Sequence record: MN158212.1
Length of the DNA stretch: 44,592 nucleotides
Strand: one strand, 5' to 3'
DNA from: Escherichia phage BEK1-1
Shown: in pieces, positions 1 through 44,592 of the stretch
How positions within the stretch are numbered: position 1 is the first letter of the stretch
Layout: each line of letters starts with the position of its first letter
Translations under genes and position numbers: made by a program
Notes under the pieces: model-generated
The model's input: only the letters and a program-made list of their open reading frames with translations
The model's database searches: none
Told to the model about the DNA's origin: nothing

Positions 1-40
1 GCTGTAAACCAAGCATTTAGTGTTATAGTTTTCTAACAAG

Positions 41-68
41 AAAGCCCCGAAAGGGGCTTTATCTTTTA
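41..68. terminator. hairpin plus T-run downstream of ssb
   Basis: AAAGCCCC-GAAA-GGGGCTTT followed by ATCTTTTATC on the plus strand. Confidence 0.5.
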
Positions 69-494
69 TCAGAATGGGATGTCGTCCTCGAAGTTCTGTT
101 GCTGCTGAAGTTGCTGTTGCCGCTGAGGTTGCTGTTGCTGTTGCTGCGGCTGTTGCTGCTTCTGCGGTGCTGAATCACCGCGCTGACTAAACTCAAGTCG
201 CGGATTGTTCATGTTAATGGTTACGTAAGTCTTACCATCTTTATCCCTAACATCTACAGCCAGGCTTTCAGCGCTAACACTAACAACTTTACCTTCTTGA
301 AATGCATCATTGTACCAATCTAACATAGATTCTTTAGCGAATAAGACGGCACGATAATTTGTGTACTGTGATTGACCATCTTTATCTTTGTATCGCTCAC
401 TCAAATCAACTGCGAACATTTTCCAGTTACCATTAGCGTTTACGCCTTCTTTGGTGAATGGAGCGCGGCGAATGTGACCAGTAATTACGTGCAT
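69..494 (-). CDS. ssb: single-stranded DNA-binding protein
   Basis: 141 aa; OB-fold-like N-terminal part, Gln-rich linker, C-terminal acidic tip ...EDDIPF as in bacterial SSB (DDDIPF); RBS-like GAGAGA upstream. Confidence 0.85.
   Translation of the reverse strand: MHVITGHIRRAPFTKEGVNANGNWKMFAVDLSERYKDKDGQSQYTNYRAVLFAKESMLDWYNDAFQEGKVVSVSAESLAVDVRDKDGKTYVTINMNNPRLEFSQRGDSAPQKQQQPQQQQQQPQRQQQLQQQQNFEDDIPF
94..166 (-). repeat. imperfect CTG/TTG-rich (coding-strand CAG/CAA) simple repeat encoding the poly-Gln linker of SSB
   Basis: Direct reading: gctgttgctgttgctgcggctgttgctgcttctg; translates to QQQPQQQQQQPQRQQQLQQQQ. Confidence 0.8.
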
Positions 495-535
495 GTTTTT
501 ATCTCTCTATTGTTGGGGCCGAAGCATCTCTTAAA

Positions 536-1186
536 TTAGAATGTGTCGATTTGTCTTGATTCTACTTCAATCTTTTCTTCAGGACTACTTTTTTCTGCAA
601 CTTTCTTTGGTGTTGCTGGGTTGAAGCCATTCGCTGCATTTGCTTCAATCTCTGCCTTTCGCTCTATGATGTGGGGTTCGAAAACCTTCCATCCTGCTGC
701 ATCAAGTGACTGCTTAGCCTCCTTCCAGACATTGCGAAGCTCATCAAGAGTATTGCATTTCTCTAGCTCTCGCTTAAAGTCCTTAACACCTTTCGCTGCC
801 AGATTACCATCATCATCTGCCTGGCTAAGTCCTAACGCCGCTGTGATTCCGTAACGTCGAGCGTATGTTAAAGCTGAGCCGTAACCTTGTGCATCATTCT
901 TACTGATTGGTACGATCATCAAGAAGCTAACCCACTCTCCAGATTCAGCATGAAACAGTTTTGTCTCAACCTTCATGCGATTGGTTTGTTCATCATCAAG
1001 TACACTCTGGAACATAACAATCCCACACTCATCTAAACCAGGCTCAACGGCCGCCAAAACGTCTTCTAGGGTAGCGTACTTGTTCTTTAAGTGTGAGTTC
1101 TGCTTAGACTTTTCAGCCTTCGCAAATAGCGATTTGGCAGTGTGCAGCGCGTTTAAAATTGATTTGCATGATTCTGAAATTTGCAT
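536..1186 (-). CDS. ERF-family single-strand annealing protein (probable)
   Basis: Track ORF 536..1228; start moved to internal ATG (MQISESC...) preceded by GAGG, since the upstream codons overlap the promoter -10; motif GSALTYARRYGI; lies between ssb and the exonuclease. Confidence 0.5.
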   Translation of the reverse strand: MQISESCKSILNALHTAKSLFAKAEKSKQNSHLKNKYATLEDVLAAVEPGLDECGIVMFQSVLDDEQTNRMKVETKLFHAESGEWVSFLMIVPISKNDAQGYGSALTYARRYGITAALGLSQADDDGNLAAKGVKDFKRELEKCNTLDELRNVWKEAKQSLDAAGWKVFEPHIIERKAEIEANAANGFNPATPKKVAEKSSPEEKIEVESRQIDTF

Positions 1187-1262
1187 ATTTAACCTCGTTC
1201 GTCGTTGATGGGGGTAATCATACTCCACCTTTTAATTTTTTATTTAGCAATTTGTGCTATTT
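1187..1262 (-). promoter_or_regulatory. box promoter (AAATAGCACAAATTGCTAAA, 20 nt, TATGAT, leader ACCCCCATC...) upstream of the annealase gene
   Basis: Direct reading of the reverse complement; same architecture as the other copies. Confidence 0.5.
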
Positions 1263-2226
1263 AAATTTCTTTATACTTCCTCATATCCCACTCAGGAACA
1301 TCTAAGTCGATCTCTGTTGCGCCCATTGCATACCCTGGCCACACGTCATTCTCTTTACACTTCTTGTAAGTGGCAAGCGCCTCTAGATACATTCTGCGGC
1401 CAACCTTCAGTTGCTCTTCTGTAATATTGTAAAGCATTGGTAGGTAAGGCTCCTCTTTCTCGATTGCAAGTAGCCTTACTTTTGTTTTTCTTTTTTCATT
1501 AAAAGCCCTAACAAAAACATCGTGCTGTAGCGCCATTTTTGCAAGATAACCATGCTTGAATGCAAGCCTCCCAAACTCATGAGGTGATGCGCTGGCTGTC
1601 GTCTTCAGGTCGGTAATGCATACCATACCATCAACAACATCGACATGGTCAATTCGGATCTTAACGCCAACGCCAAGAATCTCACCGAAGATAGATAATT
1701 CCTTCTGCGCCGTCTCGCTATTAACGATTGCATTATATGCAGGAATATTGCAAAGAACCTCACGCATCGCGACAACTTTGTCATAGTCTGCTGCGCTAAC
1801 TAGCTCCTTGCCCTCTACAAGAGCCTGTGCGCTCTCCTGCTGCTCAATTAGCCATTTAACAGGCCAATCCTCACCAGATCGATACATCATCTCTACGAGC
1901 TCGCTATAACCCTTCCCGGAAGTGCCAGCCACGCCAACTTTTTTAAGTGCTGAAGCTAAACCTGCCTGGCTTGTAATTAAGCCTTCAATCGCGTCAAGGT
2001 CTGTAGCTCGAAGGTATTCTTTATCGAATACATCTTGCTCCAAAATCATCGTGTGGCTTAGTGTGCCGAACTTAAGCGCCTTGCTATCATTATTTCGCTG
2101 CTTAAATTTCCACTTCGCTGGTGATCCTTGGATAATCTCGACAAGTGAAGAGCCTGAGATGTGGTCAGTTTCAGCGTGGTAAGCCTCGTTGCTTAGTTCT
2201 TCTCGTGTGTAAACTCTGAAAGTCAT
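1261..2226 (-). CDS. PD-(D/E)XK family recombination exonuclease (YqaJ/RecE-like)
   Basis: 321 aa; ...IDHVDVVDGMVCITDLKTT... fits D...(D/E)xK; synteny with annealase and SSB. Confidence 0.55.
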   Translation of the reverse strand: MTFRVYTREELSNEAYHAETDHISGSSLVEIIQGSPAKWKFKQRNNDSKALKFGTLSHTMILEQDVFDKEYLRATDLDAIEGLITSQAGLASALKKVGVAGTSGKGYSELVEMMYRSGEDWPVKWLIEQQESAQALVEGKELVSAADYDKVVAMREVLCNIPAYNAIVNSETAQKELSIFGEILGVGVKIRIDHVDVVDGMVCITDLKTTASASPHEFGRLAFKHGYLAKMALQHDVFVRAFNEKRKTKVRLLAIEKEEPYLPMLYNITEEQLKVGRRMYLEALATYKKCKENDVWPGYAMGATEIDLDVPEWDMRKYKEI

Positions 2227-2420
2227 TTTATCTTAACCTCTACGTTTCTAAGTGATACATCTACAGGTATTTCACTGCATCCCATAATAGCTTTTGATAT
2301 GCCAGAGCATGTTGTTGTTATGTTTATCTCTCTTCCAGTTTCAAATTTTATCCTTATTCTTACCTCTGGATCTGATTCGTCGTTGTATGGTGACTTATTT
2401 ATGTCTATAAAAGCCTTCAT
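2223..2420 (-). CDS. hypothetical protein (65 aa)
   Basis: ORF overlapping the exonuclease start by 4 nt (coupled arrangement). Confidence 0.3.
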   Translation of the reverse strand: MKAFIDINKSPYNDESDPEVRIRIKFETGREINITTTCSGISKAIMGCSEIPVDVSLRNVEVKIK

Positions 2421-2424
2421 ATTT

Positions 2425-2823
2425 TTACTCCTTAACCTTAACTACTTTAACAGACTTCAAATCTTCTTCAGTGAAGTATCCGCTCAGTACATCCCTAGCT
2501 TCCTCTTTAGTCTCGAATCTGTCAGCCTCGCTCTTATTCGTGGTGTATCCAGCTGGGCCACCAAAATAGCAGTCGCCGAACAGTGCGTTGTTTTTCTCTT
2601 TGATAATGTAGTAGGTCATTTCTGCATCTCTCTGGTTGTTTGCTTTGGATGAGGTAACTATATATTCGCAAGTACAGCCAGTCCAATTGGTTTCGCCAAT
2701 CGTTGATTCAAACTTACGCGTGAATATTTGTAATTCTGTGTAGGCATTGGCACTAGTTACGTTTCTTGGCATCTCATCCCAGATATAGCTCAATGTAACC
2801 ATCGTGTATATCGTGTATATCAT
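2425..2823 (-). CDS. hypothetical protein (132 aa; start uncertain)
   Basis: First gene leftward of divergent control region A; no recognisable motif. Confidence 0.35.
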   Translation of the reverse strand: MIYTIYTMVTLSYIWDEMPRNVTSANAYTELQIFTRKFESTIGETNWTGCTCEYIVTSSKANNQRDAEMTYYIIKEKNNALFGDCYFGGPAGYTTNKSEADRFETKEEARDVLSGYFTEEDLKSVKVVKVKE

Positions 2824-2927
2824 TTATTGCTGATGGTGCATTGGTATAGCTGCCGTGCAATACTGTATAAATCCACATGATACTAAAATTATAACCGGAA
2901 CACTCCAGAACAGTAGTTACATGATAT

Positions 2928-2985
2928 ACACAGTAATATATATAATAATAATAATAATATTAAAAGGTTGATATATATAGATATT
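2928..2985. repeat. AT-rich element copy 1: ACACAGTA-(ATA)n-TAAAAGGTTGATATATATAGATATT
   Basis: Near-identical copy at about 29732..29797 with a different number of ATA units; core TATCAACCTTTTA (minus strand) fits the IHF consensus WATCAANNNNTTR. Confidence 0.7.
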
Positions 2986-3104
2986 TTAATGTAACTATTG
3001 CGTAAATTGGCGTAACAGAGCGTATATCATTTTTCGCGGATGGGATTGCATACATCGAGTTACATCGGTTACGTGTAACTGTGATTTGTGGTGAAATTGG
3101 CGAT

Positions 3105-3150
3105 AAATAGCACTAATTGCTAAAGACAACTGACTATCTTTAGGTATATT
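3105..3150 (+). promoter_or_regulatory. box promoter (AAATAGCACTAATTGCTAAA, 20 nt, TATATT) upstream of the Rha-like gene
   Basis: Direct reading. Confidence 0.5.
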
Positions 3151-3222
3151 TAGGCGCATGGCGGCAATGGTGTTGTCTGATCTACCGATTTTCGGTAGAC
3201 ATAAATAACTGGAGAGAATGAA

Positions 3223-3870
3223 ATGAACATTGAAGTGTGCAAAGAACAATCAAAAACCATGATGAGCACAAAGGAAATCGCAGAGTTAACCGGCAAACGT
3301 CATGATCACGTCGTTCGCGACACAAAGGAAATGATCAATGAATTGTTACATTATAACGATGCCCCAGATTTGGGTCATGATGATTATCAACTACTTACAG
3401 ACAATCGAGGCTATACATCTGAGATTTTACTCAACAAGGAACTAACCGAAACGCTAATCACTGGCTACAGTGTCGTACTTCGCCACAAAGTAATCCGCAG
3501 GCTTCATGAACTTGAGGCTTTAGTTAAAAAACAAGCGGAAGTAATCAGCCAGATGGTAAGCATTGATGAGCTTAAAGAGGTTCGAATGATGCTTGGTGTG
3601 GCTAATGCGCAGAATGCACACCTGAGCCAGCGCATTGTTGCAGAGCAAAGAATAAATGAGATCTTACTCATGGATAAGAGTACCGATGAAAAACTAGACA
3701 TGCTGGCTTGTGAGGCTCGCCAGTGTTGGGTTAGTCGATCTGATGAGATGGAGGAAAGATTTAAGTATGAAGCCCAATGCTTCGCCCTTAAAGAAAAGAA
3801 TGATGCGCTGACCGGATTGATTGAGAATAATCTCGGCATTGACATCAAGCTGCTGCTGGAAAAGAAATAG
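3223..3870 (+). CDS. Rha-family phage regulatory protein (antirepressor-like)
   Basis: N-terminal ...STKEIAELTGKRHDHVVRDTKEM... resembles the Rha signature; C-terminal half coiled-coil-like; RBS GGAGAG. Confidence 0.5.
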   Translation: MNIEVCKEQSKTMMSTKEIAELTGKRHDHVVRDTKEMINELLHYNDAPDLGHDDYQLLTDNRGYTSEILLNKELTETLITGYSVVLRHKVIRRLHELEALVKKQAEVISQMVSIDELKEVRMMLGVANAQNAHLSQRIVAEQRINEILLMDKSTDEKLDMLACEARQCWVSRSDEMEERFKYEAQCFALKEKNDALTGLIENNLGIDIKLLLEKK

Positions 3871-3910
3871 CACTAATTGCTAAACACTGATCGCAAGGAT
3901 GCGATACTAT
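3865..3910 (+). promoter_or_regulatory. box promoter (AAATAGCACTAATTGCTAAA, 20 nt, TACTAT, leader ACTCCATCGAAACGAAA) upstream of cor
   Basis: Direct reading; the box overlaps the stop codon TAG of the preceding gene. Confidence 0.55.
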
Positions 3911-3945
3911 TACTCCATCGAAACGAAATTACTAAGGAATACAAA

Positions 3946-4176
3946 ATGAATAACTTCATCAAATCAGCAATCATCGCAGCAGCAGTAATCATGGCAGTTG
4001 GTTGTTCTTCTGGTCCTCGTCCTGATGGTTGGTGTGCAACGTCCTCAAACGGGGTGTGCGTAGCTAAGTGGAAAGGCGGTGTAGTTGTTCCTGCTGGTGA
4101 AATTGACATTCGATACGATGGAATTAAAGGCTCCAGTGGCTCCGTTCGTGATTATGGCTCTAAGGAGTGGAATTAA
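3946..4176 (+). CDS. cor: Cor-like superinfection-exclusion outer-membrane lipoprotein
   Basis: Internal ATG of track ORF 3877..4176; [22 protein letters not shown] = signal peptide plus lipobox; about 76 aa; position next to the tail-tip genes as in T1/phi80-type phages. Confidence 0.65.
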
Positions 4177-5111
4177 TGGCCCAAGGTATATACATAGATC
4201 TTAATGATGGAAGGAATCCAATGACAATTACCGCAGGGATGCGAGCCTTGAACTTTGCTGGAAACTTCAACGTTTCTAGTGGTGGATTTAGTAAGACGTT
4301 CTCAATCCAGGGAAATGAAGGGGCCTCAAGGTTCCTTATCCCTAACAATGGCGCTTATTCATTCGAGCTTGATAGGGGTGTTGAAATTTATTACATAAAT
4401 GGATTTTCATCAACGGCGTCAAGCGGGACTATATCAATTGGTTATGAGAATGGTTATTCTGACCGTATAACTCAATTCTCTGGTACTGTTGTTGAGGTGC
4501 TAAGGGCATCGACTGGACAAGGTATTTATGTTGCGAATAGTACTGATTTTACTTCGATAACCACCACTGACAGGTTGTTGGTGTGCAAGTTTGCCCAGAG
4601 GATATCTTTCACCAACACATACACACTTCCAATTTATGGGATACCATTTGGAAAGTGGAGCAACCCAGGCGTTTCAGTTGAATACAACGGTAGCAACCAA
4701 CTGATATGTACAAACATAAATACTGAAGATACTGGTGACACACCAGGAAGTGTCACTATGGATTTGATTATCTTCCAGATGGTCGCTCCAACCCCTGGTC
4801 CTGGACTTAACATATTTAATTCAAATGGTGCTTGTACGCTATCGACCGTAACTAGGCCATTGGTTGTTTCTGGATTCATAAATCTATCAGGTAGCAACCA
4901 GTACATTGGCGAATCTTACTTCCCAATACTCAGATGTGGATTTAACACAAGGGCAATACGAGCATATAAGGAGTTAAGAAACAAAGGAATTGTAATGAGC
5001 AATGGGTATGTTAGATCTGGCACGGGCTCAAGGATTGTCAGATACGAGATAGGAAATAGGCCTGACGTAACAATATCAACGCCACTTCCTTACCTTCCTG
5101 ATATGTATTAA
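4176..5111 (+). CDS. hypothetical Gly/Ser/Thr/Asn-rich protein (311 aa), possible fibre-like or exclusion protein
   Basis: ATG overlaps the cor stop (TAATG) with AAGGAG RBS; no signal peptide; ends at a bidirectional terminator. Confidence 0.4.
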   Translation: MAQGIYIDLNDGRNPMTITAGMRALNFAGNFNVSSGGFSKTFSIQGNEGASRFLIPNNGAYSFELDRGVEIYYINGFSSTASSGTISIGYENGYSDRITQFSGTVVEVLRASTGQGIYVANSTDFTSITTTDRLLVCKFAQRISFTNTYTLPIYGIPFGKWSNPGVSVEYNGSNQLICTNINTEDTGDTPGSVTMDLIIFQMVAPTPGPGLNIFNSNGACTLSTVTRPLVVSGFINLSGSNQYIGESYFPILRCGFNTRAIRAYKELRNKGIVMSNGYVRSGTGSRIVRYEIGNRPDVTISTPLPYLPDMY

Positions 5112-5115
5112 ATAT

Positions 5116-5141
5116 AAAGCCCCTTTCGGGGCTTTTGTTTT
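5116..5141. terminator. bidirectional intrinsic terminator between convergent genes
   Basis: GCCCC-TTTC-GGGGC with T-runs on both strands. Confidence 0.7.
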
Positions 5142-8100
5142 AGAAAGTACCTACTACAACTCTCCCTCCTCCAGGCAAGTTAACCGTGATTCCGTTTCCG
5201 TTAATCTGTACCGTATTGTTTGTTCCGTTAAAGGCGAATTCACCACTGTTGGCGTACAGTTTGCCGCGAATCTCAGCGTTACCAGACTTATCAATCCTCC
5301 ATCCTGTGCTTCCTGCCACGTAGTTGCTGGACTGAATAAAGTCACCAATCTTCGCGTTAGTAATTGAGCCATCTCCGATTACTGCGCTTTGGATGATTAC
5401 GTTTCCGTTCTCTACAACGAAGGGTAGTTGCCATTGACCGGAGCCAGAACCAATGCCATTACTGATTGCGAATCTGTTTGCGTCAAAAATAAACTGACTG
5501 CGAACATTATCACCAGTGCCAACTAGCTCCATGCTCATGCCGGATGAATAAGTCTGACCATTGTATTTCAGGCCAAGACTAATTCCGTACTGTACACCAG
5601 TTGACGTGGCATTAGAGAAAGCGTCTAACTTCTGGTTTAGAGCCGCCTCGTTTTCGCCAAGTCTTGCTGATAGAGCCGTGTCTGCTGTAGTCCTTGCTTC
5701 TGTCTCTGTGGCTAATGCAGTCTTAACTTCAGTAATCGATGCTACAACTTCATCATCTATCTGCGCTTTAAGGGCCGTTAGAGCCTCTACGCGTGCCTGA
5801 GTTTCATCGGCTATGAGATTCACCGCCTGAACATATTCAGCCTTACGTTTGCCGTTCTCCTTAGTCATGCGACGAACATCAGTGTCATTAGCCAATGCGT
5901 TCTCAAGAATTGACTCTGCCTGATTCTGAATATCCTGATTCTTTTGAATCGCATTCTGCTCCAGGTATTTGAATCCTTCAGAACCCTCAATATCAACCTT
6001 GATGTAATCATTGATAATGTTAGCGTCGTCAGTACTCATGCCTCTAGCAAAATAAGACCAATCAGAGGTATTTCCGATTCTGTCAATCAATCTTGCGCGA
6101 TACCAGATGACCTTACCTGGCTGAATTGGCGTATGCCAGTACTCATAGGCTGGATAAGGTAGTAAAGTCAGCGAGCTTGCGTTATCTGGATTGTAAGTAC
6201 CATCGCCATTATCAGGAACCTGCTGAAGCTCAGTGTAAGCAGTATCACCAGAGCCTTCAGGGAAACCCCACTTAACACGAATGCCGAATACCTCATCTGT
6301 TGATGCCGTGATAACAGTAGGCGCAGATGGGCGACCAATCTTGCCAGTTAGCGATACCGTTACAATGTCAGACCAGGAAGACACGTTTTCAGTATCTGAT
6401 ACGCTGCGAACCCTAACGTCATAGATTCCTGCGTAAATACCTTCGATATCAACCTCTGTGCTAGCTGTTCTGGGTACGTTAATCCAGTTGCCATTCTCTT
6501 TTCTCCACTGAACATTGTAGGTTTTAGCGTATGGAGCTTTATCCCATCCGATAACCATCGTCTCAACCGACAAGCCCTGAACAACCTTGCTATAACTTGA
6601 CACGGTCAAGTTTTCTGGTGGCGACAATCTGTCAGGCTCTACGATTGAAGTCGGGCGGTCAACAATGTTTACGCCATAATCAATCTCGTCATACTTGTTA
6701 GGGTCGTACTCCACTGCTGTAATCGTATACTGGAATGAATCCGATCCATCAGAATCTGCTTTTTGAATCCCGGTCACAACATATTGCTGAAGAGCAAGAT
6801 TGTCCTTATCAATTGCGAACACAGTATCAGGTTGAGCTACAAAGCTAAAAGCAGTATTCAGGTTGATGGTTCTACCGTCTTCCGAAATGCTGGCAATAGT
6901 TCTCGCTTCAGGGCTTCCGTCGGGTTTGTTCAGAAGAATTCTGTCACCTGGAGCTGCGTCAACTTTAAACTGGGTAAAAACCTGCAATCCCTGAACTGAT
7001 TCAATACGACCGGAAAGGTTTAACTGATAGTTACTAGACCATGCCGCGTCATTAACCGCAATGACCTCTCCAATCATCGGAATCATGCCCTCCAACCCAG
7101 TGGTGAAGCTGATAGTTTCGCTTCTCAGGTTGGTTTTCAGGAGCCATCTGCCGCGTCTGTTTGCTTCACTTCTCCGCGTACATCCAATTGCCGTAAGGTC
7201 GACTGGATTAAATCCGAATCTGCGAGTAGCTTCCAGTTCAAATACCGGCTCAACATCCTGCTGATAGTTGTTCTCCACATCATCAAACTGAACGTTCGCC
7301 GTAGTGTAAAGGCTCTTATCACTGGCAAAGGTGCGACTGAACAATCCGTTTACAACGTTATCATTCGTGAAGATGTAAGATGGGTTGCGAGGCTTATCAA
7401 CCACTATACCAATCTTTTCGCCATCATAGAAAGTCAGGCCACGGAAGATTGAGCAGATATCACGAATTAGCGTGTAGGCCTCAACCTTATTCTGTACAAC
7501 CATATCGCACAGGTAGCGCGGCTCCATTCCACCTTTTCCATCAGGAACCATCTGGTCGCAGAATTGCGCAGCCTCGTAAAGACCCCACTTATCAATCTCC
7601 ACGCCCAACTCTCGTTGATCAAGGCCATAGCGACGGTTTGTCACTAAGTCATAAAGAACCCAAGCTGGGTTATTTGACCATGCCATTTTGAACAGTCCAT
7701 TCCATGTTCCGCTGTAAGTTCTTGCTTCCGGGTCGTAGTTGGTTGGGACCTGAATCAGCTTCCAGCGCTTCTTGATAGAGATTGTCGGTATTCCGTTAGG
7801 GAAAAGGTCAGATCCAAACTCAACATAAACCAGAGCCGTAAGCGGATAGCGGAATTTAGCGTCAATTACTTCCTGATAGGTTGTAATCTGCATCCCGTTA
7901 ACCAATGTGCTACTTGTTGAATCCGCTGTAATCTTTCGGATGCGAACCAATGCGCTATCAAATTCAGCCGGAAGGTTCACTCGAATGCTGCGGTCGTAAC
8001 CTGTAGTTGTCTTTCCGTTGGCAACTCCTCGAGTATATTCCTGATAAGCGCCACCATTAACAGAAAGATCAATCGCATACTCGCAGGTTGTTCCGTTCAG

Positions 8101-8511
8101 GTCTCCATTGCTTTCTTGCTTAACCAGTCTAGGCCAATATAGCTTTACACGAATCGCTGATAGCTGAGTATTGTTAACCGCAATGATGTACGGGGTATCG
8201 TTTTTGATTTCCCTGGAGACCTGAACCTCTGAGTTTGCACCATCAAGGCCAGAGATATAGTCCTGATACTGCGTTCCAGGGCGAAACTCAGCCCGAACAC
8301 CTTCGTAGTTGTAGCTACCATCCTGGTTTTGCACCGGAACGTCAGCAAGGTATAAATCCTTCATTGAGAAGTTAGGGTCAACCTCACCATCAGCAACCGC
8401 CAAAAGAACCTTAACCTTGTTAAGTGAAATAAGGTTGTCTTCCTGCTCCACTGGTTGATGCGGCTTCTGACTACCACCCTTAGCACCATAAATCTTAATA
8501 TCTTCAGCCAT
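5140..8511 (-). CDS. tail tip / host-specificity protein (lambda gpJ-like)
   Basis: Track ORF 5140..8550, about 1120 aa from internal ATG (MAEDIKIYGAKGG...) with GAGG RBS; size and position after the I/K/L/M homologues. Confidence 0.8.
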   Translation of the reverse strand: MAEDIKIYGAKGGSQKPHQPVEQEDNLISLNKVKVLLAVADGEVDPNFSMKDLYLADVPVQNQDGSYNYEGVRAEFRPGTQYQDYISGLDGANSEVQVSREIKNDTPYIIAVNNTQLSAIRVKLYWPRLVKQESNGDLNGTTCEYAIDLSVNGGAYQEYTRGVANGKTTTGYDRSIRVNLPAEFDSALVRIRKITADSTSSTLVNGMQITTYQEVIDAKFRYPLTALVYVEFGSDLFPNGIPTISIKKRWKLIQVPTNYDPEARTYSGTWNGLFKMAWSNNPAWVLYDLVTNRRYGLDQRELGVEIDKWGLYEAAQFCDQMVPDGKGGMEPRYLCDMVVQNKVEAYTLIRDICSIFRGLTFYDGEKIGIVVDKPRNPSYIFTNDNVVNGLFSRTFASDKSLYTTANVQFDDVENNYQQDVEPVFELEATRRFGFNPVDLTAIGCTRRSEANRRGRWLLKTNLRSETISFTTGLEGMIPMIGEVIAVNDAAWSSNYQLNLSGRIESVQGLQVFTQFKVDAAPGDRILLNKPDGSPEARTIASISEDGRTINLNTAFSFVAQPDTVFAIDKDNLALQQYVVTGIQKADSDGSDSFQYTITAVEYDPNKYDEIDYGVNIVDRPTSIVEPDRLSPPENLTVSSYSKVVQGLSVETMVIGWDKAPYAKTYNVQWRKENGNWINVPRTASTEVDIEGIYAGIYDVRVRSVSDTENVSSWSDIVTVSLTGKIGRPSAPTVITASTDEVFGIRVKWGFPEGSGDTAYTELQQVPDNGDGTYNPDNASSLTLLPYPAYEYWHTPIQPGKVIWYRARLIDRIGNTSDWSYFARGMSTDDANIINDYIKVDIEGSEGFKYLEQNAIQKNQDIQNQAESILENALANDTDVRRMTKENGKRKAEYVQAVNLIADETQARVEALTALKAQIDDEVVASITEVKTALATETEARTTADTALSARLGENEAALNQKLDAFSNATSTGVQYGISLGLKYNGQTYSSGMSMELVGTGDNVRSQFIFDANRFAISNGIGSGSGQWQLPFVVENGNVIIQSAVIGDGSITNAKIGDFIQSSNYVAGSTGWRIDKSGNAEIRGKLYANSGEFAFNGTNNTVQINGNGITVNLPGGGRVVVGTF

Positions 8512-8557
8512 ATCACAAAGCCTCATGTTTGTTTTGATCATTTGTGCCATTCTACAC

Positions 8558-8584
8558 TAAATAAAAAACCCGCACTAGGCGGGT
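8558..8584 (-). terminator. intrinsic terminator-like hairpin between the I-like and J-like genes
   Basis: Minus strand ACCCGC-CTAGT-GCGGGT followed by TTTTTTATTT. Confidence 0.5.
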
Positions 8585-8591
8585 ATGATAT

Positions 8592-9164
8592 TTAAGCATT
8601 GTCTTCGGCGTAGCTGCCTGCCGAAAATACCGAACCGCCAACCGTTCGATACCCATAAGGAAGACAAACTGGATATCCAGCAGCAACCGTGTTTACGGCT
8701 GAGCCAAATGCGTAAGAGGCCCTGTTACTTGTTTGGTTGCTCTGGGTCTTTAATCCAGTCGCTTGCGGCGAGAGTAATTGAGCAATACCGCCAGCAGCCA
8801 GAGAAACACCAGCACCAACAAGATAAATCTGCCCGGTAAAGATGCCAATCGTGATAAGAGCGGCGCCTAAAATAGTCTGAAACAAGCCGCCAGACTTACG
8901 ACCTAGTGGGATTGGCAAGATGCGTATCTCCTGAACGGCACTAAAATCAGCAATCCTATGCTCGTTCACATTTTTACCATCTACAAATACAGCGTATCTT
9001 GTGTTCTGACCGACATGGCTATTCATGAACTCCTTGAAAGCAGGAATCTGTGAGCAAAGCGCTCGCATAGCCTCTGGCACACTACTTACTGCCATTTGGT
9101 GAATCTTGCCAAACTTACGGCCTAGAGATAGGCCTAACTTAATATCAATCAGTTTCTGGGTCAT
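8592..9164 (-). CDS. tail assembly protein (lambda gpI-like)
   Basis: 190 aa; Gly/Ala-rich hydrophobic C-terminal half; position between K-like and J-like genes. Confidence 0.6.
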   Translation of the reverse strand: MTQKLIDIKLGLSLGRKFGKIHQMAVSSVPEAMRALCSQIPAFKEFMNSHVGQNTRYAVFVDGKNVNEHRIADFSAVQEIRILPIPLGRKSGGLFQTILGAALITIGIFTGQIYLVGAGVSLAAGGIAQLLSPQATGLKTQSNQTSNRASYAFGSAVNTVAAGYPVCLPYGYRTVGGSVFSAGSYAEDNA

Positions 9165-9903
9165 AAATTACATCCTCTGGTAAATCTGTGTGGCGAACGA
9201 TTCGAACTGTGCGCTCTCGCCAGTAATCGGAGTAGATATCAACGGAACTCATTTTACCATAAAGGTGATGAATGAACCTGTTGTTGCCAATGTAGATTCC
9301 TGCGTGGTTTGTCACCTCGCTTTGCACCTGCATCATAATCATCGAGCCAATAGGAATATCTGAAGTTTTTACCAGCTCAAATCCTTCCTTAATCCAGTTG
9401 TCGTCATAGATATTTTCATTGTACCGTTTCTCCCACCACGGGTAATTAACGCGGTAGTCATTCAGTTTGACGCCGCATTTCTTGTGAAATTCCATGACCA
9501 AGCCCCAGCAATCAAAGCTACCAAGACTCCACGGGCGCCCAATCAGTGGCATAGATGATGGCTCAAGAGTCCGCACATCTCCCTCTGGGATGCTTACAAT
9601 AACATAAGGAATCTCGCATTCATTGCAGCTACAGATATCCGCTGGGCTGGGTCTTGTTGTGGCTCCATCACCCGTATGGGAGTGAACTACGTAAACAATT
9701 GACTCATTGTCAGCTAAGCTAAATGCGATACCAGAATACTCATTTGAATCAAGGATAAACTCATTTTCCGGGTCCTTACTGGCGTTTGTGATTTTGTGAT
9801 ACTTCTGCGCCCTACCTTTCTGGGTAACAACCCCACAGCACTCATGCGGGTAAACTTCTTTTGCGTGCTGGAATATCTCAAGTTTAACTTTTGGTGTTAA
9901 CAT
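9145..9903 (-). CDS. tail assembly protein (lambda gpK-like; MPN/JAMM plus NlpC/P60 domains)
   Basis: HECCG...HSHTGDGATTRPSPAD (JAMM-like E...HxH...S..D) and FDCWGL...H (NlpC/P60-like Cys/His). Confidence 0.75.
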   Translation of the reverse strand: MLTPKVKLEIFQHAKEVYPHECCGVVTQKGRAQKYHKITNASKDPENEFILDSNEYSGIAFSLADNESIVYVVHSHTGDGATTRPSPADICSCNECEIPYVIVSIPEGDVRTLEPSSMPLIGRPWSLGSFDCWGLVMEFHKKCGVKLNDYRVNYPWWEKRYNENIYDDNWIKEGFELVKTSDIPIGSMIMMQVQSEVTNHAGIYIGNNRFIHHLYGKMSSVDIYSDYWRERTVRIVRHTDLPEDVIYDPETD

Positions 9904-9916
9904 TAATAAATCCTCT

Positions 9917-10672
9917 TTAACTCTGATTTGCTTTAGCCTGAAGGCTTGCTGCAGCGCAGCCGCCGAAATCTAACTGATTATTCTCACCAAATCTAAGTTT
10001 GCAACTGTTAACAGTTCCTGCACAGAAGTCTAATGAAGGATCCGCCACTGGCTCATCATCCTTATTAAAGTATCTATTTCCAGCATAAGTACACCCATTA
10101 CCGCTACGATACCAACCCCTTGAGGCGAAATAGCAAACAGACTGAACAAGTCTAGCAGGGATGTAAATGCCATCCATATCCATCGGGCTACTTAGTTCAA
10201 ACGAAGCCGTCTTGTAATCAACCTGCTTTGGTCGCTCAATGAAGTAAACGAATCTGCGATAGTCCCCATCAGCAATGCTTCCATCTTCATTGATGTTGTC
10301 TCGCGTAGTAATCCAGATAGTAACCTTAGCCTTAACCAATCCGTTGTATGTGCGAATCAATGCACTGATACGCTGGTCTACGTTTGATACTGTTAGCGTC
10401 ACTTTGTTGGCTTTGCCGTCAGATGTCATATTGATGCCAGAGATACCAAAAGGTCTAGGACCGTACTCTTCACCGCGAAATGTAATTGTCTTTTCTGGTA
10501 GTGGCTCGCCATTCATTTGGGCCAGCATGATTTCCTCTGGCGTGTATGAAATGTTCTCATTGTGGAAGTTGTAAACGAGACTTCCGAAGGAGGTTCCGTC
10601 AACCTGGATTAGTGTCACAATCTCGCCAGGGAAAAGGCTTTGCAACTGATTTTCAAACTTTGGACTTAGCAT
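9917..10672 (-). CDS. minor tail protein (lambda gpL-like)
   Basis: Track ORF 9917..10684 (non-ATG first codon); start moved to ATG (MLSPKF...) after GGAG; C-terminal Cys cluster C..C......C...C as in gpL. Confidence 0.7.
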   Translation of the reverse strand: MLSPKFENQLQSLFPGEIVTLIQVDGTSFGSLVYNFHNENISYTPEEIMLAQMNGEPLPEKTITFRGEEYGPRPFGISGINMTSDGKANKVTLTVSNVDQRISALIRTYNGLVKAKVTIWITTRDNINEDGSIADGDYRRFVYFIERPKQVDYKTASFELSSPMDMDGIYIPARLVQSVCYFASRGWYRSGNGCTYAGNRYFNKDDEPVADPSLDFCAGTVNSCKLRFGENNQLDFGGCAAASLQAKANQS

Positions 10673-10683
10673 ATATTTCTCCA

Positions 10684-10708
10684 ATAAAAAAGCCCCTCAC
10701 AGGGGCTT
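10684..10708 (-). terminator. terminator-like hairpin between the M-like and L-like genes
   Basis: Minus strand AAGCCCC-TGTGA-GGGGCTT followed by TTTTTTATT. Confidence 0.5.
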
Positions 10709-10711
10709 AGT

Positions 10712-11062
10712 TTAACGCATTGAACTAAATACTTCTACGAATTGCATGCTTACAGTTTGAATATCCTTGTTGAGCGGAGTTACGCTAATGCTATCCTGCT
10801 GGATAACAAACATGGATGTGTCACCTTGCGGCGTTGTCCAGAAGAAAGGGGTAATGATGTGGTTGAAGCAGAAATCCATCACATCTCGCCAGTCCTTGTT
10901 GGTGTAGGTCATCTGGTAGCTTCTAGTATTACTACGATACCCCCCCGTTCCCCGTTGGGAATAGCCATTACCAAAGCTAACAATTCGCACGTTGTTCGTA
11001 TTGCTGAATGATGCTGATCCATTTTGTATCTGAGTGCACCAGTTAAATGTATCAATAGCCAT
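10712..11062 (-). CDS. minor tail protein (lambda gpM-like)
   Basis: Start at internal ATG (MAIDTFNW...) after TAAGGA; position between tape measure and L-like gene. Confidence 0.55.
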   Translation of the reverse strand: MAIDTFNWCTQIQNGSASFSNTNNVRIVSFGNGYSQRGTGGYRSNTRSYQMTYTNKDWRDVMDFCFNHIITPFFWTTPQGDTSMFVIQQDSISVTPLNKDIQTVSMQFVEVFSSMR

Positions 11063-11092
11063 AAAAATCCTTAGGGGCCGAAGCCCCACTAA

Positions 11093-14074
11093 TTAGTTAA
11101 ATCCGCGCAGGTAAGCATAAGCACGGCCGCCTTGCTGGAAGGACTGAGCAATCTCTTCCGCTACGATAGCCTTGACGCCGCTCTGCAACGCTTTGGCTTG
11201 CTCTGGGTCGCTACCCACCCCTGAGTTTACGTTAACAGTAATGCCGCTAACATTAACATCAGTTCCACCAGAAACCAAACCTCCATTTGCATAACCAGAA
11301 GGACCACCAACAACACCGCCATTCGCATAACCCTTCATCAGCGCGTATAGGTTCTTAACACCAATTCGGCTTGTCGCTTCTTTTGTGAATACAAACTCGC
11401 CACGGTGTACCGTTCCTGCTGGTTGGTATTTCCCACCATTGCCGGTGTAACCACCATTAGCAAATCCACCACCAACCGCGGATGCGATAGAACCAATAGC
11501 GCCGCCAGTGCCTCCGAAGCTACTCAAGCTAGACTCGATAGCCTTGACAACAAGAAGCTGGGTTGCAATCTTTGCTATCTGCTTCAGGATGCTAACAGTA
11601 AACTCCCTGAAGTTTGTTTCTCCAGTCGTTACAAGGTTGGTAATCTGGTCGGTAATACCTTCGAAGACTGTTGTGGTTAAACTTCCAGCTATTGAAAATG
11701 CATCCGTCGCACTCTCAGCCCAATTGGTAAAGGATTGATTCACGCCAGCAAGCCAGTTTTCACGTAGCGCATCTTCCTGAGCATAAAAGTTACGTCTTGC
11801 CTCCAGTAGTTGCGTGAAATCAACGTCATCAAGTGCTCCTCCAGCATTAACCTGATTGGACTGAAGAGCTTGAATCTCTCTTGCCCTCTGCTGCTCACGA
11901 GAAGACAGGCCAGCCCCCAAATTAATATTGCTTGCCTCATTGTTAATCTGAAGAATCTTCTTGCGGTTATCTTCAGCTAACTTATTAGCTCGCTCCTGCA
12001 AAACAACCTGGTCACCTAGTTCAGCCTTCTGCCTTGCGAGTGCAAGAACTTTATCCTTTTCAATGAGAAGCCTTGCTTGCTCTTTGGTGATTGAGCCATC
12101 AAGTTGCCTCTGCTCAAGAATCCTGAACTTAGCCTCCTCCTGAAGGTACTGCTTGCGCTCATTACTTATTACTGCTCCAATATCCCTGTTTTCCTGAAGT
12201 ACCTTTAGTTGAGCCTGAAGTGCCAGCACGCCAGATTCGTAACAAATTGTAAGGTCTCTTTGCTCTTTAGCCCTACCATTTTCTTCTTTCCTACTCTTCT
12301 TGATCGCATCAAGTTCATCCTGAAGCGCCTTCTTCCTTTTTGCAAACTCCTCATCAGCACCTGACTGCTCATTGGAATTCTGATTTTCCCTGCGTGTAAC
12401 GTAACCAAGTTCTCCTTCTCTGATTCTGGCATCTCTCTCCCTGATAGACTTCTCTAGCTCAAGGTTTTGCTTCTTGGCGGCATCGATAATCTTCTGCTGA
12501 CTCTTGATTACATCATCACCGACACCATCAAGGCCTGGGATATTCTGCAATGCCTGAGTTGCACTAATTACAAACTCACCAATCAGCGCGTCACCTTGGT
12601 TAATGAAGACCTTAATCTGTTCAATTGTCCCGGCTATTACATCAACAAACAGGTTTAGCGCCCCAACCGTTCTGCGACTAATTGCATCCCATACATCAGA
12701 TATGTACTTCCTGAAGTCATTCCAGGCCAATTCAAGAGGAGTAAGCTGGGCTGCAATATCGTTAAGGTTTGCTTCCTGTGATTTGCTAAATATATCAATA
12801 GCAGCAGTTACGGCTTCAACCTCACCCCTAGTCTCTCTCAATCTTTCAATTGTTGTTAACTGCCCCTGTGTAAGGAAGTTAAACCTCTTGTCTAAATCAG
12901 CAAGTCCTTGAATTGGGTCGCTCGCAATCTGGTTATAGTAACCAGTAATTTCCTTTGCATCCTTACCTGTCAACTGCGCCCATCTGGCGGTAGATTTAGT
13001 AATCTTGTCAATCTGCGTCAGCGTAAGGTTCCCTTGCTCAATAAGGCTTGTTGCGATGCTAGTCACAAGTCCTCTGGTTGCACCAGTAGCATCAGAAACA
13101 GAGCTAACCAACTCTCTAACCTGCGAGATTGATGCGATTGTGGAGTTGTTTGAGAACGCAATGGCAGAATTTAATGCTCTGAATTCACTCTCTGCCTGGG
13201 CAGCACCGATACCTAGAGCAACAAGCGCGCCACCCAAAACCCCAACAGCAACATTGAATGGATTTAAGGCTGCAAGCGCGAATCTAAAGGTGTTACCAAT
13301 ACCTCCAAATGCATCCTTAATTTGTCCGCCTTGCTGAATTGCAATAAGCCAAATCGGAATGCCGCCAGCAAGTGATGTCCCAATATCTGTAATCTGCGCT
13401 GGCAATTGAGAGATTGCAGCCTTGTATTGACCTGCGCTTAATCCTGATTTCTGAAAAGCCTTACTCTGAGCAATTAGCTGGGTGTTTGCCTTCTGTGATG
13501 CATCGGCGATTCTGTCAATGATGGGTGCAGCCTGGGAGCTAACTCCAAGCTGGGCCGCTTGTAACTTTAGGTACTCCTCTCTCGTCAATGTCGCCGCCTG
13601 AGCCTGACGCTCAAGTGATGCGATAAATCTATCCGCTTCAGCCTTTGCTTTTGCTTTATCCTTTGCAGCCTGTGCTGCCGATCTCCCCTCTTCAGTTAGC
13701 GCCGCACGTGAACGAGCAAGTTTTGCGTTCTGCGTTTCAAGGGCTTCACCTAAGCGGAAAAACTCCTCATCAGGAACTAATCCAGCCGCGAAAGCCTTAT
13801 CAAGACCTACAGCAGCCTCTTGCAGCTTTCGGAACTTTGCCGCAGTTGGATCAATAGCTGTTTGCAATTTAGCTAAAGATGCTTGCTGTTCAGCCAGTGC
13901 GCGAGCGGTATCTCTAGCCTGGTTTTTAGCTACCTGTTCAGCGTTGACGAACTCACTAATACCGGAAGCAGCCTGCTGGTTTGCCTGTCTGAACTTTTGT
14001 AGGGATTGCGTTCCCCTGTCTACCTGCGAGACGTCTACGGCTAGTGTGATTCCGGCTAATTCATTTGTTGCCAT
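11093..14074 (-). CDS. tail tape measure protein
   Basis: 993 aa; long Ala/Gln/Glu/Lys-rich coiled-coil regions; Gly-rich C-terminus; follows the G/GT chaperone. Confidence 0.85.
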   Translation of the reverse strand: MATNELAGITLAVDVSQVDRGTQSLQKFRQANQQAASGISEFVNAEQVAKNQARDTARALAEQQASLAKLQTAIDPTAAKFRKLQEAAVGLDKAFAAGLVPDEEFFRLGEALETQNAKLARSRAALTEEGRSAAQAAKDKAKAKAEADRFIASLERQAQAATLTREEYLKLQAAQLGVSSQAAPIIDRIADASQKANTQLIAQSKAFQKSGLSAGQYKAAISQLPAQITDIGTSLAGGIPIWLIAIQQGGQIKDAFGGIGNTFRFALAALNPFNVAVGVLGGALVALGIGAAQAESEFRALNSAIAFSNNSTIASISQVRELVSSVSDATGATRGLVTSIATSLIEQGNLTLTQIDKITKSTARWAQLTGKDAKEITGYYNQIASDPIQGLADLDKRFNFLTQGQLTTIERLRETRGEVEAVTAAIDIFSKSQEANLNDIAAQLTPLELAWNDFRKYISDVWDAISRRTVGALNLFVDVIAGTIEQIKVFINQGDALIGEFVISATQALQNIPGLDGVGDDVIKSQQKIIDAAKKQNLELEKSIRERDARIREGELGYVTRRENQNSNEQSGADEEFAKRKKALQDELDAIKKSRKEENGRAKEQRDLTICYESGVLALQAQLKVLQENRDIGAVISNERKQYLQEEAKFRILEQRQLDGSITKEQARLLIEKDKVLALARQKAELGDQVVLQERANKLAEDNRKKILQINNEASNINLGAGLSSREQQRAREIQALQSNQVNAGGALDDVDFTQLLEARRNFYAQEDALRENWLAGVNQSFTNWAESATDAFSIAGSLTTTVFEGITDQITNLVTTGETNFREFTVSILKQIAKIATQLLVVKAIESSLSSFGGTGGAIGSIASAVGGGFANGGYTGNGGKYQPAGTVHRGEFVFTKEATSRIGVKNLYALMKGYANGGVVGGPSGYANGGLVSGGTDVNVSGITVNVNSGVGSDPEQAKALQSGVKAIVAEEIAQSFQQGGRAYAYLRGFN

Positions 14075-14089
14075 CTAAGCCTCCATAAT

Positions 14090-14120
14090 AGAAAACCCGC
14101 CGAAGCGGGTTATTTTTTTC
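14090..14120. terminator. hairpin plus T-run between the chaperone genes and tape measure
   Basis: ACCCGC-CGAA-GCGGGT followed by TTATTTTTTTC on the plus strand; weaker T-run on the minus strand. Confidence 0.45.
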
Positions 14121-14439
14121 TCAGGTTGTCCATCATCTCTAGAGCCTTAGCTTCAAGGATGCGTAAATCGCTGAGCACCAATTCTTCTTCAGAAACATTA
14201 TACACTCTAAAGAGGAAATTTAGCACGTTGTAATCAAGTCCTGTAGCTCCGTTAGCTCCTACTCGCCACTGTGTAGCCATTGAACAATAAATGTCCCACG
14301 CCTTCATCATGTTTTCGTCGAAGTGTAAAACTTCAGGCTCTTCATCTTCGTAATCAGAGCGGCGCATCCCAATAGCTTCCAGTTCGGCATCAGTTGGATC
14401 TGACTGGTACTGTAGATACACCGCTCGTTTTAGTTTTTT
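14110..14439 (-). CDS. -1 frameshift extension giving a G-T-like fusion chaperone
   Basis: The -1 frame is open from the slippery site A_AAA_AAC (about 14433..14439) to the stop at 14110; it matches track ORF 14110..14421. Confidence 0.5.
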   Translation of the reverse strand, partial: KKLKRAVYLQYQSDPTDAELEAIGMRRSDYEDEEPEVLHFDENMMKAWDIYCSMATQWRVGANGATGLDYNVLNFLFRVYNVSEEELVLSDLRILEAKALEMMDNLRKK

Positions 14440-14744
14440 ACTCGCTGACCAGCAAGCGCTTGCATATAAGCGGTAGTCAGTGCAACGGTTGACGCTGGGA
14501 ACAGGTCGCAGAACTCATTAACGTTATCCTCGTTGTATTCTTCTTCCAAATCCCAATCAGAGGCGATTGCCATAATCAATTCTTTAGTGCTCAAGTCTTC
14601 TTTCTGCAAAAGCTCCTGAAGCTCAGATGTTTTCTTATGCTTGACTGTAAAGATAACCTCTACATCCTGGTCGTTAGCCAGCTTGAATTTTACAGGCAAC
14701 TTAAAGTCAGGGAGTGCTGCCAGTGAAAGTTTGAACTTAGCCAT
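14430..14744 (-). CDS. tail assembly chaperone (lambda gpG-like)
   Basis: 104 aa, acidic; directly upstream of tape measure; ends ...GTA AAA AAC TAA with slippery heptamer A AAA AAC. Confidence 0.6.
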   Translation of the reverse strand: MAKFKLSLAALPDFKLPVKFKLANDQDVEVIFTVKHKKTSELQELLQKEDLSTKELIMAIASDWDLEEEYNEDNVNEFCDLFPASTVALTTAYMQALAGQRVKN

Positions 14745-14783
14745 CTTAGTTAATCCTCTTATTGTTTGTGAGTATGTATTCTA

Positions 14784-15032
14784 TTACTTAGTGTTTTCTT
14801 TTGCAATCTTAGCAGCCGAGTCCTTACAAACCTCTTTGCCGTATTTCATGATTTGGTCAACTTTGCCACCTACAAGTTCCTGACATGCTCGCTCAGCCTT
14901 AGCAAATTCAACAGTATATTTGTTTGCCTTGCTATTGGCATCAGCCTCGCCAGTTGGGTTAACAATCTGAACTACCGCATAAAAAGCAACCAGAACCGCA
15001 GTAAGTTTGATGATGTTTTTAACGTTATTCAT
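14784..15032 (-). CDS. small secreted or membrane-anchored protein (82 aa), moron candidate
   Basis: N-terminal hydrophobic segment MNNVKNIIKLTAVLVAFYAVVQIV; has its own box promoter; sits between major tail and chaperone genes. Confidence 0.45.
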   Translation of the reverse strand: MNNVKNIIKLTAVLVAFYAVVQIVNPTGEADANSKANKYTVEFAKAERACQELVGGKVDQIMKYGKEVCKDSAAKIAKENTK

Positions 15033-15065
15033 TTCTTTAGTCTCTCATTTCGTTTCGATGAGTTA

Positions 15066-15111
15066 ACTATACAGCAAAACTGAATAAGTGCTTTATCAAA
15101 AAGTGCTATGC
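15066..15111 (-). promoter_or_regulatory. box promoter (variant box, 20 nt, TATAGT, leader AACTCATCGAAACGAAA) upstream of the 82-aa gene
   Basis: Direct reading of the reverse complement. Confidence 0.5.
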
Positions 15112-15131
15112 AATAAAAAACCCTCCGAAGA
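15105..15131 (-). terminator. intrinsic terminator after the major tail protein gene
   Basis: Minus strand AAACCCTC-TTCGG-AGGGTTT followed by TTTTTATTGC. Confidence 0.7.
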
Positions 15132-15142
15132 GGGTTTGTGTT

Positions 15143-15799
15143 TTAAACTTCGGCCGCCACAGAAGACAGGCGACCACGAATTGATACTGCGATGGATACC
15201 GTTTCGATTTCGTTAACACCAATGGTAGGGGTGTCATTGAAAGCGATAGTACCGGACTGCAAACGCATTTCCTGAGCGCGAGGTACGAACAGACGAATTG
15301 CAACAACCTGGCCAGACTCATCGTACTTACGCAGAACCGGATAGACCGGGTTGGTGTACTCGTGAGCAAAGGTGAAGGTGTTTGTTACCGCAGATTTATA
15401 AGTCGGAATCTGCTGCTCGCGGTCATCGGACAAACACTGGAAGTTAACGAACTGCTGCTCACCGCCGTCAGTAGATACGTCCTGAACGCACGGAACTTCG
15501 AACCAGGAAGTAATCTTGACAACTTCACCAGTTAAACCAGTAGGGAACTTAGTGGTGTCGGAGGTATCAATACCTTCAACTGTTACCGAAGTGCCAGAAA
15601 CTTCAGTTACTCTCACCTGCTTGTCGCTAAGTAGGGTTGAGGTGGAGGCGGTAAACAGAAGGTAGTCACCCTTAGCCAGGTCAGATGCGCTAGATACGGT
15701 TAAAACTGGTTTATCTTTGTTAGAGATTGCAGTTACGGTAATTGGAGCTCCGCGAGTTCCTTCTACGAAGACCTGCGTGCCATTTGATAAATGAGCCAT
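15143..15799 (-). CDS. major tail protein (gpV-like)
   Basis: 218 aa, Thr/Ser/Val-rich; position before the chaperones; followed by a strong terminator. Confidence 0.65.
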   Translation of the reverse strand: MAHLSNGTQVFVEGTRGAPITVTAISNKDKPVLTVSSASDLAKGDYLLFTASTSTLLSDKQVRVTEVSGTSVTVEGIDTSDTTKFPTGLTGEVVKITSWFEVPCVQDVSTDGGEQQFVNFQCLSDDREQQIPTYKSAVTNTFTFAHEYTNPVYPVLRKYDESGQVVAIRLFVPRAQEMRLQSGTIAFNDTPTIGVNEIETVSIAVSIRGRLSSVAAEV

Positions 15800-15814
15800 G
15801 TATTTTTCCTTTTG

Positions 15815-16216
15815 TTAGTCTAGACGAACATAAAAATGAACAGGGATAAACCACCCAGACTTGGATTTGATAACCGGGTTAACAACTCCAGACTCGTAAA
15901 TGGTCCCACTGTCAAGCATTGTACCATCAACGATAGATTCTGCCAATTGATTAGCGATTTGTCTGGGCTTATCAATGCCAGTACCTGGACTGAAGAAGAC
16001 AGAAACCTGCACCATCCCTACATAGTATTTGCACTTCCTGCTCAGCCCGTATGTTACGGTGTCAACCTCGATGTAGTCATACTTTAGCCAGATAGAGCCA
16101 TCTGCTGGAGGAGTGAAAGCAACGTTTTCCCAGGATACTGGATATCTGACTGGGAAGATGCTCACCAGCAAATCATTAACATATTTCCTGGCAGCTATAG
16201 ACAATTCATAGTGCAC
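15815..16216 (-). CDS. tail terminator / tail completion protein (gpU-like, tentative)
   Basis: 133 aa; position immediately upstream of the major tail gene. Confidence 0.4.
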   Translation of the reverse strand: MHYELSIAARKYVNDLLVSIFPVRYPVSWENVAFTPPADGSIWLKYDYIEVDTVTYGLSRKCKYYVGMVQVSVFFSPGTGIDKPRQIANQLAESIVDGTMLDSGTIYESGVVNPVIKSKSGWFIPVHFYVRLD

Positions 16217-16694
16217 GTTTAGCCTCCTCTACTGCTTCCTGGAAGTATCGACCAAGCCGCATCTGAACAATCCTAATAATGCCGTTTGGCGCCTGACCCG
16301 AGCCGCCATACTCAAGGTGAATTGAGTAATCAAGCCTGTTTGTTATGTAAATGACCTTTGTTCCCTTTGCTCTGGCTACCGCCCTTGCCTGTCTTGCGAG
16401 TGCTCTTTTGGTCTCTGTTCCAAGTTTATCATAGTCAATTACTGACTGCTGAGCCGGGGAGTTTGCTGTTATTTGCCAGTTGGCTTTAAATCTACCAGTG
16501 TCAACTGGTGACTGATCTACCAGGCCATTAGCTGTCTTGATAATGGTTCCTGCAACAACCTCATCAACTCCAGATTCAACCTTATCTATCCATTCAGAAA
16601 TGGAGCGGCTAAATTCAATAACCCCGCCATTAGCCTTCGGTATAAAACTAGCCATAAGTAGCCACCCTACGAAGAATCGGTCTATAACCAACAA
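16206..16694 (-). CDS. head-tail joining protein (HK97 gp10-like, tentative)
   Basis: 162 aa; ...PVDTGRFKANW... resembles the gp10-type motif; position. Confidence 0.45.
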   Translation of the reverse strand: MLVIDRFFVGWLLMASFIPKANGGVIEFSRSISEWIDKVESGVDEVVAGTIIKTANGLVDQSPVDTGRFKANWQITANSPAQQSVIDYDKLGTETKRALARQARAVARAKGTKVIYITNRLDYSIHLEYGGSGQAPNGIIRIVQMRLGRYFQEAVEEAKRAL

Positions 16695-17019
16695 CTGTTC
16701 CGGTTGGCTTTACAGGGCGCGGATCAACAACAACAAAAGTATCACCATCTACTTTAATCTGATAGCCCTGCTTGATTTCAACCTGTGCCGTGAAGATTCC
16801 GCGCTTATCGCCAAACTGGATAAACTCGCCATCGATATCTCGCGTCTTGATTTCTCGCACCAAGCCTTTTAGCTGAAATGTTTGCGAAGGAACTTCAACT
16901 TCAACGCCGTTAACGATTTCAATATATCCATCACCAGTACTCATTTCATAAACGCCATTGGCATCACTAAAGAAGTTAATGCCAGAGCGAGTGATTGATT
17001 CGATTTCGTTGTAGTTCAT
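16648..17019 (-). CDS. head closure / head-tail adaptor protein (tentative)
   Basis: Start at internal ATG (MNYNEIES...) overlapping the upstream stop as ATGA; position. Confidence 0.4.
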   Translation of the reverse strand: MNYNEIESITRSGINFFSDANGVYEMSTGDGYIEIVNGVEVEVPSQTFQLKGLVREIKTRDIDGEFIQFGDKRGIFTAQVEIKQGYQIKVDGDTFVVVDPRPVKPTGTVVGYRPILRRVATYG

Positions 17020-17417
17020 CGGCAACCGCACCCGCCGCCACCAGCGGAAGTAATTAAACCGAAGCCGCCACCTTTCTTGCGGAGAAGCGCCTTGTACATA
17101 CGGCCCCATGAGGAAGATGACAAATCACCCTGTATTGCTGATTGGTTATCATAGGTGATAGAGAATTCACCGCTCAGTGCATAACTTGACATTCTACGAC
17201 TATACGTTTCAAGACCTTCATTCTCACCCTTAAATGCGCCATCAGCAAGCATCAGGTGTAGCGCATAAAGGCCGACAGCCTTGTCTTTGTCTGCACCAAA
17301 TTTGCTTTCACATACGTATAGGCGTGCCAAATCAATCCATACATTAATTGATTCGTCATCCACTGCCTTGAGCGCCGGAACAAGTGATCGCATAAACGCC
17401 AAAATTGCATCATTCAT
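17016..17417 (-). CDS. head-tail connector protein (tentative)
   Basis: Start at internal ATG (MNDAILAF...) after GGAG; Gly-rich C-terminus; position. Confidence 0.4.
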   Translation of the reverse strand: MNDAILAFMRSLVPALKAVDDESINVWIDLARLYVCESKFGADKDKAVGLYALHLMLADGAFKGENEGLETYSRRMSSYALSGEFSITYDNQSAIQGDLSSSSWGRMYKALLRKKGGGFGLITSAGGGGCGCR

Positions 17418-17458
17418 ATTAGCTCCATACAATAAAGGACGCCGAAGCGCCCTGTTTG

Positions 17459-17704
17459 TTATTTGTACTCGTTGCCAGTCTCAGCTTCGGAGATGGTTTT
17501 CGGTTCTTTGCGCTTTTTCTTGCTAACAATTTCTTGCGCGATTTGCTTGGTTGCTTTAGCGTCACCTTCAATAGTGAGTTTACCCTCTGCGATTAAACGC
17601 TTGAGTCCGTCGCAAATTACATCAACCTCGAAAGTGTCACCAGGCAAATATTTCTCACCCTTGTAAACGACAAGGCAAGCACCAGTGTGTTCTAAACGAA
17701 TCAT
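17459..17704 (-). CDS. hypothetical protein (81 aa)
   Basis: ORF between the capsid terminator and connector genes; Lys-rich C-terminus. Confidence 0.35.
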   Translation of the reverse strand: MIRLEHTGACLVVYKGEKYLPGDTFEVDVICDGLKRLIAEGKLTIEGDAKATKQIAQEIVSKKKRKEPKTISEAETGNEYK

Positions 17705-17766
17705 TTTTGTCTCCTTTGTTTATCTGATTGAGTGATTATAACCCAATAATTCCATTTGGTACAGAC

Positions 17767-17793
17767 GTAAAAAAAAGCCCTCCGAAGAGGGCC
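17767..17793 (-). terminator. intrinsic terminator after the major capsid gene
   Basis: Minus strand GCCCTC-TTCG-GAGGGC followed by TTTTTTTT. Confidence 0.75.
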
Positions 17794-17798
17794 ATTTA

Positions 17799-18743
17799 TT
17801 AGATTAAGGTAATACCTTTGATTACGGCCATCGTCAGAGGGCGATAAACGATCAAACCTGTAGCTTTTGATGTTACAGGGTACTTAAAGTGCAAGTCCTT
17901 AGGTTGTCCTGGAAGAACGTTGGTAGCTTCCGGAATCTCGATAGACATATTGAGTGGACTCTTCTCAAACGCCAGAGCAGCCTTACCACCTGCGCCATCG
18001 TAGTTGTCCAGGAACTGCAAGAAACGAATGGTCAAACCTGGGTTATTACGAGTGAACAGTTCACCGTAGCTCAAATTTGTCTGCGGAACCAGTTGCTGCA
18101 TAATTCGACGAGCAGAGGCCGGAAGCAGAATGTCAGTCACATGATGGAGGCCCTGTGTTGAAGTCTCAACTGCGTCAATCATCGCGGTGATATCATCAAT
18201 TGCGTTGTCCGGAATATTCCAACTTGGAGTTGCAACAACGTTGTTGATGTTCGGCTGGTCGAATACGCTCACGATGCCGTGCGGGGCGGAACCAGACCAC
18301 ACCAGTTTATCCAGCAGGTTGTCGTGCGCTTCGAAAGCCAGGGCTTGCTTGCGAGTCGACAGGGACTGACCAGTTGCGGCGCCAGCTTTAATTTCATCAA
18401 TAGAAATCAGGAATGCGTTACCGAAACGGAACACTTTGCCTTGTTTCTCGTTCATAAACGCATCAACCAGCGGCAAGTCGTCAGAGTAATCAGCGATAAT
18501 CTGAGCAATGCCAGCACCATCAAATTCTGGGTATTCGAAATACTTCGCGTGACCAGGAATTTCATTTGTTACAGGGAAGATATTAACAACTGAGTTTTCT
18601 GCGTATTCTTTTTCGTAAGCACGGTTCAGAGCAGCGGTAAGCTGGCTAACGGTCCAGATACCAGCGGCATCAGCTTTTTCTACGCCCATTTGCTCGAGGT
18701 GAGCAGTGATTTTTGCTTGTTCTGCGTCAAATTTAATGGCCAT
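17799..18743 (-). CDS. major capsid protein
   Basis: 314 aa; position after scaffold and decoration-like genes; flanked by terminators and a TATAAT-containing promoter. Confidence 0.65.
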   Translation of the reverse strand: MAIKFDAEQAKITAHLEQMGVEKADAAGIWTVSQLTAALNRAYEKEYAENSVVNIFPVTNEIPGHAKYFEYPEFDGAGIAQIIADYSDDLPLVDAFMNEKQGKVFRFGNAFLISIDEIKAGAATGQSLSTRKQALAFEAHDNLLDKLVWSGSAPHGIVSVFDQPNINNVVATPSWNIPDNAIDDITAMIDAVETSTQGLHHVTDILLPASARRIMQQLVPQTNLSYGELFTRNNPGLTIRFLQFLDNYDGAGGKAALAFEKSPLNMSIEIPEATNVLPGQPKDLHFKYPVTSKATGLIVYRPLTMAVIKGITLI

Positions 18744-18759
18744 TCTTTATTGTTCCTTT

Positions 18760-18800
18760 TCAGTTATGTGTCTACGGATTCATTATACACGAGTTTTTAA
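18760..18800 (-). promoter_or_regulatory. sigma70-like promoter (TTGCGT, 16 nt, TATAAT) in front of the capsid gene
   Basis: Reverse complement reads TTGCGTGGGTTAAAAACTCGTGTATAATG. Confidence 0.45.
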
Positions 18801-18813
18801 CCCACGCAATGGT

Positions 18814-18840
18814 GTAAAAAAACCTCCCGAAGGAGGCTTT
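18814..18840 (-). terminator. intrinsic terminator upstream of the capsid promoter
   Basis: Minus strand CCTCC-TTCG-GGAGG followed by TTTTTTT. Confidence 0.65.
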
Positions 18841-18854
18841 ATATATCTTAATTG

Positions 18855-19349
18855 TTAAGCTGCAGCAGTTGATTTTGCGGATTGAGTAAGCTGAACTTCA
18901 ACTAGTGCGCCATCAACGCTAAGGTCTTGCGGGTGTGTGCCAGTGTTTTTGATGTAACCACCCGCAAAAGTCCATCCAGTGTCAATCGTGCCTGAATCTT
19001 CAACCAATCCAGTGGTAGAAACTTTAACTGGTTGGCCAAACGTTGGTGCAGAAGTAAGTTTTGAGCGAACCCAGATTCTACCGTGAGTCATTACGTTAAC
19101 CGCTTCATTTACGCGAGCAGTTCCATCCGGGGTCTCATAATGAGAGCGAACAACCACACCGAGAGCATTACCCGCAGTGAGGCCGGTCGCTTCCACAAGC
19201 TTGTGGCCATCTACAGACTGAGCGGTTGTGAATTTAACAACAGTGCCAGCAGGAATTGGTGCTGCACCGCCAACCACACAAGCACCGTCGATGTTATAGA
19301 GCGAAGTATCAGAAATCATACCAGCCAGTGCTACGGAACGAATTGCCAT
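18855..19349 (-). CDS. head decoration-like protein (tentative)
   Basis: 164 aa, Gly/Thr/Val-rich; lies between scaffold and capsid genes, as lambda D does. Confidence 0.35.
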   Translation of the reverse strand: MAIRSVALAGMISDTSLYNIDGACVVGGAAPIPAGTVVKFTTAQSVDGHKLVEATGLTAGNALGVVVRSHYETPDGTARVNEAVNVMTHGRIWVRSKLTSAPTFGQPVKVSTTGLVEDSGTIDTGWTFAGGYIKNTGTHPQDLSVDGALVEVQLTQSAKSTAAA

Positions 19350-19361
19350 GTTTATAACTCC

Positions 19362-20447
19362 TTATTTCTTAATTTTAGCTAAACGAGCTCGTGGGTCTAA
19401 TTTCTTAGGCTCATCGGCGCTGTCAGATTTGTCGGAAGCGGTAGTCGCTTTACGTACTTCAGCCATTTTATCAGATTCTTTGGCAATGTCGAACGCTGCG
19501 TCGATGTACGCGTCAGACTTCTCGGAAACATCAAGGCCGGAGATTTCTTTAACGTAAGCCACTTTAATGCCTTTAGCATCCAGACCGTCAGCCTTAACAC
19601 CAGCTTCAGCAGCAACAGCAATCAGGGCGGCCAGGGCATCAGCGTCAGCTTTCGCTTTAGCAACGGCAGCTTCGATTTCAGCAGGCATTGCATCAACTTT
19701 AGCTTTCAGTGCATCGCGCTCAGCAATTGCAGTGTCAGCCTTTGCGTTCAGTGCTTCGATGTGAGAGGCGACTTCAGGGGCGACCTCAAATTCCTGTGCG
19801 CCGTCGAGTTTAATCTTAATCATTTCCTGTTTATCCTCTTTATTGATATCAACGTCAGTAGTATACGGGTTTTCCTGCTCACCGTCCATATTCAATTTGG
19901 CAATGCCTGCTCTACCTCGATATACCATTGCGATATGGTTCACTTTAATGTCACGCTGAATTGCGTCGAACTCCTGCCAACCCTCTGGCGCATCGAATTG
20001 ATCACCATCAGATTTAAGTACGTACTCACCAGTAATGGGGTCACCCCAGCCAGGGGTTTCGTCAAGAATTGCAGAGTAACCAACGGATAACTCTTTAGCG
20101 TTACCTGCCCTAGCTTCCTGAATGGCTTTGTTATCGTAAACAACAATTGGGGCAACTACCGAGCTACCTAATGGTTCAGCCTTGCCAGTAACGGAACCCA
20201 CCACTACATCTTTAGCATTCTCCGAGTTAACGAAAACATGTTCTAGAGTCATTGGTTTACCCTGGTAACTAGCGAGGGATTCATCCTTGAAGACTTCCTC
20301 GGCTGGGCGAAACTCTCGAACCGTTCGACCGTCTTCCATGTAGTAGACTTGCACGCCTAGGCGTGCGACTACTGGTGTGTCGACTAGAAATCCATTCTCG
20401 TCTATTGTCGCCTTGAACTTTGCGCTGTCATAGCGGATTTTACTCAT
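19362..20447 (-). CDS. prohead scaffolding / maturation protein (tentative)
   Basis: 361 aa; C-terminal third is Ala/Lys/Asp/Glu-rich coiled coil typical of scaffolds; position between Mu-F-like and capsid genes. Confidence 0.45.
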   Translation of the reverse strand: MSKIRYDSAKFKATIDENGFLVDTPVVARLGVQVYYMEDGRTVREFRPAEEVFKDESLASYQGKPMTLEHVFVNSENAKDVVVGSVTGKAEPLGSSVVAPIVVYDNKAIQEARAGNAKELSVGYSAILDETPGWGDPITGEYVLKSDGDQFDAPEGWQEFDAIQRDIKVNHIAMVYRGRAGIAKLNMDGEQENPYTTDVDINKEDKQEMIKIKLDGAQEFEVAPEVASHIEALNAKADTAIAERDALKAKVDAMPAEIEAAVAKAKADADALAALIAVAAEAGVKADGLDAKGIKVAYVKEISGLDVSEKSDAYIDAAFDIAKESDKMAEVRKATTASDKSDSADEPKKLDPRARLAKIKK

Positions 20448-20456
20448 CTAATTCTC

Positions 20457-21188
20457 CTATTGTGATTCCCAATCTGGAACCGACCAGCAACGACAGCCGT
20501 ATTCTTGGCCTGGAAATATATCGTTACCACCTAGTTTAAAGCTAAGGCCCTCTCTCGCTATATGCGATTGGCGCTCCCTATCATCCAGCATGCCATGCCA
20601 GATGTAACGGCTAACACCAGCATCCTCAAGTCTGCGTCTCATAAGTGTGGAATTCAGACTTGAAACAATCCCAGACGCGATGTTTGCCGTTCGCTTTCTG
20701 TATGTTTTGTACCTATCTGATAACTTAACGTAATCCCCATTCTGTATTGTTGCGGCCGTCTGCAAGAAATCATCTTTAATGTTATTCAGTAATTTAATCA
20801 CTGACTTATCCGTGGTGTAAATCCACTGATTAAGGTCATCATTATACCACGGCTCACCACCATTGATGCCGTTAACCTCAAGGTTCAGAACGCTAGGATT
20901 GGACCTTCCTCCGGTCTTTATTGCAAGCGCAAGAAATTGCGAGCTATTGTATCTGTATATCGCCGCCCCTATAGCCGGGATGGTTGATATAAATGACGCC
21001 ACCAATGCAGAAATTATCCCCTCAAGATATCCATCCTCCTCCCCTAGCTCCTCTGCAGTATCAATTCTAAGCCTTGTTGCTGACTCCTTCATTGCTGAAA
21101 TTAACTCAGTTACCGCAATGCTGAGATTGCGGTTAACCTGGCTCTCAATTGTCTGCGGATACTTCCAGCGGGTCGTTACTGGTTTCAC
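20457..21188 (-). CDS. minor head protein (Mu gpF / SPP1 gp7-like head morphogenesis)
   Basis: 243 aa; position immediately after portal; C-terminal ...WHGMLDDRERQSHIAREG...YGCRCW. Confidence 0.5.
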   Translation of the reverse strand: MKPVTTRWKYPQTIESQVNRNLSIAVTELISAMKESATRLRIDTAEELGEEDGYLEGIISALVASFISTIPAIGAAIYRYNSSQFLALAIKTGGRSNPSVLNLEVNGINGGEPWYNDDLNQWIYTTDKSVIKLLNNIKDDFLQTAATIQNGDYVKLSDRYKTYRKRTANIASGIVSSLNSTLMRRRLEDAGVSRYIWHGMLDDRERQSHIAREGLSFKLGGNDIFPGQEYGCRCWSVPDWESQ

Positions 21189-22413
21189 TAATCGTCACCT
21201 CTGTCTCTACTGAACCGTCACTAATCTTAACCTCTGGAGCGATTGCGCGCAATGTATCTCTCGCTTCGTCAATATCCATAGCGCCAGATGCAATTAGCGT
21301 CGCGATGCTGCTTACGTTCTTCTCCAGAATATCCGCTTTACCCTTGCTGGACTCTTGCGCTAAAGGATTAAACTCAACTGACCATTTGTCAACGTTAACA
21401 ATGAACGGAATCAGGAACCCGAGAATCGGCAGTAGTTCAGCGTTACGCTTGCGATCGACTAGCTTATGGAATGTCTCTAGCGCCGTATTCTGGCTGGATG
21501 ACACACCACCAACGTTCTTGTTCTTTAGGATGATTTCATGAATACCGCTCAGAGCAACGATTCTGTCAAACTTCTTATCCAGGAACGCATCAATCCCGCC
21601 AATATCAGAGTTCAGAACGCTGTATTCTTCAGACTCTGCATCAATGCCAATCGCCTGGCCAACGCCGCTATTGTTATCAACCTGTGCAAGTCGTAATCGA
21701 GCAGCGCCAAATCCCTCACTATCGTCACATAACTCAGCCAGTCCTTTCGCTTTCCATACCGCTTGCTGCTTGCGCTTCAGTAACTGCGTAGCAAGTCGTT
21801 CGCAGTTGGTGTAATCCTTAATTGAGTCAAGAATGTCACTGGAGAGAACGCTGCGGCCCCAGCCATCATTCTGCCGACGCATTGCGTTAGGTACTCGCTC
21901 ACCGTCAATGATGTGAATGCGACTGTAATGCACATCGTAGAACATATCTCTTTCGTTTGTGGTGATGCGATAGGTTAGCGGCTTACCAAAGCGCGCGTTG
22001 CGTGGGTTCTCCTCGCGAGTTTGTACTTTTACTTGCGTGCGGTCGTAAACGCGGACAGTTTCAAGTTCGGAACCCTCTCTGACCGGACTTGTTAGCGCCC
22101 TATTGTCCTTAACGATAGCGACAATTGCCGCCCCACCGAATAATCTAGCCCACGACCAGGCTTCATTGATGTGCTTTGTTAGTTCTAGATAGTCCCAGCG
22201 CGACCAGAATGCAGGCTCATCATCAATACCATCAATGTGGAATCCTGCCGCTAATGCTGTTTCCGGGATTGTATCAACGATTCGACGCACCAGCGCATTA
22301 TCCGCATAAAGCGAAGCCAGAATTGTAGGGGATTGGCTCTGCAAACTCCCGTAAATCTCACTACCATCACTGCCGCCTAGAAAGATACTGGCGTAGCTGT
22401 CTGTCTTAACCAT
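21145..22413 (-). CDS. portal protein
   Basis: Start at internal ATG (MVKTDSY...) after GGAG; about 422 aa; directly downstream of terminase large subunit. Confidence 0.75.
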   Translation of the reverse strand: MVKTDSYASIFLGGSDGSEIYGSLQSQSPTILASLYADNALVRRIVDTIPETALAAGFHIDGIDDEPAFWSRWDYLELTKHINEAWSWARLFGGAAIVAIVKDNRALTSPVREGSELETVRVYDRTQVKVQTREENPRNARFGKPLTYRITTNERDMFYDVHYSRIHIIDGERVPNAMRRQNDGWGRSVLSSDILDSIKDYTNCERLATQLLKRKQQAVWKAKGLAELCDDSEGFGAARLRLAQVDNNSGVGQAIGIDAESEEYSVLNSDIGGIDAFLDKKFDRIVALSGIHEIILKNKNVGGVSSSQNTALETFHKLVDRKRNAELLPILGFLIPFIVNVDKWSVEFNPLAQESSKGKADILEKNVSSIATLIASGAMDIDEARDTLRAIAPEVKISDGSVETEVTISETSNDPLEVSADN

Positions 22414-22429
22414 GTTTTTCTCCAATAGA

Positions 22430-22450
22430 AAAGCCCCATATAGGGGCTTA
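22430..22450 (-). terminator. hairpin with short T-run between terminase and portal genes (weak)
   Basis: Minus strand AAGCCCC-TATAT-GGGGCTT followed by TTCTATT. Confidence 0.3.
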
Positions 22451-22461
22451 GTTTATCACGG

Positions 22462-24027
22462 CTATTTAATTCCCGCTATGCGCATTAGTCGCGCTTTAGG
22501 ATCATCAGCAATGTTAAGCACCAGGTTTATTGCCATTGTCATGGTATCAATTTGGTCGTCGTGTTTGTGTGAGTCGTCAGCAGTAAAAGACGCAATCTCC
22601 GTAAGCAATCCATTTAGCCACGGCGCAGACTCCGGTAGAACCACGTTACCAGCCTTAATCTGCGGCAGGGCGCTCATCACCCTGGTTAGCTTGTCGCTAT
22701 CCGGAGCGTATGGCTCTATCGGTGTTCGCATAACCCTGCCAGCTGATTGAATCAGGCCGATACCAGAGGCTTTCTTCTCGATAATAATCTTTCGGAGGAT
22801 GCCATCCGACTGACTGGTTGCCCTTGATTTCTTCTCGAAGTCCAGTAATTCAGCCTCTAATTCTGGAGCCTCCCATTTACCCCTACGCTGGTCTATCAGG
22901 TAAATCTTAGCATCCTTATAGCCCCACAACTGAAGTACAGAGAAGTCACTATAACTCTTCGTGGTCATCGCAGTATCGCAAGTTATGAATCTATAATCGT
23001 ACTTGGCTGGAGGCCTGAATGTATCACTAAGACGCTGGAACCAGTCTACGTTAATCAGGTTGCCACCAAGTGCCACTGGTTCTTGTTGATACTGGCTGAG
23101 AAAAGTGTACGGGTCACTATCCCACATCGCAACCAGGTCGTTTACTGACTCCTTTTTTGGGAAGTAACTATAGTACTTTACGCCATCTCTCTCAATGCAC
23201 TCACTGCTTAAAACGTCTTCCGCAAACTGGTCTTTAATCCAGTCAGGTAGCGAGTCGATGTAATCCTCAGTAACTAGCGCTGGTATCTTAATCAAGTCAA
23301 AATCGATGCCCATCCCACCTTCCATCATGAACCATGTTGAGTCATTGACGTGCAAGCGCTGCTGTATAGAAATGATTGGTGTTGCCTTTCCTTTTACAGA
23401 GCTAGCGCGACGTGATCGAATTGTGTTCTTAAGCATTACGTGGTTGTTAGCTCGATAAACCGGAGAAAGCATATCTGCGGGCTTATCGAAATCATCTAAC
23501 AACACCGCACCACTGTAATTTTCAGTTATGTAGCCACCGCGAGCACCAGTAATCTGGCCTCCAGCCGCCTTTGATATTGACTCAAACCTAACCTTTCCGC
23601 TCTCATCAAGAACCTGAAGCTCATCATCCTTGCATGTGCCAAACTTGCAAGGCCAGAGTGATTGAAATTCTTGAGACTTGATAAGGTCACGTACGCGCTT
23701 CGAGTTACGCTTTACCAGTGAGTCTGCAAATGAGATGTTAAGGTTTCTAACCTTCTTCAGCTTAACCATTGAGTAGGCTGGAAAGTGTATCGATGCAATC
23801 TCTGTCTTGCCGCTACCAGGCGCTATATTGATAATAGTGTCCTTACGTTCTCCTGCGATAATCTCGTCAATGATTCTGCACAAGTACTTGTGATGCCAGT
23901 TAGGGATGTATCGCTCGCCTTGCGTGATCTGGAACCAACAACGAAGGAAACCCTCGAAGCTGTGTTCTGATATCGCCTTGACGGCCATCTTTTCCTGAAT
24001 GGTCATTTCTTCCCATACCAAAGACAT
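22462..24027 (-). CDS. terminase large subunit
   Basis: 521 aa; P-loop-like ...IAPGSGKT..., Walker-B-like ...VLLDDFDK..., acidic C-terminal nuclease-like region; position. Confidence 0.8.
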   Translation of the reverse strand: MSLVWEEMTIQEKMAVKAISEHSFEGFLRCWFQITQGERYIPNWHHKYLCRIIDEIIAGERKDTIINIAPGSGKTEIASIHFPAYSMVKLKKVRNLNISFADSLVKRNSKRVRDLIKSQEFQSLWPCKFGTCKDDELQVLDESGKVRFESISKAAGGQITGARGGYITENYSGAVLLDDFDKPADMLSPVYRANNHVMLKNTIRSRRASSVKGKATPIISIQQRLHVNDSTWFMMEGGMGIDFDLIKIPALVTEDYIDSLPDWIKDQFAEDVLSSECIERDGVKYYSYFPKKESVNDLVAMWDSDPYTFLSQYQQEPVALGGNLINVDWFQRLSDTFRPPAKYDYRFITCDTAMTTKSYSDFSVLQLWGYKDAKIYLIDQRRGKWEAPELEAELLDFEKKSRATSQSDGILRKIIIEKKASGIGLIQSAGRVMRTPIEPYAPDSDKLTRVMSALPQIKAGNVVLPESAPWLNGLLTEIASFTADDSHKHDDQIDTMTMAINLVLNIADDPKARLMRIAGIK

Positions 24028-24044
24028 GTTATACCCTCTTATTG

Positions 24045-24551
24045 TTATAGCTTACCAATCACAGACTCCAGCGCTTCCTTCATGCTATCAACGTCGTTAG
24101 CTGTGGAGTTATTGCTAATTGTAATCTCCTGCGGCTTATCAATCCCTAACTCTTTACCAACGATTGTGGAGCTGATGATGCCTGCAACGCCAAGCTGATA
24201 CTTCTGCTCATAAATTACGTTATCAATGAATTCCATCACATCAGAGTATCCAGCCTCAGTACGCCAGCGTGCGAATCTATTTATATTAACTCCCATGAAT
24301 AGCGCCAGCCCGGTTAATGTGAACACTCGCGGCTTGTGTACAAGGTTTTCACTAACAACGCCCTGGAAAGCCGCCGTCTCAATAGCTTTGATTGCCTCAC
24401 TCTCTGCCCATGAGAAGTATCGAACAGCGAAATCAAAAACTTCCTCGGGAGTGTACTTGCGGTTGATTGCCACCATGGCAATATCGCCATACTTCTTGTT
24501 GTATAGCGCCTTGAAATTTCCCTCACCCATTTTTAATGCTGCTTTGCTCAT
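24045..24551 (-). CDS. terminase small subunit (probable)
   Basis: 168 aa immediately upstream of the large subunit; ...FTLTGLALFMGVNINRFARW... resembles the helix-turn-helix DNA-binding region of small subunits. Confidence 0.6.
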   Translation of the reverse strand: MSKAALKMGEGNFKALYNKKYGDIAMVAINRKYTPEEVFDFAVRYFSWAESEAIKAIETAAFQGVVSENLVHKPRVFTLTGLALFMGVNINRFARWRTEAGYSDVMEFIDNVIYEQKYQLGVAGIISSTIVGKELGIDKPQEITISNNSTANDVDSMKEALESVIGKL

Positions 24552-24564
24552 AAATCCTCCTTTG

Positions 24565-24590
24565 TTGAGGTCAGATTATACCATATTACA
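24565..24590 (-). promoter_or_regulatory. TATAAT -10 element upstream of the small-terminase gene
   Basis: Reverse complement reads ...GTAATATGGTATAATCTGACC... just downstream of a terminator. Confidence 0.35.
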
Positions 24591-24593
24591 TAC

Positions 24594-24618
24594 GAAAAAA
24601 AGCCCTCAAGCGAGGGCT
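24594..24618 (-). terminator. intrinsic terminator between the early small gene and the terminase genes
   Basis: Minus strand GCCCTC-GCTT-GAGGGC followed by TTTTTTTCG. Confidence 0.7.
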
Positions 24619-24662
24619 AAAAACAACGAGAGAAACGAAACTTAACAGGGGTATAACACTTT

Positions 24663-24845
24663 TTACTTTCGCTCACGAACGTAAGCTACAAGGAATTTGT
24701 GAGTATCAGGGTCAGCGCCTGACATCTCTTTTACTTTCGCTACCGCATCCTCAGCGCTGATTGCGGCAACTGACGCGATATAATCTTGAGTACAATTCTT
24801 GCACAAGCGGCCCATTAAGCGAATGGACAACTTCACATCCCACAT
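24663..24845 (-). CDS. hypothetical protein (60 aa)
   Basis: AAGGAG RBS 7 nt before the ATG; begins 16 nt after the tRNA 3' end. Confidence 0.45.
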   Translation of the reverse strand: MWDVKLSIRLMGRLCKNCTQDYIASVAAISAEDAVAKVKEMSGADPDTHKFLVAYVRERK

Positions 24846-24860
24846 AATGAACTCCTTTAT

Positions 24861-24938
24861 TGGCGCTCCGCACTGGATTCGAACCAGTAACCTACGACTT
24901 AGAAGGTCGTTGCTACTATCCTATTGAGCTAGCAGAGC
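24861..24938 (-). tRNA. tRNA-Arg (anticodon UCU)
   Basis: Minus strand reads GCTCTGC...TAGCTCAATAGGATAG...ACGACCTTCTAAGTCGT...CTGGTTCGAATCCAG...GCGGAGC-G-CCA; acceptor stem pairs 7/7 (one G-U); anticodon loop CT-TCT-AA; T-loop GGTTCGAATCC. Confidence 0.85.
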
Positions 24939-25161
24939 CTTGAATGAGTCCCGGTTACGGCTCCGGGGCTGCCTGATACAGCCGATTAATCTGCCTATTT
25001 GCGCTAGGTCTTAATGCCGCATGCGCTACTTAATGAGCAGCGGACTTAGTAGTTGCGCTCCGTGCGCCGTTACCACTTGGTGGTCTCGTTTGTCTACGAA
25101 ATTAATATTAGATACTTCCACTCAGAGATGCAAGTCCTTTTTAACAATTGCGGTCTGACTG

Positions 25162-25416
25162 TTAGTTTTTTGAGCTTCTAATCCTTTGAAGCCTTTCGTA
25201 TGCAATCTCATCGAGCAGGCCACGACAAATCATCATATCCACCTTGCTGTTCTCGACGTGCTTGCATTTCTTGCATATTAGCTTCGTTTTGGAGCCATCC
25301 AAACAGTAAGCATCCTCGAACCATTTAATATCACGAAAGTAAACGTAATGATGCTTCTTGCAACCGTGCAAAATCTGCCTAAATGTTCTCATGCTGCCAC
25401 CATAAAGTAAGCCCAA
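25162..25416 (-). CDS. hypothetical Cys/His-rich small protein (possible zinc ribbon)
   Basis: HGCKKHH...C...CKKCKH...C pattern. Confidence 0.35.
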   Translation of the reverse strand: MGLLYGGSMRTFRQILHGCKKHHYVYFRDIKWFEDAYCLDGSKTKLICKKCKHVENSKVDMMICRGLLDEIAYERLQRIRSSKN

Positions 25417-25449
25417 GTAATCAGCCCCGCGATAAACCAGATAGTAAAT

Positions 25450-25689
25450 TCACTCATAAAGACTATTCCCATTCTCGTCATGACCGACACGACCCTTAAG
25501 ATATCCACTAGTCCAAACAAAGCGATCTCGACTAATGATTGTAAAAACCGGTTCCCACATCTTAGAAATCAACGTCGCAACATGCTTATCGTCCTTACGC
25601 TGCTTTGGCGATAGCTTGCTGTACTCTTCGTTCAACTTTGCGGCCTGACGTTTAACTGCGTTGAAGTGTGCTTCTGATAATCCGAACAT
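25450..25689 (-). CDS. hypothetical protein (79 aa)
   Basis: ORF in the early small-gene array. Confidence 0.35.
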   Translation of the reverse strand: MFGLSEAHFNAVKRQAAKLNEEYSKLSPKQRKDDKHVATLISKMWEPVFTIISRDRFVWTSGYLKGRVGHDENGNSLYE

Positions 25690-25886
25690 TATAATACTCC
25701 ACCAGCAAAGACGCAGCGAGACTCAAAGCCAATAACTGGTTTAGCTATAACGCAGCGAGAATGAAAACCCATGATTCCGTTAACAACTACTTTTCTTGAA
25801 TTGAAAACTAAACCCAAAGACTCATCGTAATTATTTTCTGCGATATGTGATTTAACTTTGGTCACTTCATTTGATTTGTTGTTCAT
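25689..25886 (-). CDS. hypothetical protein (65 aa)
   Basis: Start moved to internal ATG (MNNKSNEV...), because the track start codon lies inside the promoter -10 (GGCATATAATC). Confidence 0.4.
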   Translation of the reverse strand: MNNKSNEVTKVKSHIAENNYDESLGLVFNSRKVVVNGIMGFHSRCVIAKPVIGFESRCVFAGGVL

Positions 25887-25919
25887 TTGCTCTATCTCTC
25901 TCATTGTGCTGATGTGGTG

Positions 25920-25965
25920 ATTATATGCCATCCATGGCGACTGCGTTTAGCAATTCGTGCTATTT
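25920..25965 (-). promoter_or_regulatory. box promoter (AAATAGCACGAATTGCTAAA, 20 nt, TATAAT)
   Basis: Direct reading of the reverse complement. Confidence 0.55.
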
Positions 25966-26276
25966 ATAGAATGACTTAACAAAAGCCTCAGGTGTCACGC
26001 CTTGCTTGTACGGCTTGATTAAATCCTTAATGATGAACCAGTGGAAAGTCTTCATATCAAAGACCAGTCGTTCACATGCGATAACATATTCAGTGAAGAT
26101 CATTGTTTCTTCTCCCGTTCCATCCATATTTGCGCCAGCTCGTAGTAAGCCATGGCCTCTTCGCCAGTTTTGGCTTCGTCCTGCATTCGCTTACACCACT
26201 CTACTGGGCTTTCTTGTGCTTCCATGATGAATCACCTTACTTAAATTATCGTTCGTTAGAATGCGTTTTAGGCGCG

Positions 26277-26678
26277 TTAAATCTTGTTCAATTGCTCTAG
26301 GATTTCGTACGCCATCTCTCTGGCCTGCTCCTCGGTTAAGTGGATGGTGTGAACCTGCGGCTCGTCACGCATCCCGCAAGCCTGGGCAATGATGAATGTT
26401 GCGTAGCCGTCGAAATTGTTGACTTGAAGTTTCGGCTGTGATTGGTTGAATTTTGTTTCTTTAGCAGACAAATCCACCTTAACCTCTCTCCATTGCCAAA
26501 GTAGACCATTTAATGGAACTCGTTCCCCAACCTTAAACTTTGGTTCACCATTATCAGAAAGGCAATCGCTGGTGTCTTTGCTTACAATAAATTCGCCATC
26601 TTCAGATGCGAGGCCATATACCGTCTGACCAATAGGAACTGAATCAGTGTAACTTCCTGTGCAAGTAAACTTAGTCAT
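26277..26678 (-). CDS. hypothetical protein (133 aa)
   Basis: ORF with box promoter upstream. Confidence 0.4.
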   Translation of the reverse strand: MTKFTCTGSYTDSVPIGQTVYGLASEDGEFIVSKDTSDCLSDNGEPKFKVGERVPLNGLLWQWREVKVDLSAKETKFNQSQPKLQVNNFDGYATFIIAQACGMRDEPQVHTIHLTEEQAREMAYEILEQLNKI

Positions 26679-26699
26679 TGTTGTAACCTCATATCGTTT

Positions 26700-26755
26700 C
26701 GATGGGGTAACTATAACAAATTACCCCAATACAGTTTTAGCAATTCGTGCTATTT
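26700..26755 (-). promoter_or_regulatory. box promoter (AAATAGCACGAATTGCTAAA, 20 nt, TATAGT, leader ACCCCATCGAAACGA)
   Basis: Direct reading of the reverse complement. Confidence 0.55.
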
Positions 26756-26900
26756 AGCATTCTTTGACAACTTCACACCACTTAATAGTTCCCCCAAGAA
26801 CCCTCTGCTGATCAAATGTTTTATGAAACCCATCGTACACTCGAACATGCTTAACGCTATTGAACTTTCCTGTGTAGTATGTGTGAACGTAAATCATTTG

Positions 26901-27128
26901 TTAGTCGCCTTGTGCTGATATTTTTGAGAATGCTACCATTGCTTCACCAGACATTGATCTGATAAAAACTCTTCCGCCATTTTCTTTTACGTGCATATGC
27001 ACGCCAGTCTTCGGTGACTTAACTGTAAGGATTCCGCGTTCGTTTACTACAGCAATCAACTTCATGCCTCGTCGGAATCCAAAAATATTACAAGCTCTGT
27101 AGCTTGCAAAATCAACATTTAGAATCAT
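26901..27128 (-). CDS. hypothetical protein (75 aa)
   Basis: ORF; overlaps the next gene as ATGA. Confidence 0.35.
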   Translation of the reverse strand: MILNVDFASYRACNIFGFRRGMKLIAVVNERGILTVKSPKTGVHMHVKENGGRVFIRSMSGEAMVAFSKISAQGD

Positions 27129-27352
27129 TTCTTTGTAGCCTTATCCCAATTATTAAGGTATGCCGCATTGACGCTGAATGCCTCGTACTGACGTGATGAC
27201 TCGAAGTCGCTAACGTCGAACTGCTGGTTTTTGATTTGGCCGCGAACCTCATCCACCACACTGCGTTGGCCGTCGCAGCGTGTTGGCATGAATGAGTTCA
27301 TCATGGACTTCAGCTCTGCTGCTTGCTTGTCTGACAGGTTAATAGTAATCAT
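27125..27352 (-). CDS. hypothetical protein (75 aa)
   Basis: ORF with variant box promoter upstream. Confidence 0.35.
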   Translation of the reverse strand: MITINLSDKQAAELKSMMNSFMPTRCDGQRSVVDEVRGQIKNQQFDVSDFESSRQYEAFSVNAAYLNNWDKATKK

Positions 27353-27380
27353 TTTCTATCCTCTCGTTTGGTGTGAACTA

Positions 27381-27427
27381 ACTATAACAAAACCCGCCGT
27401 AGCTGGTTATGCAAAAGGTGCTATTTA
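27381..27427 (-). promoter_or_regulatory. box promoter, half-box variant (AAATAGCACCTTTTGCATAA, about 20 nt, TATAGT)
   Basis: Direct reading of the reverse complement. Confidence 0.4.
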
Positions 27428-27681
27428 CCAACCTGAATTGATTTAGACGATTCATGAATCATCTTCTGCCCGTAAAGCTCTTTAGCCTTCTGTAGTGACT
27501 CAATAGAGTCATTAAGATCAGTTAAGTAATCCTTGTGGCCACGCAATCCAGTACAAAGCATCTTCTTTAATGCGTGCTGAGTGGCCGGGTCAGATACGCC
27601 AAACGCATCAAGAACGCGATAAACATCTACTGTTGTTACCGTGCCATCAATGCCAATAATTTCTCGCTCGTACTTGCTCAT
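27421..27681 (-). CDS. hypothetical protein (86 aa)
   Basis: ORF with GAGGA RBS. Confidence 0.4.
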   Translation of the reverse strand: MSKYEREIIGIDGTVTTVDVYRVLDAFGVSDPATQHALKKMLCTGLRGHKDYLTDLNDSIESLQKAKELYGQKMIHESSKSIQVGK

Positions 27682-27873
27682 ATATCAATCCTCGTCACTG
27701 TGCCGCCATGCGTCTTAAGCATGAGGTTTGCGTATTTTTCGTCTACATAGTGCAGGAACATATCAATTCCCCTGCTGCTGAATTTATGTTCGTATATCGT
27801 CACTTAACTTACACTCGTGTGGTTGATGTGGGGATTATACCAGTCAGGATGAATCCCCTTTTAACAATTATTG

Positions 27874-28092
27874 CTATTTGATAACCCCGTACTTAACCGC
27901 GTTGGCGAGGGTAATATACTCCTTAGCCGTCAGCGTTGAGTGAAAGGTGAAGATTCCGGCCTGGATACCCTTAACCAGCGATTCAGTCTTGATCCCTGAA
28001 ATGTTGACGATCCCGAGACCGCCAACAGTGCGAAGAACCACTCCGGAAACCACACAAAACTCCACACCATTACTATTCGTATACACCTGCAT
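27874..28092 (-). CDS. hypothetical protein (about 72 aa)
   Basis: Start at internal ATG (MQVYTNSNG...) after AAGGAG. Confidence 0.4.
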   Translation of the reverse strand: MQVYTNSNGVEFCVVSGVVLRTVGGLGIVNISGIKTESLVKGIQAGIFTFHSTLTAKEYITLANAVKYGVIK

Positions 28093-28105
28093 TATAATTT
28101 CTCCT

Positions 28106-28363
28106 TCATTGCCTCTCCGCCTCTTCCGCCGCAAGGATTAATGCCGCCGCCAGCTTGCGTGCTTGCTCAGGACTGTATTGCATAATCGTCTGACAATCTC
28201 CGCATTCATCCGGGTCGAAATCCAGACATACAACGGGACCTCGATCTCTTTTTGTAATGCTTATCTCAGCTTGGTCTAAGTAAAGATCTTCAATACGAAC
28301 AGCTTCCATATTCATTTCCTCTTTGTTTTCGATTGGGTAATCATAGCTAACTACCCGATCCAT
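28106..28363 (-). CDS. hypothetical acidic protein (85 aa)
   Basis: ORF with box promoter immediately upstream. Confidence 0.4.
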   Translation of the reverse strand: MDRVVSYDYPIENKEEMNMEAVRIEDLYLDQAEISITKRDRGPVVCLDFDPDECGDCQTIMQYSPEQARKLAAALILAAEEAERQ

Positions 28364-28385
28364 TGTTTAGCAATTCGTGCTATTC
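28340..28385 (-). promoter_or_regulatory. box promoter (AATAGCACGAATTGCTAAA, 20 nt, TATGAT, leader ACCCAATCGAAAACA)
   Basis: Direct reading; the box overlaps the TAG stop of the upstream gene. Confidence 0.55.
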
Positions 28386-28904
28386 GCCGATAATAAGCGA
28401 TTTAGCTTTCCGGTAGAAATCGACAGCCCTCTCCACCTCTTCCTCATTGTACCGCAAGTGGTATGGTAGTCTACTAGCGTGCTCACCTTCGTAAGTTTTG
28501 AAGTTAGGTTGCCAGTACTCATCAATGATAGCTGGGTGGACGTAAATCTTATCCCCAATGAGGAAAACTAGATTCATTTCCTCTAGATCAGGGATTAGTT
28601 CGTCCTTAATGCGAGCTATGATATCAAGGCATCCTACGAACGGCTTAATCTTTCGAGCCTCCTCGTGTACAGACTTGACACCCACCACTCCCCTTCCGTT
28701 TCTTGCCATCTTCCTGATCAGCTTAATCAGAACTCCCAGCGCTTCATCTCTGTAGACTTCCGATGCATCAGGCTGGCCCCATAGGTGCTGAACATGCCGA
28801 TAACCGTTAGCATTGATTGCAACCCGCAGTGGCGGTAGCCCATCCTGGATAGCAATATTCATAATCTGCTCGTCCGTCAGTTTCTCTTCATCGAAATTAA
28901 ACAT
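28380..28904 (-). CDS. hypothetical protein (174 aa), short paralogue of the 527-aa P-loop protein
   Basis: N-terminus MFNFDEEKLTDEQIMNIAIQDGLPPLRVAINANGYR and C-terminus ...NGRGVVGVKSVHEEARKIKPF...LIGDKIYVHP align with the ends of ORF 31388..32971. Confidence 0.5.
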   Translation of the reverse strand: MFNFDEEKLTDEQIMNIAIQDGLPPLRVAINANGYRHVQHLWGQPDASEVYRDEALGVLIKLIRKMARNGRGVVGVKSVHEEARKIKPFVGCLDIIARIKDELIPDLEEMNLVFLIGDKIYVHPAIIDEYWQPNFKTYEGEHASRLPYHLRYNEEEVERAVDFYRKAKSLIIGE

Positions 28905-29452
28905 CAGTTAGTCTCCTTAATCATTTCATAGTAACGGGCCAGGGCAATGAGAGCGCCTTCTTTCTGCTCGCCTTGCAGGTCGATAACGTTAGGTGTGATC
29001 TTGAGTAACCGAGCCTTGAACCTTTCAATGATGGCGGCCTCCTTCTCTGCTTCCTGCTTCTTCTTCTCACGATTTCCAGTCCAGTGAGCGCCGTTCTCAA
29101 TATAGATTACCAGGTATTTATCAGCACCATCGCCGTCGAAATTACCCGGCCTGGTTTGCTCGCCTTCATCGTCAATCCAGATGAACTTGTAGCGCGCTCG
29201 CTTGTTGGCGTCTCGTAGTTCAGTCATTCGCGATACGGTATTGTAGATGTACGAGTTCTTGAGTTCAGGCATCGACCTGTCTGCCAGGTTTAGGATCTCG
29301 TCAGTCTCTTCGTCATACTCCATTTCGGGATATGGCTTGCCGCGAACAAGTTTGAATATCTGGCTTACCGGAACTTTGAACTCGCCGTTCTCAGACGCCA
29401 TTGCGTTACGGACCATCTCACGGATAACTTCGCCAAGTGTTAATTTCTGCAT
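28904..29452 (-). CDS. hypothetical protein (182 aa)
   Basis: First gene leftward of divergent control region B. Confidence 0.4.
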   Translation of the reverse strand: MQKLTLGEVIREMVRNAMASENGEFKVPVSQIFKLVRGKPYPEMEYDEETDEILNLADRSMPELKNSYIYNTVSRMTELRDANKRARYKFIWIDDEGEQTRPGNFDGDGADKYLVIYIENGAHWTGNREKKKQEAEKEAAIIERFKARLLKITPNVIDLQGEQKEGALIALARYYEMIKETN

Positions 29453-29731
29453 GTTGATACCTCGTTTCGTTTACTTCGTTTCAGTGATTGCCATCTTGCC
29501 ACTTGTTTACGTGTCGGTCAACGTATTTTTATGTCTATTTCATCGCGGATACGTTTTTCGGCCTCCAAGTTAGCGTCAGCACTGGTTGTAAACGTGCCGT
29601 ATCCCCTGTGTACAGTTTTGTAGGGTACTTTCCTATATATGTGCCTTTTTATTCCTACAATGTCATCCCATTCTGACAAGTGTCAGAATATCTGCACGGA
29701 ACATATCAACTATTGCCTCCGTGAGCGGTAT

Positions 29732-29797
29732 ACACAGTATACATATATATAATAATAATAATAATAATAAAGTAAAAGGTTGATATATATAGATATT
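29732..29797. repeat. AT-rich element copy 2: ACACAGTA-(ATA)n-TAAAAGGTTGATATATATAGATATT
   Basis: Near-identical to 2928..2985, with a longer ATA run. Confidence 0.7.
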
Positions 29798-29983
29798 ATA
29801 TTGTATATCGTGTGTATATCTCGCGTAAAAACGTAGGTTAGTGGTCACTAACTTTTGTGACGACACTGAGTATACGGAGGATACGCGTATATCGATGAGA
29901 ACCTTACCGATTGGTAAAAAATCAACTTGTATGGTAGTCCATCCATCTTTCATTCACTCACTCACCACTTTATTTTACTTTTC

Positions 29984-30069
29984 GCAACAATCAAAGACAT
30001 CATTGCATCTGAAGCAATATTGCTGTATATGCAATAATCATGTGAATCATTGCAATATCTGCAACAATC
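29984..30069. repeat. iteron-like cluster (GCAACAATC x2, ATCATTGCA x2, palindrome GCAATATTGC)
   Basis: Direct reading of gcaacaatcaaagacatcattgcatctgaagcaatattgctgtatatgcaataatcatgtgaatcattgcaatatctgcaacaatcc. Confidence 0.5.
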
Positions 30070-30085
30070 CATAAATCTGACGAAT

Positions 30086-30129
30086 GGCACTTTTTGCTAA
30101 AGACACTGGAGGTCATGGAGGATATAGTT
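30086..30129 (+). promoter_or_regulatory. box promoter, half-box variant (CACTTTTTGCTAAA, about 20 nt, TATAGT, leader AACTCATCAAAACGAGG)
   Basis: Direct reading. Confidence 0.45.
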
Positions 30130-30154
30130 AACTCATCAAAACGAGGAGATAGAA

Positions 30155-30334
30155 ATGAAGATTGATAAAGATGAACTTCGTAACGAATGCGCACTGATTG
30201 GGCTTAATGAAGATTACACGAAACTTGTGGTGCGCGGAAAGTTAGACATTGACTTGGCTAAGCAATTCCAGTCAGAAGATGAATTCATGTGCTGTGATGG
30301 GCTTGGCTGCGCAGAATGTTTACCATTTATTTGA
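30155..30334 (+). CDS. hypothetical Cys-rich small protein (59 aa)
   Basis: Below the track cutoff; GAGGAG RBS; C-terminal CCDGLGCAEC cluster. Confidence 0.4.
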   Translation: MKIDKDELRNECALIGLNEDYTKLVVRGKLDIDLAKQFQSEDEFMCCDGLGCAECLPFI

Positions 30335-30344
30335 GGATTGAGAC

Positions 30345-30584
30345 ATGAAAACTCGCTGTACCAATTGCATTACAAGTACCGGCAAGAAGGTATTAACTCC
30401 ATTCGTTAAAGGCTCTGTATACGACGCTGAGCCGCTAATCATTAACGGTAAGGCAATCCCGAACGAATGGTTGATTAATGGCGCTGAGAGACCGCACAAG
30501 CACGATTCTGGATGGATTGCTATCGCTGGCTGGAAGGTTGGGATGTTTATTCCTGGGATTGCAACTTTTGACGAGGTGAAGTGA
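30345..30584 (+). CDS. hypothetical protein (79 aa)
   Basis: ORF with RBS-like GAGG; second gene of the rightward early operon. Confidence 0.4.
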   Translation: MKTRCTNCITSTGKKVLTPFVKGSVYDAEPLIINGKAIPNEWLINGAERPHKHDSGWIAIAGWKVGMFIPGIATFDEVK

Positions 30585-30745
30585 TGCTGCTGCCATCTGA
30601 GATAAATTATTTCGATCTTGAAGTCATAAGCGCATACAGCTGGAAGGGTTGGCCTTGCGGGGACTGGTTTCGCGAAGACTTACTTGAGAGTCATGAAATT
30701 ATGCTCAAGGCCATAGAAAAAGCACGAAATAGCACTAATTGCTAA
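30584..30745 (+). CDS. hypothetical protein (53 aa)
   Basis: ATG overlaps the upstream stop (TGATG); 3' end AAT AGC ACT AAT TGC TAA coincides with the box. Confidence 0.35.
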   Translation: MLLPSEINYFDLEVISAYSWKGWPCGDWFREDLLESHEIMLKAIEKARNSTNC

Positions 30746-30772
30746 ACACTGATCGCAAGGATGCGGTATTAT
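30727..30772 (+). promoter_or_regulatory. box promoter (AAATAGCACTAATTGCTAAA, 20 nt, TATTAT)
   Basis: Box and spacer nearly identical to the cor promoter (CACTGATCGCAAGGATGCG). Confidence 0.5.
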
Positions 30773-30798
30773 CTTTACATCAAAACGGGAGATAAGAA

Positions 30799-30963
30799 AT
30801 GTTCGACAACTTTCATGACGCGATAGAAGAGGCATTGTACCGCGCGTCACTTGATGGGAAGATTTACGGTTTAGTTCAGAAGGTTGACAAGATTGTTGTG
30901 CGAATCGTGCGCAAATCAGTACCTAACAAATTCATGTGGACAACTAAGAGAGTAACAAAATGA
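30799..30963 (+). CDS. hypothetical protein (54 aa)
   Basis: GGGAG RBS; below the track cutoff. Confidence 0.35.
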   Translation: MFDNFHDAIEEALYRASLDGKIYGLVQKVDKIVVRIVRKSVPNKFMWTTKRVTK

Positions 30964-31313
30964 CCAATACGATTACCAAAAACTGGATCAGCAACGAAAA
31001 TGTACTCTATAAAGCTCGCGTTAAAGATGGAGTAGAGCAAATCAAGAAAGATGGAAAATGGATTAACCTTGAAGAGCGCGGCAAGTACATCAAGACAAAG
31101 ACAATTTACTGCACAAATGTTAATCATCGCTCATCCATTCGTAAATACTTCACTGAAGGGAAGAGGTATCAAGTAGATCTCCATGCTGGACTTGGTCAGT
31201 TCGCTGGATACATTTACGATAAAGAGGGCAGCGCATGGCAGGTATATCGTGACGAAGATGTTGGCTTTGTTACAGTTTGCGGCGACTACCGCTTTGAGGC
31301 TCAATACCGATAA
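30960..31313 (+). CDS. hypothetical protein (117 aa)
   Basis: ATGA overlap with the upstream gene. Confidence 0.4.
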   Translation: MTNTITKNWISNENVLYKARVKDGVEQIKKDGKWINLEERGKYIKTKTIYCTNVNHRSSIRKYFTEGKRYQVDLHAGLGQFAGYIYDKEGSAWQVYRDEDVGFVTVCGDYRFEAQYR

Positions 31314-31387
31314 TAAGCACAAATTGACAATGAATTATAAGCGGCCGTTGATATAATGGCCGCTCAGAAACAATACGGAGACAAGTA

Positions 31388-32971
31388 ATGTTCGATTTCA
31401 ACGAAGATAAACTATCTGTTGAACAGGTTATGGCAATTGCTGCCGCAGAAAACCTCCCGCCCCTGCGCGTCGCCATTAATGCTAATGGCTATCGCCAGTC
31501 CCAGTCATTCTGGAAAGCACCAGTCGAGATTGATGCAGCTAATGACAAGTATCCAGTAATCTCACTAGGTAATGACATTGATGTTGTTGGTAAGCTGTCA
31601 GCTAATATTGCCCGATCTGTTCAGTTCCCTGAGTCGTCAGCTTACATGCACTTCCTGGGGTGTATTTCCGCTGCAATGCTGGGTCGATTTACTGTTGAGT
31701 ATCACGGAACGCAGCAACCGACTTCGCTTTACGTCGTAACAAGCCAGCCACCATCCACTGGTAAATCAGCCATTAACTCGCTATCGATTGCTCCAATGAT
31801 TGCTGAGACTCAGCGACTAAATGAAGTTAGAAAGCGTGAGCGCAAGAAAATTATGGCAAAACTATCTGCATTATCGAAAGAGATGAAACAGGAAAAATCT
31901 CCGTCAGAGATGGCCTCTCTTTTTGAGGAGAAGGAGGAGTTGGAGGAAAAACTCGAGAAACTATGCGATATCGTTTTCCCAGTATCAGATACCACACCAG
32001 AAGGTCTGGCCCGAATCAACAACCGCCAGGGCAACTTTGCTGTAATCTCTGATGAGGCAACGAGTGTAAACTCACTACTTGGCATGACCTATGGTGACGG
32101 CTCAAAGAAAACGAACAGCGAACTGGTACTGAAGGCATGGGATGCTGGTAACGTATCTATCGCTCGCGCTAACGCTGAAAACAACATGAGTTTTGTTGCT
32201 ATGGGTTGCATCTCTGTAATTGCGCAGGATGAGACAATCAACGCTATCATGAACGCTGGCGCGCGTGGTATCGGTGTATCTGAGCGTTTCCTGCTTGTAC
32301 GTGAAAAGTCATTCCTTGGCGAGCGTGTATTCGTTGATGAAAATGGCGAATCGACTTATGAACCAATTGATGCCGGGTTGAAGGCTGATTACTTCCGTTT
32401 AGTTCACGAAATCATGAATGAGCAAGATGTAAAGTTGACGGTGAGCAACTCAGCGATGAAATATCTCAACCGTGCACGTCAGGAAATGGAGCCTCATCTT
32501 GCTGACGGCGGTAAGTATTCCCACACAATGTTGCGCGGCGCGCTGGGTAAGTTCGATAAACAGGCTATAAGGATTGCAGCCGTTCTTCACACAGTTCGCA
32601 ACTGGTTCAACCCTAACGGTGGGAGTCCACAGAAGTCCAGAGAAATCGAGCTCGACACCATGCAAGAGGCTGTGATTATGTTCCAGGAACTGAGTAAGAC
32701 TTATTTGTCATCTGCCAACGCTGCGGGTCACGCTGGCGACAATGCAGAGATGAATAAGCTGATTGATATCCTGATTAAGCAAGGCAAAAACGGGAAAGGA
32801 GTAGTAGGTATTCGTTCGCTATATGAAGCGGCTCGCAAGGTTAAGCCATTCGAGGCTCAGGCTGGAGTGATGACGAAGATTAAAGATCACCTGCTGCCAA
32901 TGCTTGATGAGAAAAACTATACGTGCCTGATTGGTGATAAGGTTTACATTAATCCGCGACTTCTGGGGTGA
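31388..32971 (+). CDS. P-loop NTPase-like protein (527 aa), long paralogue of ORF 28380..28904
   Basis: Walker-A-like ...TSQPPSTGKSAI..., Walker-B-like ...FAVISDEAT... about 100 aa later; N- and C-terminal about 45 and 65 aa match the 174-aa protein. Confidence 0.5.
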   Translation: MFDFNEDKLSVEQVMAIAAAENLPPLRVAINANGYRQSQSFWKAPVEIDAANDKYPVISLGNDIDVVGKLSANIARSVQFPESSAYMHFLGCISAAMLGRFTVEYHGTQQPTSLYVVTSQPPSTGKSAINSLSIAPMIAETQRLNEVRKRERKKIMAKLSALSKEMKQEKSPSEMASLFEEKEELEEKLEKLCDIVFPVSDTTPEGLARINNRQGNFAVISDEATSVNSLLGMTYGDGSKKTNSELVLKAWDAGNVSIARANAENNMSFVAMGCISVIAQDETINAIMNAGARGIGVSERFLLVREKSFLGERVFVDENGESTYEPIDAGLKADYFRLVHEIMNEQDVKLTVSNSAMKYLNRARQEMEPHLADGGKYSHTMLRGALGKFDKQAIRIAAVLHTVRNWFNPNGGSPQKSREIELDTMQEAVIMFQELSKTYLSSANAAGHAGDNAEMNKLIDILIKQGKNGKGVVGIRSLYEAARKVKPFEAQAGVMTKIKDHLLPMLDEKNYTCLIGDKVYINPRLLG

Positions 32972-32974
32972 TGA

Positions 32975-33310
32975 ATGTTCATTTTGGATTTATACCGCTT
33001 CTGTGAGTCGTATTCATACTTTACGCGTCAGCATTTGGCGCGATTCATCTACCAACATAAGGACTCCCAGAGATTCAGTAAAGCGGCGGGGTTATCTCAT
33101 AGAGAGTTTTGCAGCGCGGCTTCAAAGGAGTTTTGCGCAAAGATGTTAACTGCTGGATACATTGATGGTAAGTGTGGTGAGTTTGTTAGCAAGGGGAGTT
33201 TGAAAAGGCCATTTGATTTCAACTTCGAGGCGCTTGGCGGGTATCAGAGCAAGTACATAAAGGAGATGATGAATATAGGAACAATGACTGACGATGAGTT
33301 ATTTGGGTAA
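32975..33310 (+). CDS. hypothetical protein (111 aa)
   Basis: ORF directly after the P-loop gene; followed by a terminator. Confidence 0.4.
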   Translation: MFILDLYRFCESYSYFTRQHLARFIYQHKDSQRFSKAAGLSHREFCSAASKEFCAKMLTAGYIDGKCGEFVSKGSLKRPFDFNFEALGGYQSKYIKEMMNIGTMTDDELFG

Positions 33311-33315
33311 AAATA

Positions 33316-33338
33316 TAGCCTCCATTAGGAGGCTTTTT
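33316..33338. terminator. bidirectional intrinsic terminator between convergent genes
   Basis: AGCCTCC-ATTA-GGAGGCT followed by TTTTTTACG; A/T run on the other strand. Confidence 0.7.
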
Positions 33339-33714
33339 TACGCCTTAAGATTAAGGTCAGGAGAATCAGAACAAGCAACCCCATAGCTCCTGTTCCAACC
33401 CACGGAAGCGCTGATGATTCGTTATTGGTAATTTCAATCTTTTCGGCAGTGATTGTTGAGGCCTTAATCGAATTGTCGGCAGTCTTTTTTCCGCTCGAGC
33501 TATCCAGAGAGCCTACGCTAGAATCCTTAACGGAAGCATCGCTGGAGTTACTGGAGTCAACCCTGTTCGTTAACCCGACACCAACCTTATTGTTCTCTGC
33601 ACCAGCTTGAGCGCTAATCTCTGGCTTACTGCCAATTAAACCAGTCAGCGCAGATGTTGCTGAACATCCAGATAAAGCTACGCACATTACTAACGCTGCA
33701 ATCCGCTTAAGCAT
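33325..33714 (-). CDS. unimolecular spanin (u-spanin, T1 gp11-type)
   Basis: N-terminal lipoprotein signal with lipobox LSGC and C-terminal transmembrane helix plus RRKKAS; Ser-rich middle; overlaps the endolysin gene end. Confidence 0.65.
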   Translation of the reverse strand: MLKRIAALVMCVALSGCSATSALTGLIGSKPEISAQAGAENNKVGVGLTNRVDSSNSSDASVKDSSVGSLDSSSGKKTADNSIKASTITAEKIEITNNESSALPWVGTGAMGLLVLILLTLILRRKKAS

Positions 33715-34175
33715 AACTTAATCTCCTCATTCCTGCGGTTTACCAAGCCCTTAACCACAACCCTCTTGCCATTAACGGTGGCTTTATTCCACATCCCGAG
33801 AGCCTTGCAGCCCTGCTCAATCTTACCCTGGTTAATTAACTTAACGGCAGTGGATCTCCTCATTGCAGAGCCACCAACATTATAGCTAAAGCTGATTAAC
33901 GCAGCTCTTGTCTGCGGTGCTATGGGGTAGGTAACCGCATCCTGAACATACTTAGCATGAATCTGGATGTGCTTCTCCAGCAGATTGCGGCACTCCCTGT
34001 TGCTGTATGTTTTACCCCAGACCACATCTGGACCGGTAATACCTGAACAAACTGTAGGTATTCCGGCAATGTCCATGTACGGCTTGTTCTCCACGCCCTC
34101 AACGAGCTCAATAAGCGGCGCTGCGATGTATATTGCTGCAGCCGTAGCCGAGCTAATTAGCAGCTTCTGCTTCAT
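33690..34175 (-). CDS. SAR endolysin (T4-type lysozyme fold, GH24-like)
   Basis: N-terminal weakly hydrophobic segment LLISSATAAAIYIAAPLI followed by E-x8-D-x5-T (E..VENKPYMD.IAGIPT). Confidence 0.7.
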   Translation of the reverse strand: MKQKLLISSATAAAIYIAAPLIELVEGVENKPYMDIAGIPTVCSGITGPDVVWGKTYSNRECRNLLEKHIQIHAKYVQDAVTYPIAPQTRAALISFSYNVGGSAMRRSTAVKLINQGKIEQGCKALGMWNKATVNGKRVVVKGLVNRRNEEIKLCLSGLQR

Positions 34176-34391
34176 TTACTTGCTCCTTATATTGATTGCT
34201 GTTTTCAAGTCTCCCGATTCAAGAGCCCGCCTGATAGCTTGACTATCCTTATACTTCCAGTAAGCACCCCAAACTCCAAAAATGATTAGAGCGATAAGGC
34301 TGATTATTGCTATAGTCATTTGACCAGTTGCTGCGCCAGTTACCGCAGCACCTCCTGTTGATGCCGTAGCGGCGTTAATTACTTCCCTCAT
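34176..34391 (-). CDS. holin (pinholin-like, two hydrophobic segments)
   Basis: Start at internal ATG (MREVIN...) after GGTGGA; Gly/Ala-rich first segment then AIISLIALIIFGVWGAYW; immediately upstream of the endolysin. Confidence 0.55.
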   Translation of the reverse strand: MREVINAATASTGGAAVTGAATGQMTIAIISLIALIIFGVWGAYWKYKDSQAIRRALESGDLKTAINIRSK

Positions 34392-34467
34392 GTGATCCAC
34401 CTTTATGTATTTGTCAATGTTTAAGTTAATAAAAGAATGATACATTAGCACCGCTCGGAAAAGAAGC

Positions 34468-34495
34468 ATAAAAAAAGGGAGCCAAAAGGCTCCCC
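34468..34495 (-). terminator. intrinsic terminator upstream of the lysis cassette
   Basis: Minus strand GGGAGCC-TTTT-GGCTCCC followed by TTTTTTTATGC. Confidence 0.7.
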
Positions 34496-34521
34496 GCTTG
34501 TAACACTATGTTTTAGATACA

Positions 34522-34698
34522 CTAGTCAGCGATAATAAATTCAACTAACGAGCCATCAATCGGCGCTAAAATGTGCGTCATATCGTCGCCATAAATCTTG
34601 TAGTATCCATCGCCCTGGTACTCTGCGTTGTACGGCTGGTTAACTGTAAATGGCAGTGTCTTGGAATTGTTTTTGGTGCAATAAATCATTTTAGTCAT
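34522..34698 (-). CDS. hypothetical protein (58 aa)
   Basis: Below the track cutoff; RBS GAGGAAACACAAAATG; box promoter upstream. Confidence 0.35.
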   Translation of the reverse strand: MTKMIYCTKNNSKTLPFTVNQPYNAEYQGDGYYKIYGDDMTHILAPIDGSLVEFIIAD

Positions 34699-34739
34699 TT
34701 TGTGTTTCCTCGTTTAGTTTATCTCGTTTCGATGTGGTG

Positions 34740-34786
34740 ATTATGCCGCATTTCTACGGCATTAGTTAGGCAAAAAGTGCTATTTA
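34740..34786 (-). promoter_or_regulatory. box promoter, half-box variant (AAATAGCAC..., 20 nt, CATAAT, leader ACCACATCGAAACGAG)
   Basis: Direct reading of the reverse complement. Confidence 0.45.
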
Positions 34787-35265
34787 CCGTGCCTCTCTGT
34801 GAATTCTGGGTTACCCTCGTAAACTGACTTCGCATATGATACTGCTTCTTCTTTTGTGTAGAAGGTTTTGTAAACCCTGTTTTTATCAATCTGAATTTGA
34901 ACAAGCCACGGCTTTCCATCCCTTTTTATCTTATTTATGAAGTAAACACCTGTAACTCCTGATGTGTTATCCTTTCTCATAGCTGCATTCTTGCAGTTAA
35001 CCCATCTATCTACGCATCTCAAATTCTCTATCCGATTATCGTGCTTAACTCCATTAATGTGATCGATTTCCATACCTTTAGGGACTTCTCCGTTATGCAT
35101 TTCCCATATTACTCGATGGGCAAAAGTCATCTTTGAAAACAGTTTAGTCCTAACGTACCCCCTCAAATCAATATACCCAGCCTTAACTCCGTTATAAGAT
35201 GATACCCTGTGGTTCTTTCTGTACAAATCACCATTTGAATATTCGTAATAATCGTGCCAATTCAT
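34780..35265 (-). CDS. HNH homing endonuclease with AP2-like DNA-binding domain
   Basis: ...AHRVIWEMH...EIDHINGVKHDNRIENLR... (HNH) and ...SGVTGVYF...KPWLVQI...KTFYTKEEA... (AP2-like). Confidence 0.7.
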   Translation of the reverse strand: MNWHDYYEYSNGDLYRKNHRVSSYNGVKAGYIDLRGYVRTKLFSKMTFAHRVIWEMHNGEVPKGMEIDHINGVKHDNRIENLRCVDRWVNCKNAAMRKDNTSGVTGVYFINKIKRDGKPWLVQIQIDKNRVYKTFYTKEEAVSYAKSVYEGNPEFTERHGK

Positions 35266-35293
35266 TTCAATCTCCTCTCGTTTCTATAAAACA

Positions 35294-35339
35294 ATAATAG
35301 CCGCTTTCGCGGCTACTGTTTTAACAAAAGGTGCTATTA
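35294..35339 (-). promoter_or_regulatory. box promoter, variant, with hairpin TAGCCGC-GAAA-GCGGCTA inside the 20-nt spacer
   Basis: Direct reading; the hairpin may also terminate transcripts from the upstream phosphoesterase gene. Confidence 0.4.
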
Positions 35340-36491
35340 GTATTTGGATCCAGGGTTTGCGTCACGAAGCATTTCAACAGGAATGCTCACTCGACTAACT
35401 TCTCCATACTTCTTGTGATACGTAATAACGTTTGCACTACGCCCAGAGAAGTACCCGCCCTTGGATGAGTACTCATCTTTTGCAGCAAGTGTCTGGTGTT
35501 GCTCAATAATCATCAAGCTAGTTTCCTTAACCGCTCTGTGGTGCAGGTGGCCTAGGTGCGTGTATGCGAACTTGGATTTACCAAACATCTCACGATACTT
35601 AGCAATTATTGCTGATTCAACTCTGGAGAAGTTAGCGCAATGCCCGTGATGCATGGCAATCATAACGTCTCCAAATTCATATGCGTAGTAAGGGGAAACT
35701 TCGCGATTCACTTCAACTCGCTCATTTTCAATAAATACTTCATGAAACATCTCGCGCAACCATAATGAAGATACCGGGTTGTGATTTCCCTCACAAATCA
35801 ATAGCTTAACCTTTTTATGTTTAACCAGGCACATGCTTATGGCTGCCTTGATTAATTTAATCTGAGTCCGAATCATTCGGAATAATCTAGTATCAGCAGA
35901 AAGAATGTGACCACTCATTGGGGTTACAGCTTTCATTGAGTCGTAGTGAGCCTCATCCCCTAAAAAGTTAATTATGCATTCATCGCTGTTCGGGCTCATT
36001 GCCACGGCGCTGCTGAACCAGTCCAATGCTAATTTCTCAGCAATCTTGGTGTCATAATTGTCACCACCTTCCTCTGCGCAAGCAAGCATTCCAATGTGAT
36101 GGTCTGTGATGGTGTAGAGGTTGAGAATGTCAGAATTAGTTATCTCACCTGAGTGGTTAACAGCATCGTACTTAGGTAGCTCTTTCTTAAGCTCCTCAAC
36201 AACAATTTGCATCAGCTCTTGCTGTCGCTCCTTGTCAACTTCTGATTTAACCCACTGACCTTTAATCTCACCATCGGCACCAATTAAGCTAGACACACCT
36301 TTGACAGCGTAACCTTGAGGAATTAGGTTGCTTACATCACGGCCGTGCCCCTCACCCCGTTTTGCCAGCTTACTACGACGCAATTCAACGTTGCGAATGT
36401 TCATTCCGTACTTCTCTGCGATTGCCTTGTTGGTCATTCCATTCGCCAGCTCTTCGCGTAGTTGTTCGTTGGTGATTTTTGCAGTTGCCAT
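35337..36491 (-). CDS. calcineurin-like metallophosphoesterase with N-terminal helix-turn-helix domain
   Basis: N-terminal ...MTNKAIAEKYGMNIRNVELRR... (HTH-like); phosphoesterase-like motifs ...ITDHHIG..., ...GDEAH..., ...EGNHN..., ...MHHGH..., ...GHLHH... Confidence 0.55.
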   Translation of the reverse strand: MATAKITNEQLREELANGMTNKAIAEKYGMNIRNVELRRSKLAKRGEGHGRDVSNLIPQGYAVKGVSSLIGADGEIKGQWVKSEVDKERQQELMQIVVEELKKELPKYDAVNHSGEITNSDILNLYTITDHHIGMLACAEEGGDNYDTKIAEKLALDWFSSAVAMSPNSDECIINFLGDEAHYDSMKAVTPMSGHILSADTRLFRMIRTQIKLIKAAISMCLVKHKKVKLLICEGNHNPVSSLWLREMFHEVFIENERVEVNREVSPYYAYEFGDVMIAMHHGHCANFSRVESAIIAKYREMFGKSKFAYTHLGHLHHRAVKETSLMIIEQHQTLAAKDEYSSKGGYFSGRSANVITYHKKYGEVSRVSIPVEMLRDANPGSKY

Positions 36492-36574
36492 TATATAAGT
36501 TCCTTAATTCATTACGATAAAGTATAAGATAGTAAAGCTAAACAGTGGGGCTAATGCTACTAGTATCAGGCCCT

Positions 36575-36832
36575 TCATTCAACTTCTTTCAACCAGTAGT
36601 CAATCAAATCAGCACTAATTGCTAATTTCTGGTCAAGGTCAGTCATACAAAGGTCTCCGCATGCTGGGGAGTAGTAAATCTGAACCCACTTCCCGTCTTT
36701 AGTTTTTGCGTTCACATCCACATAATCTGGAGGAAACCAGTCAGAGATGGGTATCGCTCTAAACTTTGCACCACTTTGACCATATACTAAATCGTAATGA
36801 TCTGGCTGAAAATCTAAACCCAACATACTCAA
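36575..36832 (-). CDS. hypothetical protein (85 aa)
   Basis: ORF; ATGA-type overlap with the upstream gene. Confidence 0.35.
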   Translation of the reverse strand: MSMLGLDFQPDHYDLVYGQSGAKFRAIPISDWFPPDYVDVNAKTKDGKWVQIYYSPACGDLCMTDLDQKLAISADLIDYWLKEVE

Positions 36833-37077
36833 TCCTTAGGCTTCGTTATCTTAAACTTGAATCCCTCAGATTTAAGGAACTCGTTAACATCAATTCTAAC
36901 ACCCGGCTTAACTCTTACGTATTTTCTTGGGCGCTCATCCATATAAGAGAATTTACCATTGAAAACAACGCTGATGTCTTTTATATCAAAGAAGCGGGAT
37001 ATCTGCTTAATGTCATCCTGTAACCCCGCCTCACCACAATGTGCCCAAACTGCGGCGCGTCCGGTTTCAACTATCAT
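36829..37077 (-). CDS. hypothetical protein (82 aa)
   Basis: ORF in a translationally coupled chain. Confidence 0.35.
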   Translation of the reverse strand: MIVETGRAAVWAHCGEAGLQDDIKQISRFFDIKDISVVFNGKFSYMDERPRKYVRVKPGVRIDVNEFLKSEGFKFKITKPKD

Positions 37078-37198
37078 AATCCGTAAGCCATTTTCAGGTA
37101 TTCTTTAGCGCACATCCAACAATATTCTGAGTCTGTTTTAACTGCTTCATTTGCATATGTCTGTGCAATTTCGAACATCTCTTTGTCTACGATTTTCA

Positions 37199-37420
37199 TT
37201 ATTCAAAATCCTCTGGGCAATCTTTCTTCATTTCTGCAATGTCTGCAACCATACGGTCACGCCATGTTTCTACATCTGTGTTCAGGTAATCTTCTTCAAA
37301 GCTCATATCCAGGCAAAATGCTAAGTCCCAGGGGTTTTTGTTAAATCCAGACTTCTTTAGTTCCTCAACTGCCATTAGCTTAAAGACTTCCCATTGATTT
37401 TCAAATGTAAAGATTGCCAT
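37199..37420 (-). CDS. hypothetical acidic protein (73 aa)
   Basis: ORF in a translationally coupled chain. Confidence 0.35.
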   Translation of the reverse strand: MAIFTFENQWEVFKLMAVEELKKSGFNKNPWDLAFCLDMSFEEDYLNTDVETWRDRMVADIAEMKKDCPEDFE

Positions 37421-37662
37421 TATTCTGATACCTCATCAAATTTTTCGCCAAATGCGTTTTTAACAGTTTCCAGGTCATCTTTGTAAGTCGGGCTAACTTC
37501 GAAAGCATAACCCTCACCATCGTCAAGAACATAGCCATCAGGGGTGATTACCAATTCATACTCATAACCAGTTTTGCGTGATTCGTAGAATTTTCCAGTG
37601 TAGATAGTAGCCATTTTGTTTCTCTCTCTGTGTTTCGTTTCGATGGAGTAACTATACCCCAA
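37420..37662 (-). CDS. hypothetical protein (80 aa)
   Basis: ORF with box promoter upstream. Confidence 0.4.
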   Translation of the reverse strand: MGYSYSIETKHRERNKMATIYTGKFYESRKTGYEYELVITPDGYVLDDGEGYAFEVSPTYKDDLETVKNAFGEKFDEVSE

Positions 37663-37696
37663 TCTTTAAAATCGTCTTTAGCAATTCGTGCTATTT
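37651..37696 (-). promoter_or_regulatory. box promoter (AAATAGCACGAATTGCTAAA, 20 nt, TATAGT, leader ACTCCATCGAAACGAAA)
   Basis: Direct reading of the reverse complement. Confidence 0.55.
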
Positions 37697-38110
37697 TGAA
37701 ATCATTTCTTCAAATGCTGCCAGGAAGCCCTCTCTACCGTAGGCAACTCCAGCGAAACCTCCTGATTCTCTCACGCTTTTAAGGAAGGACTTCTGTTCGT
37801 CACTGACTGGACTAGCTTGAGTTTTTCCCGCCCTCTTTAGCTCTATGGCCCCAAAAGGGTACTTTCCTCTAAGTGATTCAGGTATCAGGAATAAGCAGTC
37901 CGAAACCCCCTTAAGCAATCCTTTGGCCTGGTCCTTCCTTGCTTGTCCAATGGTCTTCTTACCCTCATTCACGCAGTGGAAAAATACCATCTCTGGATAG
38001 TTATACTTAACCCAATCAGAGCAAAAGATTTGTTCGTCATCCTCTTTCGGGCATGACTTAACCGGGCCAGGGTAAAACTCAATGTAATCAACTTTGTCTG
38101 TAATGTTCAT
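37691..38110 (-). CDS. VRR-NUC domain nuclease
   Basis: ...GVSDCLFLIPE...GAIELKRAGKTQASPVSDEQKSFL...GGFAGVA fits the VRR-NUC PD-(D/E)XK pattern; coupled to the helicase gene. Confidence 0.6.
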   Translation of the reverse strand: MNITDKVDYIEFYPGPVKSCPKEDDEQIFCSDWVKYNYPEMVFFHCVNEGKKTIGQARKDQAKGLLKGVSDCLFLIPESLRGKYPFGAIELKRAGKTQASPVSDEQKSFLKSVRESGGFAGVAYGREGFLAAFEEMISK

Positions 38111-40101
38111 AACAATTCTCCAAAATTCTTAAAAGCTATTATATCATTTCCTTTGCCATTCTTGCGGTGTGTCACCTGGACTGGCGCACGAAACTTATCT
38201 GCGTTAGTCATAATCATTCTGGCATTCTTCAGTCTGCCAATTCGTGCTGCTTCAGCTCGATTTTCAATGTGAGCAAGGCAAAAGTTTTTCCAAAGCACAC
38301 TACAAACCCTGTGGTCAGATTCTGGATTGAAGAACTCCCAAGCATTAAACCGCTCTCCGTTGTGCGCCATGATATTGTACTTAACAACAATTCCCGTTTG
38401 GTTCTTACTTAAGCCAACCTGAAAATCATAAACACGAAGGTAATCACCACGTCGATACATTTTTCCAGTAAGATTGGCATTCGGGTCTTTAAGCATTTCT
38501 CCGCATTCACGACAAACTTTTGCTGCTATGTCATTTTTAGTTCCACAACCTTTCTTGATTACCGCCTTTGTTTGTTGGTCGGTAATATCATCACATGTCG
38601 TGAACTGGAAAAAGTGATCGCATCTAACACCATCAATCTTATTGCTACAGCGTCTAGCAAATGGCGAGTTCTCATATCCACATTTCGGACACTGGCGAAC
38701 CTCATCACCACCTTTTCTTGAGGATTTAAACTTCTCAGCCTGAATCTCCTCAATTATTGGGTCAAAGTAAAGCTCTGCCATGTCATCAAGCGCCCCGGCA
38801 AAGTCTAATACCAAGTGGTCCTCCTTCTTGAACCCAGCATCTATGTGCGCCTTTTTTAGTTTTCGCATGCCACGACCAAGAAGCTGAATCATTAAGGTTA
38901 TACTGCCAATCTTGCGTAGTATGACGCTAGTATCCCACAGTGGTTGGTTTACGCCCGTGGTTAGACATCCAATCTGAAAGATAATCTTGTACTTTCCAGT
39001 CTGGCAATCAGCAAGAATCTCCCTGCGCTTCTTCTCCCCCGTAGAATCAGTAATGATAGCGTAAGGGTATCCATCTGGGAGTGCCTCGGCGGCTTCATCA
39101 CAATGTAGTTTGCCAGCGCATGTTACCAATGCGGCATTGCGAGTCTCAAGTATTTTTACAACAAAACCCATTATCTTTTGAGTCATGGATTGGTTGTCGT
39201 GAATCTTTGCAGCCATTGCGTCCATTTCTTTCTTGCTGAAATCCTTCACGCCATCGCTTCCGTCTGGCGCAAACTCACTAAGGTCATAACCAAGGTCACC
39301 AACCTCGCCGTAAACAGTTGGTACCACGAATCCCAAATCAACAAGGTAATTTGTTGGAACCTGAATCACAGTTTTTCGCCAGAACCCACGGATGTTTGGA
39401 TTGCTAACGACGATATGGTCATTATTTCGATAAGGGCTACCAGTAAGGCCGAATATACGAAGCTCCCGCCCGTATTTTTCACGGCAGCGACGCTTCATCT
39501 CAGTGATTATTAACGTGTACTGCGCGCGACCAGTGCCAAGCAACCCTGTGTTTACGCCATCCTTAAAAACCATCTCGCCTTTCTTTGTGCTCATCTGCTC
39601 AAATGTTTCTTCATTCTCTTCGGCTTCCACGATATCCATGTGATCGACCATGTGGCATTCATCTATAGCTATAACGGCAGGAACATAGTCACCAAGCCCC
39701 TTAAACAAGCCGTTAGCTGCCGTGCCCTCACTAGCAACTATGGTTGGGTAGTAAACTGATTTAACGTTAAGTCCGGCGCAATAGACGCTGTTGCGGATGC
39801 CGAAATTACGAAGTTCTTCTGAGTTCTGGCTTATTATCTCTGACTGGCGAGAAAGAACCATGTAAGGCAACCCTAATTGCTCCATTCGCTTTCCAATCAT
39901 GGCGAGAATGATTGTCTTACCAGCAGATACTGAAAGGTCTGCGATAAATGGGGCCTCGTACTTCCCAATAGCCTTTCCGATAGCATCAAATGTAACGCAC
40001 TGGAACTCGTAAGGAGTTATCTCTCCAAACTGATAATCTTTCTGAATCTGTTTAATTCTTTCTTTATCAAAGTTTGCAACCTGCTTCTCGATAGGCAACA
40101 T
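38107..40101 (-). CDS. DExH-box (SF2) helicase with C-terminal Cys-rich zinc-ribbon region
   Basis: Motif I-like ...SVSAGKTIIL..., motif II ...IDECHMV...; C-terminal ...CPKCGYEN...C...C... cluster. Confidence 0.7.
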   Translation of the reverse strand: MLPIEKQVANFDKERIKQIQKDYQFGEITPYEFQCVTFDAIGKAIGKYEAPFIADLSVSAGKTIILAMIGKRMEQLGLPYMVLSRQSEIISQNSEELRNFGIRNSVYCAGLNVKSVYYPTIVASEGTAANGLFKGLGDYVPAVIAIDECHMVDHMDIVEAEENEETFEQMSTKKGEMVFKDGVNTGLLGTGRAQYTLIITEMKRRCREKYGRELRIFGLTGSPYRNNDHIVVSNPNIRGFWRKTVIQVPTNYLVDLGFVVPTVYGEVGDLGYDLSEFAPDGSDGVKDFSKKEMDAMAAKIHDNQSMTQKIMGFVVKILETRNAALVTCAGKLHCDEAAEALPDGYPYAIITDSTGEKKRREILADCQTGKYKIIFQIGCLTTGVNQPLWDTSVILRKIGSITLMIQLLGRGMRKLKKAHIDAGFKKEDHLVLDFAGALDDMAELYFDPIIEEIQAEKFKSSRKGGDEVRQCPKCGYENSPFARRCSNKIDGVRCDHFFQFTTCDDITDQQTKAVIKKGCGTKNDIAAKVCRECGEMLKDPNANLTGKMYRRGDYLRVYDFQVGLSKNQTGIVVKYNIMAHNGERFNAWEFFNPESDHRVCSVLWKNFCLAHIENRAEAARIGRLKNARMIMTNADKFRAPVQVTHRKNGKGNDIIAFKNFGELL

Positions 40102-40149
40102 ATCTGAATTCCTATAAAAATTGTCTTGTAGCGTTTAATTGAGTACAAT

Positions 40150-40191
40150 ATTACCATCAAATCATGATGACTTTTAACAAAAAATGCTATT
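40150..40191 (-). promoter_or_regulatory. box promoter, half-box variant, upstream of the helicase gene
   Basis: CAATAGCATTTTTTGTTAAA, 20 nt, AATATT on the reverse complement. Confidence 0.35.
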
Positions 40192-40202
40192 GAGGTAATA
40201 AG

Positions 40203-40688
40203 ATGAATGCAGTCGACAAGCGAACCATTAACGGTAATAACGGAACCATCCGCACTGAAGACAAAAAGCAACGGAAACGACCTTCAGGTTACTACGTTTT
40301 GAAAGATGAGGTAAGGGCGGGTTTACGTGCGCGGCTGGAAATTGTTCTTGATTTCTTCGGCACAAAGGCAAATATGGCAAAGCAATTAAAGGTAACACCA
40401 CAGGCTGTAGAGGAATGGTTTAAGCGCGGCATGATTTCTGCGCGCGGGGCTCAACTCTCACACAACTACTACAAGCGAACCGGGGAAGGCTTTCGCGCCA
40501 CATTCTGCCGACCAGATCTGCAATTCGACGGCAACGGCAAGCCTCTTACTCTACGTTGCAAAAAGCGTCACATGCTGCGTGTTGTTACTGAGGCTGAATT
40601 AGCCACCAAGCCAGAGTGTCGATCATGGCGCAAGATTAAGGAAGAGAATCGCAAAAAGCGAGAAGCAGAGAAAAATAGCACGAATTGA
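40203..40688 (+). CDS. putative HTH DNA-binding regulator (161 aa)
   Basis: ...FGTKANMAKQLKVTPQAVEEWFKRGMIS... resembles a Cro/CI-type helix-turn-helix; basic N- and C-termini. Confidence 0.45.
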   Translation: MNAVDKRTINGNNGTIRTEDKKQRKRPSGYYVLKDEVRAGLRARLEIVLDFFGTKANMAKQLKVTPQAVEEWFKRGMISARGAQLSHNYYKRTGEGFRATFCRPDLQFDGNGKPLTLRCKKRHMLRVVTEAELATKPECRSWRKIKEENRKKREAEKNSTN

Positions 40689-40725
40689 TAAACAATGGCG
40701 CTATGCATTGTGTATAGTGCCTTTA
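40673..40725 (+). promoter_or_regulatory. box promoter (AAATAGCACGAATTGATAAA, 20 nt, TATAGT) upstream of the second HNH gene
   Basis: The box overlaps the last codons (NSTN-stop) of the HTH gene. Confidence 0.5.
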
Positions 40726-40738
40726 TTGTTTATGGAGG

Positions 40739-41269
40739 GTGTATATGAAAGTTAATGATTTTGTTTATGTTGATGATGAATTTAAATTAAGATGGAAGAG
40801 TAGAGGTGTTGAATTCTTCAAAACAGAGAGGTCATCAAAGATCTGGAATAGTAGGTTTGCAAACAAGGAATGTGGATACATTAGGGATGACGGCTATCTT
40901 TCTTTTGAGTTCAATGGTCGAGCATACAGAAATCACAGGGTGATATGGGAAATTGTAACTGGTAATGAAATAGATGATAACATGGAGATTGACCATATAG
41001 ATCATAATACAACAAACAACAATACTGAAAACCTTAGACTTGTTGACAGGAAAGAGAATTGCAAAAACCAATCCATGATGCCCCATAACTCGAGTGGCTT
41101 CACAGGTGTTCACTGGTGGTCAGCAAGAAACAAATGGAGAGCCCGCATCGAATGTGATGGCAGAGTGAAAACAAAAACATTTGAAGACTTTAATGACGCC
41201 GTCGAGTGGAGAAAAGAAATGAACATAAATCTTGGCTTTCACAAGAATCATGGAGATAAGAAAAAATGA
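40739..41269 (+). CDS. HNH homing endonuclease with AP2-like domain (paralogue of 34780..35265)
   Basis: ...YRNHRVIWEI...EIDHIDHNTTNNNTENLR... and ...SGFTGVHW...KWRARIECDGRVKTKTFEDFNDAVEW... Confidence 0.7.
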   Translation: MYMKVNDFVYVDDEFKLRWKSRGVEFFKTERSSKIWNSRFANKECGYIRDDGYLSFEFNGRAYRNHRVIWEIVTGNEIDDNMEIDHIDHNTTNNNTENLRLVDRKENCKNQSMMPHNSSGFTGVHWWSARNKWRARIECDGRVKTKTFEDFNDAVEWRKEMNINLGFHKNHGDKKK

Positions 41270-42189
41270 AATTTTATGATAAGAAAGAGGTATTGCCAAG
41301 AATGATGGGGATGTGGAAGGATGCCCTCATAAACATTTGTGATGCGCCTGAGAGCTTCTTTAATGGCAAGCACCAGCCATGCCTATATTGTGGAGGTCGG
41401 GATCGGGCTAGATGGACTGATAACCTATCTATAAAAGGTGACGGCGGAAATATATGCAATCAGTGCGGAAACGACACTGGAATAGGGTTGATGATGAGGC
41501 TTACTGGAATGAACTACAATGAGGCCATAAATGTATTAGGTGACTGGCTCAACCTTATACCTACAGAGGCTATATCAAAAGCAAACAAAAGAGCTTCAAG
41601 AACATCACCATACAAAATGGGAGCACAGATCGACCACGAAAGATGCCTGGAGATAATGGAAAGAACTGAAAGAGTAGAATCAACCCCACTCAGCACATAT
41701 GAGGGTATCTATAGTGAGTTTGGTTTTGATGTTGGCAGGACAAAATCAGGCGAACTAATACACGCAATACCGTGTTTTATGGCTTATAGTGACGGCATAT
41801 CGGAAGAAATGTGCAATGTAATGTTTATCAATGAAGATGGAGATGTTAGTTATGCTGCAAAAGATTATACTCGCCAATCTGTCGCTGTTATTGGTGCCTT
41901 TAAAAGTGATGAGTACGCTTATCTGGTCGATAATCTCATTGACGGCTATCGTGTTCACATTGCTACTGGGAGCCGCTGTGTGCTTGTTTGCTACTCTAGT
42001 TACAACATGGAAATGGTTGCTTATGCGCTTAGAAACCACAAGCTGAGAGTGGCTTGTACTCGCCACGATTTTGATTTACTCGCCGTTGCTGATGATCGCA
42101 ATCTTGATGTGGTAATGCCAAATGATGATAATTTTTTCAAGTCAGGCATAAGAAAGCGAATATACAAAGCAAGCGAATTACTAGACTAA
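41266..42189 (+). CDS. putative DNA primase (N-terminal Zn-ribbon)
   Basis: ...CLYCGGRDRARW...CNQCGN... resembles the primase zinc-ribbon; lies next to the helicase block; ATGA overlap with the HNH gene. Confidence 0.5.
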   Translation: MKFYDKKEVLPRMMGMWKDALINICDAPESFFNGKHQPCLYCGGRDRARWTDNLSIKGDGGNICNQCGNDTGIGLMMRLTGMNYNEAINVLGDWLNLIPTEAISKANKRASRTSPYKMGAQIDHERCLEIMERTERVESTPLSTYEGIYSEFGFDVGRTKSGELIHAIPCFMAYSDGISEEMCNVMFINEDGDVSYAAKDYTRQSVAVIGAFKSDEYAYLVDNLIDGYRVHIATGSRCVLVCYSSYNMEMVAYALRNHKLRVACTRHDFDLLAVADDRNLDVVMPNDDNFFKSGIRKRIYKASELLD

Positions 42190-42211
42190 CCTCCTTCGGT
42201 AGGTTTTTTTA
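42188..42211 (+). terminator. intrinsic terminator after the primase gene
   Basis: AACCTCC-TTCG-GTAGGTT followed by TTTTTTT. Confidence 0.65.
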
Positions 42212-42276
42212 TGCCTGAAAGATGATACAATCCAATTTAGCAATTCTTGCTATTTTACAAATGGAGACTTTACACA

Positions 42277-44592
42277 ATGGCAATTTATGACTTAGGAACC
42301 GCCTCGCTGGCCGCAAATGGCGAGGTAACTGGCGTGGGGACAACATGGAAAGCACCTCTTACACTGATCAGGGTTGGTGCAACTATCATTTTTAAAACTA
42401 ACCCACTAAAAATTTACACCATCTCTGAAATCATCAGTGATACGCAGATTAATGTTTACAATCCTAATTCTGAAACAGTTCCGGCTGGTACGGGTTATGC
42501 GATTCTTGCGCACGATGGTATTACGGTTCAGGGTTTGGCTCAGGATGTTGCGGAGACACTTCGTTATTATCAGAGCAAGGAAACTAGCATTCAGAGCCTT
42601 CTTGATTTCATTGGTCAAGATTCTTTTGACTGGCCTAGATTCGAACAATTAGCAAAGCAGTCAGTAACAGGTGCTGCCGAGGCTTTAGCTAGCCAGATTG
42701 TCGCAGCAGAGAGCGCCGCTACTGCTGTTAGTGCAAGAAACATAACTACAGCCGCAAGAGATGCAACTATCGCGGCCATTGATAGCGCTGGGGACGCGGG
42801 TACTATGGTTGCTCTCGCCGGGATGGGAATTAGCGGAACAACGCCACTTCTAACATCGCTTGACTGGGATACATTTAATTTCAACTCTGGCTCTCGTTAC
42901 CTATGCCGGGTATCATCGATGACCAACGCCCCGGAGGTGATAACATCAACCTTCCCATCTGAGGCAGTTTGCATAATTGAAGTGAAATCAAACAGAGGGA
43001 TCAATGGTCAGAAAAACTTCCAGATTTCAGCAAACACGTCATCTGATAACCTGTACAGGGTCATTGACTTAAACCAGATTGTAACGGGCGGTGTGCGCTC
43101 CTATGTATCTAGGGAGGCTCTGTATGTTGCTTCTGGCTCTAATGCTGGTGGCGCAAGCGCAGAACGAGTAAGGGGGTTGCTTGATGTTTATTCAAAAAAT
43201 GAGACTTTTCAAAAATCATTGAATTTCTCTGACGTTGAAAATAAAGCCACAGCAAGAAATAATCTTGATGTTTACTCAAAGTTAGACATTAACTCAAGAG
43301 ATGGCTATTCAACTAATCTTGCGGAAGTTACTTCAGGGCTATCAAGCGGTATGGCAACTATATCTAAGTCCTTGGTTATCTCCGATGGGCTTTCGGTGCC
43401 TTCATTTGCTGAAATATCAGGCGATAAAAACTTTAGGGCTGGTTTTATTGGAGTTGATTATAGAAAGAACAAGACGATAAGGAAAAGTTCAAACTCTACA
43501 GTTACATTATCAAATCAGGATTCCAACGCAGGCAGTCAGGTTGTTGACGCAGTTCTTTACCAGGACCCAGCGTGGCCTTTTGCTTCTGTTTACCCGCAGA
43601 AGACAACAATAAAAAATCTAACAATTGAGGGTAACTCGGCTGCAAGCAAGAATCAGGCAGCGATTTACATCCTACAGGCAGGCGTTGCTGAAATTGATGG
43701 CGTAGATACTATTAACTGTAAGTATTCAGTGTGGTCAAAGGATATTTTTCAGACGCGCATTAATCGCGTTTTCTCTAACGACGGAAAGATAAGGCTGGAT
43801 AACGGAACATCAGTTGTGATTTCTAACTGCGGGCTTGCATCATCAGACACGGAGAGAACTGGAGCCTTTGACCTTACCGGAATGAAGTACTCAACAATGA
43901 TTAGCTGCACTTCAGACCACACGACAAATACCGCTTATTCAATCAATGCGTGTGAGGGTTTAAGCATGATTTCATGTGGGTGTGAAGCATCAGGAACAAC
44001 TACACCAAATTCAGGAACGGCGATTGCATTTAGGGATAACAATAGGAATATCTTTGTTAGTGGATTCTCATGCTTACCTGTACCAGATCAAGGGCCTGCA
44101 TTGGTTAGCTTCGGATCTAACAATGATATCAACCTTACTAACTTTCAAGTCATACCAGGAATAAACTACTCATCTGACTTCTATATTGCTGGCCCTGGAA
44201 ACAACATCGTTATCAATGGCGGTCGTTTTGGGCGTTCTGGCGGCTTGATGCCTGTTGTGACAGCTAGTGGAAGCGCAATTGGATCAAGGATTACATACAA
44301 CGCATCAAACGGCGTAACTTATGATTACGTAGTTTCCGCGCCTGGAGTTGTAAATCCAGTGCCGAGAAAAAGCGCAATAACTTCTATTCTAGTAAATGCT
44401 GAAGGTAATGTGATTAGAGGGTCCGGGGCTTCATGCGTGAGAGAGGCTAATGGAACGTACCTTGTAACTCTTGATTATTCAAATGGAATTACTGGCGCAT
44501 CAGTTGATTTGTATGGTTACATTGGTTTATCTTCATTTGTGTTTGTTGATAACAACAAGATTAGGGTTAGCGTAACAAATACAGGAGGAACA
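42277..44592 (+). CDS. tail fibre / tailspike-like protein, 3'-truncated by the window end
   Basis: Frame checked open over 42277..43200 and 43201..44592 by manual translation (at least 772 codons); N-terminus MAIYDLGTASLAANGEVTGVGTTW...; C-terminal part Gly/Ser/Asn/Thr-rich with repetitive short beta-strand-like segments. Confidence 0.5.
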   Translation, partial: MAIYDLGTASLAANGEVTGVGTTWKAPLTLIRVGATIIFKTNPLKIYTISEIISDTQINVYNPNSETVPAGTGYAILAHDGITVQGLAQDVAETLRYYQSKETSIQSLLDFIGQDSFDWPRFEQLAKQSVTGAAEALASQIVAAESAATAVSARNITTAARDATIAAIDSAGDAGTMVALAGMGISGTTPLLTSLDWDTFNFNSGSRYLCRVSSMTNAPEVITSTFPSEAVCIIEVKSNRGINGQKNFQISANTSSDNLYRVIDLNQIVTGGVRSYVSREALYVASGSNAGGASAERVRGLLDVYSKNETFQKSLNFSDVENKATARNNLDVYSKLDINSRDGYSTNLAEVTSGLSSGMATISKSLVISDGLSVPSFAEISGDKNFRAGFIGVDYRKNKTIRKSSNSTVTLSNQDSNAGSQVVDAVLYQDPAWPFASVYPQKTTIKNLTIEGNSAASKNQAAIYILQAGVAEIDGVDTINCKYSVWSKDIFQTRINRVFSNDGKIRLDNGTSVVISNCGLASSDTERTGAFDLTGMKYSTMISCTSDHTTNTAYSINACEGLSMISCGCEASGTTTPNSGTAIAFRDNNRNIFVSGFSCLPVPDQGPALVSFGSNNDINLTNFQVIPGINYSSDFYIAGPGNNIVINGGRFGRSGGLMPVVTASGSAIGSRITYNASNGVTYDYVVSAPGVVNPVPRKSAITSILVNAEGNVIRGSGASCVREANGTYLVTLDYSNGITGASVDLYGYIGLSSFVFVDNNKIRVSVTNTGGT

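Follow-up and report, generated by a model that had tools for sequence, protein, structure and literature searches.

The locus considered here, hub A, is the gap of about 400 nt between ORF 2425-2823 on the minus strand and a rha-like gene (3223-3870) on the plus strand of Escherichia phage BEK1-1 (MN158212.1), a T1-like siphovirus of the Drexlerviridae (Braunvirinae). The whole stretch that was analysed, 44,592 nt, is referred to as the window. A preliminary description had put the ORF on the minus strand, which is borne out, and the motifs that it listed for the hub are all present, displaced by 1-2 bases at most: TTGCGTAAATTGGCGTAAC lies at 2998-3016, the repeated GTTAC motifs GTTACATCGGTTACGTGTAAC at 3059-3079 and the box AAATAGCACTAATTGCTAAAGAC at 3105-3127, with AAGACA-16 nt-TATATT ending at 3150. 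The parts of the hub, and the features elsewhere in the window that bear on it, are the following.

2773-2823, no strand assigned: conserved block overlapping the annotated 5' end of ORF 2425-2823, with AATGTAACC at 2791-2799 and ATCGTGTAT twice in tandem at 2801-2818
2815-2836, plus strand: copy 1 of a 22-nt direct repeat, GTATATCATTTATTGCTGATGG, 86% identical to copy 2 at a spacing of 207 nt
2888-2893, minus strand: TATAAT, a -10-like hexamer facing the leftward orf-recE operon, with no recognisable -35
2911-2922, plus strand: left flanking repeat CAGTAGTTACAT, GTTAC at 2916-2920, inverted with respect to 2989-3000
2918-3000, plus strand: AT element, a proposed DNA unwinding element, paralogue of 29722-29812 by alignment
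2936-2960, no strand: (TA)4(AAT)n microsatellite within the AT element, read from the sequence
2961-2973, minus strand: predicted IHF-consensus site reading TATCAACCTTTTA, an exact match to WATCAANNNNTTR
2974-2985, plus strand: block TATATAGATATT, conserved in the family (hubs A and B of Braunvirinae and TLS-like phages)
2989-3000, plus strand: right flanking repeat ATGTAACTATTG, GTAAC at 2991-2995, inverted partner of 2911-2922
3000-3024, plus strand: GCGTA three times, at 3000, 3010 and 3020 (exact 10-bp phase); the middle copy overlaps GTAAC at 3012-3016
3022-3043, plus strand: copy 2 of the 22-nt direct repeat, containing a conserved TTYCGCGGA motif at 3033-3040
3059-3079, plus strand: cluster of GTTAC, GTTAC and GTAAC at the right end of the conserved core
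3080-3104, plus strand: 25-nt joint, only in phages with the rha cassette on this side
3105-3150, plus strand: box promoter of rha (21-nt repeat 3105-3127, -35-like AAGACA 3123-3128, -10-like TATATT 3145-3150)
3181-3199, plus strand: hairpin TCTACCGA-TTT-TCGGTAGA in the rha leader, a perfect inverted repeat of 8 bp
3223-3870, plus strand: rha-like gene (Pfam Phage_pRha, E 1.2e-8)
28380-28904, minus strand: 174-aa paralogue of the helicase without the ATPase domain, consisting of the N-terminal 45 aa and a winged-helix C-terminus
29722-29812, plus strand: second AT element, in hub B, flanked by GTATAY repeats
31388-32971, plus strand: DUF3987 protein, a predicted MCM-like AAA+ helicase with a C-terminal winged helix

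The AT element and its second copy

That the two hubs have one element in common, as the preliminary description proposed, holds well: 2918-3000 aligns almost identically with 29722-29812, except that the (TA)n/(AAT)n run is not equally long in the two copies, and the element is conserved throughout the family. In the window it is the least stable duplex of the genome over both 60 and 100 nt (z 5.7 and 5.2), with 2934-2993 as the least stable 60-mer (z 5.7), and in all six genomes examined the least stable 60-mer likewise falls in an AT element. Exactly two AT elements are found in each of the window, Rtp, Rogue1, T1, TLS and Sanco (six genomes from five lineages), where they rank lowest in duplex stability (z 4.5-6.1; the next segment reaches at most 3.9). 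Their positions are syntenic, hub A lying upstream of the recE-erf-ssb operon and hub B between divergent early clusters. Hub A stays joined to the recE operon even where the gene order is rearranged, for example in Sanco, and a homologue of the adjacent recE is found in more than a thousand phage records of the collection, many of them Drexlerviridae. The pattern ATAATAATAAT-N4-30-TATATAGATATT gave two strict matches in each of nine T1-like IMG/VR contigs, this DNA scan being more productive than the protein-seeded locus searches, which gave 7 and 3 loci. In the window TATATAGATATT occurs only at 2974 and 29786, once per hub; T1 carries ATATATATAGATA in its place in both hubs. No earlier description of the paired element was found in the literature searched, the genome papers of Rtp (PMC1367250) and T1 (Virology 2004) lying outside that search.

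The conservation across the family suggests that the AT element is functional rather than accidental. Low duplex stability by itself proves little, since Vibrio phage K172, picked as a distant relative but in fact an unrelated myovirus and used as a control only, also has two AT-rich outliers at divergent intergenic regions. Within the window, a further AT-rich stretch that could be an origin is the gap 40102-40202 between the divergent genes for an HTH regulator and an SF2 helicase (z 3.2). Copies and phages have between 3 and 6 AAT units, so that the blocks to the left and right are not locked in phase and the core appears to tolerate changes of length, as an unwinding element would. An origin of the hairpin or cruciform type was rejected, as single-strand folding of both AT elements is not special (z -0.4 to -2.3). 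A small RNA at hub A was likewise dropped: an Rfam covariance-model search of 2300-4000 on both strands, with E-values up to 1, gave no match.

On the minus strand, 2973-2961 reads TATCAACCTTTTA preceded by the AT-rich AAAATATCTATATA, and the same sequence is present in hub B. The IHF consensus is exact in both window hubs and in every Rtp-like copy of hub A, has one mismatch in hub B of Rtp and in both hubs of Rogue1, and has no match in TLS or T1. The common architectural factor that had been suggested is plausible for the window as a host protein, though its site is degenerate in Rogue1, TLS and T1. No conserved DnaA box (TTWTNCACA) was found in hub A, the best match being AAATCCACA at 2869-2877 (7/9), where Rtp carries AAATCAACA; a DnaA-dependent origin was rejected on this ground.

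Repeats and promoters around the AT element

Over the 166 nt of the hub A core, 2912-3077, Rogue1 has 81% identity, above the weighted genome average of 71%, and the flanks of the core cannot be aligned between these two phages. Dozens of BLAST matches end at window position 3077, and in Rtp the similarity between hubs A and B extends over 126 nt. The repeats nearest to the AT core form an inverted pair (2911-2922 and 2989-3000; 12 nt, 92% complementary, 66 nt apart), and the nearest flanking repeats are oppositely oriented in Rtp, Rogue1, T1, TLS and Sanco as well. Invariant in nine sequences are AGTAGTTACA in the left flank (Rogue1 included), ATGTAAC in the right flank, TTT.CGCGGA.G in copy 2 of the 22-nt repeat and AGTTACATC.GTTACG.GTA in the cluster 3059-3079. 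Motifs similar to the third of these are found in hub B of Rtp and of TLS, and the two copies of the 22-nt repeat bracket the AT element.

Eight copies of GTTAC/GTAAC lie within 200 nt of the AT core where 1.03 are expected (P 1.3e-5), the top cluster of the genome. One is close on the left (2916) and two are on the right (2991 and 3012), with further copies at 2756, 2795, 3059, 3068 and 3075. The window, Rtp, Rogue1 and T1 have in common the order GTTAC then GTAAC around the core, with 7-8 copies where 1.1 would be expected, and T1 keeps the cluster even though its hub A gives no BLAST alignment to the window. In other lineages the word differs: both TLS hubs have GTTCAC and then GTGAAC around the AT core, and both Sanco hubs TCTTAC and then GTAAGA, with 11 copies in hub A (P 1.6e-15). 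On the plus strand no complex 5-mer other than GCGTA forms a phased triple, an arrangement reached in 1 of 2000 shuffles. Phased GCGTA/YGTAWA is also found to the right of the AT core in both hubs of Rtp and Rogue1, in hub B of IME253-like phages and in hub B of T1 (GGCGTAATTT twice).

The view that each hub has its own local repeat set is right for the window, in which hub A has eight copies of GTWAC and hub B none, with GTATAY instead. As GTWAC is also missing from hub B of Rogue1 and T1, the hubs are not equivalent, which counts against reading them as origins. The same view fails in other relatives, since hub B of Rtp, IME253-like and ESCO41-like phages has GTAAC together with phased GCGTA-type repeats, which suggests that the repeats belong to an ancestral shared unit rather than to independent sets. 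A comparison with related genomes had been put forward as the check on these repeats, and in it both the AT element and the flanking repeats proved to be conserved, the latter with a word that depends on the lineage.

To the left, neither the ATG at 2823 with which ORF 2425-2823 starts nor an internal ATG at 2802 is conserved in relatives, so non-coding hub DNA may reach to about 2773. The block 2773-2823 is, to judge from its sequence, probably non-coding: CGTGTATATCGTGTATA is invariant in eight relatives and the substitutions across 2773-2800 are mostly non-synonymous.

To the right, the box is a copy of a 21-nt intergenic T1-family repeat published for TLS as aaATAGCACnnnTTGnTAAAA, which is co-oriented with the downstream gene and lies about 76 nt before its start codon (PMC11447400). 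It matches aaATAGCACnnnTTGnTAAAA at 3107-3124 with 0 mismatches, 99 nt before the rha ATG. The box promoter ascribed to hub A is thus present but not specific to the hub, being one of 17 copies in the window (0.6 expected), all along the direction of transcription. This is a promoter-associated repeat of the whole genome; neither the AT element nor the GTWAC/GCGTA repeats belong to it, and the publication describes the 21-nt repeat and not these (PMC11447400). The 25-nt joint is present in the window, CEB_EC3a, IME253-like and 12210I-like phages and absent from Rtp, DTL, L006, L008 and Rogue1, in which the box follows directly after the core. The rha gene is absent here in Rtp and lies on the other side of the hub in Rogue1, with a similar hairpin upstream of it. 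As read from these arrangements, the box at hub A is part of a movable rha cassette, and the rha-like gene is the cargo of that cassette, outside the conserved hub.

Candidate functions of hub A

For the T1-like phages no replication origin is known and none could be found (PMC11447400, PMC7718038). From the anatomy of hub A, its conservation throughout the family, the repeat statistics and the helicase fold we infer DNA binding, melting and origin activity at this site. Our preferred reading, to which we give a probability of roughly 45%, is that hub A is a cis-acting site for the assembly of the replication machinery, most likely one of two origins of the T1-like phages. An origin architecture fits the evidence at least as well as the distinct specific regulators of transcription that the preliminary description had in mind.

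The core of (TA)n(AAT)n...TATATAGATATT, roughly 65 bp at 2923-2988, would then be the DNA unwinding element, with the inverted GTTAC/GTAAC copies, and probably also the three phased GCGTA repeats, as iterons. The MCM-like helicase (31388-32971) would bind these through its winged-helix C-terminal domain and load itself on either side of the AT core in the manner of the SaPI Rep helicases, while IHF at 2961-2973 would bend the DNA. Promoters firing outward, TATAAT 2888-2893 to the left and the box 3105-3150 to the right, may send negative supercoils into the core, whereupon the phage primase and host Pol III would initiate synthesis. The copy in hub B would act as a further origin or have an auxiliary role, comparable to oriL/oriR of SPP1 or ori/crr of P4.

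The DUF3987 helicase is a candidate for an origin-binding, self-loading helicase. Its gene lies about 14 kb from hub A, with hub B 1.2 kb upstream of it, and a sequence search of solved structures with the protein gave nothing significant. The 174-aa paralogue resembles the helicase over residues 458-526 (BLASTP, 46% over 69 aa) and over the N-terminus (40%), matches phrog_7327 and is restricted to some lineages; possibly it acts as a competitor or regulator at the DNA sites of the helicase. A single-sequence AF2 model of it was unusable (pLDDT 38). Across six genomes no co-variation was found between the winged helix of the helicase and the repeat word: T1 and the window both have GTWAC yet differ in the winged helix, which is fairly conserved between lineages with different repeats.

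The alternative that survives best, though we consider it less probable than an origin, is a control region for early transcription. Here the repeats would be operators for a phage repressor or activator, perhaps with IHF, that switch the divergent hub promoters at the transition from early to middle transcription, and the AT core would serve as a spacer that can bend, as an UP-like element or as a weak promoter rich in A+T. Transcription does diverge at both hubs, and sigma-70-like promoters are found in the hubs of TLS (P01 and P51) and Sanco and in hub B of the window, with TTGACT-16-TATAAT before recE in T1. The orf-recE operon has no box promoter upstream of recE and so would need a promoter in the hub. 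TATAAT 2888-2893, kept in all Braunvirinae relatives and missing in Rogue1, would place the AT core at about -40 to -105 from the implied start. The AT core itself contains TTAATA-17-TATATT on the minus strand and three weak sites on the plus strand (each 9/12), and the AT-rich outliers of the unrelated Vibrio phage also lie at divergent promoter regions. That both hubs are promoter regions speaks against an origin, as regulation would also explain conserved repeats that bind a protein.

Several observations argue against control of transcription as the main role. Promoter scans of both hubs did not rise above shuffled sequence (for hub A, 7 sigma-70-like sites against 4.4 +/- 2.0), and no -35/-10 pair within the AT core is conserved across lineages (TLS and T1 compared). 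Depending on the lineage, the sigma-70-like promoters nearest to the core lie about 40 to 300 nt away from it, which argues against a promoter-proximal role. A single HTH regulator (40203-40688) is conserved, 48-92% identical across lineages; it was rejected as the binder of the hub repeats, which differ between those lineages, and would fit the box better, as both box and regulator are conserved. Finally, short inverted repeats around an AT tract of variable length are more typical of origins.

It seems improbable that hub A is a site for packaging or recombination, either pac-like or prone to breakage, recognised by the terminase or a nuclease and supplying DNA ends for RecE/Erf/SSB and the formation of concatemers. 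Its layout does recall the pac site of phage P1, where short repeats flank an IHF site, and the persistent coupling to the recE operon, as in the rearranged Sanco, would be in keeping with such a role. In TLS the pac end has been mapped to about 5882 bp from the HindIII site (PMC11447400), which the TLS record has at 5876. Together these would place pac within hub B, some 215 bp away from the AT core, and the terminal repeat of the T1 record also begins in hub B. On the other hand, a single submolar pac fragment was reported for TLS (PMC11447400), the mapped end falls outside the AT core, some 20 kb separate hub A from the terminase genes and nothing ties hub A to cleavage.

The idea that the hub has no specific function, being AT-rich filler with repeats due to shared ancestry, gene conversion between the hubs or microsatellite slippage, is already disfavoured and very unlikely: the microsatellite does vary freely in length and the close relatives of the window phage are 85-95% identical, so that much of the invariance among them could be recent shared descent, but the Rogue1 core is conserved above the genome average, the same architecture recurs with other repeat words in T1, TLS and Sanco where the DNA cannot be aligned, and the repeat statistics are far from chance.

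Returning to the origin reading, a fuller version joins two SaPI-type origins and the MCM-like helicase with a specific role for hub A, and we regard this combination as speculative and rather doubtful. Hub A, always coupled to recE-erf-ssb, would convert theta replication into recombination-dependent synthesis of concatemers, as has been proposed for oriR of SPP1, and in some lineages the ATPase-less paralogue (28380-28904) would regulate the origin by competing for the iterons. T1 belongs to the seven classical T phages and is notorious for contaminating laboratories. The conserved, duplicated AT element with its flanking repeats, taken together with the MCM-like helicase, provides an origin hypothesis that can be tested cheaply for the whole family Drexlerviridae. 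If hub A is an origin, this would carry the use of a self-loading helicase and short iterons beyond the staphylococcal satellites into virulent coliphages and would explain why two large non-coding regions are retained in compact genomes. Genome engineering would gain, as would annotation, several records placing ORFs or "promoters" over the AT elements.

Comparison with known origins

Escherichia coli oriC and the lambda origin combine an unwinding element, an IHF site and phased initiator sites, and flanking transcription aids their opening. The proposed elements of hub A follow this order. Of lambda-type features, neither 19-bp iterons nor O/P homologues were found in the window phage.

The satellite phage P4 has two separate clusters of short iterons, ori and crr (TGTTCACC), which are bound by the C-terminal domain of its primase-helicase, the alpha protein, a single polypeptide with primase, SF3 helicase and DNA-binding functions. 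The TLS-like hubs use a very similar word, TGTTCAC, and database records call the primases of T1 and Sanco similar to the P4 alpha type. In contrast to P4, the T1-like phages distribute primase and helicases over different proteins, with an MCM-like fold predicted for the helicase.

SPP1, a virulent pac-type siphovirus of Bacillus with a genome of 44 kb, has two similar origins, oriL and oriR, each composed of repeats and an AT-rich unwinding element, and for the second an interplay with the exonuclease, annealase and SSB in the switch to concatemer synthesis has been proposed (PMC6316719). The window phage is likewise a 44-kb pac-type siphovirus with paired sites, of which hub A adjoins recE-erf-ssb. 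The proteins differ, SPP1 using gp38, a dedicated protein, to bind the origin, together with a loader and a helicase of the DnaB type, where the T1-like phages have an MCM-like helicase; no homologue of gp38 was detected in T1-like phages, nor any sequence similarity to the SPP1 origins.

In the SaPI origins, penta- or hexanucleotide iterons lie in opposite orientation on both sides of a central AT-rich region, six to twelve in number and split over the two sides, with a word that differs by lineage (PMC9371898). Rep, a self-loading helicase of which one type is MCM-like (SF6), binds them through its winged-helix C-terminal domain (PMC9371898, which summarises the origin work of Ubeda et al. 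2007 and 2012). The T1-like arrangement differs in that each genome has two AT elements, one of them with few or no GTWAC copies, and in that hub A adds an IHF-consensus site, the phased GCGTA repeats and a microsatellite. The SaPI origin is also immediately downstream of rep, whereas the 14 kb between hub A and the helicase gene is an observation that counts against an origin here. Common to both are the AT-rich centre, a repeat word that is specific to the lineage and a helicase with a winged helix, predicted to be MCM-like in the T1-like phages; the oppositely oriented GTTAC/GTAAC copies may correspond to the iterons, with one copy close on the left in hub A and none in hub B of the window. 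It is because short inverted repeats flank an AT core in a phage that encodes such a helicase that we match hub A with the SaPI origins.

Anatomy of hub A

The window is a T1-like siphovirus genome, its gene content being consistent with the record matches. Region 2400-3900 is matched by 88 phage records at 80-93% identity, with the Escherichia phages BEK3, CEB_EC3a and Rao1 at the top; CEB_EC3a is classified as Drexlerviridae; Braunvirinae; Guelphvirus. Hub A is the divergent non-coding gap at 2824-3222, between a minus-strand ORF (2425-2823) and the plus-strand rha-like gene (3223-3870). All the elements that the preliminary description had named there exist in the sequence.

Features of hub A and its neighbours
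Left of hub A, minus strand: SSB, Erf/RecT-type annealase, exonuclease VIII
Centre about 2960: AT-rich element (2918-3000), which holds the AT core
2998-3016: TTGCGTAAATTGGCGTAAC, read from the sequence
3059-3079: GTTACATCGGTTACGTGTAAC, read from the sequence
3105-3127: box (21-nt intergenic repeat), then AAGACA-16 nt-TATATT, ending at 3150
Right of hub A, plus strand: Rha-domain protein, lipoprotein, membrane protein, then J-like tail gene

These features are not chance events, as judged from three observations. Eight copies of GTTAC/GTAAC (GTWAC) stand less than 200 nt from the AT core where 1.03 would be expected, and no cluster in the genome is denser. On the plus strand, GCGTA at 3000, 3010 and 3020 is the one case in which a complex 5-mer forms a 10/11-nt phased triple; such a triple arose in 1 of 2000 shuffles. 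TATATAGATATT is present in the window only at hub A and at hub B, a second divergent gap. The ATG at 2823 is not kept in relatives but the DNA there (CGTGTATATCGTGTATA) is invariant, so that the left boundary of hub A may lie at about 2773 rather than 2823. ORF 2425-2823 may instead begin at an ATG/GTG at 2772, and its first 17 codons are possibly regulatory DNA. The rha leader carries a perfect 8-bp hairpin, TCTACCGA-TTT-TCGGTAGA (3181-3199), just before the ribosome-binding site, and a similar hairpin lies upstream of rha in Rogue1.

A conserved core and its paralogue in hub B

Sensitive BLAST of the 399-nt hub A matched 134 phage records. Dozens of these matches stop exactly at window 3077, and distant relatives (Rogue1, JK06, phiEB49, ACG-M12, Sf12) match 2912-3077 only. 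When the core was aligned among the window, seven Braunvirinae and Rogue1, the kind of comparison that had been suggested earlier, long blocks proved to be invariant: AGTAGTTACA, the microsatellite, ATGTAAC, GCGTA x3, TTT.CGCGGA.G and AGTTACATC.GTTACG.GTA. Between the window and Rogue1, core identity is 81% over 166 nt and neither flank can be aligned; the genome-wide weighted identity is 71%, covering 56% of the window. These alignments show the core as non-coding DNA under purifying selection.

The earlier claim that hubs A and B have one element in common is borne out. The second AT copy (29722-29812), inside the 700-nt divergent gap of hub B, aligns nearly base for base with the first, the two differing mainly in the count of TA and AAT units. 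A 96-aa ORF at 29663-29953 (-), with a predicted Tyr/Ile run, crosses this copy and is almost certainly spurious. Whole genomes of Rtp, Rogue1, T1, TLS and Klebsiella phage Sanco (Webervirus) were compared with the window. In all six the two least stable 60-/100-nt duplex windows (z 4.5-6.1, the next being at most 3.9) fall at the same two places: hub A, upstream of the recE operon, and hub B, between divergent early clusters (~140-300 in records with T1 numbering). The mapped pac end of TLS (record L015, restriction analysis) is record position 1, inside hub B, and the T1 record (L014) likewise opens a 2.8-kb terminal repeat in hub B. The recE-erf-ssb block of Sanco has the opposite orientation to that of T1, and hub A has gone with it; hub A adjoins the recombination operon in all genomes examined. 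The T1 hubs gave no BLAST alignment with the window; T1 hub A and T1 hub B are 75% identical over 91 nt. The strict pattern ATAATAATAAT-N4-30-TATATAGATATT, scanned against IMG/VR, matched 18 T1-like contigs, half of them (9/18) twice, and the aligned copies share a common plan of a GATATACACAGTA-like block, a (TA)n(AAT)3-6 run, a variable linker of ~10-15 nt and TATATAGATATTT.

The short word that flanks the AT core is specific to the lineage, and its nearest copies on either side are oppositely oriented. The window, Rtp, Rogue1 and T1 use GTTAC ... GTAAC, with 7-8 copies in each hub A. Both hubs of TLS use GTTCAC ... GTGAAC, and both hubs of Sanco use TCTTAC ... GTAAGA, of which Sanco hub A has 11 copies (P 1.6e-15). 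Right of the AT core, hub A carries three or four GCGTA/YGTAWA repeats with a 10-11 nt period. The preliminary description had given the two hubs different local repeat sets. They do differ in the window, hub B there, as in Rogue1 and T1, having GTATAY in place of GTWAC; as separate sets they do not stand, since the phased right-side repeats recur in hub B of Rtp, IME253-like phages, T1 and Rogue1, which makes them variants of one ancestral unit common to both hubs. In the window, each of the two AT copies has on its minus strand an exact match to the IHF consensus (TATCAACCTTTTA), a match that degenerates beyond Rtp-like phages. Hub B also holds a dense TGCAAT/ATTGCA array of overlapping palindromes (29990-30075) just 5' of a rightward box promoter, and arrays of this type occur in hub B of Rtp, Rogue1 and T1.

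Box repeat and promoters

The box is already known, as the published T1-family repeat aaATAGCACnnnTTGnTAAAA, whose function is given as an open question for TLS (PMC11447400). As ATAGCACnnnTTGnTAAA it has 17 sites in the window against 0.6 expected, all co-oriented with the downstream gene. Each is followed immediately by a -35-like AAGACA and, 16-17 nt on, by TATAnT; if TATAnT is the -10, the palindrome TAGCA-N5-TGCTA inside the box is centred at roughly -45.

Box sites (examples of the 17) and sigma-70 promoters of the hubs
1243-1260 (-): box
3107-3124 (+): box
3867-3884 (+): box
30729-30746 (+): box
37677-37694 (-): box
29493-29521 (-), hub B: sigma-70-like, TTGACC-17 nt-CAAGAT, extended -10 TG, facing the leftward DUF7174 gene
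TLS: P01 and P51
T1: TTGACT-16-TATAAT, before recE
Sanco: TTGACA-16-TATTAT

The window promoter at 29493-29521 corresponds to TLS P01 and to the Sanco promoter.

The main rival to an origin, that hub A controls early promoters through operators, is possible though somewhat unlikely. A box promoter stands directly right of the core, driving whichever gene comes next. In the window, CEB_EC3a and the IME253-like and 12210I-like phages that gene is rha, and a 25-nt joint is present as well; in Rtp, DTL and others it is the lipoprotein gene. The rha cassette of Rogue1 lies on the opposite side of the hub. Because the gene after the core varies and rha has switched sides, box and rha are movable cargo outside the conserved hub element. 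Recognisable sigma-70 promoters lie apart from the AT core at a variable distance of about 40-300 nt, and the variable AAT count agrees with an unwinding element rather than with a promoter whose parts are locked in phase. The leftward orf-recE unit of the window lacks a box and has only a conserved perfect TATAAT (2888-2893) without a -35; promoter-like matches inside hub A are not commoner than in shuffles. As for a regulator, the HTH protein encoded between primase and SF2 helicase is 48-92% identical across lineages and so is a better match for the conserved box than for hub repeats that change with the lineage. An HNH endonuclease gene (40739-41269, +) sits between this Cro-like regulator and primase, a position with no gene in the T1, Rtp, Rogue1 and TLS records. 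A pac-related or recombination-related site is very improbable; the mapped TLS pac end, ~215 bp from the hub B AT core (PMC11447400), hints at one, but no evidence favours it in the case of hub A.

A candidate replication origin

The most likely function of hub A is as a replication origin, to which we give a little under even odds (about 0.45). The AT core would serve as the DNA unwinding element, with the GTWAC and GCGTA repeats as iterons bound by the winged helix of the phage helicase, an MCM-like AAA+ protein (DUF3987, 31388-32971); IHF would supply a DNA bend and divergent transcription the negative supercoils. Several points weaken the origin reading. Hub A is distant from the helicase gene, GTWAC is missing from hub B in several phages, and no co-variation of the helicase winged helix with the repeat word was found. 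An unrelated myovirus also has two AT-rich outliers at divergent gaps, and the gap between the HTH regulator and the SF2 helicase is an alternative candidate. A 174-aa protein (28380-28904, -) is an internally deleted helicase paralogue: the ATPase domain is gone, while 45 aa of the N-terminus and the C-terminal winged helix remain, the latter at 46% identity. It is found in IME253-like and 12210I-like relatives and is absent from Rtp, Rogue1, T1, TLS and Sanco. Such a protein could act as a dominant negative or compete at origin sites.

Two genome papers report that no origin is identifiable in T1-like phages (PMC11447400, PMC7718038), and a literature search, to which the T1 and Rtp genome papers did not belong, found no description of paired AT elements with flanking repeats. 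If the origin reading is true, this would be a known origin type in a classical phage family whose origin has long been missing. The SaPI Rep helicases, one type of which is MCM-like, load themselves as initiators; their C-terminal winged helix recognises iterons of five or six nucleotides, at least two on each side of a central AT-rich region and in opposite orientations (PMC9371898). The hub anatomy resembles this iteron / AT-rich / iteron description, with one GTWAC copy close on the left of the window's hub A core and none around its hub B. SPP1, a 44-kb pac-type virulent siphovirus, has two similarly organised origins, each of repeats and an AT-rich unwinding element, the second being the proposed trigger of the recombination-dependent switch to concatemers (PMC6316719); hub A adjoins the recombination operon.

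Follow-up and report, generated by a model that had tools for sequence, protein, structure and literature searches.

The DNA analyzed (the window) is the complete 44,592-bp genome of Escherichia phage BEK1-1, and all coordinates given below refer to this genome unless stated. BEK1-1 is an Rtp-like coliphage (Drexlerviridae, Braunvirinae) whose closest records are Veterinaerplatzvirus vB_EcoS-12210I (approx. 91%) and Guelphvirus EC3a (approx. 90%), and its gene order matches that of T1 and Rtp. Two non-coding regions are found between diverging genes, region A (2824-3222) between the genes at 2425..2823(-) and 3223..3870(+) and region B (29453-30154) between the genes at 28904..29452(-) and 30155..30334(+). 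Leftward from region A runs the recE-erf-ssb operon and rightward Rha, cor and membrane genes. Leftward from region B there is a long block of structural genes, terminase and small early genes, and rightward an operon with a DUF3987 helicase as its last gene. No paralogy was found between the first genes downstream of A and those downstream of B.

The original prediction placed a duplicated AT-rich element in two divergent non-coding control regions. The gene coordinates bear out the location, and the duplication is real, as both sites contain ACACAGTA (2928-2935 in copy A and 29732-29739 in copy B) together with the exact 25-mer TAAAAGGTTGATATATATAGATATT (2961-2985 and 29773-29797). Copies A and B form a direct repeat at a distance of 26,812 bp (Table 1) and a 24-mer search which allowed up to three mismatches returned just these two, where none was expected from shuffled sequences. 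Similarity between A and B was approx. 80% column identity over 194 aligned columns and reached far past 2928-2985 and 29732-29797. Pairwise alignment (A4) revealed that copy B is 8 nt longer than copy A by way of one 3-nt and one 5-nt indel, and the length difference is therefore not a simple gain of ATA units.

Table 1. Coordinates of the AT-rich copies, the modules with their repeat arrays, the IHF consensus matches and the promoter candidates in the BEK1-1 genome.
Feature	Coordinates	Strand	Description
Module A, full	2912..3079	+	Non-coding block, conserved from Braunvirinae to Rogunavirinae; terminal palindrome GTTACGTGTAAC (3068-3079)
Left array, module A	2916..2930	-	Two YGTAW sites (2917, 2926; plus-strand GTTACAT, ATATACA), 9 bp apart
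Copy A	2928..2985	+	ACACAGTA, (TA)4(AAT)5, 25-mer TAAAAGGTTGATATATATAGATATT; AT-rich centre of module A
IHF consensus match, copy A	2961..2973	-	TATCAACCTTTTA; kept in copy A of 7/7 Braunvirinae
Right array, module A	2990..3025	+	Four YGTAW sites (2990, 3001, 3011, 3021: TGTAAC, GCGTAA, GCGTAA, GCGTAT), 10-11 bp spacing
Distal array, module A	3050..3079	.	Minus-strand YGTAW at 3050, 3060, 3069; plus-strand site at 3074 closes the palindrome
Rightward promoter candidate, region A	3107..3150	+	21-nt repeat ATAGCACTAATTGCTAAA, then AAGACA-N16-TATATT; bounds the element, not part of it
Leftward promoter candidate, region B	29493..29521	-	TTGACC-N17-CAAGAT; gene-proximal; approx. 210 bp from AT element; approximate PWM
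Module B, full	29722..29893	+	Paralogue of module A; terminal palindrome ATACGCGTAT (29881-29890); alignments A4, A1
Left array, module B	29730..29743	-	Two YGTAW sites (29730, 29739; TATACA at both), 9 bp apart
Copy B	29732..29797	+	ACACAGTA, TACA(TA)4(AAT)6, same 25-mer TAAAAGGTTGATATATATAGATATT; AT-rich centre of module B
IHF consensus match, copy B	29773..29785	-	TATCAACCTTTTA; kept in copy B of 3/7 Braunvirinae
Right array, module B	29802..29828	+	Three YGTAW sites (29802, 29813, 29824: TGTAT, TGTAT, CGTAA), 11 bp spacing
Distal array, module B	29872..29890	.	Minus-strand sites at 29872, 29881 and plus-strand site at 29886; forms palindrome ATACGCGTAT
Rightward promoter candidate, region B	30084..30128	+	21-nt repeat ATGGCACTTTTTGCTAAA, then AAGACA-N17-TATAGT; flanks the element

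As judged by alignment, the AT-rich sequence of 58-65 bp forms the middle of a module of approx. 180 bp which is present in two copies per genome in T1-family coliphages. The centre itself (approx. 60 bp) is roughly 90% A+T with many TA steps, in the form (TA)4(AAT)n ... TATATATAGATA, and is flanked by arrays of short repeats. Plain clustering of the hexamer GCGTAA gave no cluster at 4 per 100 bp. A looser definition, YGTAW with its orientation, was needed. By this definition the two modules contained 18 sites in 367 bp compared to 2.9 expected (P = 2e-9), and the order and orientation of sites were common to A and B: two on the minus strand, the AT centre, three or four on the plus strand, and finally minus-strand sites with a plus-strand site at the close.

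An alignment of 11 diverged A and B copies (A1) revealed the order of elements in the module. It starts with two TATACA-type repeats followed by TAATATATAT(AAT)n and a short linker, continues with TAAA.GGTTG.TATATATAGATATT, TGTAA and three GCGTA repeats 10 bp apart, and ends with a distal TACA/GTTAC array closing in a TACGYGTA palindrome. Invariant in all 11 copies were (AAT)4 and the ACG.GT columns of the terminal palindrome. The TACA columns of the left array, and with them the TACA ... TGTA bracket around the centre, were also invariant in this alignment.

Ten whole genomes (BEK1-1, 12210I, EC3a, Rtp, BEK6, Rao1, G8, Rogue1, T1 and Klebsiella phage KP36) were compared for helix stability using nearest-neighbour energies. 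In each of the ten, loci A and B held the two 60-bp duplex segments of lowest stability (z 4.5-5.9 overall and 4.5-5.8 without KP36), with the third-ranked 60-mer at z 3.3-3.8 in nine genomes and 4.7 in KP36. For BEK1-1 the first rank in instability goes to the 60-mer starting at 2934 (-54.2 kcal/mol, z 5.7) and the second to the one starting at 29742 (-54.3 kcal/mol, z 5.7). KP36, a Webervirus with 50.7% GC, gave z 5.9 and 5.6 at the two loci against the 4.7 of its third-ranked segment. Nearly all 40-mers of at least 90% A+T in the nine genomes other than KP36 were located at regions A and B, the one exception being in EC3a, and TLS has related AT blocks at both places. A blastn search with module A (2912-3077, query positions 23-188) found 78%-96% identity in 134 phage records from Braunvirinae and Rogunavirinae, and by this measure the module ranks with the best conserved of the family's non-coding sequences.

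Both modules are located upstream of the same two operons (recE and gene-1) and in the same orientation in every lineage. The region A of TLS is not divergent, yet the position of the module relative to the operon is kept, and the same holds for KP36 even though its recE operon has been moved and inverted. KP36 has the same module geometry with a different repeat, GTAAGAT, for which 12 of the 19 copies in the genome fall in the modules (712 bp, P = 3e-21), and it also has a 16-bp palindrome, GTAAGATTCATCTTAC, which occurs twice. The modules of T1 contain arrays of CGATTA(AC) and GTAAY. An exact 53-nt block is common to the two KP36 copies, and the two copies of a genome are thus closer to each other than to their orthologues in another genus. 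A repeat motif specific to the lineage, combined with copies which are alike in each genome, points to a lineage-specific factor encoded by the phage and not by the host as the likely reader of the arrays.

The length of the tract was compared across 39 copies, taken from isolates, IMG/VR and metagenomes and representing 29 distinct contexts. Measured as the interval between ACAYRGTA and the core, it was 35 nt in 17 of the 18 distinct copy A contexts and 36 nt in the other, and for copy B it was 43 nt in all anchor-bearing type-1 contexts. The uninterrupted run has five AAT units in copy A and six in copy B, and the fifth unit of BEK1-1 copy A derives from substitutions (AAGAGT to AATATT) which do not change the length. 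It had been predicted that the (ATA)n run is prone to slippage and variable, with a comparison of ATA copy number among isolates as the means of checking this. Beyond the single 36-nt copy A context the comparison revealed no length polymorphism among these contexts, and since the length of orthologues is essentially fixed, the tract is length-constrained, the reverse of what defines a contingency repeat.

A coding role of the element was rejected because open frames on the (ATT)n strand were as composition predicts and no open frame across the element was conserved, with BEK1-1 having a stop in the frame which is open in its relatives. A host or prophage source of the element was also rejected as a blastn search against 5,426 E. 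coli genomes gave no match to the sequence. One metagenome locus (L035) contained a 21-mer in an unrelated context and this is probably a chance match. RNAalifold returned no pairs for alignment A1 and the only Rfam match was a tRNA, and a structured RNA was rejected on this basis. Arms CAGTAGTTACAT / ATGTAACTATTG flank copy A and a 24-nt imperfect pair flanks copy B. The best inverted repeats flanking the 11 modules were not above those of shuffled flanks (P 0.06-1) and ssDNA folds of the element were weak (z -0.1 to -1.9), and a cruciform or hairpin was rejected.

The properties observed were duplication, positional conservation, helix instability, ordered arrays, fixed tract length and co-evolution of the copies within each genome. 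Our preferred reading, which we hold tentatively at a probability of about 40%, is that the modules are the unwinding elements of a replication origin, flanked by iterons and occurring as a pair like oriL and oriR of SPP1. It is based on the extreme and conserved instability, the phased and opposed arrays and the co-evolution of the copies, on the lack of a known origin in the family, and on the presence in this phage of its own helicase and primase with no recognizable initiator. The original prediction had named an origin unwinding element or a site for a phage DNA-binding protein among the candidate roles. The instability and the ordered arrays fit a cis-acting site of this type; protein binding, unwinding and origin activity of the modules are inferred. 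An origin was searched for and none was found in the 2024 re-annotation of TLS (PMC11447400). BEK1-1 encodes a DUF3987 helicase and a primase. No initiator family, and no G38P-like initiator, was recognized among BEK1-1 proteins, and a Pfam search of ten small early ORFs for an initiator gave nothing usable.

In the proposed mechanism, module A upstream of the recE-erf-ssb operon and module B upstream of the gene-1 early operon, where it would adjoin the pac region, would each be bound by a phage-encoded protein which oligomerises on the oppositely oriented YGTAW arrays. Negative supercoiling from diverging transcription on the flanks would aid melting of the AT centre, the replicative helicase (candidate: the DUF3987 helicase, 31388..32971) would then be loaded together with the phage primase, and the modules would thus act as replication origins. 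There is a more specific form of this proposal, possible although we give it less credence than the general one, in which T1-family origins are opposed iteron arrays around a centre of fixed length on which the DUF3987 protein assembles head-to-head as a helicase-initiator, perhaps modulated by a free-standing winged-helix paralogue (28380..28904). One lineage-specific protein would read both modules, by which the copies would be kept alike in each genome, and the two modules might pair in the way that ori and crr of P4 do. The DUF3987 helicase does have a winged-helix C-terminal domain. Foldseek matches to this domain had E values above 0.1, and its third helix is acidic, which makes DNA binding doubtful, and the domain counts as no more than a lead for the iteron binder.

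The layout of opposed arrays of short repeats around an AT-rich centre is that of the initiator-helicase origins of SaPI, SV40 and papillomavirus. The BEK1-1 modules are like these origins in having opposed pentamer-heptamer sites around a meltable centre, with a helicase carrying extra terminal domains nearby; they differ from them in that the AT centre has a conserved sequence and a fixed length, and in that the helicase is a candidate binder with a winged-helix domain that looks acidic. SPP1 has two ori copies far apart, with oriL within the initiator gene, and work by Pedre and colleagues in 1994 is said to have described repeats of the G38P-binding box AB adjoining an AT-rich region in oriL and oriR. 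Like BEK1-1, SPP1 is a virulent pac-headful siphophage with two distant modules of short boxes and an AT-rich region, and in SPP1 one phage factor recognizes both copies, the counterpart of which is presumed for BEK1-1. There is no sequence or protein homology between the two systems, both BEK1-1 modules are intergenic, and their role as origins is putative.

Two other origin signals were sought. The GC skew in BEK1-1 follows gene orientation only and was rejected as an origin signal since it tracks transcription. No module contained an exact DnaA box (TTWTNCACA), and a DnaA-dependent origin was rejected for this reason. Boxes with one mismatch numbered 0-2 per 300 bp where approx. 0.5 were expected, which is slightly above background, and they were not conserved.

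Some features count against an origin. Unwinding elements usually tolerate change, whereas here (AAT)4 and TATATAGATA are conserved in sequence and the tract is fixed in length. The fixed place upstream of the same operons fits a regulatory region at least as well, the palindromes of BEK1-1 (GTTACGTGTAAC) and KP36 (GTAAGATTCATCTTAC, twice) also suit a dimeric repressor, and a single origin would suffice. In the literature accessible for the search, neither a transcriptome nor an origin map of a T1-like phage turned up.

The close rival to the origin reading, possible in our view and ranked second, is that two co-regulated early operons share the modules as an upstream promoter/operator hub in the manner of lambda oL/pL and oR/pR. 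A phage regulator, with a Cro-like HTH protein (40203..40688) and the Rha-family protein (3223..3870) as candidates, would bind the flanking YGTAW sites, and the flexible TA-rich centre would bend or loop, or act as a weak overlapping promoter pair, by which early transcription would be boosted or later shut off. The presence of genes for these two proteins is consistent with this proposal, as is the fact that the modules keep one position and orientation with respect to the recE and gene-1 operons even in the rearranged KP36 and in the non-divergent region A of TLS. The constant length of the tract is what a spacing-sensitive architecture predicts, and the palindromes are operator-like. As in the modules, the lambda regions are a related pair heading early operons, which have short repeated and palindromic sites in common and evolve together within a lineage. 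However, the BEK1-1 family is virulent, the modules do not overlie the best promoter candidates but are 60-250 bp upstream of them, and lambda operators have no counterpart of the 60-bp AT-rich centre. Instability of z above 5 over 60 bp is also far beyond the need of a promoter or UP element, and arrays of helically phased direct repeats are less typical of dimeric repressors.

Promoter matches bear on this rival from both sides. Moderate leftward sigma-70-like sites (TTTACT-N16/18-TATTAT/TATATT, 8-9.5 bits by a rough PWM) recur at the same relative place in the AT element of all lineages, and given this recurrence the element may contain a weak internal promoter. The EC3a and AHP42 records also have software-predicted promoters annotated on the element, although the three annotations or predictions disagree in their hexamers and the one for AHP42 needs a 14-bp spacer. 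Matches to sigma-70 inside the BEK1-1 element did not exceed 9 of 12 and their numbers were not above shuffles (5 vs. 4.2 and 6 vs. 4.1 per region), while better candidates were located outside the element in both flanking directions. The bidirectional early promoters, for which the original prediction saw a candidate bending site in the element, are putative on these matches.

In region B the best leftward candidates are close to the gene, at a distance of 200-250 bp from the AT centre, and have equivalents in Rtp, T1, TLS and Rogue1. The TLS equivalent of the candidate at 29493-29521 is the published promoter 'P01' (Supplementary Table S1, PMC11447400) and in the KP36 record a promoter is annotated at the corresponding position. 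Rightward, the candidates follow copies of the published 21-nt intergenic repeat of Drexlerviridae, aaATAGCACnnnTTGnTAAAA, in a paper where the AT-rich modules are not described (PMC11447400). This repeat is like the modules in that it is non-coding, conserved family-wide and found in the same intergenic regions, directly to the right of each module. It differs from them in sequence, in having 17 copies, and not two, at nearly every operon head, and in not being AT-extreme. The readings as an origin and as a regulatory region are not mutually exclusive.

It is unlikely, in our estimate, that the element works through host IHF, which by the original prediction would bind TATCAACCTTTTA, bend the AT-rich DNA and activate bidirectional early promoters. 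The core does fit WATCAANNNNTTR exactly on the minus strand of both BEK1-1 copies, with A/T-rich DNA on its 5' side, which for copy A reads AAAATATCTATATATATCAACC on the minus strand and is AT-rich but not an A-tract. Consensus, 5' A/T flank and divergent region are also features of IHF-assisted early promoters such as Mu Pe and the upstream sites of lambda pL. All seven Braunvirinae retain the match in copy A, and the gene directly right of copy A in BEK1-1 is of the Rha family, the rha of phage phi80 being reportedly linked (Pfam PF09669) to growth on IHF-deficient hosts. However, BEK1-1 has seven matches to WATCAANNNNTTR compared to 3.2 expected and 7 of 100 shuffles reach this number, and as the pattern is not significantly enriched the consensus match alone carries little weight. 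When the consensus was scored within 150 bp either side of the module centre it was missing from copy B of four of the seven Braunvirinae (Rtp, G8, EC3a, Rao1) and from both copies of Rogue1 and T1, with the module still conserved, and in this the family departs from the IHF-assisted promoters, since the site is not kept across orthologous and paralogous copies. Rtp retains the copy A site with no adjoining Rha gene, and conservation of the core may have produced the match as a by-product. The exact match and its flank thus stand, and IHF may bind in this sub-lineage, the Braunvirinae, but the comparison indicates that IHF does not define the element.

A role of the element as the packaging (pac) recognition site is very improbable. 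Copy B is in the intergenic region where the records of T1, TLS, Rtp, EC3a and KP36 open, and the T1 record labels 1..2800 as terminal repeat. However, the T1 record starts approx. 200 bp from the AT element in another repeat block (TGCAAC / GATTGTTGC / AATCATTGCA), the BEK1-1 counterpart of which (29984-30069) is found in region B only. The second copy of the element, 27 kb away, has no such block, which is a misfit with a single pac site as described for T1 and TLS (PMC11447400). The KP36 record starts in a block similar to the T1 start block, and the block at 29984-30069 is a better pac candidate than the AT element. Least probable of all is that (ATA)n is a slippage-prone microsatellite whose length tunes or switches a promoter, as the run of 5 to 7 trinucleotide units and its different length in the paralogous copies might suggest, since this reading is already contradicted by the comparative data, in which each locus has essentially a single length across isolates and metagenomes, apparent differences in unit number are base substitutions and (AAT)4 is invariant.

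T1 belongs to the seven classical T phages, and its relatives, the Drexlerviridae, rank with the coliphages isolated most often and are a cause of fermentation failures. What was a two-copy oddity of one genome has become a family-wide cis element with coordinates and an internal grammar, namely opposed YGTAW or GTAAGAT arrays around an AT centre of fixed length, and two attractive readings of it, as an IHF site and as a variable microsatellite, have been corrected. Regulatory repeats are counted among the open questions in the TLS re-annotation of 2024 (PMC11447400). The accessible papers gave no description of the AT-rich modules, which the genome papers of Rtp and T1 may mention. The kind of element is known under either of the leading readings, be it an origin or an operator region. 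A regulatory role would be ordinary, and if the modules are operators they would define the early regulon. If they are origins, a long-standing gap would be closed for a classical phage, and they would provide a handle for engineering or blocking such phages, for example through origin-based plasmid amplification or as targets for defence.

Nearly all of the TA-rich hexamers of the window were held by the two ~180-bp modules (A and B) which are centred on the duplicated AT-rich element (copies A and B). This near restriction was judged from the counts of TATATA, which occurred just 13 times in 44.6 kb with 9 of the 13 falling within the two intergenic regions (A and B), and of ATATA, for which 32 of 99 occurrences in the whole window were in these regions. 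The scarcity outside the modules may reflect codon-usage depletion, or else selection against sequences that would melt or act as promoters spuriously.

When records of related genomes (L003, 1-185; L004, 120-310; L018, 30-230) were compared with window 29712-29900, at least three sequence types of copy B were observed among otherwise similar Braunvirinae (window/12210I/BEK6, Rtp/G8 and EC3a/Rao1), whereas copy A was almost invariant. Judged by this difference, mosaic exchange seems to be concentrated at region B, as at a hotspot. A repeat block present in region B only (Table) is a candidate pac or small-terminase recognition region; its motifs also take up the opening 60 nt of the T1 record, which is the T1 pac end, and the opening ~190 nt of the record of Klebsiella phage KP36.

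The two KP36 AT-rich modules had an exact 53-nt block in common, and the AT tract was the palindrome (AAT)3(ATT)4. Twelve GTAAGAT repeats were found around these modules, with GTAAGATTCATCTTAC present twice among them. The recE operon, which in the window lies downstream of module A, was inverted in KP36 and relocated such that it adjoins the primase gene, and module A had been relocated together with it.

Coordinates of the features described (window unless stated)
Feature	Position	Strand	Detail
Repeat block	29984-30069		three GCAAYAATC repeats and palindromes AATCATTGCA/GCAATATTGC
DUF3987 helicase	31388..32971	+	paralogous part, residues 438-526
Free-standing 174-aa early protein	28380..28904	-	paralogous core, residues 52-126
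Rha-family (PF09669) anti-repressor-like gene	3223..3870	+	immediately right of copy A
ATAGCACnnnTTGnTAAA copies	1243, 3107, 3867, 15092, 25946, 26736, 27407, 27860, 28366, 30084, 30729, 34766, 35320, 37677, 40173, 40675, 42236		18 nt each
KP36 (L041) AT-rich modules	256-480 and 34620-34910 (KP36)		

The last ~90 residues of the DUF3987 helicase were paralogous to the core of the 174-aa early protein (~33% identity). The AlphaFold model had winged-helix topology (pLDDT 76). Every top Foldseek match was likewise a winged-helix domain, although all had E > 0.1. In having a free-standing paralogue of a helicase domain, the phage resembles P4 with its alpha and Cnr proteins, with the caveat that the third helix of the putative winged-helix domain is acidic here.

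Rtp lacked the Rha-family gene at the copy A junction, and in Rogunavirus it was found on the opposite side of the module, co-transcribed with recombination genes. Given this varying presence and side, its behaviour at the junction is that of a mobile accessory gene.

The 21-nt intergenic repeat already described for TLS (PMC11447400), ATAGCACnnnTTGnTAAA, was present in 17 copies in the window compared with 0.6 expected, mostly on the coding strand of neighbouring genes. Several copies were followed downstream by AAGACA/AAACAC-N16-17-TATAGT and a conserved leader, CATCGAAACGA. Since the repeat adjoins a -35-like hexamer, it may serve the main class of phage promoters as an activator site or UP-like element.

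Follow-up and report, generated by a model that had tools for sequence, protein, structure and literature searches.

A Rha-like ORF (3223..3870) ends at a TAG stop codon that lies in a 20-bp box, and this box opens a short module upstream of genes for a Cor-like lipoprotein and a DUF6453 protein. The module is repeated across the window, by which we mean the whole 44,592-nt stretch analysed, a near-complete Rtp-like Drexlerviridae genome. The elements follow one another in the order box, G at -14, TATAGT-like -10 hexamer, C-1/A+1, leader ATCGAAACGA and RBS. An earlier note on this DNA had described at least 15 copies of a box, spacer and -10 unit. This holds up: there are 18 copies of the box, 17 of them with a -10 (Table 1). 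A window scan for the AAATAGCACKAATTGCTAAA box with up to 3 mismatches returned 12 matches against 0.01 expected. The composite ATAGCA-N4-TTG-N-TAA-N21-TANNNT with up to 2 mismatches returned 14 against 0.17, a number reached in none of 100 shuffled sequences, so that box, spacer and -10 co-occur beyond chance. All ten coordinates listed in the note as full boxes and all six listed as half-boxes (placed here at 15092, 27407, 30082, 34766, 35320 and 40173) are correct. Its list lacked two copies, one at 27860-27879 with 2 mismatches and a good TATAAT, and one at 31312-31331 (AATAAGCACAAATTGACAAT) upstream of the DUF3987 helicase gene, which has counterparts in Rtp at 43852 and in L009 at 8919. 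A further box-like sequence at 36607-36626 lies within an ORF and has no -10.

Table 1. Modules, promoters with an inverted box and candidate box-binding proteins in the window. Positions of +1 are predicted.
Feature	Span (strand)	Box	-10	Other elements	Gene
Module 1	1200..1262 (-)	1262..1243	TATGAT 1222..1217	20-nt spacer	Erf annealase (Pfam match)
Module 2	3105..3167 (+)	3105..3124	TATATT 3145..3150	without the conserved leader	Rha-like (3223)
Module 3 (flagged copy)	3865..3926 (+)	3865..3884	TACTAT 3905..3910	predicted +1 A 3917; class A hairpin ATCGCA/TGCGAT; leader CATCGAAACGA 3916..3926	Cor-like lipoprotein (3946), DUF6453
Module 4	15050..15111 (-)	variant GCATAGCACTTTTTGATAAA 15111..15092	TATAGT 15071..15066	leader 15060..15050; directly past terminator 15137..15118	82-aa ORF within tail block
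Module 5	25903..25965 (-)	25965..25946	TATAAT 25925..25920		
Module 6	26694..26755 (-)	26755..26736	TATAGT 26715..26710	hairpin TGGGGTAATT/AGTTACCCCA around -10; leader 26704..26694	
Module 7	27364..27426 (-)	variant AAATAGCACCTTTTGCATAA 27426..27407	TATAGT 27386..27381		
Module 8	27817..27879 (-)	AAATAGCAATAATTGTTAAA 27879..27860	TATAAT 27839..27834	hairpin GGGGATT/AATCCCC around -10	
Module 9	28323..28385 (-)	28385..28366	TATGAT 28345..28340	hairpin GGGTAGTTA/TGATTACCC	
Module 10	30082..30144 (+)	variant GAATGGCACTTTTTGCTAAA 30082..30101	TATAGT 30123..30128	21-nt spacer; leader 30134..30144	
Module 11	30727..30789 (+)	30727..30746	TATTAT 30767..30772	class A hairpin	
Module 12	31312..31374 (+)	AATAAGCACAAATTGACAAT 31312..31331	TATAAT 31352..31357	hairpin AGCGGCC/GGCCGCT around -10; TTGACA 22 nt from TATAAT	DUF3987 helicase
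Module 13	34724..34785 (-)	variant 34785..34766	CATAAT 34745..34740	hairpin ATGCCGTA/TGCGGCAT; leader 34734..34724	DUF7244 ORF, then lysis genes
Module 14	35277..35339 (-)	variant TAATAGCACCTTTTGTTAAA 35339..35320; box TAA = stop codon of gp16-like gene	TATTAT 35299..35294	class A terminator hairpin AGTAGCCGC-GAAA-GCGGCTATT, then TGTTTT	HNH
Module 15	37635..37696 (-)	37696..37677	TATAGT 37656..37651	leader 37645..37635	small ORFs and gp16-like
Module 16	40130..40192 (-)	variant CAATAGCATTTTTTGTTAAA 40192..40173	AATATT/TAATAT ~40153..40147		SNF2 helicase
Module 17	40673..40735 (+)	AAATAGCACGAATTGATAAA 40673..40692; box TGA = stop codon of regulator gene	TATAGT 40713..40718	11-bp hairpin	HNH and primase
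Regulator promoter	40121..40149 (+)		canonical sigma70-type TTGTCT-17-TACAAT	-10 overlaps helicase -10 face to face	regulator
Tail-fibre promoter region	42223..42255 (+)	inverted, 42236..42255, ~-2..+18	extended -10 TGaTACAAT 42223..42231	RBS GGAG	tail fibre (ATG at 42277)
Cro-fold regulator (predicted fold)	40203..40688 (+)			core gene; leading candidate binder	T1 gp23 / TLS gene 57 homologue
gp16-like protein	35337..36491 (-)			N-terminal sigma70-region-4/LuxR-type HTH and metallophosphoesterase; second, weaker candidate binder	

Seventeen of the 18 copies, all those with a -10, face the downstream gene, and the copy at 42236 is inverted. The box carries a dyad TAGCA-N5-TGCTA centred at -42, and spans -52 to -33. 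In twelve of the 18 copies the upstream ORF has its stop codon within or on the box, and the distance from the start of the box to the ATG is about 65-120 nt, typically 75-85 nt. The genes downstream are those named earlier: the Erf annealase, Rha-like and Cor-like lipoprotein genes, small ORFs, two HNH genes, both helicase genes and one ORF in the tail block.

The spacer between box and -10 had been described as exactly 20 nt in nearly every case. Fifteen of the 17 modules with a -10 do have 20 nt, the exceptions being at 30082 (21 nt) and 40173 (19 or 20 nt). Among perfect boxes in five genomes TAnnnT occurs at exactly 20 nt in 46 of 60 cases and at any other spacing in at most 6; in 1.8 Mb of Drexlerviridae DNA it occurs at 20 nt in 189 and at 19 nt in 42 of 330 perfect boxes. 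In the logo of Drexlerviridae modules positions -35 to -30 read AAAA(A/C)N, and no -35 hexamer lies 16-18 bp from the -10. The sole TTG of the module is in the box, 22 bp from the -10. The window and its relatives thus bear out the proposed arrangement, a box centred near -42 at a locked distance from the -10 with no -35 at a usable spacing. We saw no conserved hexamer 17 nt from any hexamer of the box, and rejected the box as a self-contained promoter. Canonical sigma70 sites occur at chance level in three scans (39 vs 39.7, 23 vs 30.0 and 15 vs 13.4).

The remaining promoter signals stand in register with the box: A-11, T-7, G-14, C-1 and A+1, followed by the shared leader, the RBS and the start codon. 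Among Drexlerviridae modules G-14 is present in 77%, C-1 in 74% and A+1 in 78%, the last giving a purine at a predicted start about 7 nt downstream of the TAnnnT hexamer, as in canonical sigma70 promoters. T-15 is present in just 22%, and the full extended -10 TGn is found in a minority of copies (for example 26755, 27426 and 31312), so the modules as a class are not extended -10 promoters. The conserved leader CATCGAAACGA has 6 matches in the window against 0.71 expected, all 6 within modules, and start codons lie 20-39 nt downstream of the predicted +1. From this composition the cassettes are best read as -35-less sigma70 promoters, and their transcripts very probably start at the predicted +1 sites. 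By the same token, several start codons are annotated at positions before the predicted +1 and are probably wrong. The searchable literature yielded neither a transcript-start or promoter study nor 5'-end, expression or binding data on any Drexlerviridae phage.

A GC-rich hairpin is embedded between -31 and -1 of the module. Folding of the -34 to +8 region gave a mean MFE of -11.4 against -4.8 for shuffled sequence, with a median z of -3.55 (control region, +0.5); 72% of modules have a z-score below -1.64 in this region, compared with 4% of the control region. The hairpins fall into two classes. Those of class A fall where the T1 record has annotated terminators, and we propose that they may be intrinsic terminators whose U-tract is the -10 itself. 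Class B hairpins have no U-tract and are inverted repeats with variable, covarying arms centred on the -10 region. The early promoters of phage N4 contain a hairpin centred near -12 and are read by a virion RNA polymerase. Class B hairpins resemble them in being inverted repeats with variable, covarying arms over the -10 region, but there is no phage RNA polymerase gene here, the -10 has sigma70 character, and formation of a DNA hairpin is without support. As a repeated intergenic unit of promoter and stem-loop, the cassette is also like the PeSL and PmSL elements of T4-like phages. In PeSLs an early promoter is joined to a stem-loop or terminator; they are concentrated among small variable ORFs and associated with indel and replacement junctions (PMC2839356, PMC4122927). 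PeSL promoters are near-canonical sigma70 promoters (TTGACA-N17-TATAAT), however, whereas the box cassette has no -35 and its hairpin sits inside the promoter, in the stretch from the box to +1, where it overlaps the -10.

The box could instead act in RNA. In a read-through transcript it would form a 5-bp hairpin UAGCA-N5-UGCUA that governs downstream termination or processing in the manner of boxB/nut, and the factor recruited could be the arginine-rich N-terminus of the regulator described below, whose N-terminal arm is invariant and basic. A hairpin does lie within a few nt of every box, many of these being real terminators by the T1 record annotations, and with C and T alternating at -37, G-C or G-U pairing is preserved in 93% of copies. 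None of the five pairs shows a compensatory change, however; G-47 stays the same opposite A or G, and a C at -49 is not accompanied by G at -35. The in-register -10, G-14 and C-1/A+1 would be left unexplained. An Rfam search returned a tRNA as its only match and no family for the box or the hairpin. We regard an RNA-level signal as highly improbable.

The same cassette is found in T1, Rtp, TLS, Klebsiella phage KP36, Cronobacter phage ESP2949-1, Vibrio phage Vc1 and 80 IMG/VR contigs, and the box is invariant among phages of Escherichia, Klebsiella, Cronobacter and Vibrio. The 80 IMG/VR loci were gathered via the regulator gene, and co-occurrence of box and regulator in them is not an independent test. 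The 113 protein matches and the 80 IMG/VR loci are without exception Drexlerviridae-like, with identities of at least 44-50%, and have the same box; none of them represents a lineage in which a different box covaries with the regulator. No conserved copy of the box was found in 5,426 E. coli genomes, a weak test that detects near-perfect matches only, and on this basis we rejected a host regulon.

The box has been published before. A 2024 study of phage TLS described a 21-nt direct repeat aaATAGCACnnnTTGnTAAAA, oriented with transcription about 76 nt ahead of start codons and divided into GAA, TTT and AAA sub-types (PMC11447400). Its authors left the function open (stoperator, enhancer site or UP element?), noted the repeat in T1, Rtp and Rogue1 too, and recognised just three intergenic sigma70 promoters (PMC11447400). 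The logo of 359 modules agrees with the published consensus, and orientation, start-codon distance and sub-types agree as well; the two are the same element. Added here is the wiring of the box to a fixed -10, a hairpin and a leader. Absent from the TLS paper are the -10 at a fixed 20 nt, G-14 and the sequence around +1, the leader and the embedded hairpins, the inverted boxes at the promoters of the regulator and tail-fibre genes, and any candidate binder.

The geometry of the box is that of a class II activator site. Known sites of this type include lambda cI at OR2/PRM (-42), the 20-bp lux box of LuxR (-42.5), CRP and FNR sites (-41.5) and those of Mu Mor and C (-43.5). As at these promoters, the box overlaps the -35 region with its centre near -42, within the -41.5 to -43.5 range, a good -10 stands in strict phase with it, and the -35 is weak or missing. 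The class-II-like geometry proposed in the earlier note therefore fits. The class II sites are symmetric dimer sites and free in orientation, in contrast to the box, whose conservation is asymmetric (ATAGCAC against TTGnTAAA) and which always faces the -10 the same way. In sequence it resembles none of them. In particular, by inspection against consensus sequences the box matches neither CRP nor FNR, as had been stated. Among phage systems there is a close parallel in layout with T4 middle promoters, in which a phage-specific upstream box likewise stands in for the -35, the host sigma70 -10 TAnnnT is kept, and many copies serve prereplicative genes; the PmSL cassettes of T4-like phages join such a promoter with a stem-loop (PMC4122927). 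In T4 the MotA box TGCTT has its centre at -30 and stands 11-13 bp away from the -10, whereas the present box is centred at -42, 20 bp away, and its TGCT is at -39 to -36, 23 bp from the -10. We found no MotA or AsiA homologue in Pfam and PHROG scans of the candidate proteins.

Several other classes were considered and rejected. A sigma54 promoter has TGGCAC-N5-TTGC with GG and GC 10 nt apart and a start 12 nt downstream; the spacing in the box is 8 nt, A replaces the position-2 G in almost every copy, and a conserved -10 follows 20 nt further on. For sigma32, CCCCAT past the -10 belongs to some hairpin arms and is 30 nt from the TTG, and SlyA shares the half-site TTAGC with the box at a spacing of 7, not 2 (both by inspection against consensus sequences). 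By the same kind of inspection sigma28, sigma24, IHF, Fis, OxyR, the DnaA box and the lambda CII repeats do not fit. An UP element is A/T-only, covers -59 to -38 and is read in the minor groove. The positions of highest information in the box are G-47, C-46, C-44 and G-38, at about 2 bits each; conservation concentrated at G/C positions fits base-specific reading by a protein and not an AT-rich UP element.

We favour the view that these elements form a compact cassette in which a class-II-type factor acts at the box and which serves most early and middle genes of T1-like phages (probability about 0.55). The -10, TATAGT-like and aided by G-14, would be read by host sigma70 RNA polymerase, with transcription predicted to start at the A of cATCG, 7 nt 3' of the -10. 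The box at -52 to -33 would stand in for the -35, and a sequence-specific protein bound to it on the same face of the DNA would recruit or position polymerase, as lambda cI does at PRM. The hairpin between the box and +1 would act on transcript arriving from upstream. Two features of the box sit uneasily with a class-II-type factor. A one-way, asymmetric box is unusual for a symmetric dimer site, and its right half (TTGCTA; TTGACA at 31312) resembles a -35 hexamer displaced by 5 bp, which hints at direct polymerase contact.

The latter feature raises the question of whether unmodified host holoenzyme reads the box on its own, with TTGnTA as a displaced -35 for sigma region 4 and the flanking A-tracts contacted by the alpha-CTD. 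The promoters would then be constitutive, strong and immediate-early, and the Cro-fold protein introduced below would be unrelated or a later repressor only. The TTG at -40 to -38 is conserved like a -35 hexamer and one copy reads TTGACA-22-TATAAT; the box is invariant over hosts with an equally invariant polymerase; most early genes have a box, as would suit immediate expression; and the recognition helix of the regulator is not conserved. However, sigma70 promoters work with spacers of 15-19 bp, and 22 bp is beyond that range. The strongest conservation, ATAGCAC at -50 to -44, includes G/C positions and matches neither the UP-element consensus nor a sigma contact, and a sigma70 consensus scan finds the modules by chance overlap only. 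Recognition by polymerase alone is thus unlikely in our judgement, and we lean slightly towards a factor beyond bare polymerase being needed at the box promoters.

The best candidate for a class-II-type factor is the product of ORF 40203..40688, one of two ORFs suggested as regulator at the outset. It is a core gene found in Drexlerviridae-like phages only. Its AF2 model (pLDDT 89.8) matches Xfaso1 Cro with a Foldseek TM of 0.72-0.73 and N15 Cro with 0.64-0.69; profile comparison with Cro proteins gave E = 0.003-0.01, and the score against Pfam P22_Cro was 26.2 bits, under the 30.2 cut-off. From these comparisons the protein is predicted to have a Cro-like helix-turn-helix fold. In Cro proteins, changes in the recognition helix follow changes in the operator (PMC6649833). 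No such conservation in step with the operator was seen among 41 homologues of the regulator: the box is invariant, and the exposed positions of helix 3, at 2.2-3.6 bits of entropy, are the most variable in the protein. A hypervariable recognition helix facing an invariant box is hard to reconcile with canonical HTH reading by the regulator. That the required factor is the Cro-fold protein is possible, at odds somewhat short of even. The other ORF suggested, the Rha-like 3223..3870, is not a core gene and was rejected; it is absent from T1, Rtp, KP36 and ESP2949-1, all of which have the same box. We keep the gp16-like HTH-phosphoesterase as a weak alternative. The HTH of this protein is conserved within the Drexlerviridae and not in a broader alignment, its fold is that of a generic metallophosphoesterase, and a 50%-identical homologue is encoded on a contig from an unrelated phage that has a Mu-like portal and lacks the box throughout its 21 kb.

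Two promoters carry the box in the opposite orientation. The Module 16 box, read inverted, lies 11 nt upstream of the regulator ATG in the window, and an inverted box is found 8-11 nt upstream of this ATG in 71 of 80 IMG/VR loci. The regulator gene has a canonical sigma70 promoter in the window, T1, KP36 (annotated in the record) and TLS (P57). The second case is the copy at 42236, which had been listed with the promoter modules and does not belong to that class: it has no -10 in its own direction and lies inverted at the start site of the tail-fibre promoter, which, unlike the box class, has an extended -10. The order terminator, extended -10, inverted box at about +1 and RBS is kept in 22 distinct sequences.

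Inverted boxes 3' of the -10 at these two promoters, together with the predicted Cro fold of the candidate protein, would also suit an operator function throughout. The box would then be mainly a repressor site at which the Cro-like protein stops early units and delays late ones, the -10 and G-14 alone driving the promoters. The TLS authors raised the analogy with stoperators (PMC11447400), and like those of mycobacteriophage L5 the box is a short, asymmetric repeat in many copies oriented with transcription. The L5 stoperators lie within transcribed regions at variable positions with no fixed promoter distance and bind a prophage repressor, whereas the box copies do not lie in this way and are locked 20 nt from the -10; the Drexlerviridae are annotated without integrase or repressor. 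Repression has no need of an exact 20-bp distance, -42 is a poor blocking place at a -35-less promoter, and with T-15 in 22% of copies few modules have a full extended -10 able to work alone. A purely repressive box is accordingly a distinctly improbable account.

Activation from a class-II-type box can be combined with the inverted copies in one scheme. The regulator would be the first product, its promoter being among the few canonical sigma70 ones. It would then turn on the approximately 17 box promoters, and would shut its own promoter and the tail-fibre promoter, at both of which the box is inverted 3' of the -10. Were nearly all early genes dependent on an activator made by the phage, their expression would have to wait for it, which is awkward given the very short latent period of T1. 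In its fullest form, which we consider rather doubtful, one Cro-fold protein with an invariant basic N-terminal arm would run the temporal programme of this whole virulent family, reading an asymmetric box non-canonically. It would activate about 17 -35-less promoters from -42 and repress its own and the tail-fibre promoters from about +1 or just downstream. We propose that, the regulator being auto-repressed, box copies multiplying in DNA replication would titrate it and flip early expression to late. The covarying hairpin over the -10, whose 3' arm ends at -1, would add a further role, and if this is true no precedent is known among sigma70 promoters for such a role, be it as DNA cruciform, in stabilising transcript ends or in promoter occlusion.

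T1 belongs to the seven classic T phages, and few coliphages or Klebsiella phages in therapy collections are commoner than the Drexlerviridae. With the repeat recognised as the upstream half of a strictly phased, -35-less cassette, the question of how T1-like phages time their genes becomes directly testable. For annotators the cassette is a reliable guide to transcription units, and it would offer engineers a family-wide, probably phage-specific promoter part.

Finally, the repeats might serve as portable homology for exchanging promoter-gene-terminator modules, as with PeSL elements, a role compatible with any biochemical function. As the explanation of the repeats we rate this very unlikely: it leaves unexplained the base-level conservation across subfamilies that share about 50% protein identity, and modules occupy gene boundaries, at which one would expect mosaic junctions in any case. 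When the window is compared with Rtp, 9 of 26 ends of non-homologous segments are no more than 60 nt from a module, and with vB_EcoS-12210I 3 of 10, against 6.6% of random positions, a comparison in which gene boundaries are uncontrolled. Modules are dense in variable regions of small ORFs, and the HNH gene 34780..35265 lies between two of them.

The 20-bp box AAATAGCACKAATTGCTAAA has 12 matches in the window at up to three mismatches (0.01 expected). For the composite of box core, 21 N and TANNNT we counted 14 matches where 0.17 would be expected, so that box, spacer and −10 co-occur above chance, a check set beforehand. We recovered every copy named in the earlier note, its half-boxes by looser matching, and two that it lacked, at 27860 and 31312. 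There are 18 copies, in line with the claim of at least 15; 17 carry a −10-like hexamer and all 17 face the next gene, and the copy at 42236 is without a −10 in its own direction. The exact 20-nt spacer held for 15 of these 17, while the 21-nt spacing attributed to two variants was found only at 30082, the copy at 40173 having 19 or 20 nt. Box cassettes are packed to the tightest possible degree, and in 12/18 copies the ORF upstream ends with a stop codon in or on the box; seven of these use the box TAG. A box-like near-palindrome, AATCAGCACTAATTGCTAAT, lies at 36607-36626 within the small ORF 36575..36832 and has a −10 on neither flank; another sequence (L009) carries it at 3114.

The same box, 20-nt spacing and leader are present in T1 (Tunavirinae), Rtp, Klebsiella phage KP36 (Webervirus) and Cronobacter phage ESP2949-1, as well as in TLS, Vibrio phage Vc1 and 80 IMG/VR contigs. 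A scan of related genomes, proposed in the earlier note, placed TAnnnT at exactly 20 nt from 46 of 60 perfect boxes in five genomes, with every other spacing at six or fewer. Protein identity among these phages is often just 40-60% while the box is unchanged, which indicates strong selection on the box. The repeat itself is already in print: the 2024 re-annotation of TLS describes a 21-nt direct repeat, aaATAGCACnnnTTGnTAAAA, with 18 intergenic copies running with transcription about 76 nt ahead of start codons, alongside three intergenic sigma70-like promoters only, and mentions that the repeat had also been seen, unpublished, in T1, Rtp and Rogue1 (PMC11447400). Stoperators, enhancer sites and UP elements were suggested as roles and function was explicitly posed as an open question; fixed −10 spacing, start-site context, leader and hairpins are not in that paper (PMC11447400). 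Judged by sequence, our box is a member of this family, and the present analysis turns the field's question into direct experiments. A literature search, with the T1 and Rtp genome papers outside it, found no transcript-start or promoter study of Drexlerviridae.

Alignments anchored on the box comprised 71 modules from five genomes and 359 modules from 1.8 Mb of family DNA, the regulator gene having served to collect the loci of the latter set, from which only exact duplicates of a module sequence were removed. With the −10 hexamer set at −12 to −7, the box spans −52 to −33 relative to the predicted start, followed by G at −14 in 77%, C at −1 in 74% and A at +1 in 78% of modules; the −10 columns of the logo are partly conditioned on A−11 and T−7, and spacing counts are given separately, unconditioned. 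A leader, (c)ATCGAAACGA, is conserved too (6 in the window against 0.71 expected, confined to modules), and the RBS and start codon lie 20-39 nt past the predicted start. Box, spacer and −10 are as first described, within a module that is longer, taking in G−14, C−1/A+1, leader and a hairpin. The in-register −10, G−14 and C−1/A+1, the orientation and the scarcity of ordinary promoters make it very likely that the module is a promoter; canonical sigma70-type sites occur at chance frequency across the whole genome. The longest-ORF starts at 25931, 28363 (the one in the related RefSeq record), 37662 and 1228 lie upstream of their own module's predicted +1, and the true starts are likely downstream ATGs with good RBSs at about 25886, 28313, 37614 and 1189.

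Positions −35 to −30 read AAAA(A/C)N and the box TTG is 22 nt from the −10, so the modules have no −35 at usable spacing, as the earlier note had observed. A −10 without a −35 or full TGn normally requires help, which would have to come from the box. Unmodified holoenzyme could recognise the box directly, taking TTGnTA for a −35 that is 5 bp out of place. One copy does read TTGACA-22-TATAAT, and immediate-early expression and box invariance would suit this reading, which we consider unlikely since a 22-bp spacer is beyond the sigma70 working range and ATAGCAC is left unexplained. A UP element is ruled out because G/C pairs make up the most informative box positions, at about 2 bits each. The module also failed the defining tests of canonical sigma70, extended −10, sigma54, UP-element, MotA-box and stoperator. 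A dyad, TAGCA-N5-TGCTA, is centred at −42, in agreement with the class-II-like geometry noted earlier and found with lambda cI at PRM, LuxR, CRP/FNR and Mu Mor. The invariant phasing argues for stereospecific contact with polymerase over simple occlusion, and we propose that a box-bound factor makes this contact in class II activation, a mechanism that would resemble class II promoters and MotA-type phage middle promoters. Strict phasing and the −42 position likewise make it improbable that the box is a purely repressive operator.

A host regulon is unlikely to provide the binder, because 5,426 E. coli genomes contain no conserved box-like site and the box is identical in Vc1. DNA-binding signatures are confined to two of the non-structural genes common to all box-bearing genomes. 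One of them, ORF 40203..40688, already named as a candidate regulator, is a homologue of T1 gp23 and TLS gene 57 restricted to this phage family (824 phage records; 113 clusters). Its model (pLDDT 89.8) is confident, and its core matches Cro proteins of the all-alpha type, with TM 0.72 for Xfaso1 Cro and 0.64-0.69 for N15 Cro. Its canonical sigma70 promoter overlaps the proposed box-dependent helicase promoter face to face at their −10s, and the helicase box lies inverted between regulator promoter and RBS, 8-11 nt from the regulator ATG in 71/80 loci, a layout suggestive of an early, auto-regulated switch. These features favour the candidate. Two others speak against it: variability in the protein peaks at the exposed recognition-helix residues (2.2-3.6 bits), and the invariant residues belong to an N-terminal arm of basic character (DKRTINGNNGTRRGKDKKxRKR) and to a C-terminal sub-domain. 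Since recognition-helix changes track operator changes in Cro proteins (PMC6649833), either the arm and other conserved surfaces would read the box or this regulator is not its reader. In the second candidate, the gp16-like ORF 35337..36491 (−), a three-helix HTH of sigma70-region-4/LuxR type at the N terminus (26.6 bits in the KP36 homologue, where the cut-off is 25.7; weak similarity to SsrB/EsrB) is fused to a beta-hairpin domain and a metallophosphoesterase domain of generic type. The protein is annotated 'DNA repair exonuclease', with Rv0805 cyclic-nucleotide phosphodiesterase, Mre11 and GpdQ as best structural matches. Its HTH is well conserved inside the family. Three findings weaken the candidacy: HTH conservation is lost when the alignment is broadened, the gene itself lies downstream of box promoters, and an unrelated phage contig that lacks boxes encodes a homologue with 50% identity. 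The Rha-like ORF 3223..3870, also put forward earlier, is excluded by its absence from T1, Rtp, KP36 and ESP2949-1.

The regulator leader and the tail-fibre promoter are two conserved places where a box follows a promoter predicted to be independent of an activator. The tail-fibre order, shared by 22 distinct sequences of the lineage, is primase terminator, extended −10 (TGcTATAAT or TGaTACAAT), inverted box beginning 4-10 nt after it, RBS and ATG. Protein bound at these inverted boxes would repress, which suggests one factor activating from −42 and repressing from +1. With limits on the factor's own synthesis and box copies multiplying through replication, a titration-based early-to-late switch is conceivable, as pure inference.

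The module contains a hairpin: −34 to +8 has a mean MFE of −11.4 kcal/mol against −4.8 in its own shuffles (median z-score −3.55), compared with z +0.5 for a control stretch downstream. Class A hairpins (arms about −31 to −23 and −18 to −10, commonly with a GAAA loop) precede a T-rich run formed by the −10 itself and TGTTTT (e.g. 35317..35296) and are predicted intrinsic terminators; their equivalents are annotated as terminators in the T1 record. In class B (arms about −24 to −16 and −9 to −1) the 3′ arm ends exactly at −1, the loop holds the first half of the −10, and no U-tract follows the 3′ arm. Class B arms vary yet stay complementary (GGGGTA/TACCCC, AAGGCC/GGCCTT, GGGGAT/ATCCCC), which points to selection on pairing, in RNA or in DNA. 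A boxB-type RNA hairpin signal governing the adjacent terminator is highly improbable for the box, as no compensatory change backs box pairing and the promoter signatures would be unexplained. The module is like the PeSL/PmSL composite promoter-terminator cassettes of T4-like phages (PMC4122927). That modules are shuffling cassettes of this kind, compatible with any biochemical function, has a slim chance of being the explanation: of the mosaic junctions, 9/26 with Rtp and 3/10 with vB_EcoS-12210I lie near a module, against 6.6% for random positions. The HNH endonuclease genes 34780-35265 and 40739-41269 are missing from the closest relative, vB_EcoS-12210I, and the former lies between modules 35339 and 34785, as modules acting as insertion or recombination junctions would predict. 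What distinguishes the system is the box position with its one-way asymmetry, a hairpin that spans the −10 within the promoter itself, the inverted copies at two promoters of the predicted activator-independent kind, and a candidate regulator conserved outside its recognition helix; the functional readings are inferred from sequence. Unusual sensitivity to daunorubicin, a DNA intercalator, was shared by every Drexlerviridae genus tested (PMC13250531), and a link to hairpin-bearing promoters is pure speculation.

Features of the window and predicted promoters of the regulator gene
Feature	Position	Strand	Remark
Tail-fibre extended −10 (predicted)	42223..42231
Inverted box at tail-fibre promoter	42236..42255		roughly −2..+18
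Tail-fibre gene	start at 42277
Regulator sigma70 promoter, window	40121..40149		TTGTCT-17-TACAAT
Regulator sigma70 promoter, T1			TTGAAT-17-TATAAT
Regulator sigma70 promoter, KP36			TTGTCA-16-TATAAT
Regulator sigma70 promoter, TLS			P57, one of three canonical promoters of TLS
Small early ORFs	29.4 to 24.6 kb	minus	start of long minus-strand block
Packaging, head, tail genes	24.5 to 5.1 kb	minus	continuation of that block
Recombination genes	0.07-2.8 kb
Replication/lysis block	30-42 kb
tRNA-Arg(TCT) gene	24861-24938	minus	between early small-ORF block and small terminase gene
Late-block sense-strand terminators	24618, 22449, 17793, 17453, 15137, 14111, 10708, 8584, 5135	minus

The window covers essentially all of a T1-like siphovirus genome, in circularly permuted form. 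Its first 25 kb are 91% identical over 98% to Escherichia phage vB_EcoS-12210I and siblings (Drexlerviridae, Braunvirinae, Veterinaerplatzvirus), from whose record gene order was carried over by tblastn. At least nine strong sense-strand intrinsic terminators lie in the late block (5100-24650, minus), where the window scan found no surplus of sigma70-like promoters and a single box module; late transcription could pass by antitermination or use box-less promoters in T-rich tails. Antisense boxes with poor or no −10 lie in the late regions of T1 (15069-15088, 18833-18852) and ESP2949-1 (8674), where the genes for the major head protein and the tape-measure chaperone lie downstream of them. Bidirectional terminators, perfect GC-rich palindromes with T-runs on both strands, are placed at convergent or sense gene junctions (5116-5135, 14094-14111, 33317-33334, 15118-15137). 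An AT-rich element about 70 bp long, TATACACAGTA..ATATATA(ATA)n..AAAAGGTTGATATATATAGATATT, is present twice in nearly identical form, once in each of the genome's two large divergent non-coding regions (2925-2996 and 29729-29803), the copies differing in TAA/ATA microsatellite length. Its possible identities are an origin, a site related to pac and a control region for immediate-early expression.

Follow-up and report, generated by a model that had tools for sequence, protein, structure and literature searches.

In the genome of Escherichia phage BEK1-1 (MN158212.1; the whole stretch of 44,592 nucleotides that was analysed is called the window here), a small lipoprotein gene and a gene for a protein of 311 residues very probably make up the host-recognition cassette of an Rtp-like phage of the Drexlerviridae that uses LptD(E) as its terminal receptor. 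The 311-residue product is the main receptor-binding protein (RBP) of the LptD-specific family; the earlier note on this DNA had offered it as a possible receptor-binding accessory, of which the receptor binding stands and the accessory role does not. The window belongs to the Drexlerviridae, subfamily Braunvirinae, as does phage Rtp. The cassette region has 93.5% DNA identity to the Veterinaerplatzvirus isolates vB_EcoS-12210I and relatives, and some 25 kb of the remaining window is roughly 91% identical to the same isolates.

Organization and expression signals of the locus

The features of the locus, in the order in which they occur in the window, are as follows.

3868..3914, plus strand: putative phage-specific promoter-like element, consisting of the inverted repeat TAGCACTAATTGCTA and AAACAC, then a -10-like GATACT/TACTAT about 20-22 nt downstream; directly 5' of the lipoprotein gene
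3946..4176, plus strand: putative superinfection-exclusion lipoprotein gene, Rtp45 homologue, 76 aa
4176..5111, plus strand: receptor-binding protein gene, Rtp44 / RBP-Oeko family, DUF6453, 311 aa
5116..5135, no strand assigned: bidirectional intrinsic terminator, AAAGCCCC-TTTC-GGGGCTTT, common to the exclusion/RBP operon and the convergent J gene
5140..8550, minus strand: J-like central tail fibre / tail-tip gene, 1136 aa, 97% identity to Rtp43
5140..5262, minus strand: last 40 J codons and stop, the C-terminal tip that co-varies with the RBP type; likely RBP docking site

The lipoprotein ORF opens with the ATG at 3946, which is preceded by AAGGA at a distance of about 8 nt, and ends in a TAA at 4174-4176, the last A of which is also the first base of the ATG (4176-4178) of the 311-residue ORF. 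This 1-nt overlap (TAATG), together with a strong AAGGAG at 4162-4167 ahead of the second start, bears out the translational coupling that had been proposed from the sequence. Pfam E-values of 1e-35 and 2e-119, respectively, indicate that both ORFs are real genes, and the recurrence of the same gene pair in the same arrangement in several phages and a prophage argues against chance ORFs. The hairpin at 5116-5135 has 8 bp, five of the eight pairs being GC, with T-runs on both sides, and it scores as a terminator on both strands. It starts five bases past the RBP stop (5111), and the J stop (5140) lies four bases beyond it, such that the two stop codons are 28 nt apart with the terminator between them. 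The convergence of both genes on the J-like gene and the common bidirectional terminator, as described earlier, were thus confirmed.

Upstream, a Rha/anti-repressor-like gene (3223-3870) lies directly 5' of the cassette, leaving a gap of 75 nt to the lipoprotein gene. A generic sigma-70 scan from 3871 to 3945 gave no convincing promoter. The gap holds the element TAGCACTAATTGCTAAACAC, which occurs eight times in the window; the 20-mer TAGCACNAATTGCTAAANAC has 8 copies there vs 0.01 expected. All eight copies of the element are intergenic and point at a downstream start codon, with a TATAAT-like hexamer ~20-22 nt later, and the element is kept 5' of the lipoprotein gene in BEK6 and 12210I. We infer from this pattern that the repeated element may serve as a promoter. 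Since the genes for the Erf-like recombinase and the Rha-like protein also have copies ahead of them, the exclusion/RBP pair probably has a promoter of its own, of a class common to non-structural genes and outside the tail operon. The lipoprotein and RBP genes would then form a single transcription unit, with their own promoter-like element, translational coupling and a terminator common with J. The palindrome ATCGCAAGGATGCGAT was considered as an operator or hairpin and rejected; it is better seen as the spacer of a pair of promoter-like element copies that closely resemble each other.

The 311-residue protein belongs to the LptD-specific RBP family

The partner of the lipoprotein had been described as an unrecognised protein of beta-rich, fibre-like composition with no signal peptide. 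The protein indeed has no signal peptide, transmembrane or hydrophobic segment (the maximal 19-residue Kyte-Doolittle mean is 1.15), it is beta-rich, and its content of Gly, Ser and Thr is 30.5%, vs 22.4% in J; its fold, a compact beta-sandwich monomer, does not fit the term fibre-like. Nor is it unrecognised: genetic work tied its family to LptD in 2021 (PMC8594841), and a structure on LptDE followed in 2025 (PMC12685063). Its score with PF20051 (DUF6453) is 398.5 bits, the cut-off being 25, with residues 4-291 on positions 1-290 of the 291 in the profile, and the protein falls into PHROG 1265; NCBIfam has no model for either this protein or the lipoprotein. Its identity is 97-98% to the BEK phage proteins, 88% to that of HK578, 80% to AugustePiccard bas01_0028 (at 100% coverage) and 79%, in a gapless alignment, to Rtp44, and it falls to 34.7% and 37.7% for the proteins of FritzHoffmann and VogelGryff. 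When compared with all PDB sequences by phmmer, its sole match was chain C of 9RPT/9RPW/9RQI (E 6.5e-41), with residues 1-311 aligned to 1-321.

Structure prediction, which the earlier note had suggested as a check, led to the same family. The AlphaFold2 model, for which the alignment comprised 25 homologues with identities from 33% to 97%, is all-beta, with a mean pLDDT of 85.7 and a pTM of 0.86, and in a Foldseek search of the PDB its only significant match was 9RPT_C (E 1e-16, probability 1.00, TM (target) 0.87), the next having an E of 0.05. The invariant residues in the alignment of 25 sequences form four clusters: the N-terminus (M1, G4, D11-G12, M16, I18-T19, G21), NSTDF at ~121-125, PFxxW at 157-161, and a C-terminal tyrosine. 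Confidence in the model is lowest at the NSTDF stretch (pLDDT <60 for residues 111-130), and the tail-proximal part of the LptDE-bound RBP is likewise poorly ordered (Dunbar et al., PMC12685063). We infer that the invariant residues form the tail-attachment surface.

The database labels of this family tell a different story. PHROG 1265 is placed in the category 'moron... membrane protein', and the homologues carry the RefSeq label 'membrane protein'. A reading of the 311-residue protein as a membrane protein was rejected on the basis of its hydropathy and its fold.

It could still be argued that the 311-residue protein is not a virion component but a second superinfection-exclusion or host-takeover factor, acting in or on the membrane of the infected cell. 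Its gene is co-transcribed and translationally coupled with that of the exclusion lipoprotein, the operon bears the promoter-like element of recombination-type genes outside the tail operon, and the labels just given would agree with such a role. The absence of any signal peptide or transmembrane segment speaks against it, as does the fact that the gene always adjoins J, the C-terminus of which co-varies with the 311-residue protein, and that the alleles at this locus predict receptor use across families. We consider this explanation extremely unlikely, and the suggestion of a second exclusion factor in the earlier note found no support. By homology, the 311-residue protein would essentially be a known virion component. 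A further thought follows from the production of the RBP from a message coupled to the lipoprotein, under the promoter-like element of recombination-type genes: RBP made in excess and left unassembled might, on release at lysis or at an earlier stage, plug open LptD on debris and neighbouring cells. If so, besides serving in the virion, the RBP would be a second, extracellular factor for exclusion or host manipulation, for which we see only a slim chance.

The lipoprotein is a member of the Rtp45 family

The small gene had been read as encoding a signal peptide and the lipobox AVGC, and this was confirmed by the hydrophobic N-terminus, the lipobox A-V-G-C ending in Cys20, and the Ser (not Asp) at +2; two more cysteines follow, Cys30 and Cys38. 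The protein scores 121.6 bits with PF24052, 'Phage lipoprotein family', for which the cut-off is 27, and it is 84% identical to Rtp45, rising to 89% (51/57) in the mature part, with Cys20, Cys30 and Cys38 all kept. Its only match in the PDB is chain D of 9RPS, which is Rtp45 on LptDE (E 1e-41, residues 1-76). In the cryo-EM structure of Rtp45-LptDE(M), LptD is contacted from the periplasm by the lipoprotein, which lies between LptE and LptM (PMC12685063). In bound Rtp45, Cys30 and Cys38 form a disulfide and a hairpin reaches up into the barrel lumen, and the lipoprotein shifts extracellular loop 4 of LptD by up to 20 Å, into a conformation that cannot accept the RBP (PMC12685063). The authors' term for this is superinfection exclusion by steric displacement, which they set against the allostery by which T5 Llp acts on FhuA (PMC12685063). 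The part of the text of PMC12685063 that was available to us contains no plating assay of phage exclusion by Rtp45; the exclusion role of Rtp45-type lipoproteins is suggested by the structure of the complex and by analogy with T5 Llp.

The lipoprotein had previously been called Cor-like, and here the role and the homology need to be separated. Like the window lipoprotein, Cor of T1, phi80, N15 and HK022 is a small outer-membrane lipoprotein encoded beside the J region, and it blocks the phage's own receptor; the receptor-blocking part of the description stands. However, the receptor in those phages is FhuA, and the mature part of Cor has no detectable homology to the window lipoprotein. In BLASTP against T1 Cor, only the region of the signal peptide and lipobox aligned, with 20 bits; on PF24052, T1 Cor reaches 17.7 bits and so falls short of the cut-off of 27; and hhalign of a profile of the mature Rtp45 family, built from 5 sequences (window, Rtp, Shfl1, JL1 and an E. 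coli prophage), against mature T1 Cor gave a probability of 0.35%. Membership of the lipoprotein in the Cor family was rejected on these three grounds. The T1 locus is also built differently, with the N15 gp22/gp23-like genes ST32 and ST31 following J on the J strand and cor on the other strand; it has no DUF6453 gene, as neither ST32 nor ST31 matches. No genes of the T1/N15 gp22/gp23 type follow J in the window. The lipoprotein is therefore Cor-like in function only; its family is that of Rtp45, its predicted target is LptD rather than FhuA, and the mechanism predicted for it is different.

LptD as the predicted terminal receptor

Three independent studies, by Maffei et al., by Black et al. 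and in a preprint of 2026, tie this family to LptD. Maffei et al. (PMC8594841) found that phages with a DUF6453-type allele downstream of gpJ were all blocked by small in-frame deletions in lptD, and predicted that Rtp targets LptD. In the same study, the LptD dependence of AugustePiccard was shown by the genetics of resistant mutants (PMC8594841). OzMSK has the same dependence, with an RBP only 39% identical to Rtp44 (Black et al., PMC13035648), and the structure of the Oekolampad RBP on LptDE was solved in 2025 (Dunbar et al., PNAS, PMC12685063; PDB 9RPT). According to the 2026 preprint, which describes 1,050 genetic screens, four unrelated protein families encoded at this locus are each specific for one receptor, FhuA, BtuB, LptD or YncD, in a one-to-one relation (>30% identity, >99% coverage), and all tested members of the LptD family with >30% identity target LptD (10.64898/2026.04.02.716166). 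For the assignment of a receptor we used the rule given in the preprint, namely identity above 30%, with close to full coverage, to RBPs from phages with an LptD dependence proven by experiment (10.64898/2026.04.02.716166), which the 311-residue protein exceeds by a wide margin; the comparisons used were those with the AugustePiccard, FritzHoffmann and VogelGryff proteins given above and the full-length alignment with the Oekolampad RBP. With ~80% identity to a characterised RBP, BEK1-1 itself is predicted to depend on LptD.

It is conceivable that the protein is an RBP of this family while the terminal receptor of BEK1-1 is not LptD, or not LptD alone, if the ~20% divergence from Rtp44 and Bas01 lies in the loops that contact the receptor. 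The absolutely conserved residues of the RBP lie in the basal part of the protein rather than at its LptD-binding tip (Black et al., PMC13035648), which leaves room for such a change, and dual receptors are possible in the Braunvirinae, with AugustePiccard (Bas01) requiring NupG besides LptD through a segment of J, as reported in the preprint (10.64898/2026.04.02.716166). This reading nevertheless appears very unlikely to us, given that every tested family member above 30% identity targets LptD, that the cognate lipoprotein is 84% identical to the LptDE-binding Rtp45, and that J of the window is without the divergent segment and the 33-aa insertion of Bas01. Bas01 J differs from J of both the window and Rtp at about residues 895-985, where it has that insertion, and since both the segment and the insertion are absent from the window J, there is no reason to predict a NupG requirement for BEK1-1 from its sequence. 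As a general matter, the receptor needs of Braunvirinae can exceed the RBP alone, as AugustePiccard and NupG illustrate, and variable tip loops of the RBP could in principle alter its specificity.

The J tail tip and the conservation of the cassette

The product of the J gene has the Pfam domains FNIII-A_GpJ, Phage-tail_3 and Phage_Tail_Tip, belongs to PHROG 31 (central tail fiber J), and has a block-wise identity to Rtp43 of 95-100%. Comparing J proteins across phages, it can be seen that the C-terminal tip goes its own way. Shfl1 J is 95% identical to T1 J in the body and 28% in the last 40 aa, whereas against the window J the body has 61% identity and the last 40 aa have 82%. The last 40 aa of the window J are 98% identical to those of Rtp and 22% to those of T1, and J proteins from a Dhillonvirus, a Nonagvirus and the E. 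coli prophage, with 14-34% identity to the window J in the body, reach 42-58% in the last 40 residues. The motif NGNGITVNLPxGGxVVVG is common to the J proteins that adjoin DUF6453 genes. As the J tail tracks the type of RBP rather than the J body, it fits a docking adaptor for the RBP, a role that this co-variation suggests for the C-terminal ~40 residues. The same association between J tail and RBP, with the same interpretation, is given in preprint 10.64898/2026.04.02.716166, and our co-variation is a confirmation, not a new result.

The order lipoprotein to RBP, convergent on J, is found in the Braunvirinae Rtp, BEK6, 12210I and AugustePiccard, and also in Shfl1 (Tunavirinae), in JL1 (Dhillonvirus) and in a lambdoid E. 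coli prophage beside the abg genes. The 1-nt overlap between the two genes occurs in the window, Rtp, BEK6, Bas01 and the E. coli prophage; in Shfl1 and JL1, 2 nt separate them. Judged from these sequences, the cassette is a conserved, mobile unit which includes the end of J.

Comparison with known systems and proposed mechanism

The closest counterparts are rtp45-rtp44 of Rtp and bas01_0027/0028 of AugustePiccard, the LptD-specific RBP locus of the Braunvirinae, which match the window in gene order, 1-nt overlap and gene lengths (76 and 311 aa) and likewise converge on J. From Rtp, the window differs in about 20% of the RBP residues, the identities being 84% for the lipoprotein, 79% for the RBP and 97% for J, and in the Rha/anti-repressor-like gene, which lies directly 5' in the window, BEK6 and 12210I and is absent from that place in Rtp. 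From Bas01, it differs in the RBP (80% identity) and in the J segment ~895-985. The RBP and exclusion lipoprotein of Oekolampad (Bas18; PDB 9RPT, 9RPW, 9RQI and 9RPS; Dunbar et al., PNAS 2025) have the same family and fold as the window proteins, and the predicted mechanism is alike, with open LptDE being bound and exclusion working through displacement of extracellular loop 4 of LptD; the differences are the genus, Dhillonvirus, and a low identity of the RBP, Rtp44 and RBP-Oeko being 33% identical (PMC12685063). T5, with pb5 (oad) and Llp, follows the same logic of a dedicated monomeric RBP at the tip of the central fibre, with the receptor put out of reach by a small periplasmic lipoprotein of the outer membrane (PMC12685063). 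There, however, the proteins are unrelated and the receptor is FhuA, and Llp acts by long-range allostery where Rtp45 physically displaces loops (PMC12685063).

The binding modes proposed for the RBP and the lipoprotein of BEK1-1 are carried over from these published structures of homologues, and are set upon the homology, fold, gene arrangement and J-tail co-variation observed in this work. The RBP would be a monomeric double beta-sandwich, most likely held non-covalently by the last ~40 residues of J, and its loop-bearing tip would enter the extracellular mouth of the open LptD barrel, leading to commitment to DNA injection. In the infected cell, the 76-aa product would be exported, lipidated at Cys20 and, with Ser at +2, sorted to the inner leaflet of the outer membrane, where it would bind the periplasmic side of LptD between LptE and LptM. 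Its hairpin, reaching up the lumen, would displace extracellular loop 4, and RBP binding would be lost. With LptD blocked in this manner, the infected cell would be safe from superinfection and the progeny would be kept off debris. The lipoprotein is expected to exclude all phages that carry this LptD-type RBP.

Implications

The cassette is already known, having been predicted and described in 2021 and both modelled and solved by cryo-EM in 2025; our observation is real but ordinary, and RBPs 97-98% identical to the one described here are already in public collections. Its practical value is one of annotation. The public labels 'hypothetical protein', 'membrane protein' and 'moron' for the genes of this cassette are out of date, and for BEK1-1 a confident prediction of the terminal receptor can be made, namely the essential LPS exporter LptD. 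It follows from this prediction that the known loop deletions in lptD that block AugustePiccard, Oekolampad and OzMSK, among them delta Y658-Y678, should also block BEK1-1, and the lipoprotein should cross-exclude other LptD-dependent small siphoviruses.

A repeated promoter-like element

We found eight copies of a 20-nt element, TAGCACNAATTGCTAAANAC, in the window, where 0.01 would be expected. All eight are intergenic, each oriented toward the downstream gene, and each is followed ~20-22 nt 3' by a TATAAT-like hexamer.

Promoter-like elements and associated features of the window (the 20-nt copies are sequence matches)
1240-1259, minus strand, 20-nt element
3108-3127, plus strand, 20-nt element
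3223-3870, plus strand, Rha / anti-repressor-like gene (PF09669; PHROG 8235)
3868-3887, plus strand, 20-nt element
3890-3905, palindrome ATCGCAAGGATGCGAT in the spacer of a promoter-like element, first copy
25943-25962, minus strand, 20-nt element
28363-28382, minus strand, 20-nt element
30730-30749, plus strand, 20-nt element
30752-30767, palindrome ATCGCAAGGATGCGAT in the spacer of a promoter-like element, second copy, one mismatch
37674-37693, minus strand, 20-nt element
40676-40695, plus strand, 20-nt element

The element contains an inverted repeat, TAGCA-N5-TGCTA, and since the distance between its TTGCTA and the -10 is too great for a normal -35, the copies likely represent an activator- or regulator-dependent class of phage promoter. 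Two of them carry the 16-nt palindrome in the spacer and are nearly identical to each other over ~45 nt, which suggests either that they were duplicated recently or that a second operator is present.

The Rha / anti-repressor-like gene directly precedes the operon of the exclusion lipoprotein and receptor-binding protein (RBP) in this phage of a virulent family. BEK6, 12210I and AugustePiccard likewise carry such a gene, whereas Rtp has none at this place.

The tail-tip protein and annotation of the RBP family

The J protein of AugustePiccard, which additionally requires NupG, is almost identical to that of the window (gene at 5140-8550, minus strand) outside one divergent stretch in the coiled-coil part, at ~residues 895-985, which includes a 33-aa insertion. 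This stretch, lacking in the J of the window and of Rtp, is probably the NupG-specific segment of J reported in a 2026 preprint (10.64898/2026.04.02.716166).

For proteins of the DUF6453 family, to which the RBP belongs, RefSeq uses the label 'membrane protein', and PHROGs files them under 'moron, auxiliary metabolic gene and host takeover / membrane protein'; both labels are contradicted by hydropathy and by the solved structure. These coliphage genes are also matched by several 'Campylobacter phage' records (e.g. A121, D#), which may carry a wrong label or contain contaminating sequence.

Distribution of the cassette

In FritzHoffmann, an LptD-dependent Nonagvirus, the RBP gene is convergent on J, and only 116 nt (4385-4500) separate it from the upstream lateral tail fibre gene, so that a gene for the exclusion lipoprotein would not fit in its usual position. 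NJ01_031 of the Kuravirus podophage NJ01, annotated 'membrane protein', is a DUF6453 member (86.7 bits), and its sole relative in the PDB is 9RPT_C (E 6e-9), the RBP that binds LptD. Directly ahead of it, in the same orientation, lies an unannotated 344-aa ORF whose product contains a coiled coil and ends much like a J tip (...LRIRIGSW; the two genes occupy 2608-3642 and 3644-4678), and no lipoprotein gene was seen adjoining NJ01_031. This prompts the question of whether Gordonclarkvirinae podophages use LptD as a terminal receptor. The lipoprotein / DUF6453 / J cassette, as in the window, is found at 7783-12669 of an E. coli contig (GCA_015730745.1), at the edge of a lambdoid prophage adjoining the abg genes, with a 63% identical RBP. 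Thus, LptD-targeting cassettes circulate in temperate phages too.

Follow-up and report, generated by a model that had tools for sequence, protein, structure and literature searches.

Predicted intrinsic terminators at gene junctions in the tail region of the T1-like Escherichia phage BEK1-1

Genes and hairpins of the tail region

The window analysed here is a stretch of 44,592 nucleotides from Escherichia phage BEK1-1 (MN158212.1), a T1-like coliphage (Drexlerviridae, Braunvirinae) that shares about 90% identity with the phages OzMSK, Msk and vB_EcoS-12469II. According to Pfam, the genes flanking the hairpins studied are G, T, tape measure, M, L, K, I and J. The G/T region contains Phage_TAC_4 and DUF1799, and in OzMSK the two genes are annotated as one joined G-T coding sequence. 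T is read only by ribosomes that slip at the -1 frameshift heptamer found at the end of G, and extends up to a stop codon that overlaps the next hairpin. Alignment with T1, AHS24 and phiEB49, together with the SD GAGG, places the start of J at the ATG at 8511.

A preliminary description of this DNA reported four hairpins on the coding (minus) strand, at the GT chaperone/tape measure, tape measure/M, M/L and I/J junctions, and all of them were found at the positions given for them (Table 1). They are intergenic, lie just 3' of a stop codon in the same orientation as the genes, and possess stems of 5-8 bp (3-5 of the pairs being G-C) around loops of 3-5 nt, with dG values from -9.2 to -12.0. Intrinsic terminators were taken to consist of a stem rich in GC (about 5-14 bp) that closes a loop of 3-8 nt in the transcribed strand, an anatomy shared by the four hairpins, and of a U-run that begins 0-2 nt past the 3' arm. 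Such a U-run is present at 14111, 10708 and 8584. However, the claim that a T-run follows all four hairpins fails for tape measure/M, where five T's begin 7 nt past the stem.

Table 1. Features of the BEK1-1 tail region (minus-strand sequences are written as read on that strand; terminators are predicted).
Feature	Position	Strand	Sequence	Remarks
Bidirectional terminator closing J	5116..5135	.		Syntenic with T1 terminator 28568-28594
-10-like hexamer	8549..8554	-	TAGAAT	14 nt past GC core of I/J hairpin
I/J terminator hairpin	8584-8568 (with U-run, 8558..8584)	-	ACCCGC-CUAGU-GCGGGU, then UUUUUAUUUAGUGUAGAAU	dG -9.2; U-run score 5.11
M/L terminator hairpin	10708-10690 (with U-run, 10684..10708)	-	AAGCCCC-UGUGA-GGGGCUU, then UUUUAUUGGAG	dG -12.0; U-run score 4.76
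Tape measure/M tetraloop hairpin	11074..11087	-	GGGGC-UUCG-GCCCC, then UAAGGAUUUUUAUG	dG about -10.8; not a terminator motif
GT/tape measure terminator hairpin	14094..14111	-	AACCCGC-UUCG-GCGGGUU, then UUCUAUUAUGGAGG	dG -11.3; U-run score 3.91
-1 frameshift heptamer	14433..14439	-	A_AAA_AAC	End of G
Probable tail transcription unit start	15066..15137	-		Terminator + direct repeat + -10-like
-10-like element	15071-15066	-	TATAGT	Part of probable tail unit start
Direct repeat	15109-15092	-	ATAGCACTTTTTGATAAA	Part of probable tail unit start
Terminator 3' of major tail protein gene	15137-15118	-		

The number of terminator motifs in the window is not explained by chance: 16 motifs combining a strong U-run with dG <= -9 were found versus 0.45 +/- 0.63 (maximum 2) expected from 40 dinucleotide shuffles. 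On the late strand (5.1-24.7 kb) the strong motifs are all intergenic (8/8), intergenic DNA accounting for 4.4% of this span. The terminator set is larger than the preliminary description reported, with further copies of the motif at 24618, 22449, 18840, 17793, 17453, 15137 and 5135. The one at 5135 separates J from a convergent plus-strand receptor-binding-protein gene.

Different searches were carried out for other kinds of RNA element. Neither the minimum free energy nor the centroid folds of 66-nt local contexts contained a competing helix or antiterminator, and the hairpin was kept. A classical attenuator was rejected, since in these folds no alternative structure sequesters the 5' arm. 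RNase III processing sites of the T7 type are irregular stems of about 20 bp, and the stems found here have just 5-8 bp. An Rfam search matched no family except a tRNA. A literature search found no 3'-end, 5'-end or Northern results for any T1-like phage.

Conservation of the hairpins at three junctions

About 80 Drexlerviridae were compared, and counts are given per distinct junction. The hairpin with its U-run is present at 34/35 GT/tape measure, 52/53 M/L and 50/51 I/J junctions, one relative (L079) having lost the latter hairpin. With the three junctions pooled, 136 of 139 cases show a U-run within 0-2 nt of the stem. U-run scores across the family are 3.0-5.7 at these junctions, and those of the background have a mean of 0.75, a 95th percentile of 2.15 and a 99th percentile of 3.0. 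The stop codon is found 0-9 nt from the stem (medians of 0-6 nt). Scores are 4.73-5.25 where a -10-like element follows versus 3.48-4.76 where an SD follows directly, a difference between internal and boundary sites that is based on 4 versus 5 sites and would agree with a tuning of terminator strength.

The three motifs are ordinary terminator motifs, already annotated at the same junctions in T1. The label "rho-independent terminator" is found at the syntenic junctions of T1 (NC_005833), AHS24 and Sazh, the T1 terminators 19508-19527, 22793-22816 and 24972-24994 being the counterparts of the GT/tape measure, M/L and I/J hairpins, respectively.

At GT/tape measure the stem sequence varies among lineages and its pairing is preserved: 96.6% of the cells are paired, changes on both sides occur in 4/7 pairs, and the covariation score was reached by 0/500 shuffles. 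For M/L, loop-anchored pairing is found in 75/78 cells, a value matched by 0/2000 permutations. In the I/J stem the outer pairs covary; the inner 5 bp are nearly invariant and hence uninformative for covariation. This hairpin and the -10-like hexamer past it are located within a run of 44-46 nt that is identical between phages whose flanking sequences share 68-76% identity. Read on the sense strand, the stems contain about 10 G.U pairs and A.C pairs are absent, which points to an RNA structure of the sense strand.

The surroundings of the hairpins differ from junction to junction. At 14111, the T frame ends with a TAA (14112-14110) that lies partly within the base of the stem, and across the family the median distance from this stop to the core is 0 nt. 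The U-run is interrupted here (UUUUCUAUU) and is directly followed by the SD GGAGG (14084-14080) and the tape measure ATG at 14074; the distance from stem to start codon is 18-28 nt in the family. Counted from the final G/C of its stem, the M/L U-run is UUUUUUAUU, directly after which come the SD GGAG and the L ATG at 10672. The corresponding I/J sequence is UUUUUUAUUU. It is more than 50 nt from the SD, and therefore this U-run belongs with the hairpin rather than with translation.

The tape measure/M hairpin

This hairpin begins 5 nt past the stop codon and is placed just 5' of the M SD (AAGGA, 11072-11068), the M ATG being at 11062. It had been described as overlapping the M ribosome-binding site, but in fact it only abuts it. 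Past the stem the sequence reads UAAGGA, and the U's further downstream form the spacer between SD and ATG. The U-run score is 1.18, below the 95th percentile of the background, and the downstream T-run is not conserved (in AHS24 it reads TTTAAAATG). Hairpins of such energy without a U-run are not rare (23 observed versus 10.5 +/- 3.3 per strand).

The hairpin is restricted to the Braunvirinae/Rogunavirinae lineage, and there to gaps of 30-31 nt. Outside it, tape measure and M abut (-2 to +9 nt), as they do in T1 and Sazh, and no terminator is annotated at this junction in T1, AHS24 or Sazh. Within the lineage, an identical block of 24-25 nt is shared by phages with flanks 64-72% identical, and one compensatory pair is seen, in TR3. 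The sequence of JeanPiccard carries a homing-endonuclease cassette in place of the hairpin, and an equally long insertion is present there in phiEB49. The hairpin is dispensable. Because it is confined to one lineage, is replaced by a cassette in some relatives and has no adjacent U-run, it has been rejected as a terminator. Probably, it affects mRNA stability or the context of the ribosome-binding site.

The I/J junction and its -10-like hexamer

The preliminary description also mentioned a -10-like TAGAAT past the I/J hairpin, which is indeed present (8554-8549) and matches the sigma-70 -10 consensus at 5/6 positions. A TAnAAT hexamer is found 13-16 nt past the core (10 nt in one case) in 50/50 distinct I/J junctions, as TATAAT (30), TAGAAT (14) or TACAAT (6). 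The sequence 17 nt upstream of it is TAGTGC in BEK1-1 (2/6 match to TTGACA); in most genera it is TTGCGC (3/6), exactly 17 nt upstream and with its TTG within the terminator loop. An extended -10 is lacking in the BEK1-1 sequence, which has no TG at -15/-14.

The conserved hexamer suggests that J probably has its own promoter at TAGAAT. In view of the poor -35 match and the lack of an extended -10, this promoter may be weak or activator-dependent. Since the hexamer is conserved and kept at a fixed spacing, J could be re-initiated and would need no read-through. The earlier argument that full termination would uncouple essential tail genes is therefore weak at I/J. A more doubtful idea is that of a composite terminator-promoter at I/J, and at M/L in other genera, where the TTG of a -35 located exactly 17 nt from a -10 is contained in the terminator loop; a polymerase that has just been released might re-initiate there.

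Transcription of the tail region

The interpretation that best accounts for these data, with a probability of roughly 0.6, is that the hairpins at 14111, 10708 and 8584 act as Rho-independent terminators for the host RNA polymerase, those at GT/tape measure and M/L being leaky terminators inside one tail unit and that at I/J a unit boundary. It is based on the anatomy of the motifs, their non-randomness, synteny, covariation and strand specificity, and the conservation of -10-like elements. Thus, the preliminary proposal of leaky terminators or attenuators would apply to GT/tape measure and M/L but not to tape measure/M, where the U-run fails.

According to this interpretation, the late strand would be split by terminators into nested transcripts. 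A putative promoter right after the major-tail-protein terminator (direct repeat and TATAGT, 15109-15066) would serve orf82, G and G-T up to the leaky terminator 14111. Beyond it, transcription would proceed through tape measure and M to the leaky terminator 10708, and then through L, K and I to the terminator 8584. Immediately past the latter, TAGAAT would re-initiate transcription for J, ending at the bidirectional terminator 5135. At 14111 and 10708 some polymerases would halt and the rest would read through, so that the mRNA dose would be lower downstream and the upstream mRNAs would keep a protective 3' hairpin. From the sequence features we infer that termination takes place, that it is partial and where the units begin and end.

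Leakiness would fit the short stems, the interrupted U-run at 14111 and the nearby stop codons. A ribosome finishing the upstream gene, whose stop is 0-6 nt from the stem, may occlude the 5' arm. For instance, the E. coli terminator tR2, when placed a few bp past a translated gene, is almost fully repressed by the translating ribosome (PMC4824070). In this position series (Li et al. 2016), an engineered reporter system unlike the phage junctions, termination is nearly abolished over the range that corresponds to the stop-to-stem distances of 0-9 nt in the phages; occlusion at the BEK1-1 junctions is suggested by this analogy. Low efficiency also has precedents, since more than 60% of the termination sites mapped in phage LUZ7 have efficiencies below 50% (PMC9163698). 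A stoichiometric rationale is apparent only for the step between the chaperones and tape measure, since M, L and J are required in comparable amounts. A U-rich tract before an SD could alternatively be a translational enhancer.

Hairpins could instead serve RNA stability or processing only, leaving the polymerase unhindered and blocking 3'-to-5' exonucleases once an endonuclease has cut, or insulating ribosome-binding sites and setting segmental mRNA half-lives. This is the likeliest role of the tape measure/M hairpin, with its cUUCGg tetraloop, its lack of a U-run and its position against the SD, and terminator hairpins are known stabilisers of upstream mRNA (PMC11696848). As an account of all the hairpins it is unlikely: a stabiliser needs no U-run, yet the U-run has been kept almost throughout the family, and at I/J it is linked to the hairpin by its distance from the SD. 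A U-rich tract before an SD could alternatively be a translational enhancer.

In the literature, the T1 late region has been interpreted as a set of transcriptons flanked by terminators (PMC11447400, citing Roberts, Martin and Kropinski 2004). Taken strictly, all terminators would be efficient, each downstream block would have its own promoter and read-through would be irrelevant. The -10-like elements after the terminators 24618, 18840, 17793, 15137 and 8584 agree with this, as does TAnAAT after the M/L terminator in 36/52 distinct junctions, all in other genera. However, the whole gaps of BEK1-1 at GT/tape measure (35 nt) and M/L (40 nt) are occupied by hairpin, U-run and SD, just 2/34 GT/tape measure junctions have a TAnAAT past the hairpin, and the sole -10-like sequence near this junction (14204-14197) is upstream of the terminator and corresponds to Tyr-Asn codons. 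Moreover, sigma-70-like matches in the region number 33 versus 33.7 in shuffles. The strict form is thus quite improbable. Because U-run and SD fill the space at GT/tape measure and M/L, no promoter fits there, and tape measure, L, K and I would consequently be made only by read-through.

Lambda Q, Xp10 p7 and P23-45 gp39 are antitermination factors, and a regulated antitermination might operate in BEK1-1, with strong terminators silencing the late genes early and a phage factor later giving resistance. About ten serial terminators would otherwise starve the distal genes, and many small ORFs have no known function, some of them encoding zinc-ribbon proteins. Time-dependent read-through is also known in LUZ7 (PMC9163698). 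However, Pfam (E <= 1e-3) detected no antiterminator, sigma-factor or RNA-polymerase family and no Q- or N-like protein among 45 non-structural ORFs, and the literature searched describes no such factor for T1-like phages. Nor was any such family among the first 25 of the 80 PHROGs families that matched. This absence is one of sequence matches, and a novel factor may exist. The conserved -10-like elements past half of the terminators are a simpler supply route, and we give regulated antitermination little credence.

It is very improbable that the hairpins are DNA-level elements, that is, module boundaries or targets of recombination or homing endonucleases with an incidental RNA motif: although relatives carry insertions at the junctions (homing endonucleases at tape measure/M in JeanPiccard and at I/J in ZL19, a Rha-family gene at L/K in ZL19, small ORFs at M/L in AHS24 and Sf12), the G.U pairs are confined to the sense strand, the U-run is asymmetric, the stems covary instead of keeping their sequence, L/K takes insertions without a hairpin, and insertions are tolerated only in intergenic gaps anyway.

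A refinement of the leaky-terminator interpretation, doubtful at present, is that the programmed -1 frameshift gates the GT/tape measure terminator. Only ribosomes slipping at A_AAA_AAC would reach and occlude the hairpin, the stem of which contains the T-frame stop. In this way, reading on into the tape measure and tail-tip genes would be linked with production of the G-T chaperone, which the tape measure protein needs.

Comparison with known systems

T1 shows the same gene order and the same junctions (ST39/tape measure, ST37(M)/ST36(L) and ST34(I)/ST33(J)), and shares terminator sites after J, the major tail gene and the major capsid gene and at TerL/portal. Its predicted terminators have the same anatomy (GC stem of 6-9 bp, U-run of 4-8), and a -10-like hexamer lies past its I/J hairpin as well. 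The stem sequences differ from those of BEK1-1 at GT/tape measure and M/L. T1 and Sazh have a -10-like element past the M/L terminator in a gap of 60-80 nt, whereas the BEK1-1 lineage, with a gap of 40 nt, has lost it. On the other hand, tape measure/M in this lineage carries an additional hairpin, which lacks a U-run.

Intrinsic terminators with partial read-through between co-transcribed structural genes are found in T7 (T-phi), phiX174 (TJ/TF/TG/TH) and LUZ7. Terminator strengths have been measured in phiX174 (bioRxiv 10.1101/2020.03.05.979765), and the LUZ7 terminators were mapped by ONT-cappable-seq (PMC9163698). These cases are backed by 3'-end or coverage data, whereas the BEK1-1 terminators are predicted from sequence and comparison. 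Moreover, T7 and LUZ7 rely on phage RNA polymerases during part of their programme.

The lambda late operon contains homologous tail genes (G/GT, H, M, L, K, I, J), and in both phages many kb of late genes are transcribed across terminator-like sequences. However, while lambda employs one promoter and a Q-modified polymerase, BEK1-1 carries -10-like elements past half of its terminators.

Late genes and hairpins of BEK1-1

The late genes of BEK1-1 are encoded by the minus strand between about 24.55 and 5.14 kb. A 6-kb region shares 90-92% identity with Escherichia phages OzMSK, Msk and vB_EcoS-12469II (Veterinaerplatzvirus) and 87-88% with BEK2 and Bas02 JeanPiccard. Those of them whose records give a family are all classified in Drexlerviridae, Braunvirinae, and are thus T1-like siphophages. 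Pfam profiles identify G (Phage_TAC_4), T (DUF1799), M (Phage_min_tail) and K (JAB plus NlpC/P60), and also support the identities of the tape measure, L, I, J and tail tube proteins. Shine-Dalgarno (SD) positions and alignment to relatives place the start codons of J, L and M at 8511, 10672 and 11062, respectively. Just upstream of the late operon there is a tRNA gene (24864-24938, minus strand; Rfam, 57 bits), whose OzMSK counterpart is annotated as tRNA-Arg; nothing else in the whole window matched Rfam at the gathering threshold.

The preliminary description had reported stable hairpins followed by T-runs at four junctions of the tail operon. Sequence reading and folding locate all four hairpins where they had been placed (see the table). 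When a hairpin energy (dG) of -9 or lower and a weighted score of at least 3.5 for the U's directly 3' of the stem are jointly required, the window contains 16 terminator motifs, versus 0.45 +/- 0.63 in 40 dinucleotide shuffles. The late-strand motifs are all intergenic (8/8), although intergenic DNA represents 4.4% of that span. Motif sites absent from the preliminary description are 24618 (before TerS), 22449 (TerL/portal), 18840 and 17793 (5' and 3' of the major capsid gene, respectively), 17453 (after orf81), 15137 (after the major tail gene) and 5135 (after J). Every late-strand gap of at least 35 nt has a stable hairpin, save the 39-nt orf82/G gap. Whole-context fold z-scores of 66-nt windows are weak (+0.88 to -2.57); the signal is the local hairpin plus U-run and not an extended structure.

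Coordinates of hairpins, composite elements, repeats and insertions
Feature	Coordinates	Strand	Description
GT/tape measure hairpin	14111-14094	-	AACCCGC-UUCG-GCGGGUU, 3' flank UUCUAUUAU-GGAGG, dG -11.3
Tape measure/M hairpin	11087-11074	-	GGGGC-UUCG-GCCCC, 3' flank UAAGGAUUUUUAUG, dG about -10.8
M/L hairpin	10708-10690	-	AAGCCCC-UGUGA-GGGGCUU, 3' flank UUUUAUUGGAG, dG -12.0
I/J hairpin	8584-8568	-	ACCCGC-CUAGU-GCGGGU, 3' flank UUUUUAUUUAGUGUAGAAU, dG -9.2
Putative composite terminator-promoter, window	8584-8549	-	hairpin + TAnAAT
Same, T1	24972-25010, 22793-22830		hairpin + TAnAAT
Same, many IMG/VR loci			hairpin + TAnAAT
ATAGCACnnnTTGnTAAA copies, examples	15109-15092, 26753-26736, 35337-35320	-	one copy alone in late region
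ATAGCACnnnTTGnTAAA copies, examples	3107-3124, 40675-40692	+	
Insertion, locus L007	14155-14702		
Insertion, locus L008	14641-15191		
Insertions, locus L012	11693-12238, 13647-14144		
Insertion, locus L009	13813-14007		
Insertion, locus L010	12983-13460		

The T1 record annotates a "rho-independent transcriptional termination site" at ST39/tape measure (19508-19527), ST37(M)/ST36(L) (22793-22816) and ST34(I)/ST33(J) (24972-24994), and further ones after J, the major tail gene, the major head gene and ST46, at TerL/portal and before TerS. These match the window sites one to one, and the Sazh and AHS24 records also have terminators at matching sites; 18-21 rho-independent terminators per genome are counted in the AHS24 paper (PMC4070988). 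At tape measure/M no terminator is marked in any of the three records. The other three hairpins are predicted terminators of a conserved T1 type that had already been annotated. The hairpin observation is confirmed and highly non-random, yet it is ordinary and already known, and it carries little weight as a discovery, since annotators of T1-like genomes have marked such features since 2004. What the comparative work adds is that three terminator positions are near-universal across Drexlerviridae, with covarying stems.

The M/L (10712-10670) and TerL/portal (22453-22411) intergenic cassettes, both on the minus strand, are almost alike (TAAACTAAGCCCC-loop-GGGGCTTTT.TATTGGAGAAA.A.ATG), and the TTTTTATTGGAG(G/A)AA part recurs at TerL/portal in T1 and AHS24. 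The 20-mer AAAGCCCCGAAAGGGGCTTT is present in inverted copies at 41-60 and 5116-5135, each at a bidirectional terminator that separates convergent genes; between the copies lies a segment of about 5 kb with recombination and receptor-binding-protein genes.

Conservation of three predicted terminators

The comparison set comprised 12 annotated relatives and 71 more Drexlerviridae loci (IMG/VR, via an M-protein profile), in which junctions were placed through homology of the flanking proteins. The GT/tape measure gap is 34-45 nt nearly everywhere, and 34 of its 35 distinct junctions carry a hairpin (dG -9.1 to -13.5) with a U-run (score 3.76-5.17). Stop codon and stem are contiguous (median distance 0 nt), and only 18-28 nt separate the stem from the start codon. 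Stems vary by lineage (ACCCGC, GCCATCC, ACCTCC, AGCGCC, GCCGCC), but 96.6% of the aligned cells are paired, with two-sided changes in 4/7 pairs and a covariation score of 0.363 versus 0.136 in shuffles (0/500 as high); in slid registers just 32-66% of cells pair.

The M/L motif is found in 52/53 distinct junctions. Its pairs were counted from the loop instead of in the MAFFT alignment, where unequal loops fall out of register; 75/78 cells pair, a value matched by 0/2000 permutations. At I/J the motif occurs in 50/51 distinct junctions and the inner CCCGC/GCGGG stem is almost invariant in Drexlerviridae. In one IMG/VR relative (L079) the U-run and TATAAT are retained but the I/J hairpin has been lost (AACCCGCTCCGCATTCATTTTTTTT), through natural variation or an assembly error. 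On the coding strand every one of the wobble pairs (about 10) is G.U and none is A.C; the structure under selection is therefore that of the sense-strand RNA.

The tape measure/M hairpin

The T-run ascribed to the fourth hairpin does not hold: its U's start 7 nt past the stem and correspond to the spacer between SD and ATG. The U-run score is 1.18 (background mean 0.75, 95th percentile 2.15), and hairpins of comparable energy that lack a U-run are not rare (23 versus 10.5 +/- 3.3 expected per strand). This hairpin is confined to the Braunvirinae/Rogunavirinae lineage, whose tape measure/M gap measures 30-31 nt; in every other genus examined the tape measure and M genes abut or overlap (-2 to +9 nt). 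Within its lineage it belongs to an identical block of 24-25 nt, while the flanks share 64-72% identity; the stem has a single compensatory pair, in TR3, and the downstream T's are not kept among relatives. JeanPiccard has a homing-endonuclease cassette, with a promoter-like module of its own, wholly in place of the hairpin, and phiEB49 has an insertion of the same length at this junction; the hairpin is therefore dispensable. The fourth hairpin is a lineage-specific element adjoining the M ribosome-binding site.

A putative composite terminator-promoter element

The -10-like TAGAAT noted after the I/J hairpin (8554-8549) is not incidental, since TAnAAT is present in 50/50 distinct I/J junctions (TATAAT 30, TAGAAT 14, TACAAT 6). 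Its start lies 13-16 nt past the hairpin's GC core (14 nt in most cases), apart from one junction with 10 nt. TTGCGC lies exactly 17 nt upstream of it in most genera (TAGTGC in the window), and in composite elements the sequence at this distance is TTGCGC or TTGTGC; the TTG of the -35 would therefore be the terminator loop itself. In the window's lineage an identical run of 44-46 nt spans the hairpin, the U-run, the hexamer and the start of the leader, in phages whose flanking genes share only 68-76% identity. TAnAAT also follows the M/L terminator in 36/52 distinct junctions, in other genera and not in the window's lineage, and the GT/tape measure terminator in 2/34 junctions. Further -10-like elements of the window lie 3' of terminators 24618, 18840, 17793 and 15137. 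TAGAAT is thus part of a conserved composite terminator-promoter element, whose promoter activity is predicted from sequence.

Other promoter candidates were discarded. TGTAGAAT was rejected as an extended -10, as its TG is at -14/-13 instead of -15/-14. TGTATAAT (14204-14197, minus strand, in the T ORF) was rejected as an internal tape measure promoter because it is sited upstream of the GT/tape measure terminator, by about 90 nt. Its conservation in Braunvirinae and Rogunavirinae was not counted as evidence because it falls on conserved Tyr-Asn codons and is missing where the protein reads Tyr-Lys-Val; the motif probably arises as a by-product of the coding sequence. A generic sigma-70 scan gave results at chance level (33 vs 33.7) and was therefore not used for promoter calls.

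The direct repeat ATAGCACnnnTTGnTAAA, reported as unexplained in the TLS paper, has 18 copies in the window versus 2.2 expected. In every case a TATAGT/TATAAT hexamer lies 22 nt downstream, and a conserved leader (...CATCGAAACGA...) comes after it. The arrangement resembles a promoter or activator-site module of the phage. A near-copy, ATAGCACAAAAGGTTAAA, is found in the J leader of T1- and Sazh-type phages (T1, about 25010-25040; Sazh I/J leader), where its position overlaps that of the J ribosome-binding site; the window's lineage lacks it.

Proposed transcription units and partial termination

The putative terminators fall into two classes, those next to a conserved -10-like hexamer (boundary) and those directly followed by a ribosome-binding site (internal). 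Five units can be proposed, each starting at a candidate promoter. The first would include TerS, TerL, internal terminator 22449 and the genes from portal to Dec, ending at 18840; the second, the major capsid gene, ending at 17793; and the third, orf81, internal terminator 17453 and the connector genes to the major tail gene, ending at 15137. The fourth would start at a direct repeat plus TATAGT and proceed through orf82, G, GT, internal terminator 14111, tape measure, hairpin 11087, M, internal terminator 10708, L, K and I to 8584, and the fifth would run from TAGAAT through J to 5135. U-run scores are 4.73-5.25 at boundary and 3.48-4.76 at internal terminators, and the run is interrupted at 3/4 of the latter, a contrast of only 4 vs 5 sites that fits designed leakiness.

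The preliminary description favoured leaky terminators or attenuators, RNA-stability elements or processing sites. The reading as leaky terminators can be maintained for 14111 and 10708, after which there is no room for a promoter and where host RNA polymerase would partially terminate and otherwise read through, but not for 11087, which has no adjacent U-run. Short stems are compatible with partial termination. In Escherichia coli, a terminator a few bp past a translated gene is nearly fully repressed by the terminating ribosome (PMC4824070), which, together with stop-to-stem distances of 0-9 nt at the compared junctions, also fits. So do the LUZ7 terminators mapped by long-read RNA-seq, mostly leaky, with >60% below 50% efficiency (PMC9163698). 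A step-down from chaperones to tape measure would make stoichiometric sense; at M/L the purpose is less clear.

It is unlikely that the hairpins are only stabilisers, since the universally adjacent U-run would be left unexplained; at I/J this U-run is >50 nt from any SD. Strict transcriptional units closed by efficient terminators throughout are slightly less probable still, as they fail at 14111 and 10708 for lack of promoter room. Regulated antitermination is given the same low credence: the 45 non-structural ORFs yielded no antiterminator, sigma or RNA-polymerase family (Pfam; PHROGs among the first 25 of 80 families listed), and so there is no candidate factor. A Rha-family member and a Cro-like HTH protein (40203-40688, homologous to T1 gp23) are the regulators recognisable among the matches listed.

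A -1 frameshift heptamer, A_AAA_AAC (14439-14433, minus strand), immediately precedes the G stop codon, and the T-frame stop TAA (14112-14110, minus strand) makes up the base of the 14111 stem. T is translated only past the -1 slip, and only frameshifted ribosomes could occlude the 14111 terminator. Frameshifting might in this way gate partial termination and couple tape measure transcription to G-T chaperone synthesis, a speculative and improbable reading.

A literature search found no transcriptome, Term-seq, TSS map or other experimental transcript mapping of T1-like phages, and the unit map proposed here for the family is concrete and testable. It is also useful for the engineering of BASEL-type T1-like phages, because the junctions double as natural insertion sites.

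Insertion sites

A DNA-level role of the hairpins, in recombination or homing, is very improbable: homing endonucleases and small extra genes of relatives do sit at the same junctions, but G.U pairs confined to the sense strand, the asymmetry of the U-run and the covarying stems favour an RNA element, and L/K is an insertion site too, yet without a hairpin. Insertions of homing endonucleases and small accessory genes are found in relatives at tape measure/M (JeanPiccard, phiEB49), I/J and L/K (ZL19), M/L (AHS24, Sf12) and L/K (Sf12, TR3). The JeanPiccard cassette carries its own repeat-plus-TATAAT module.
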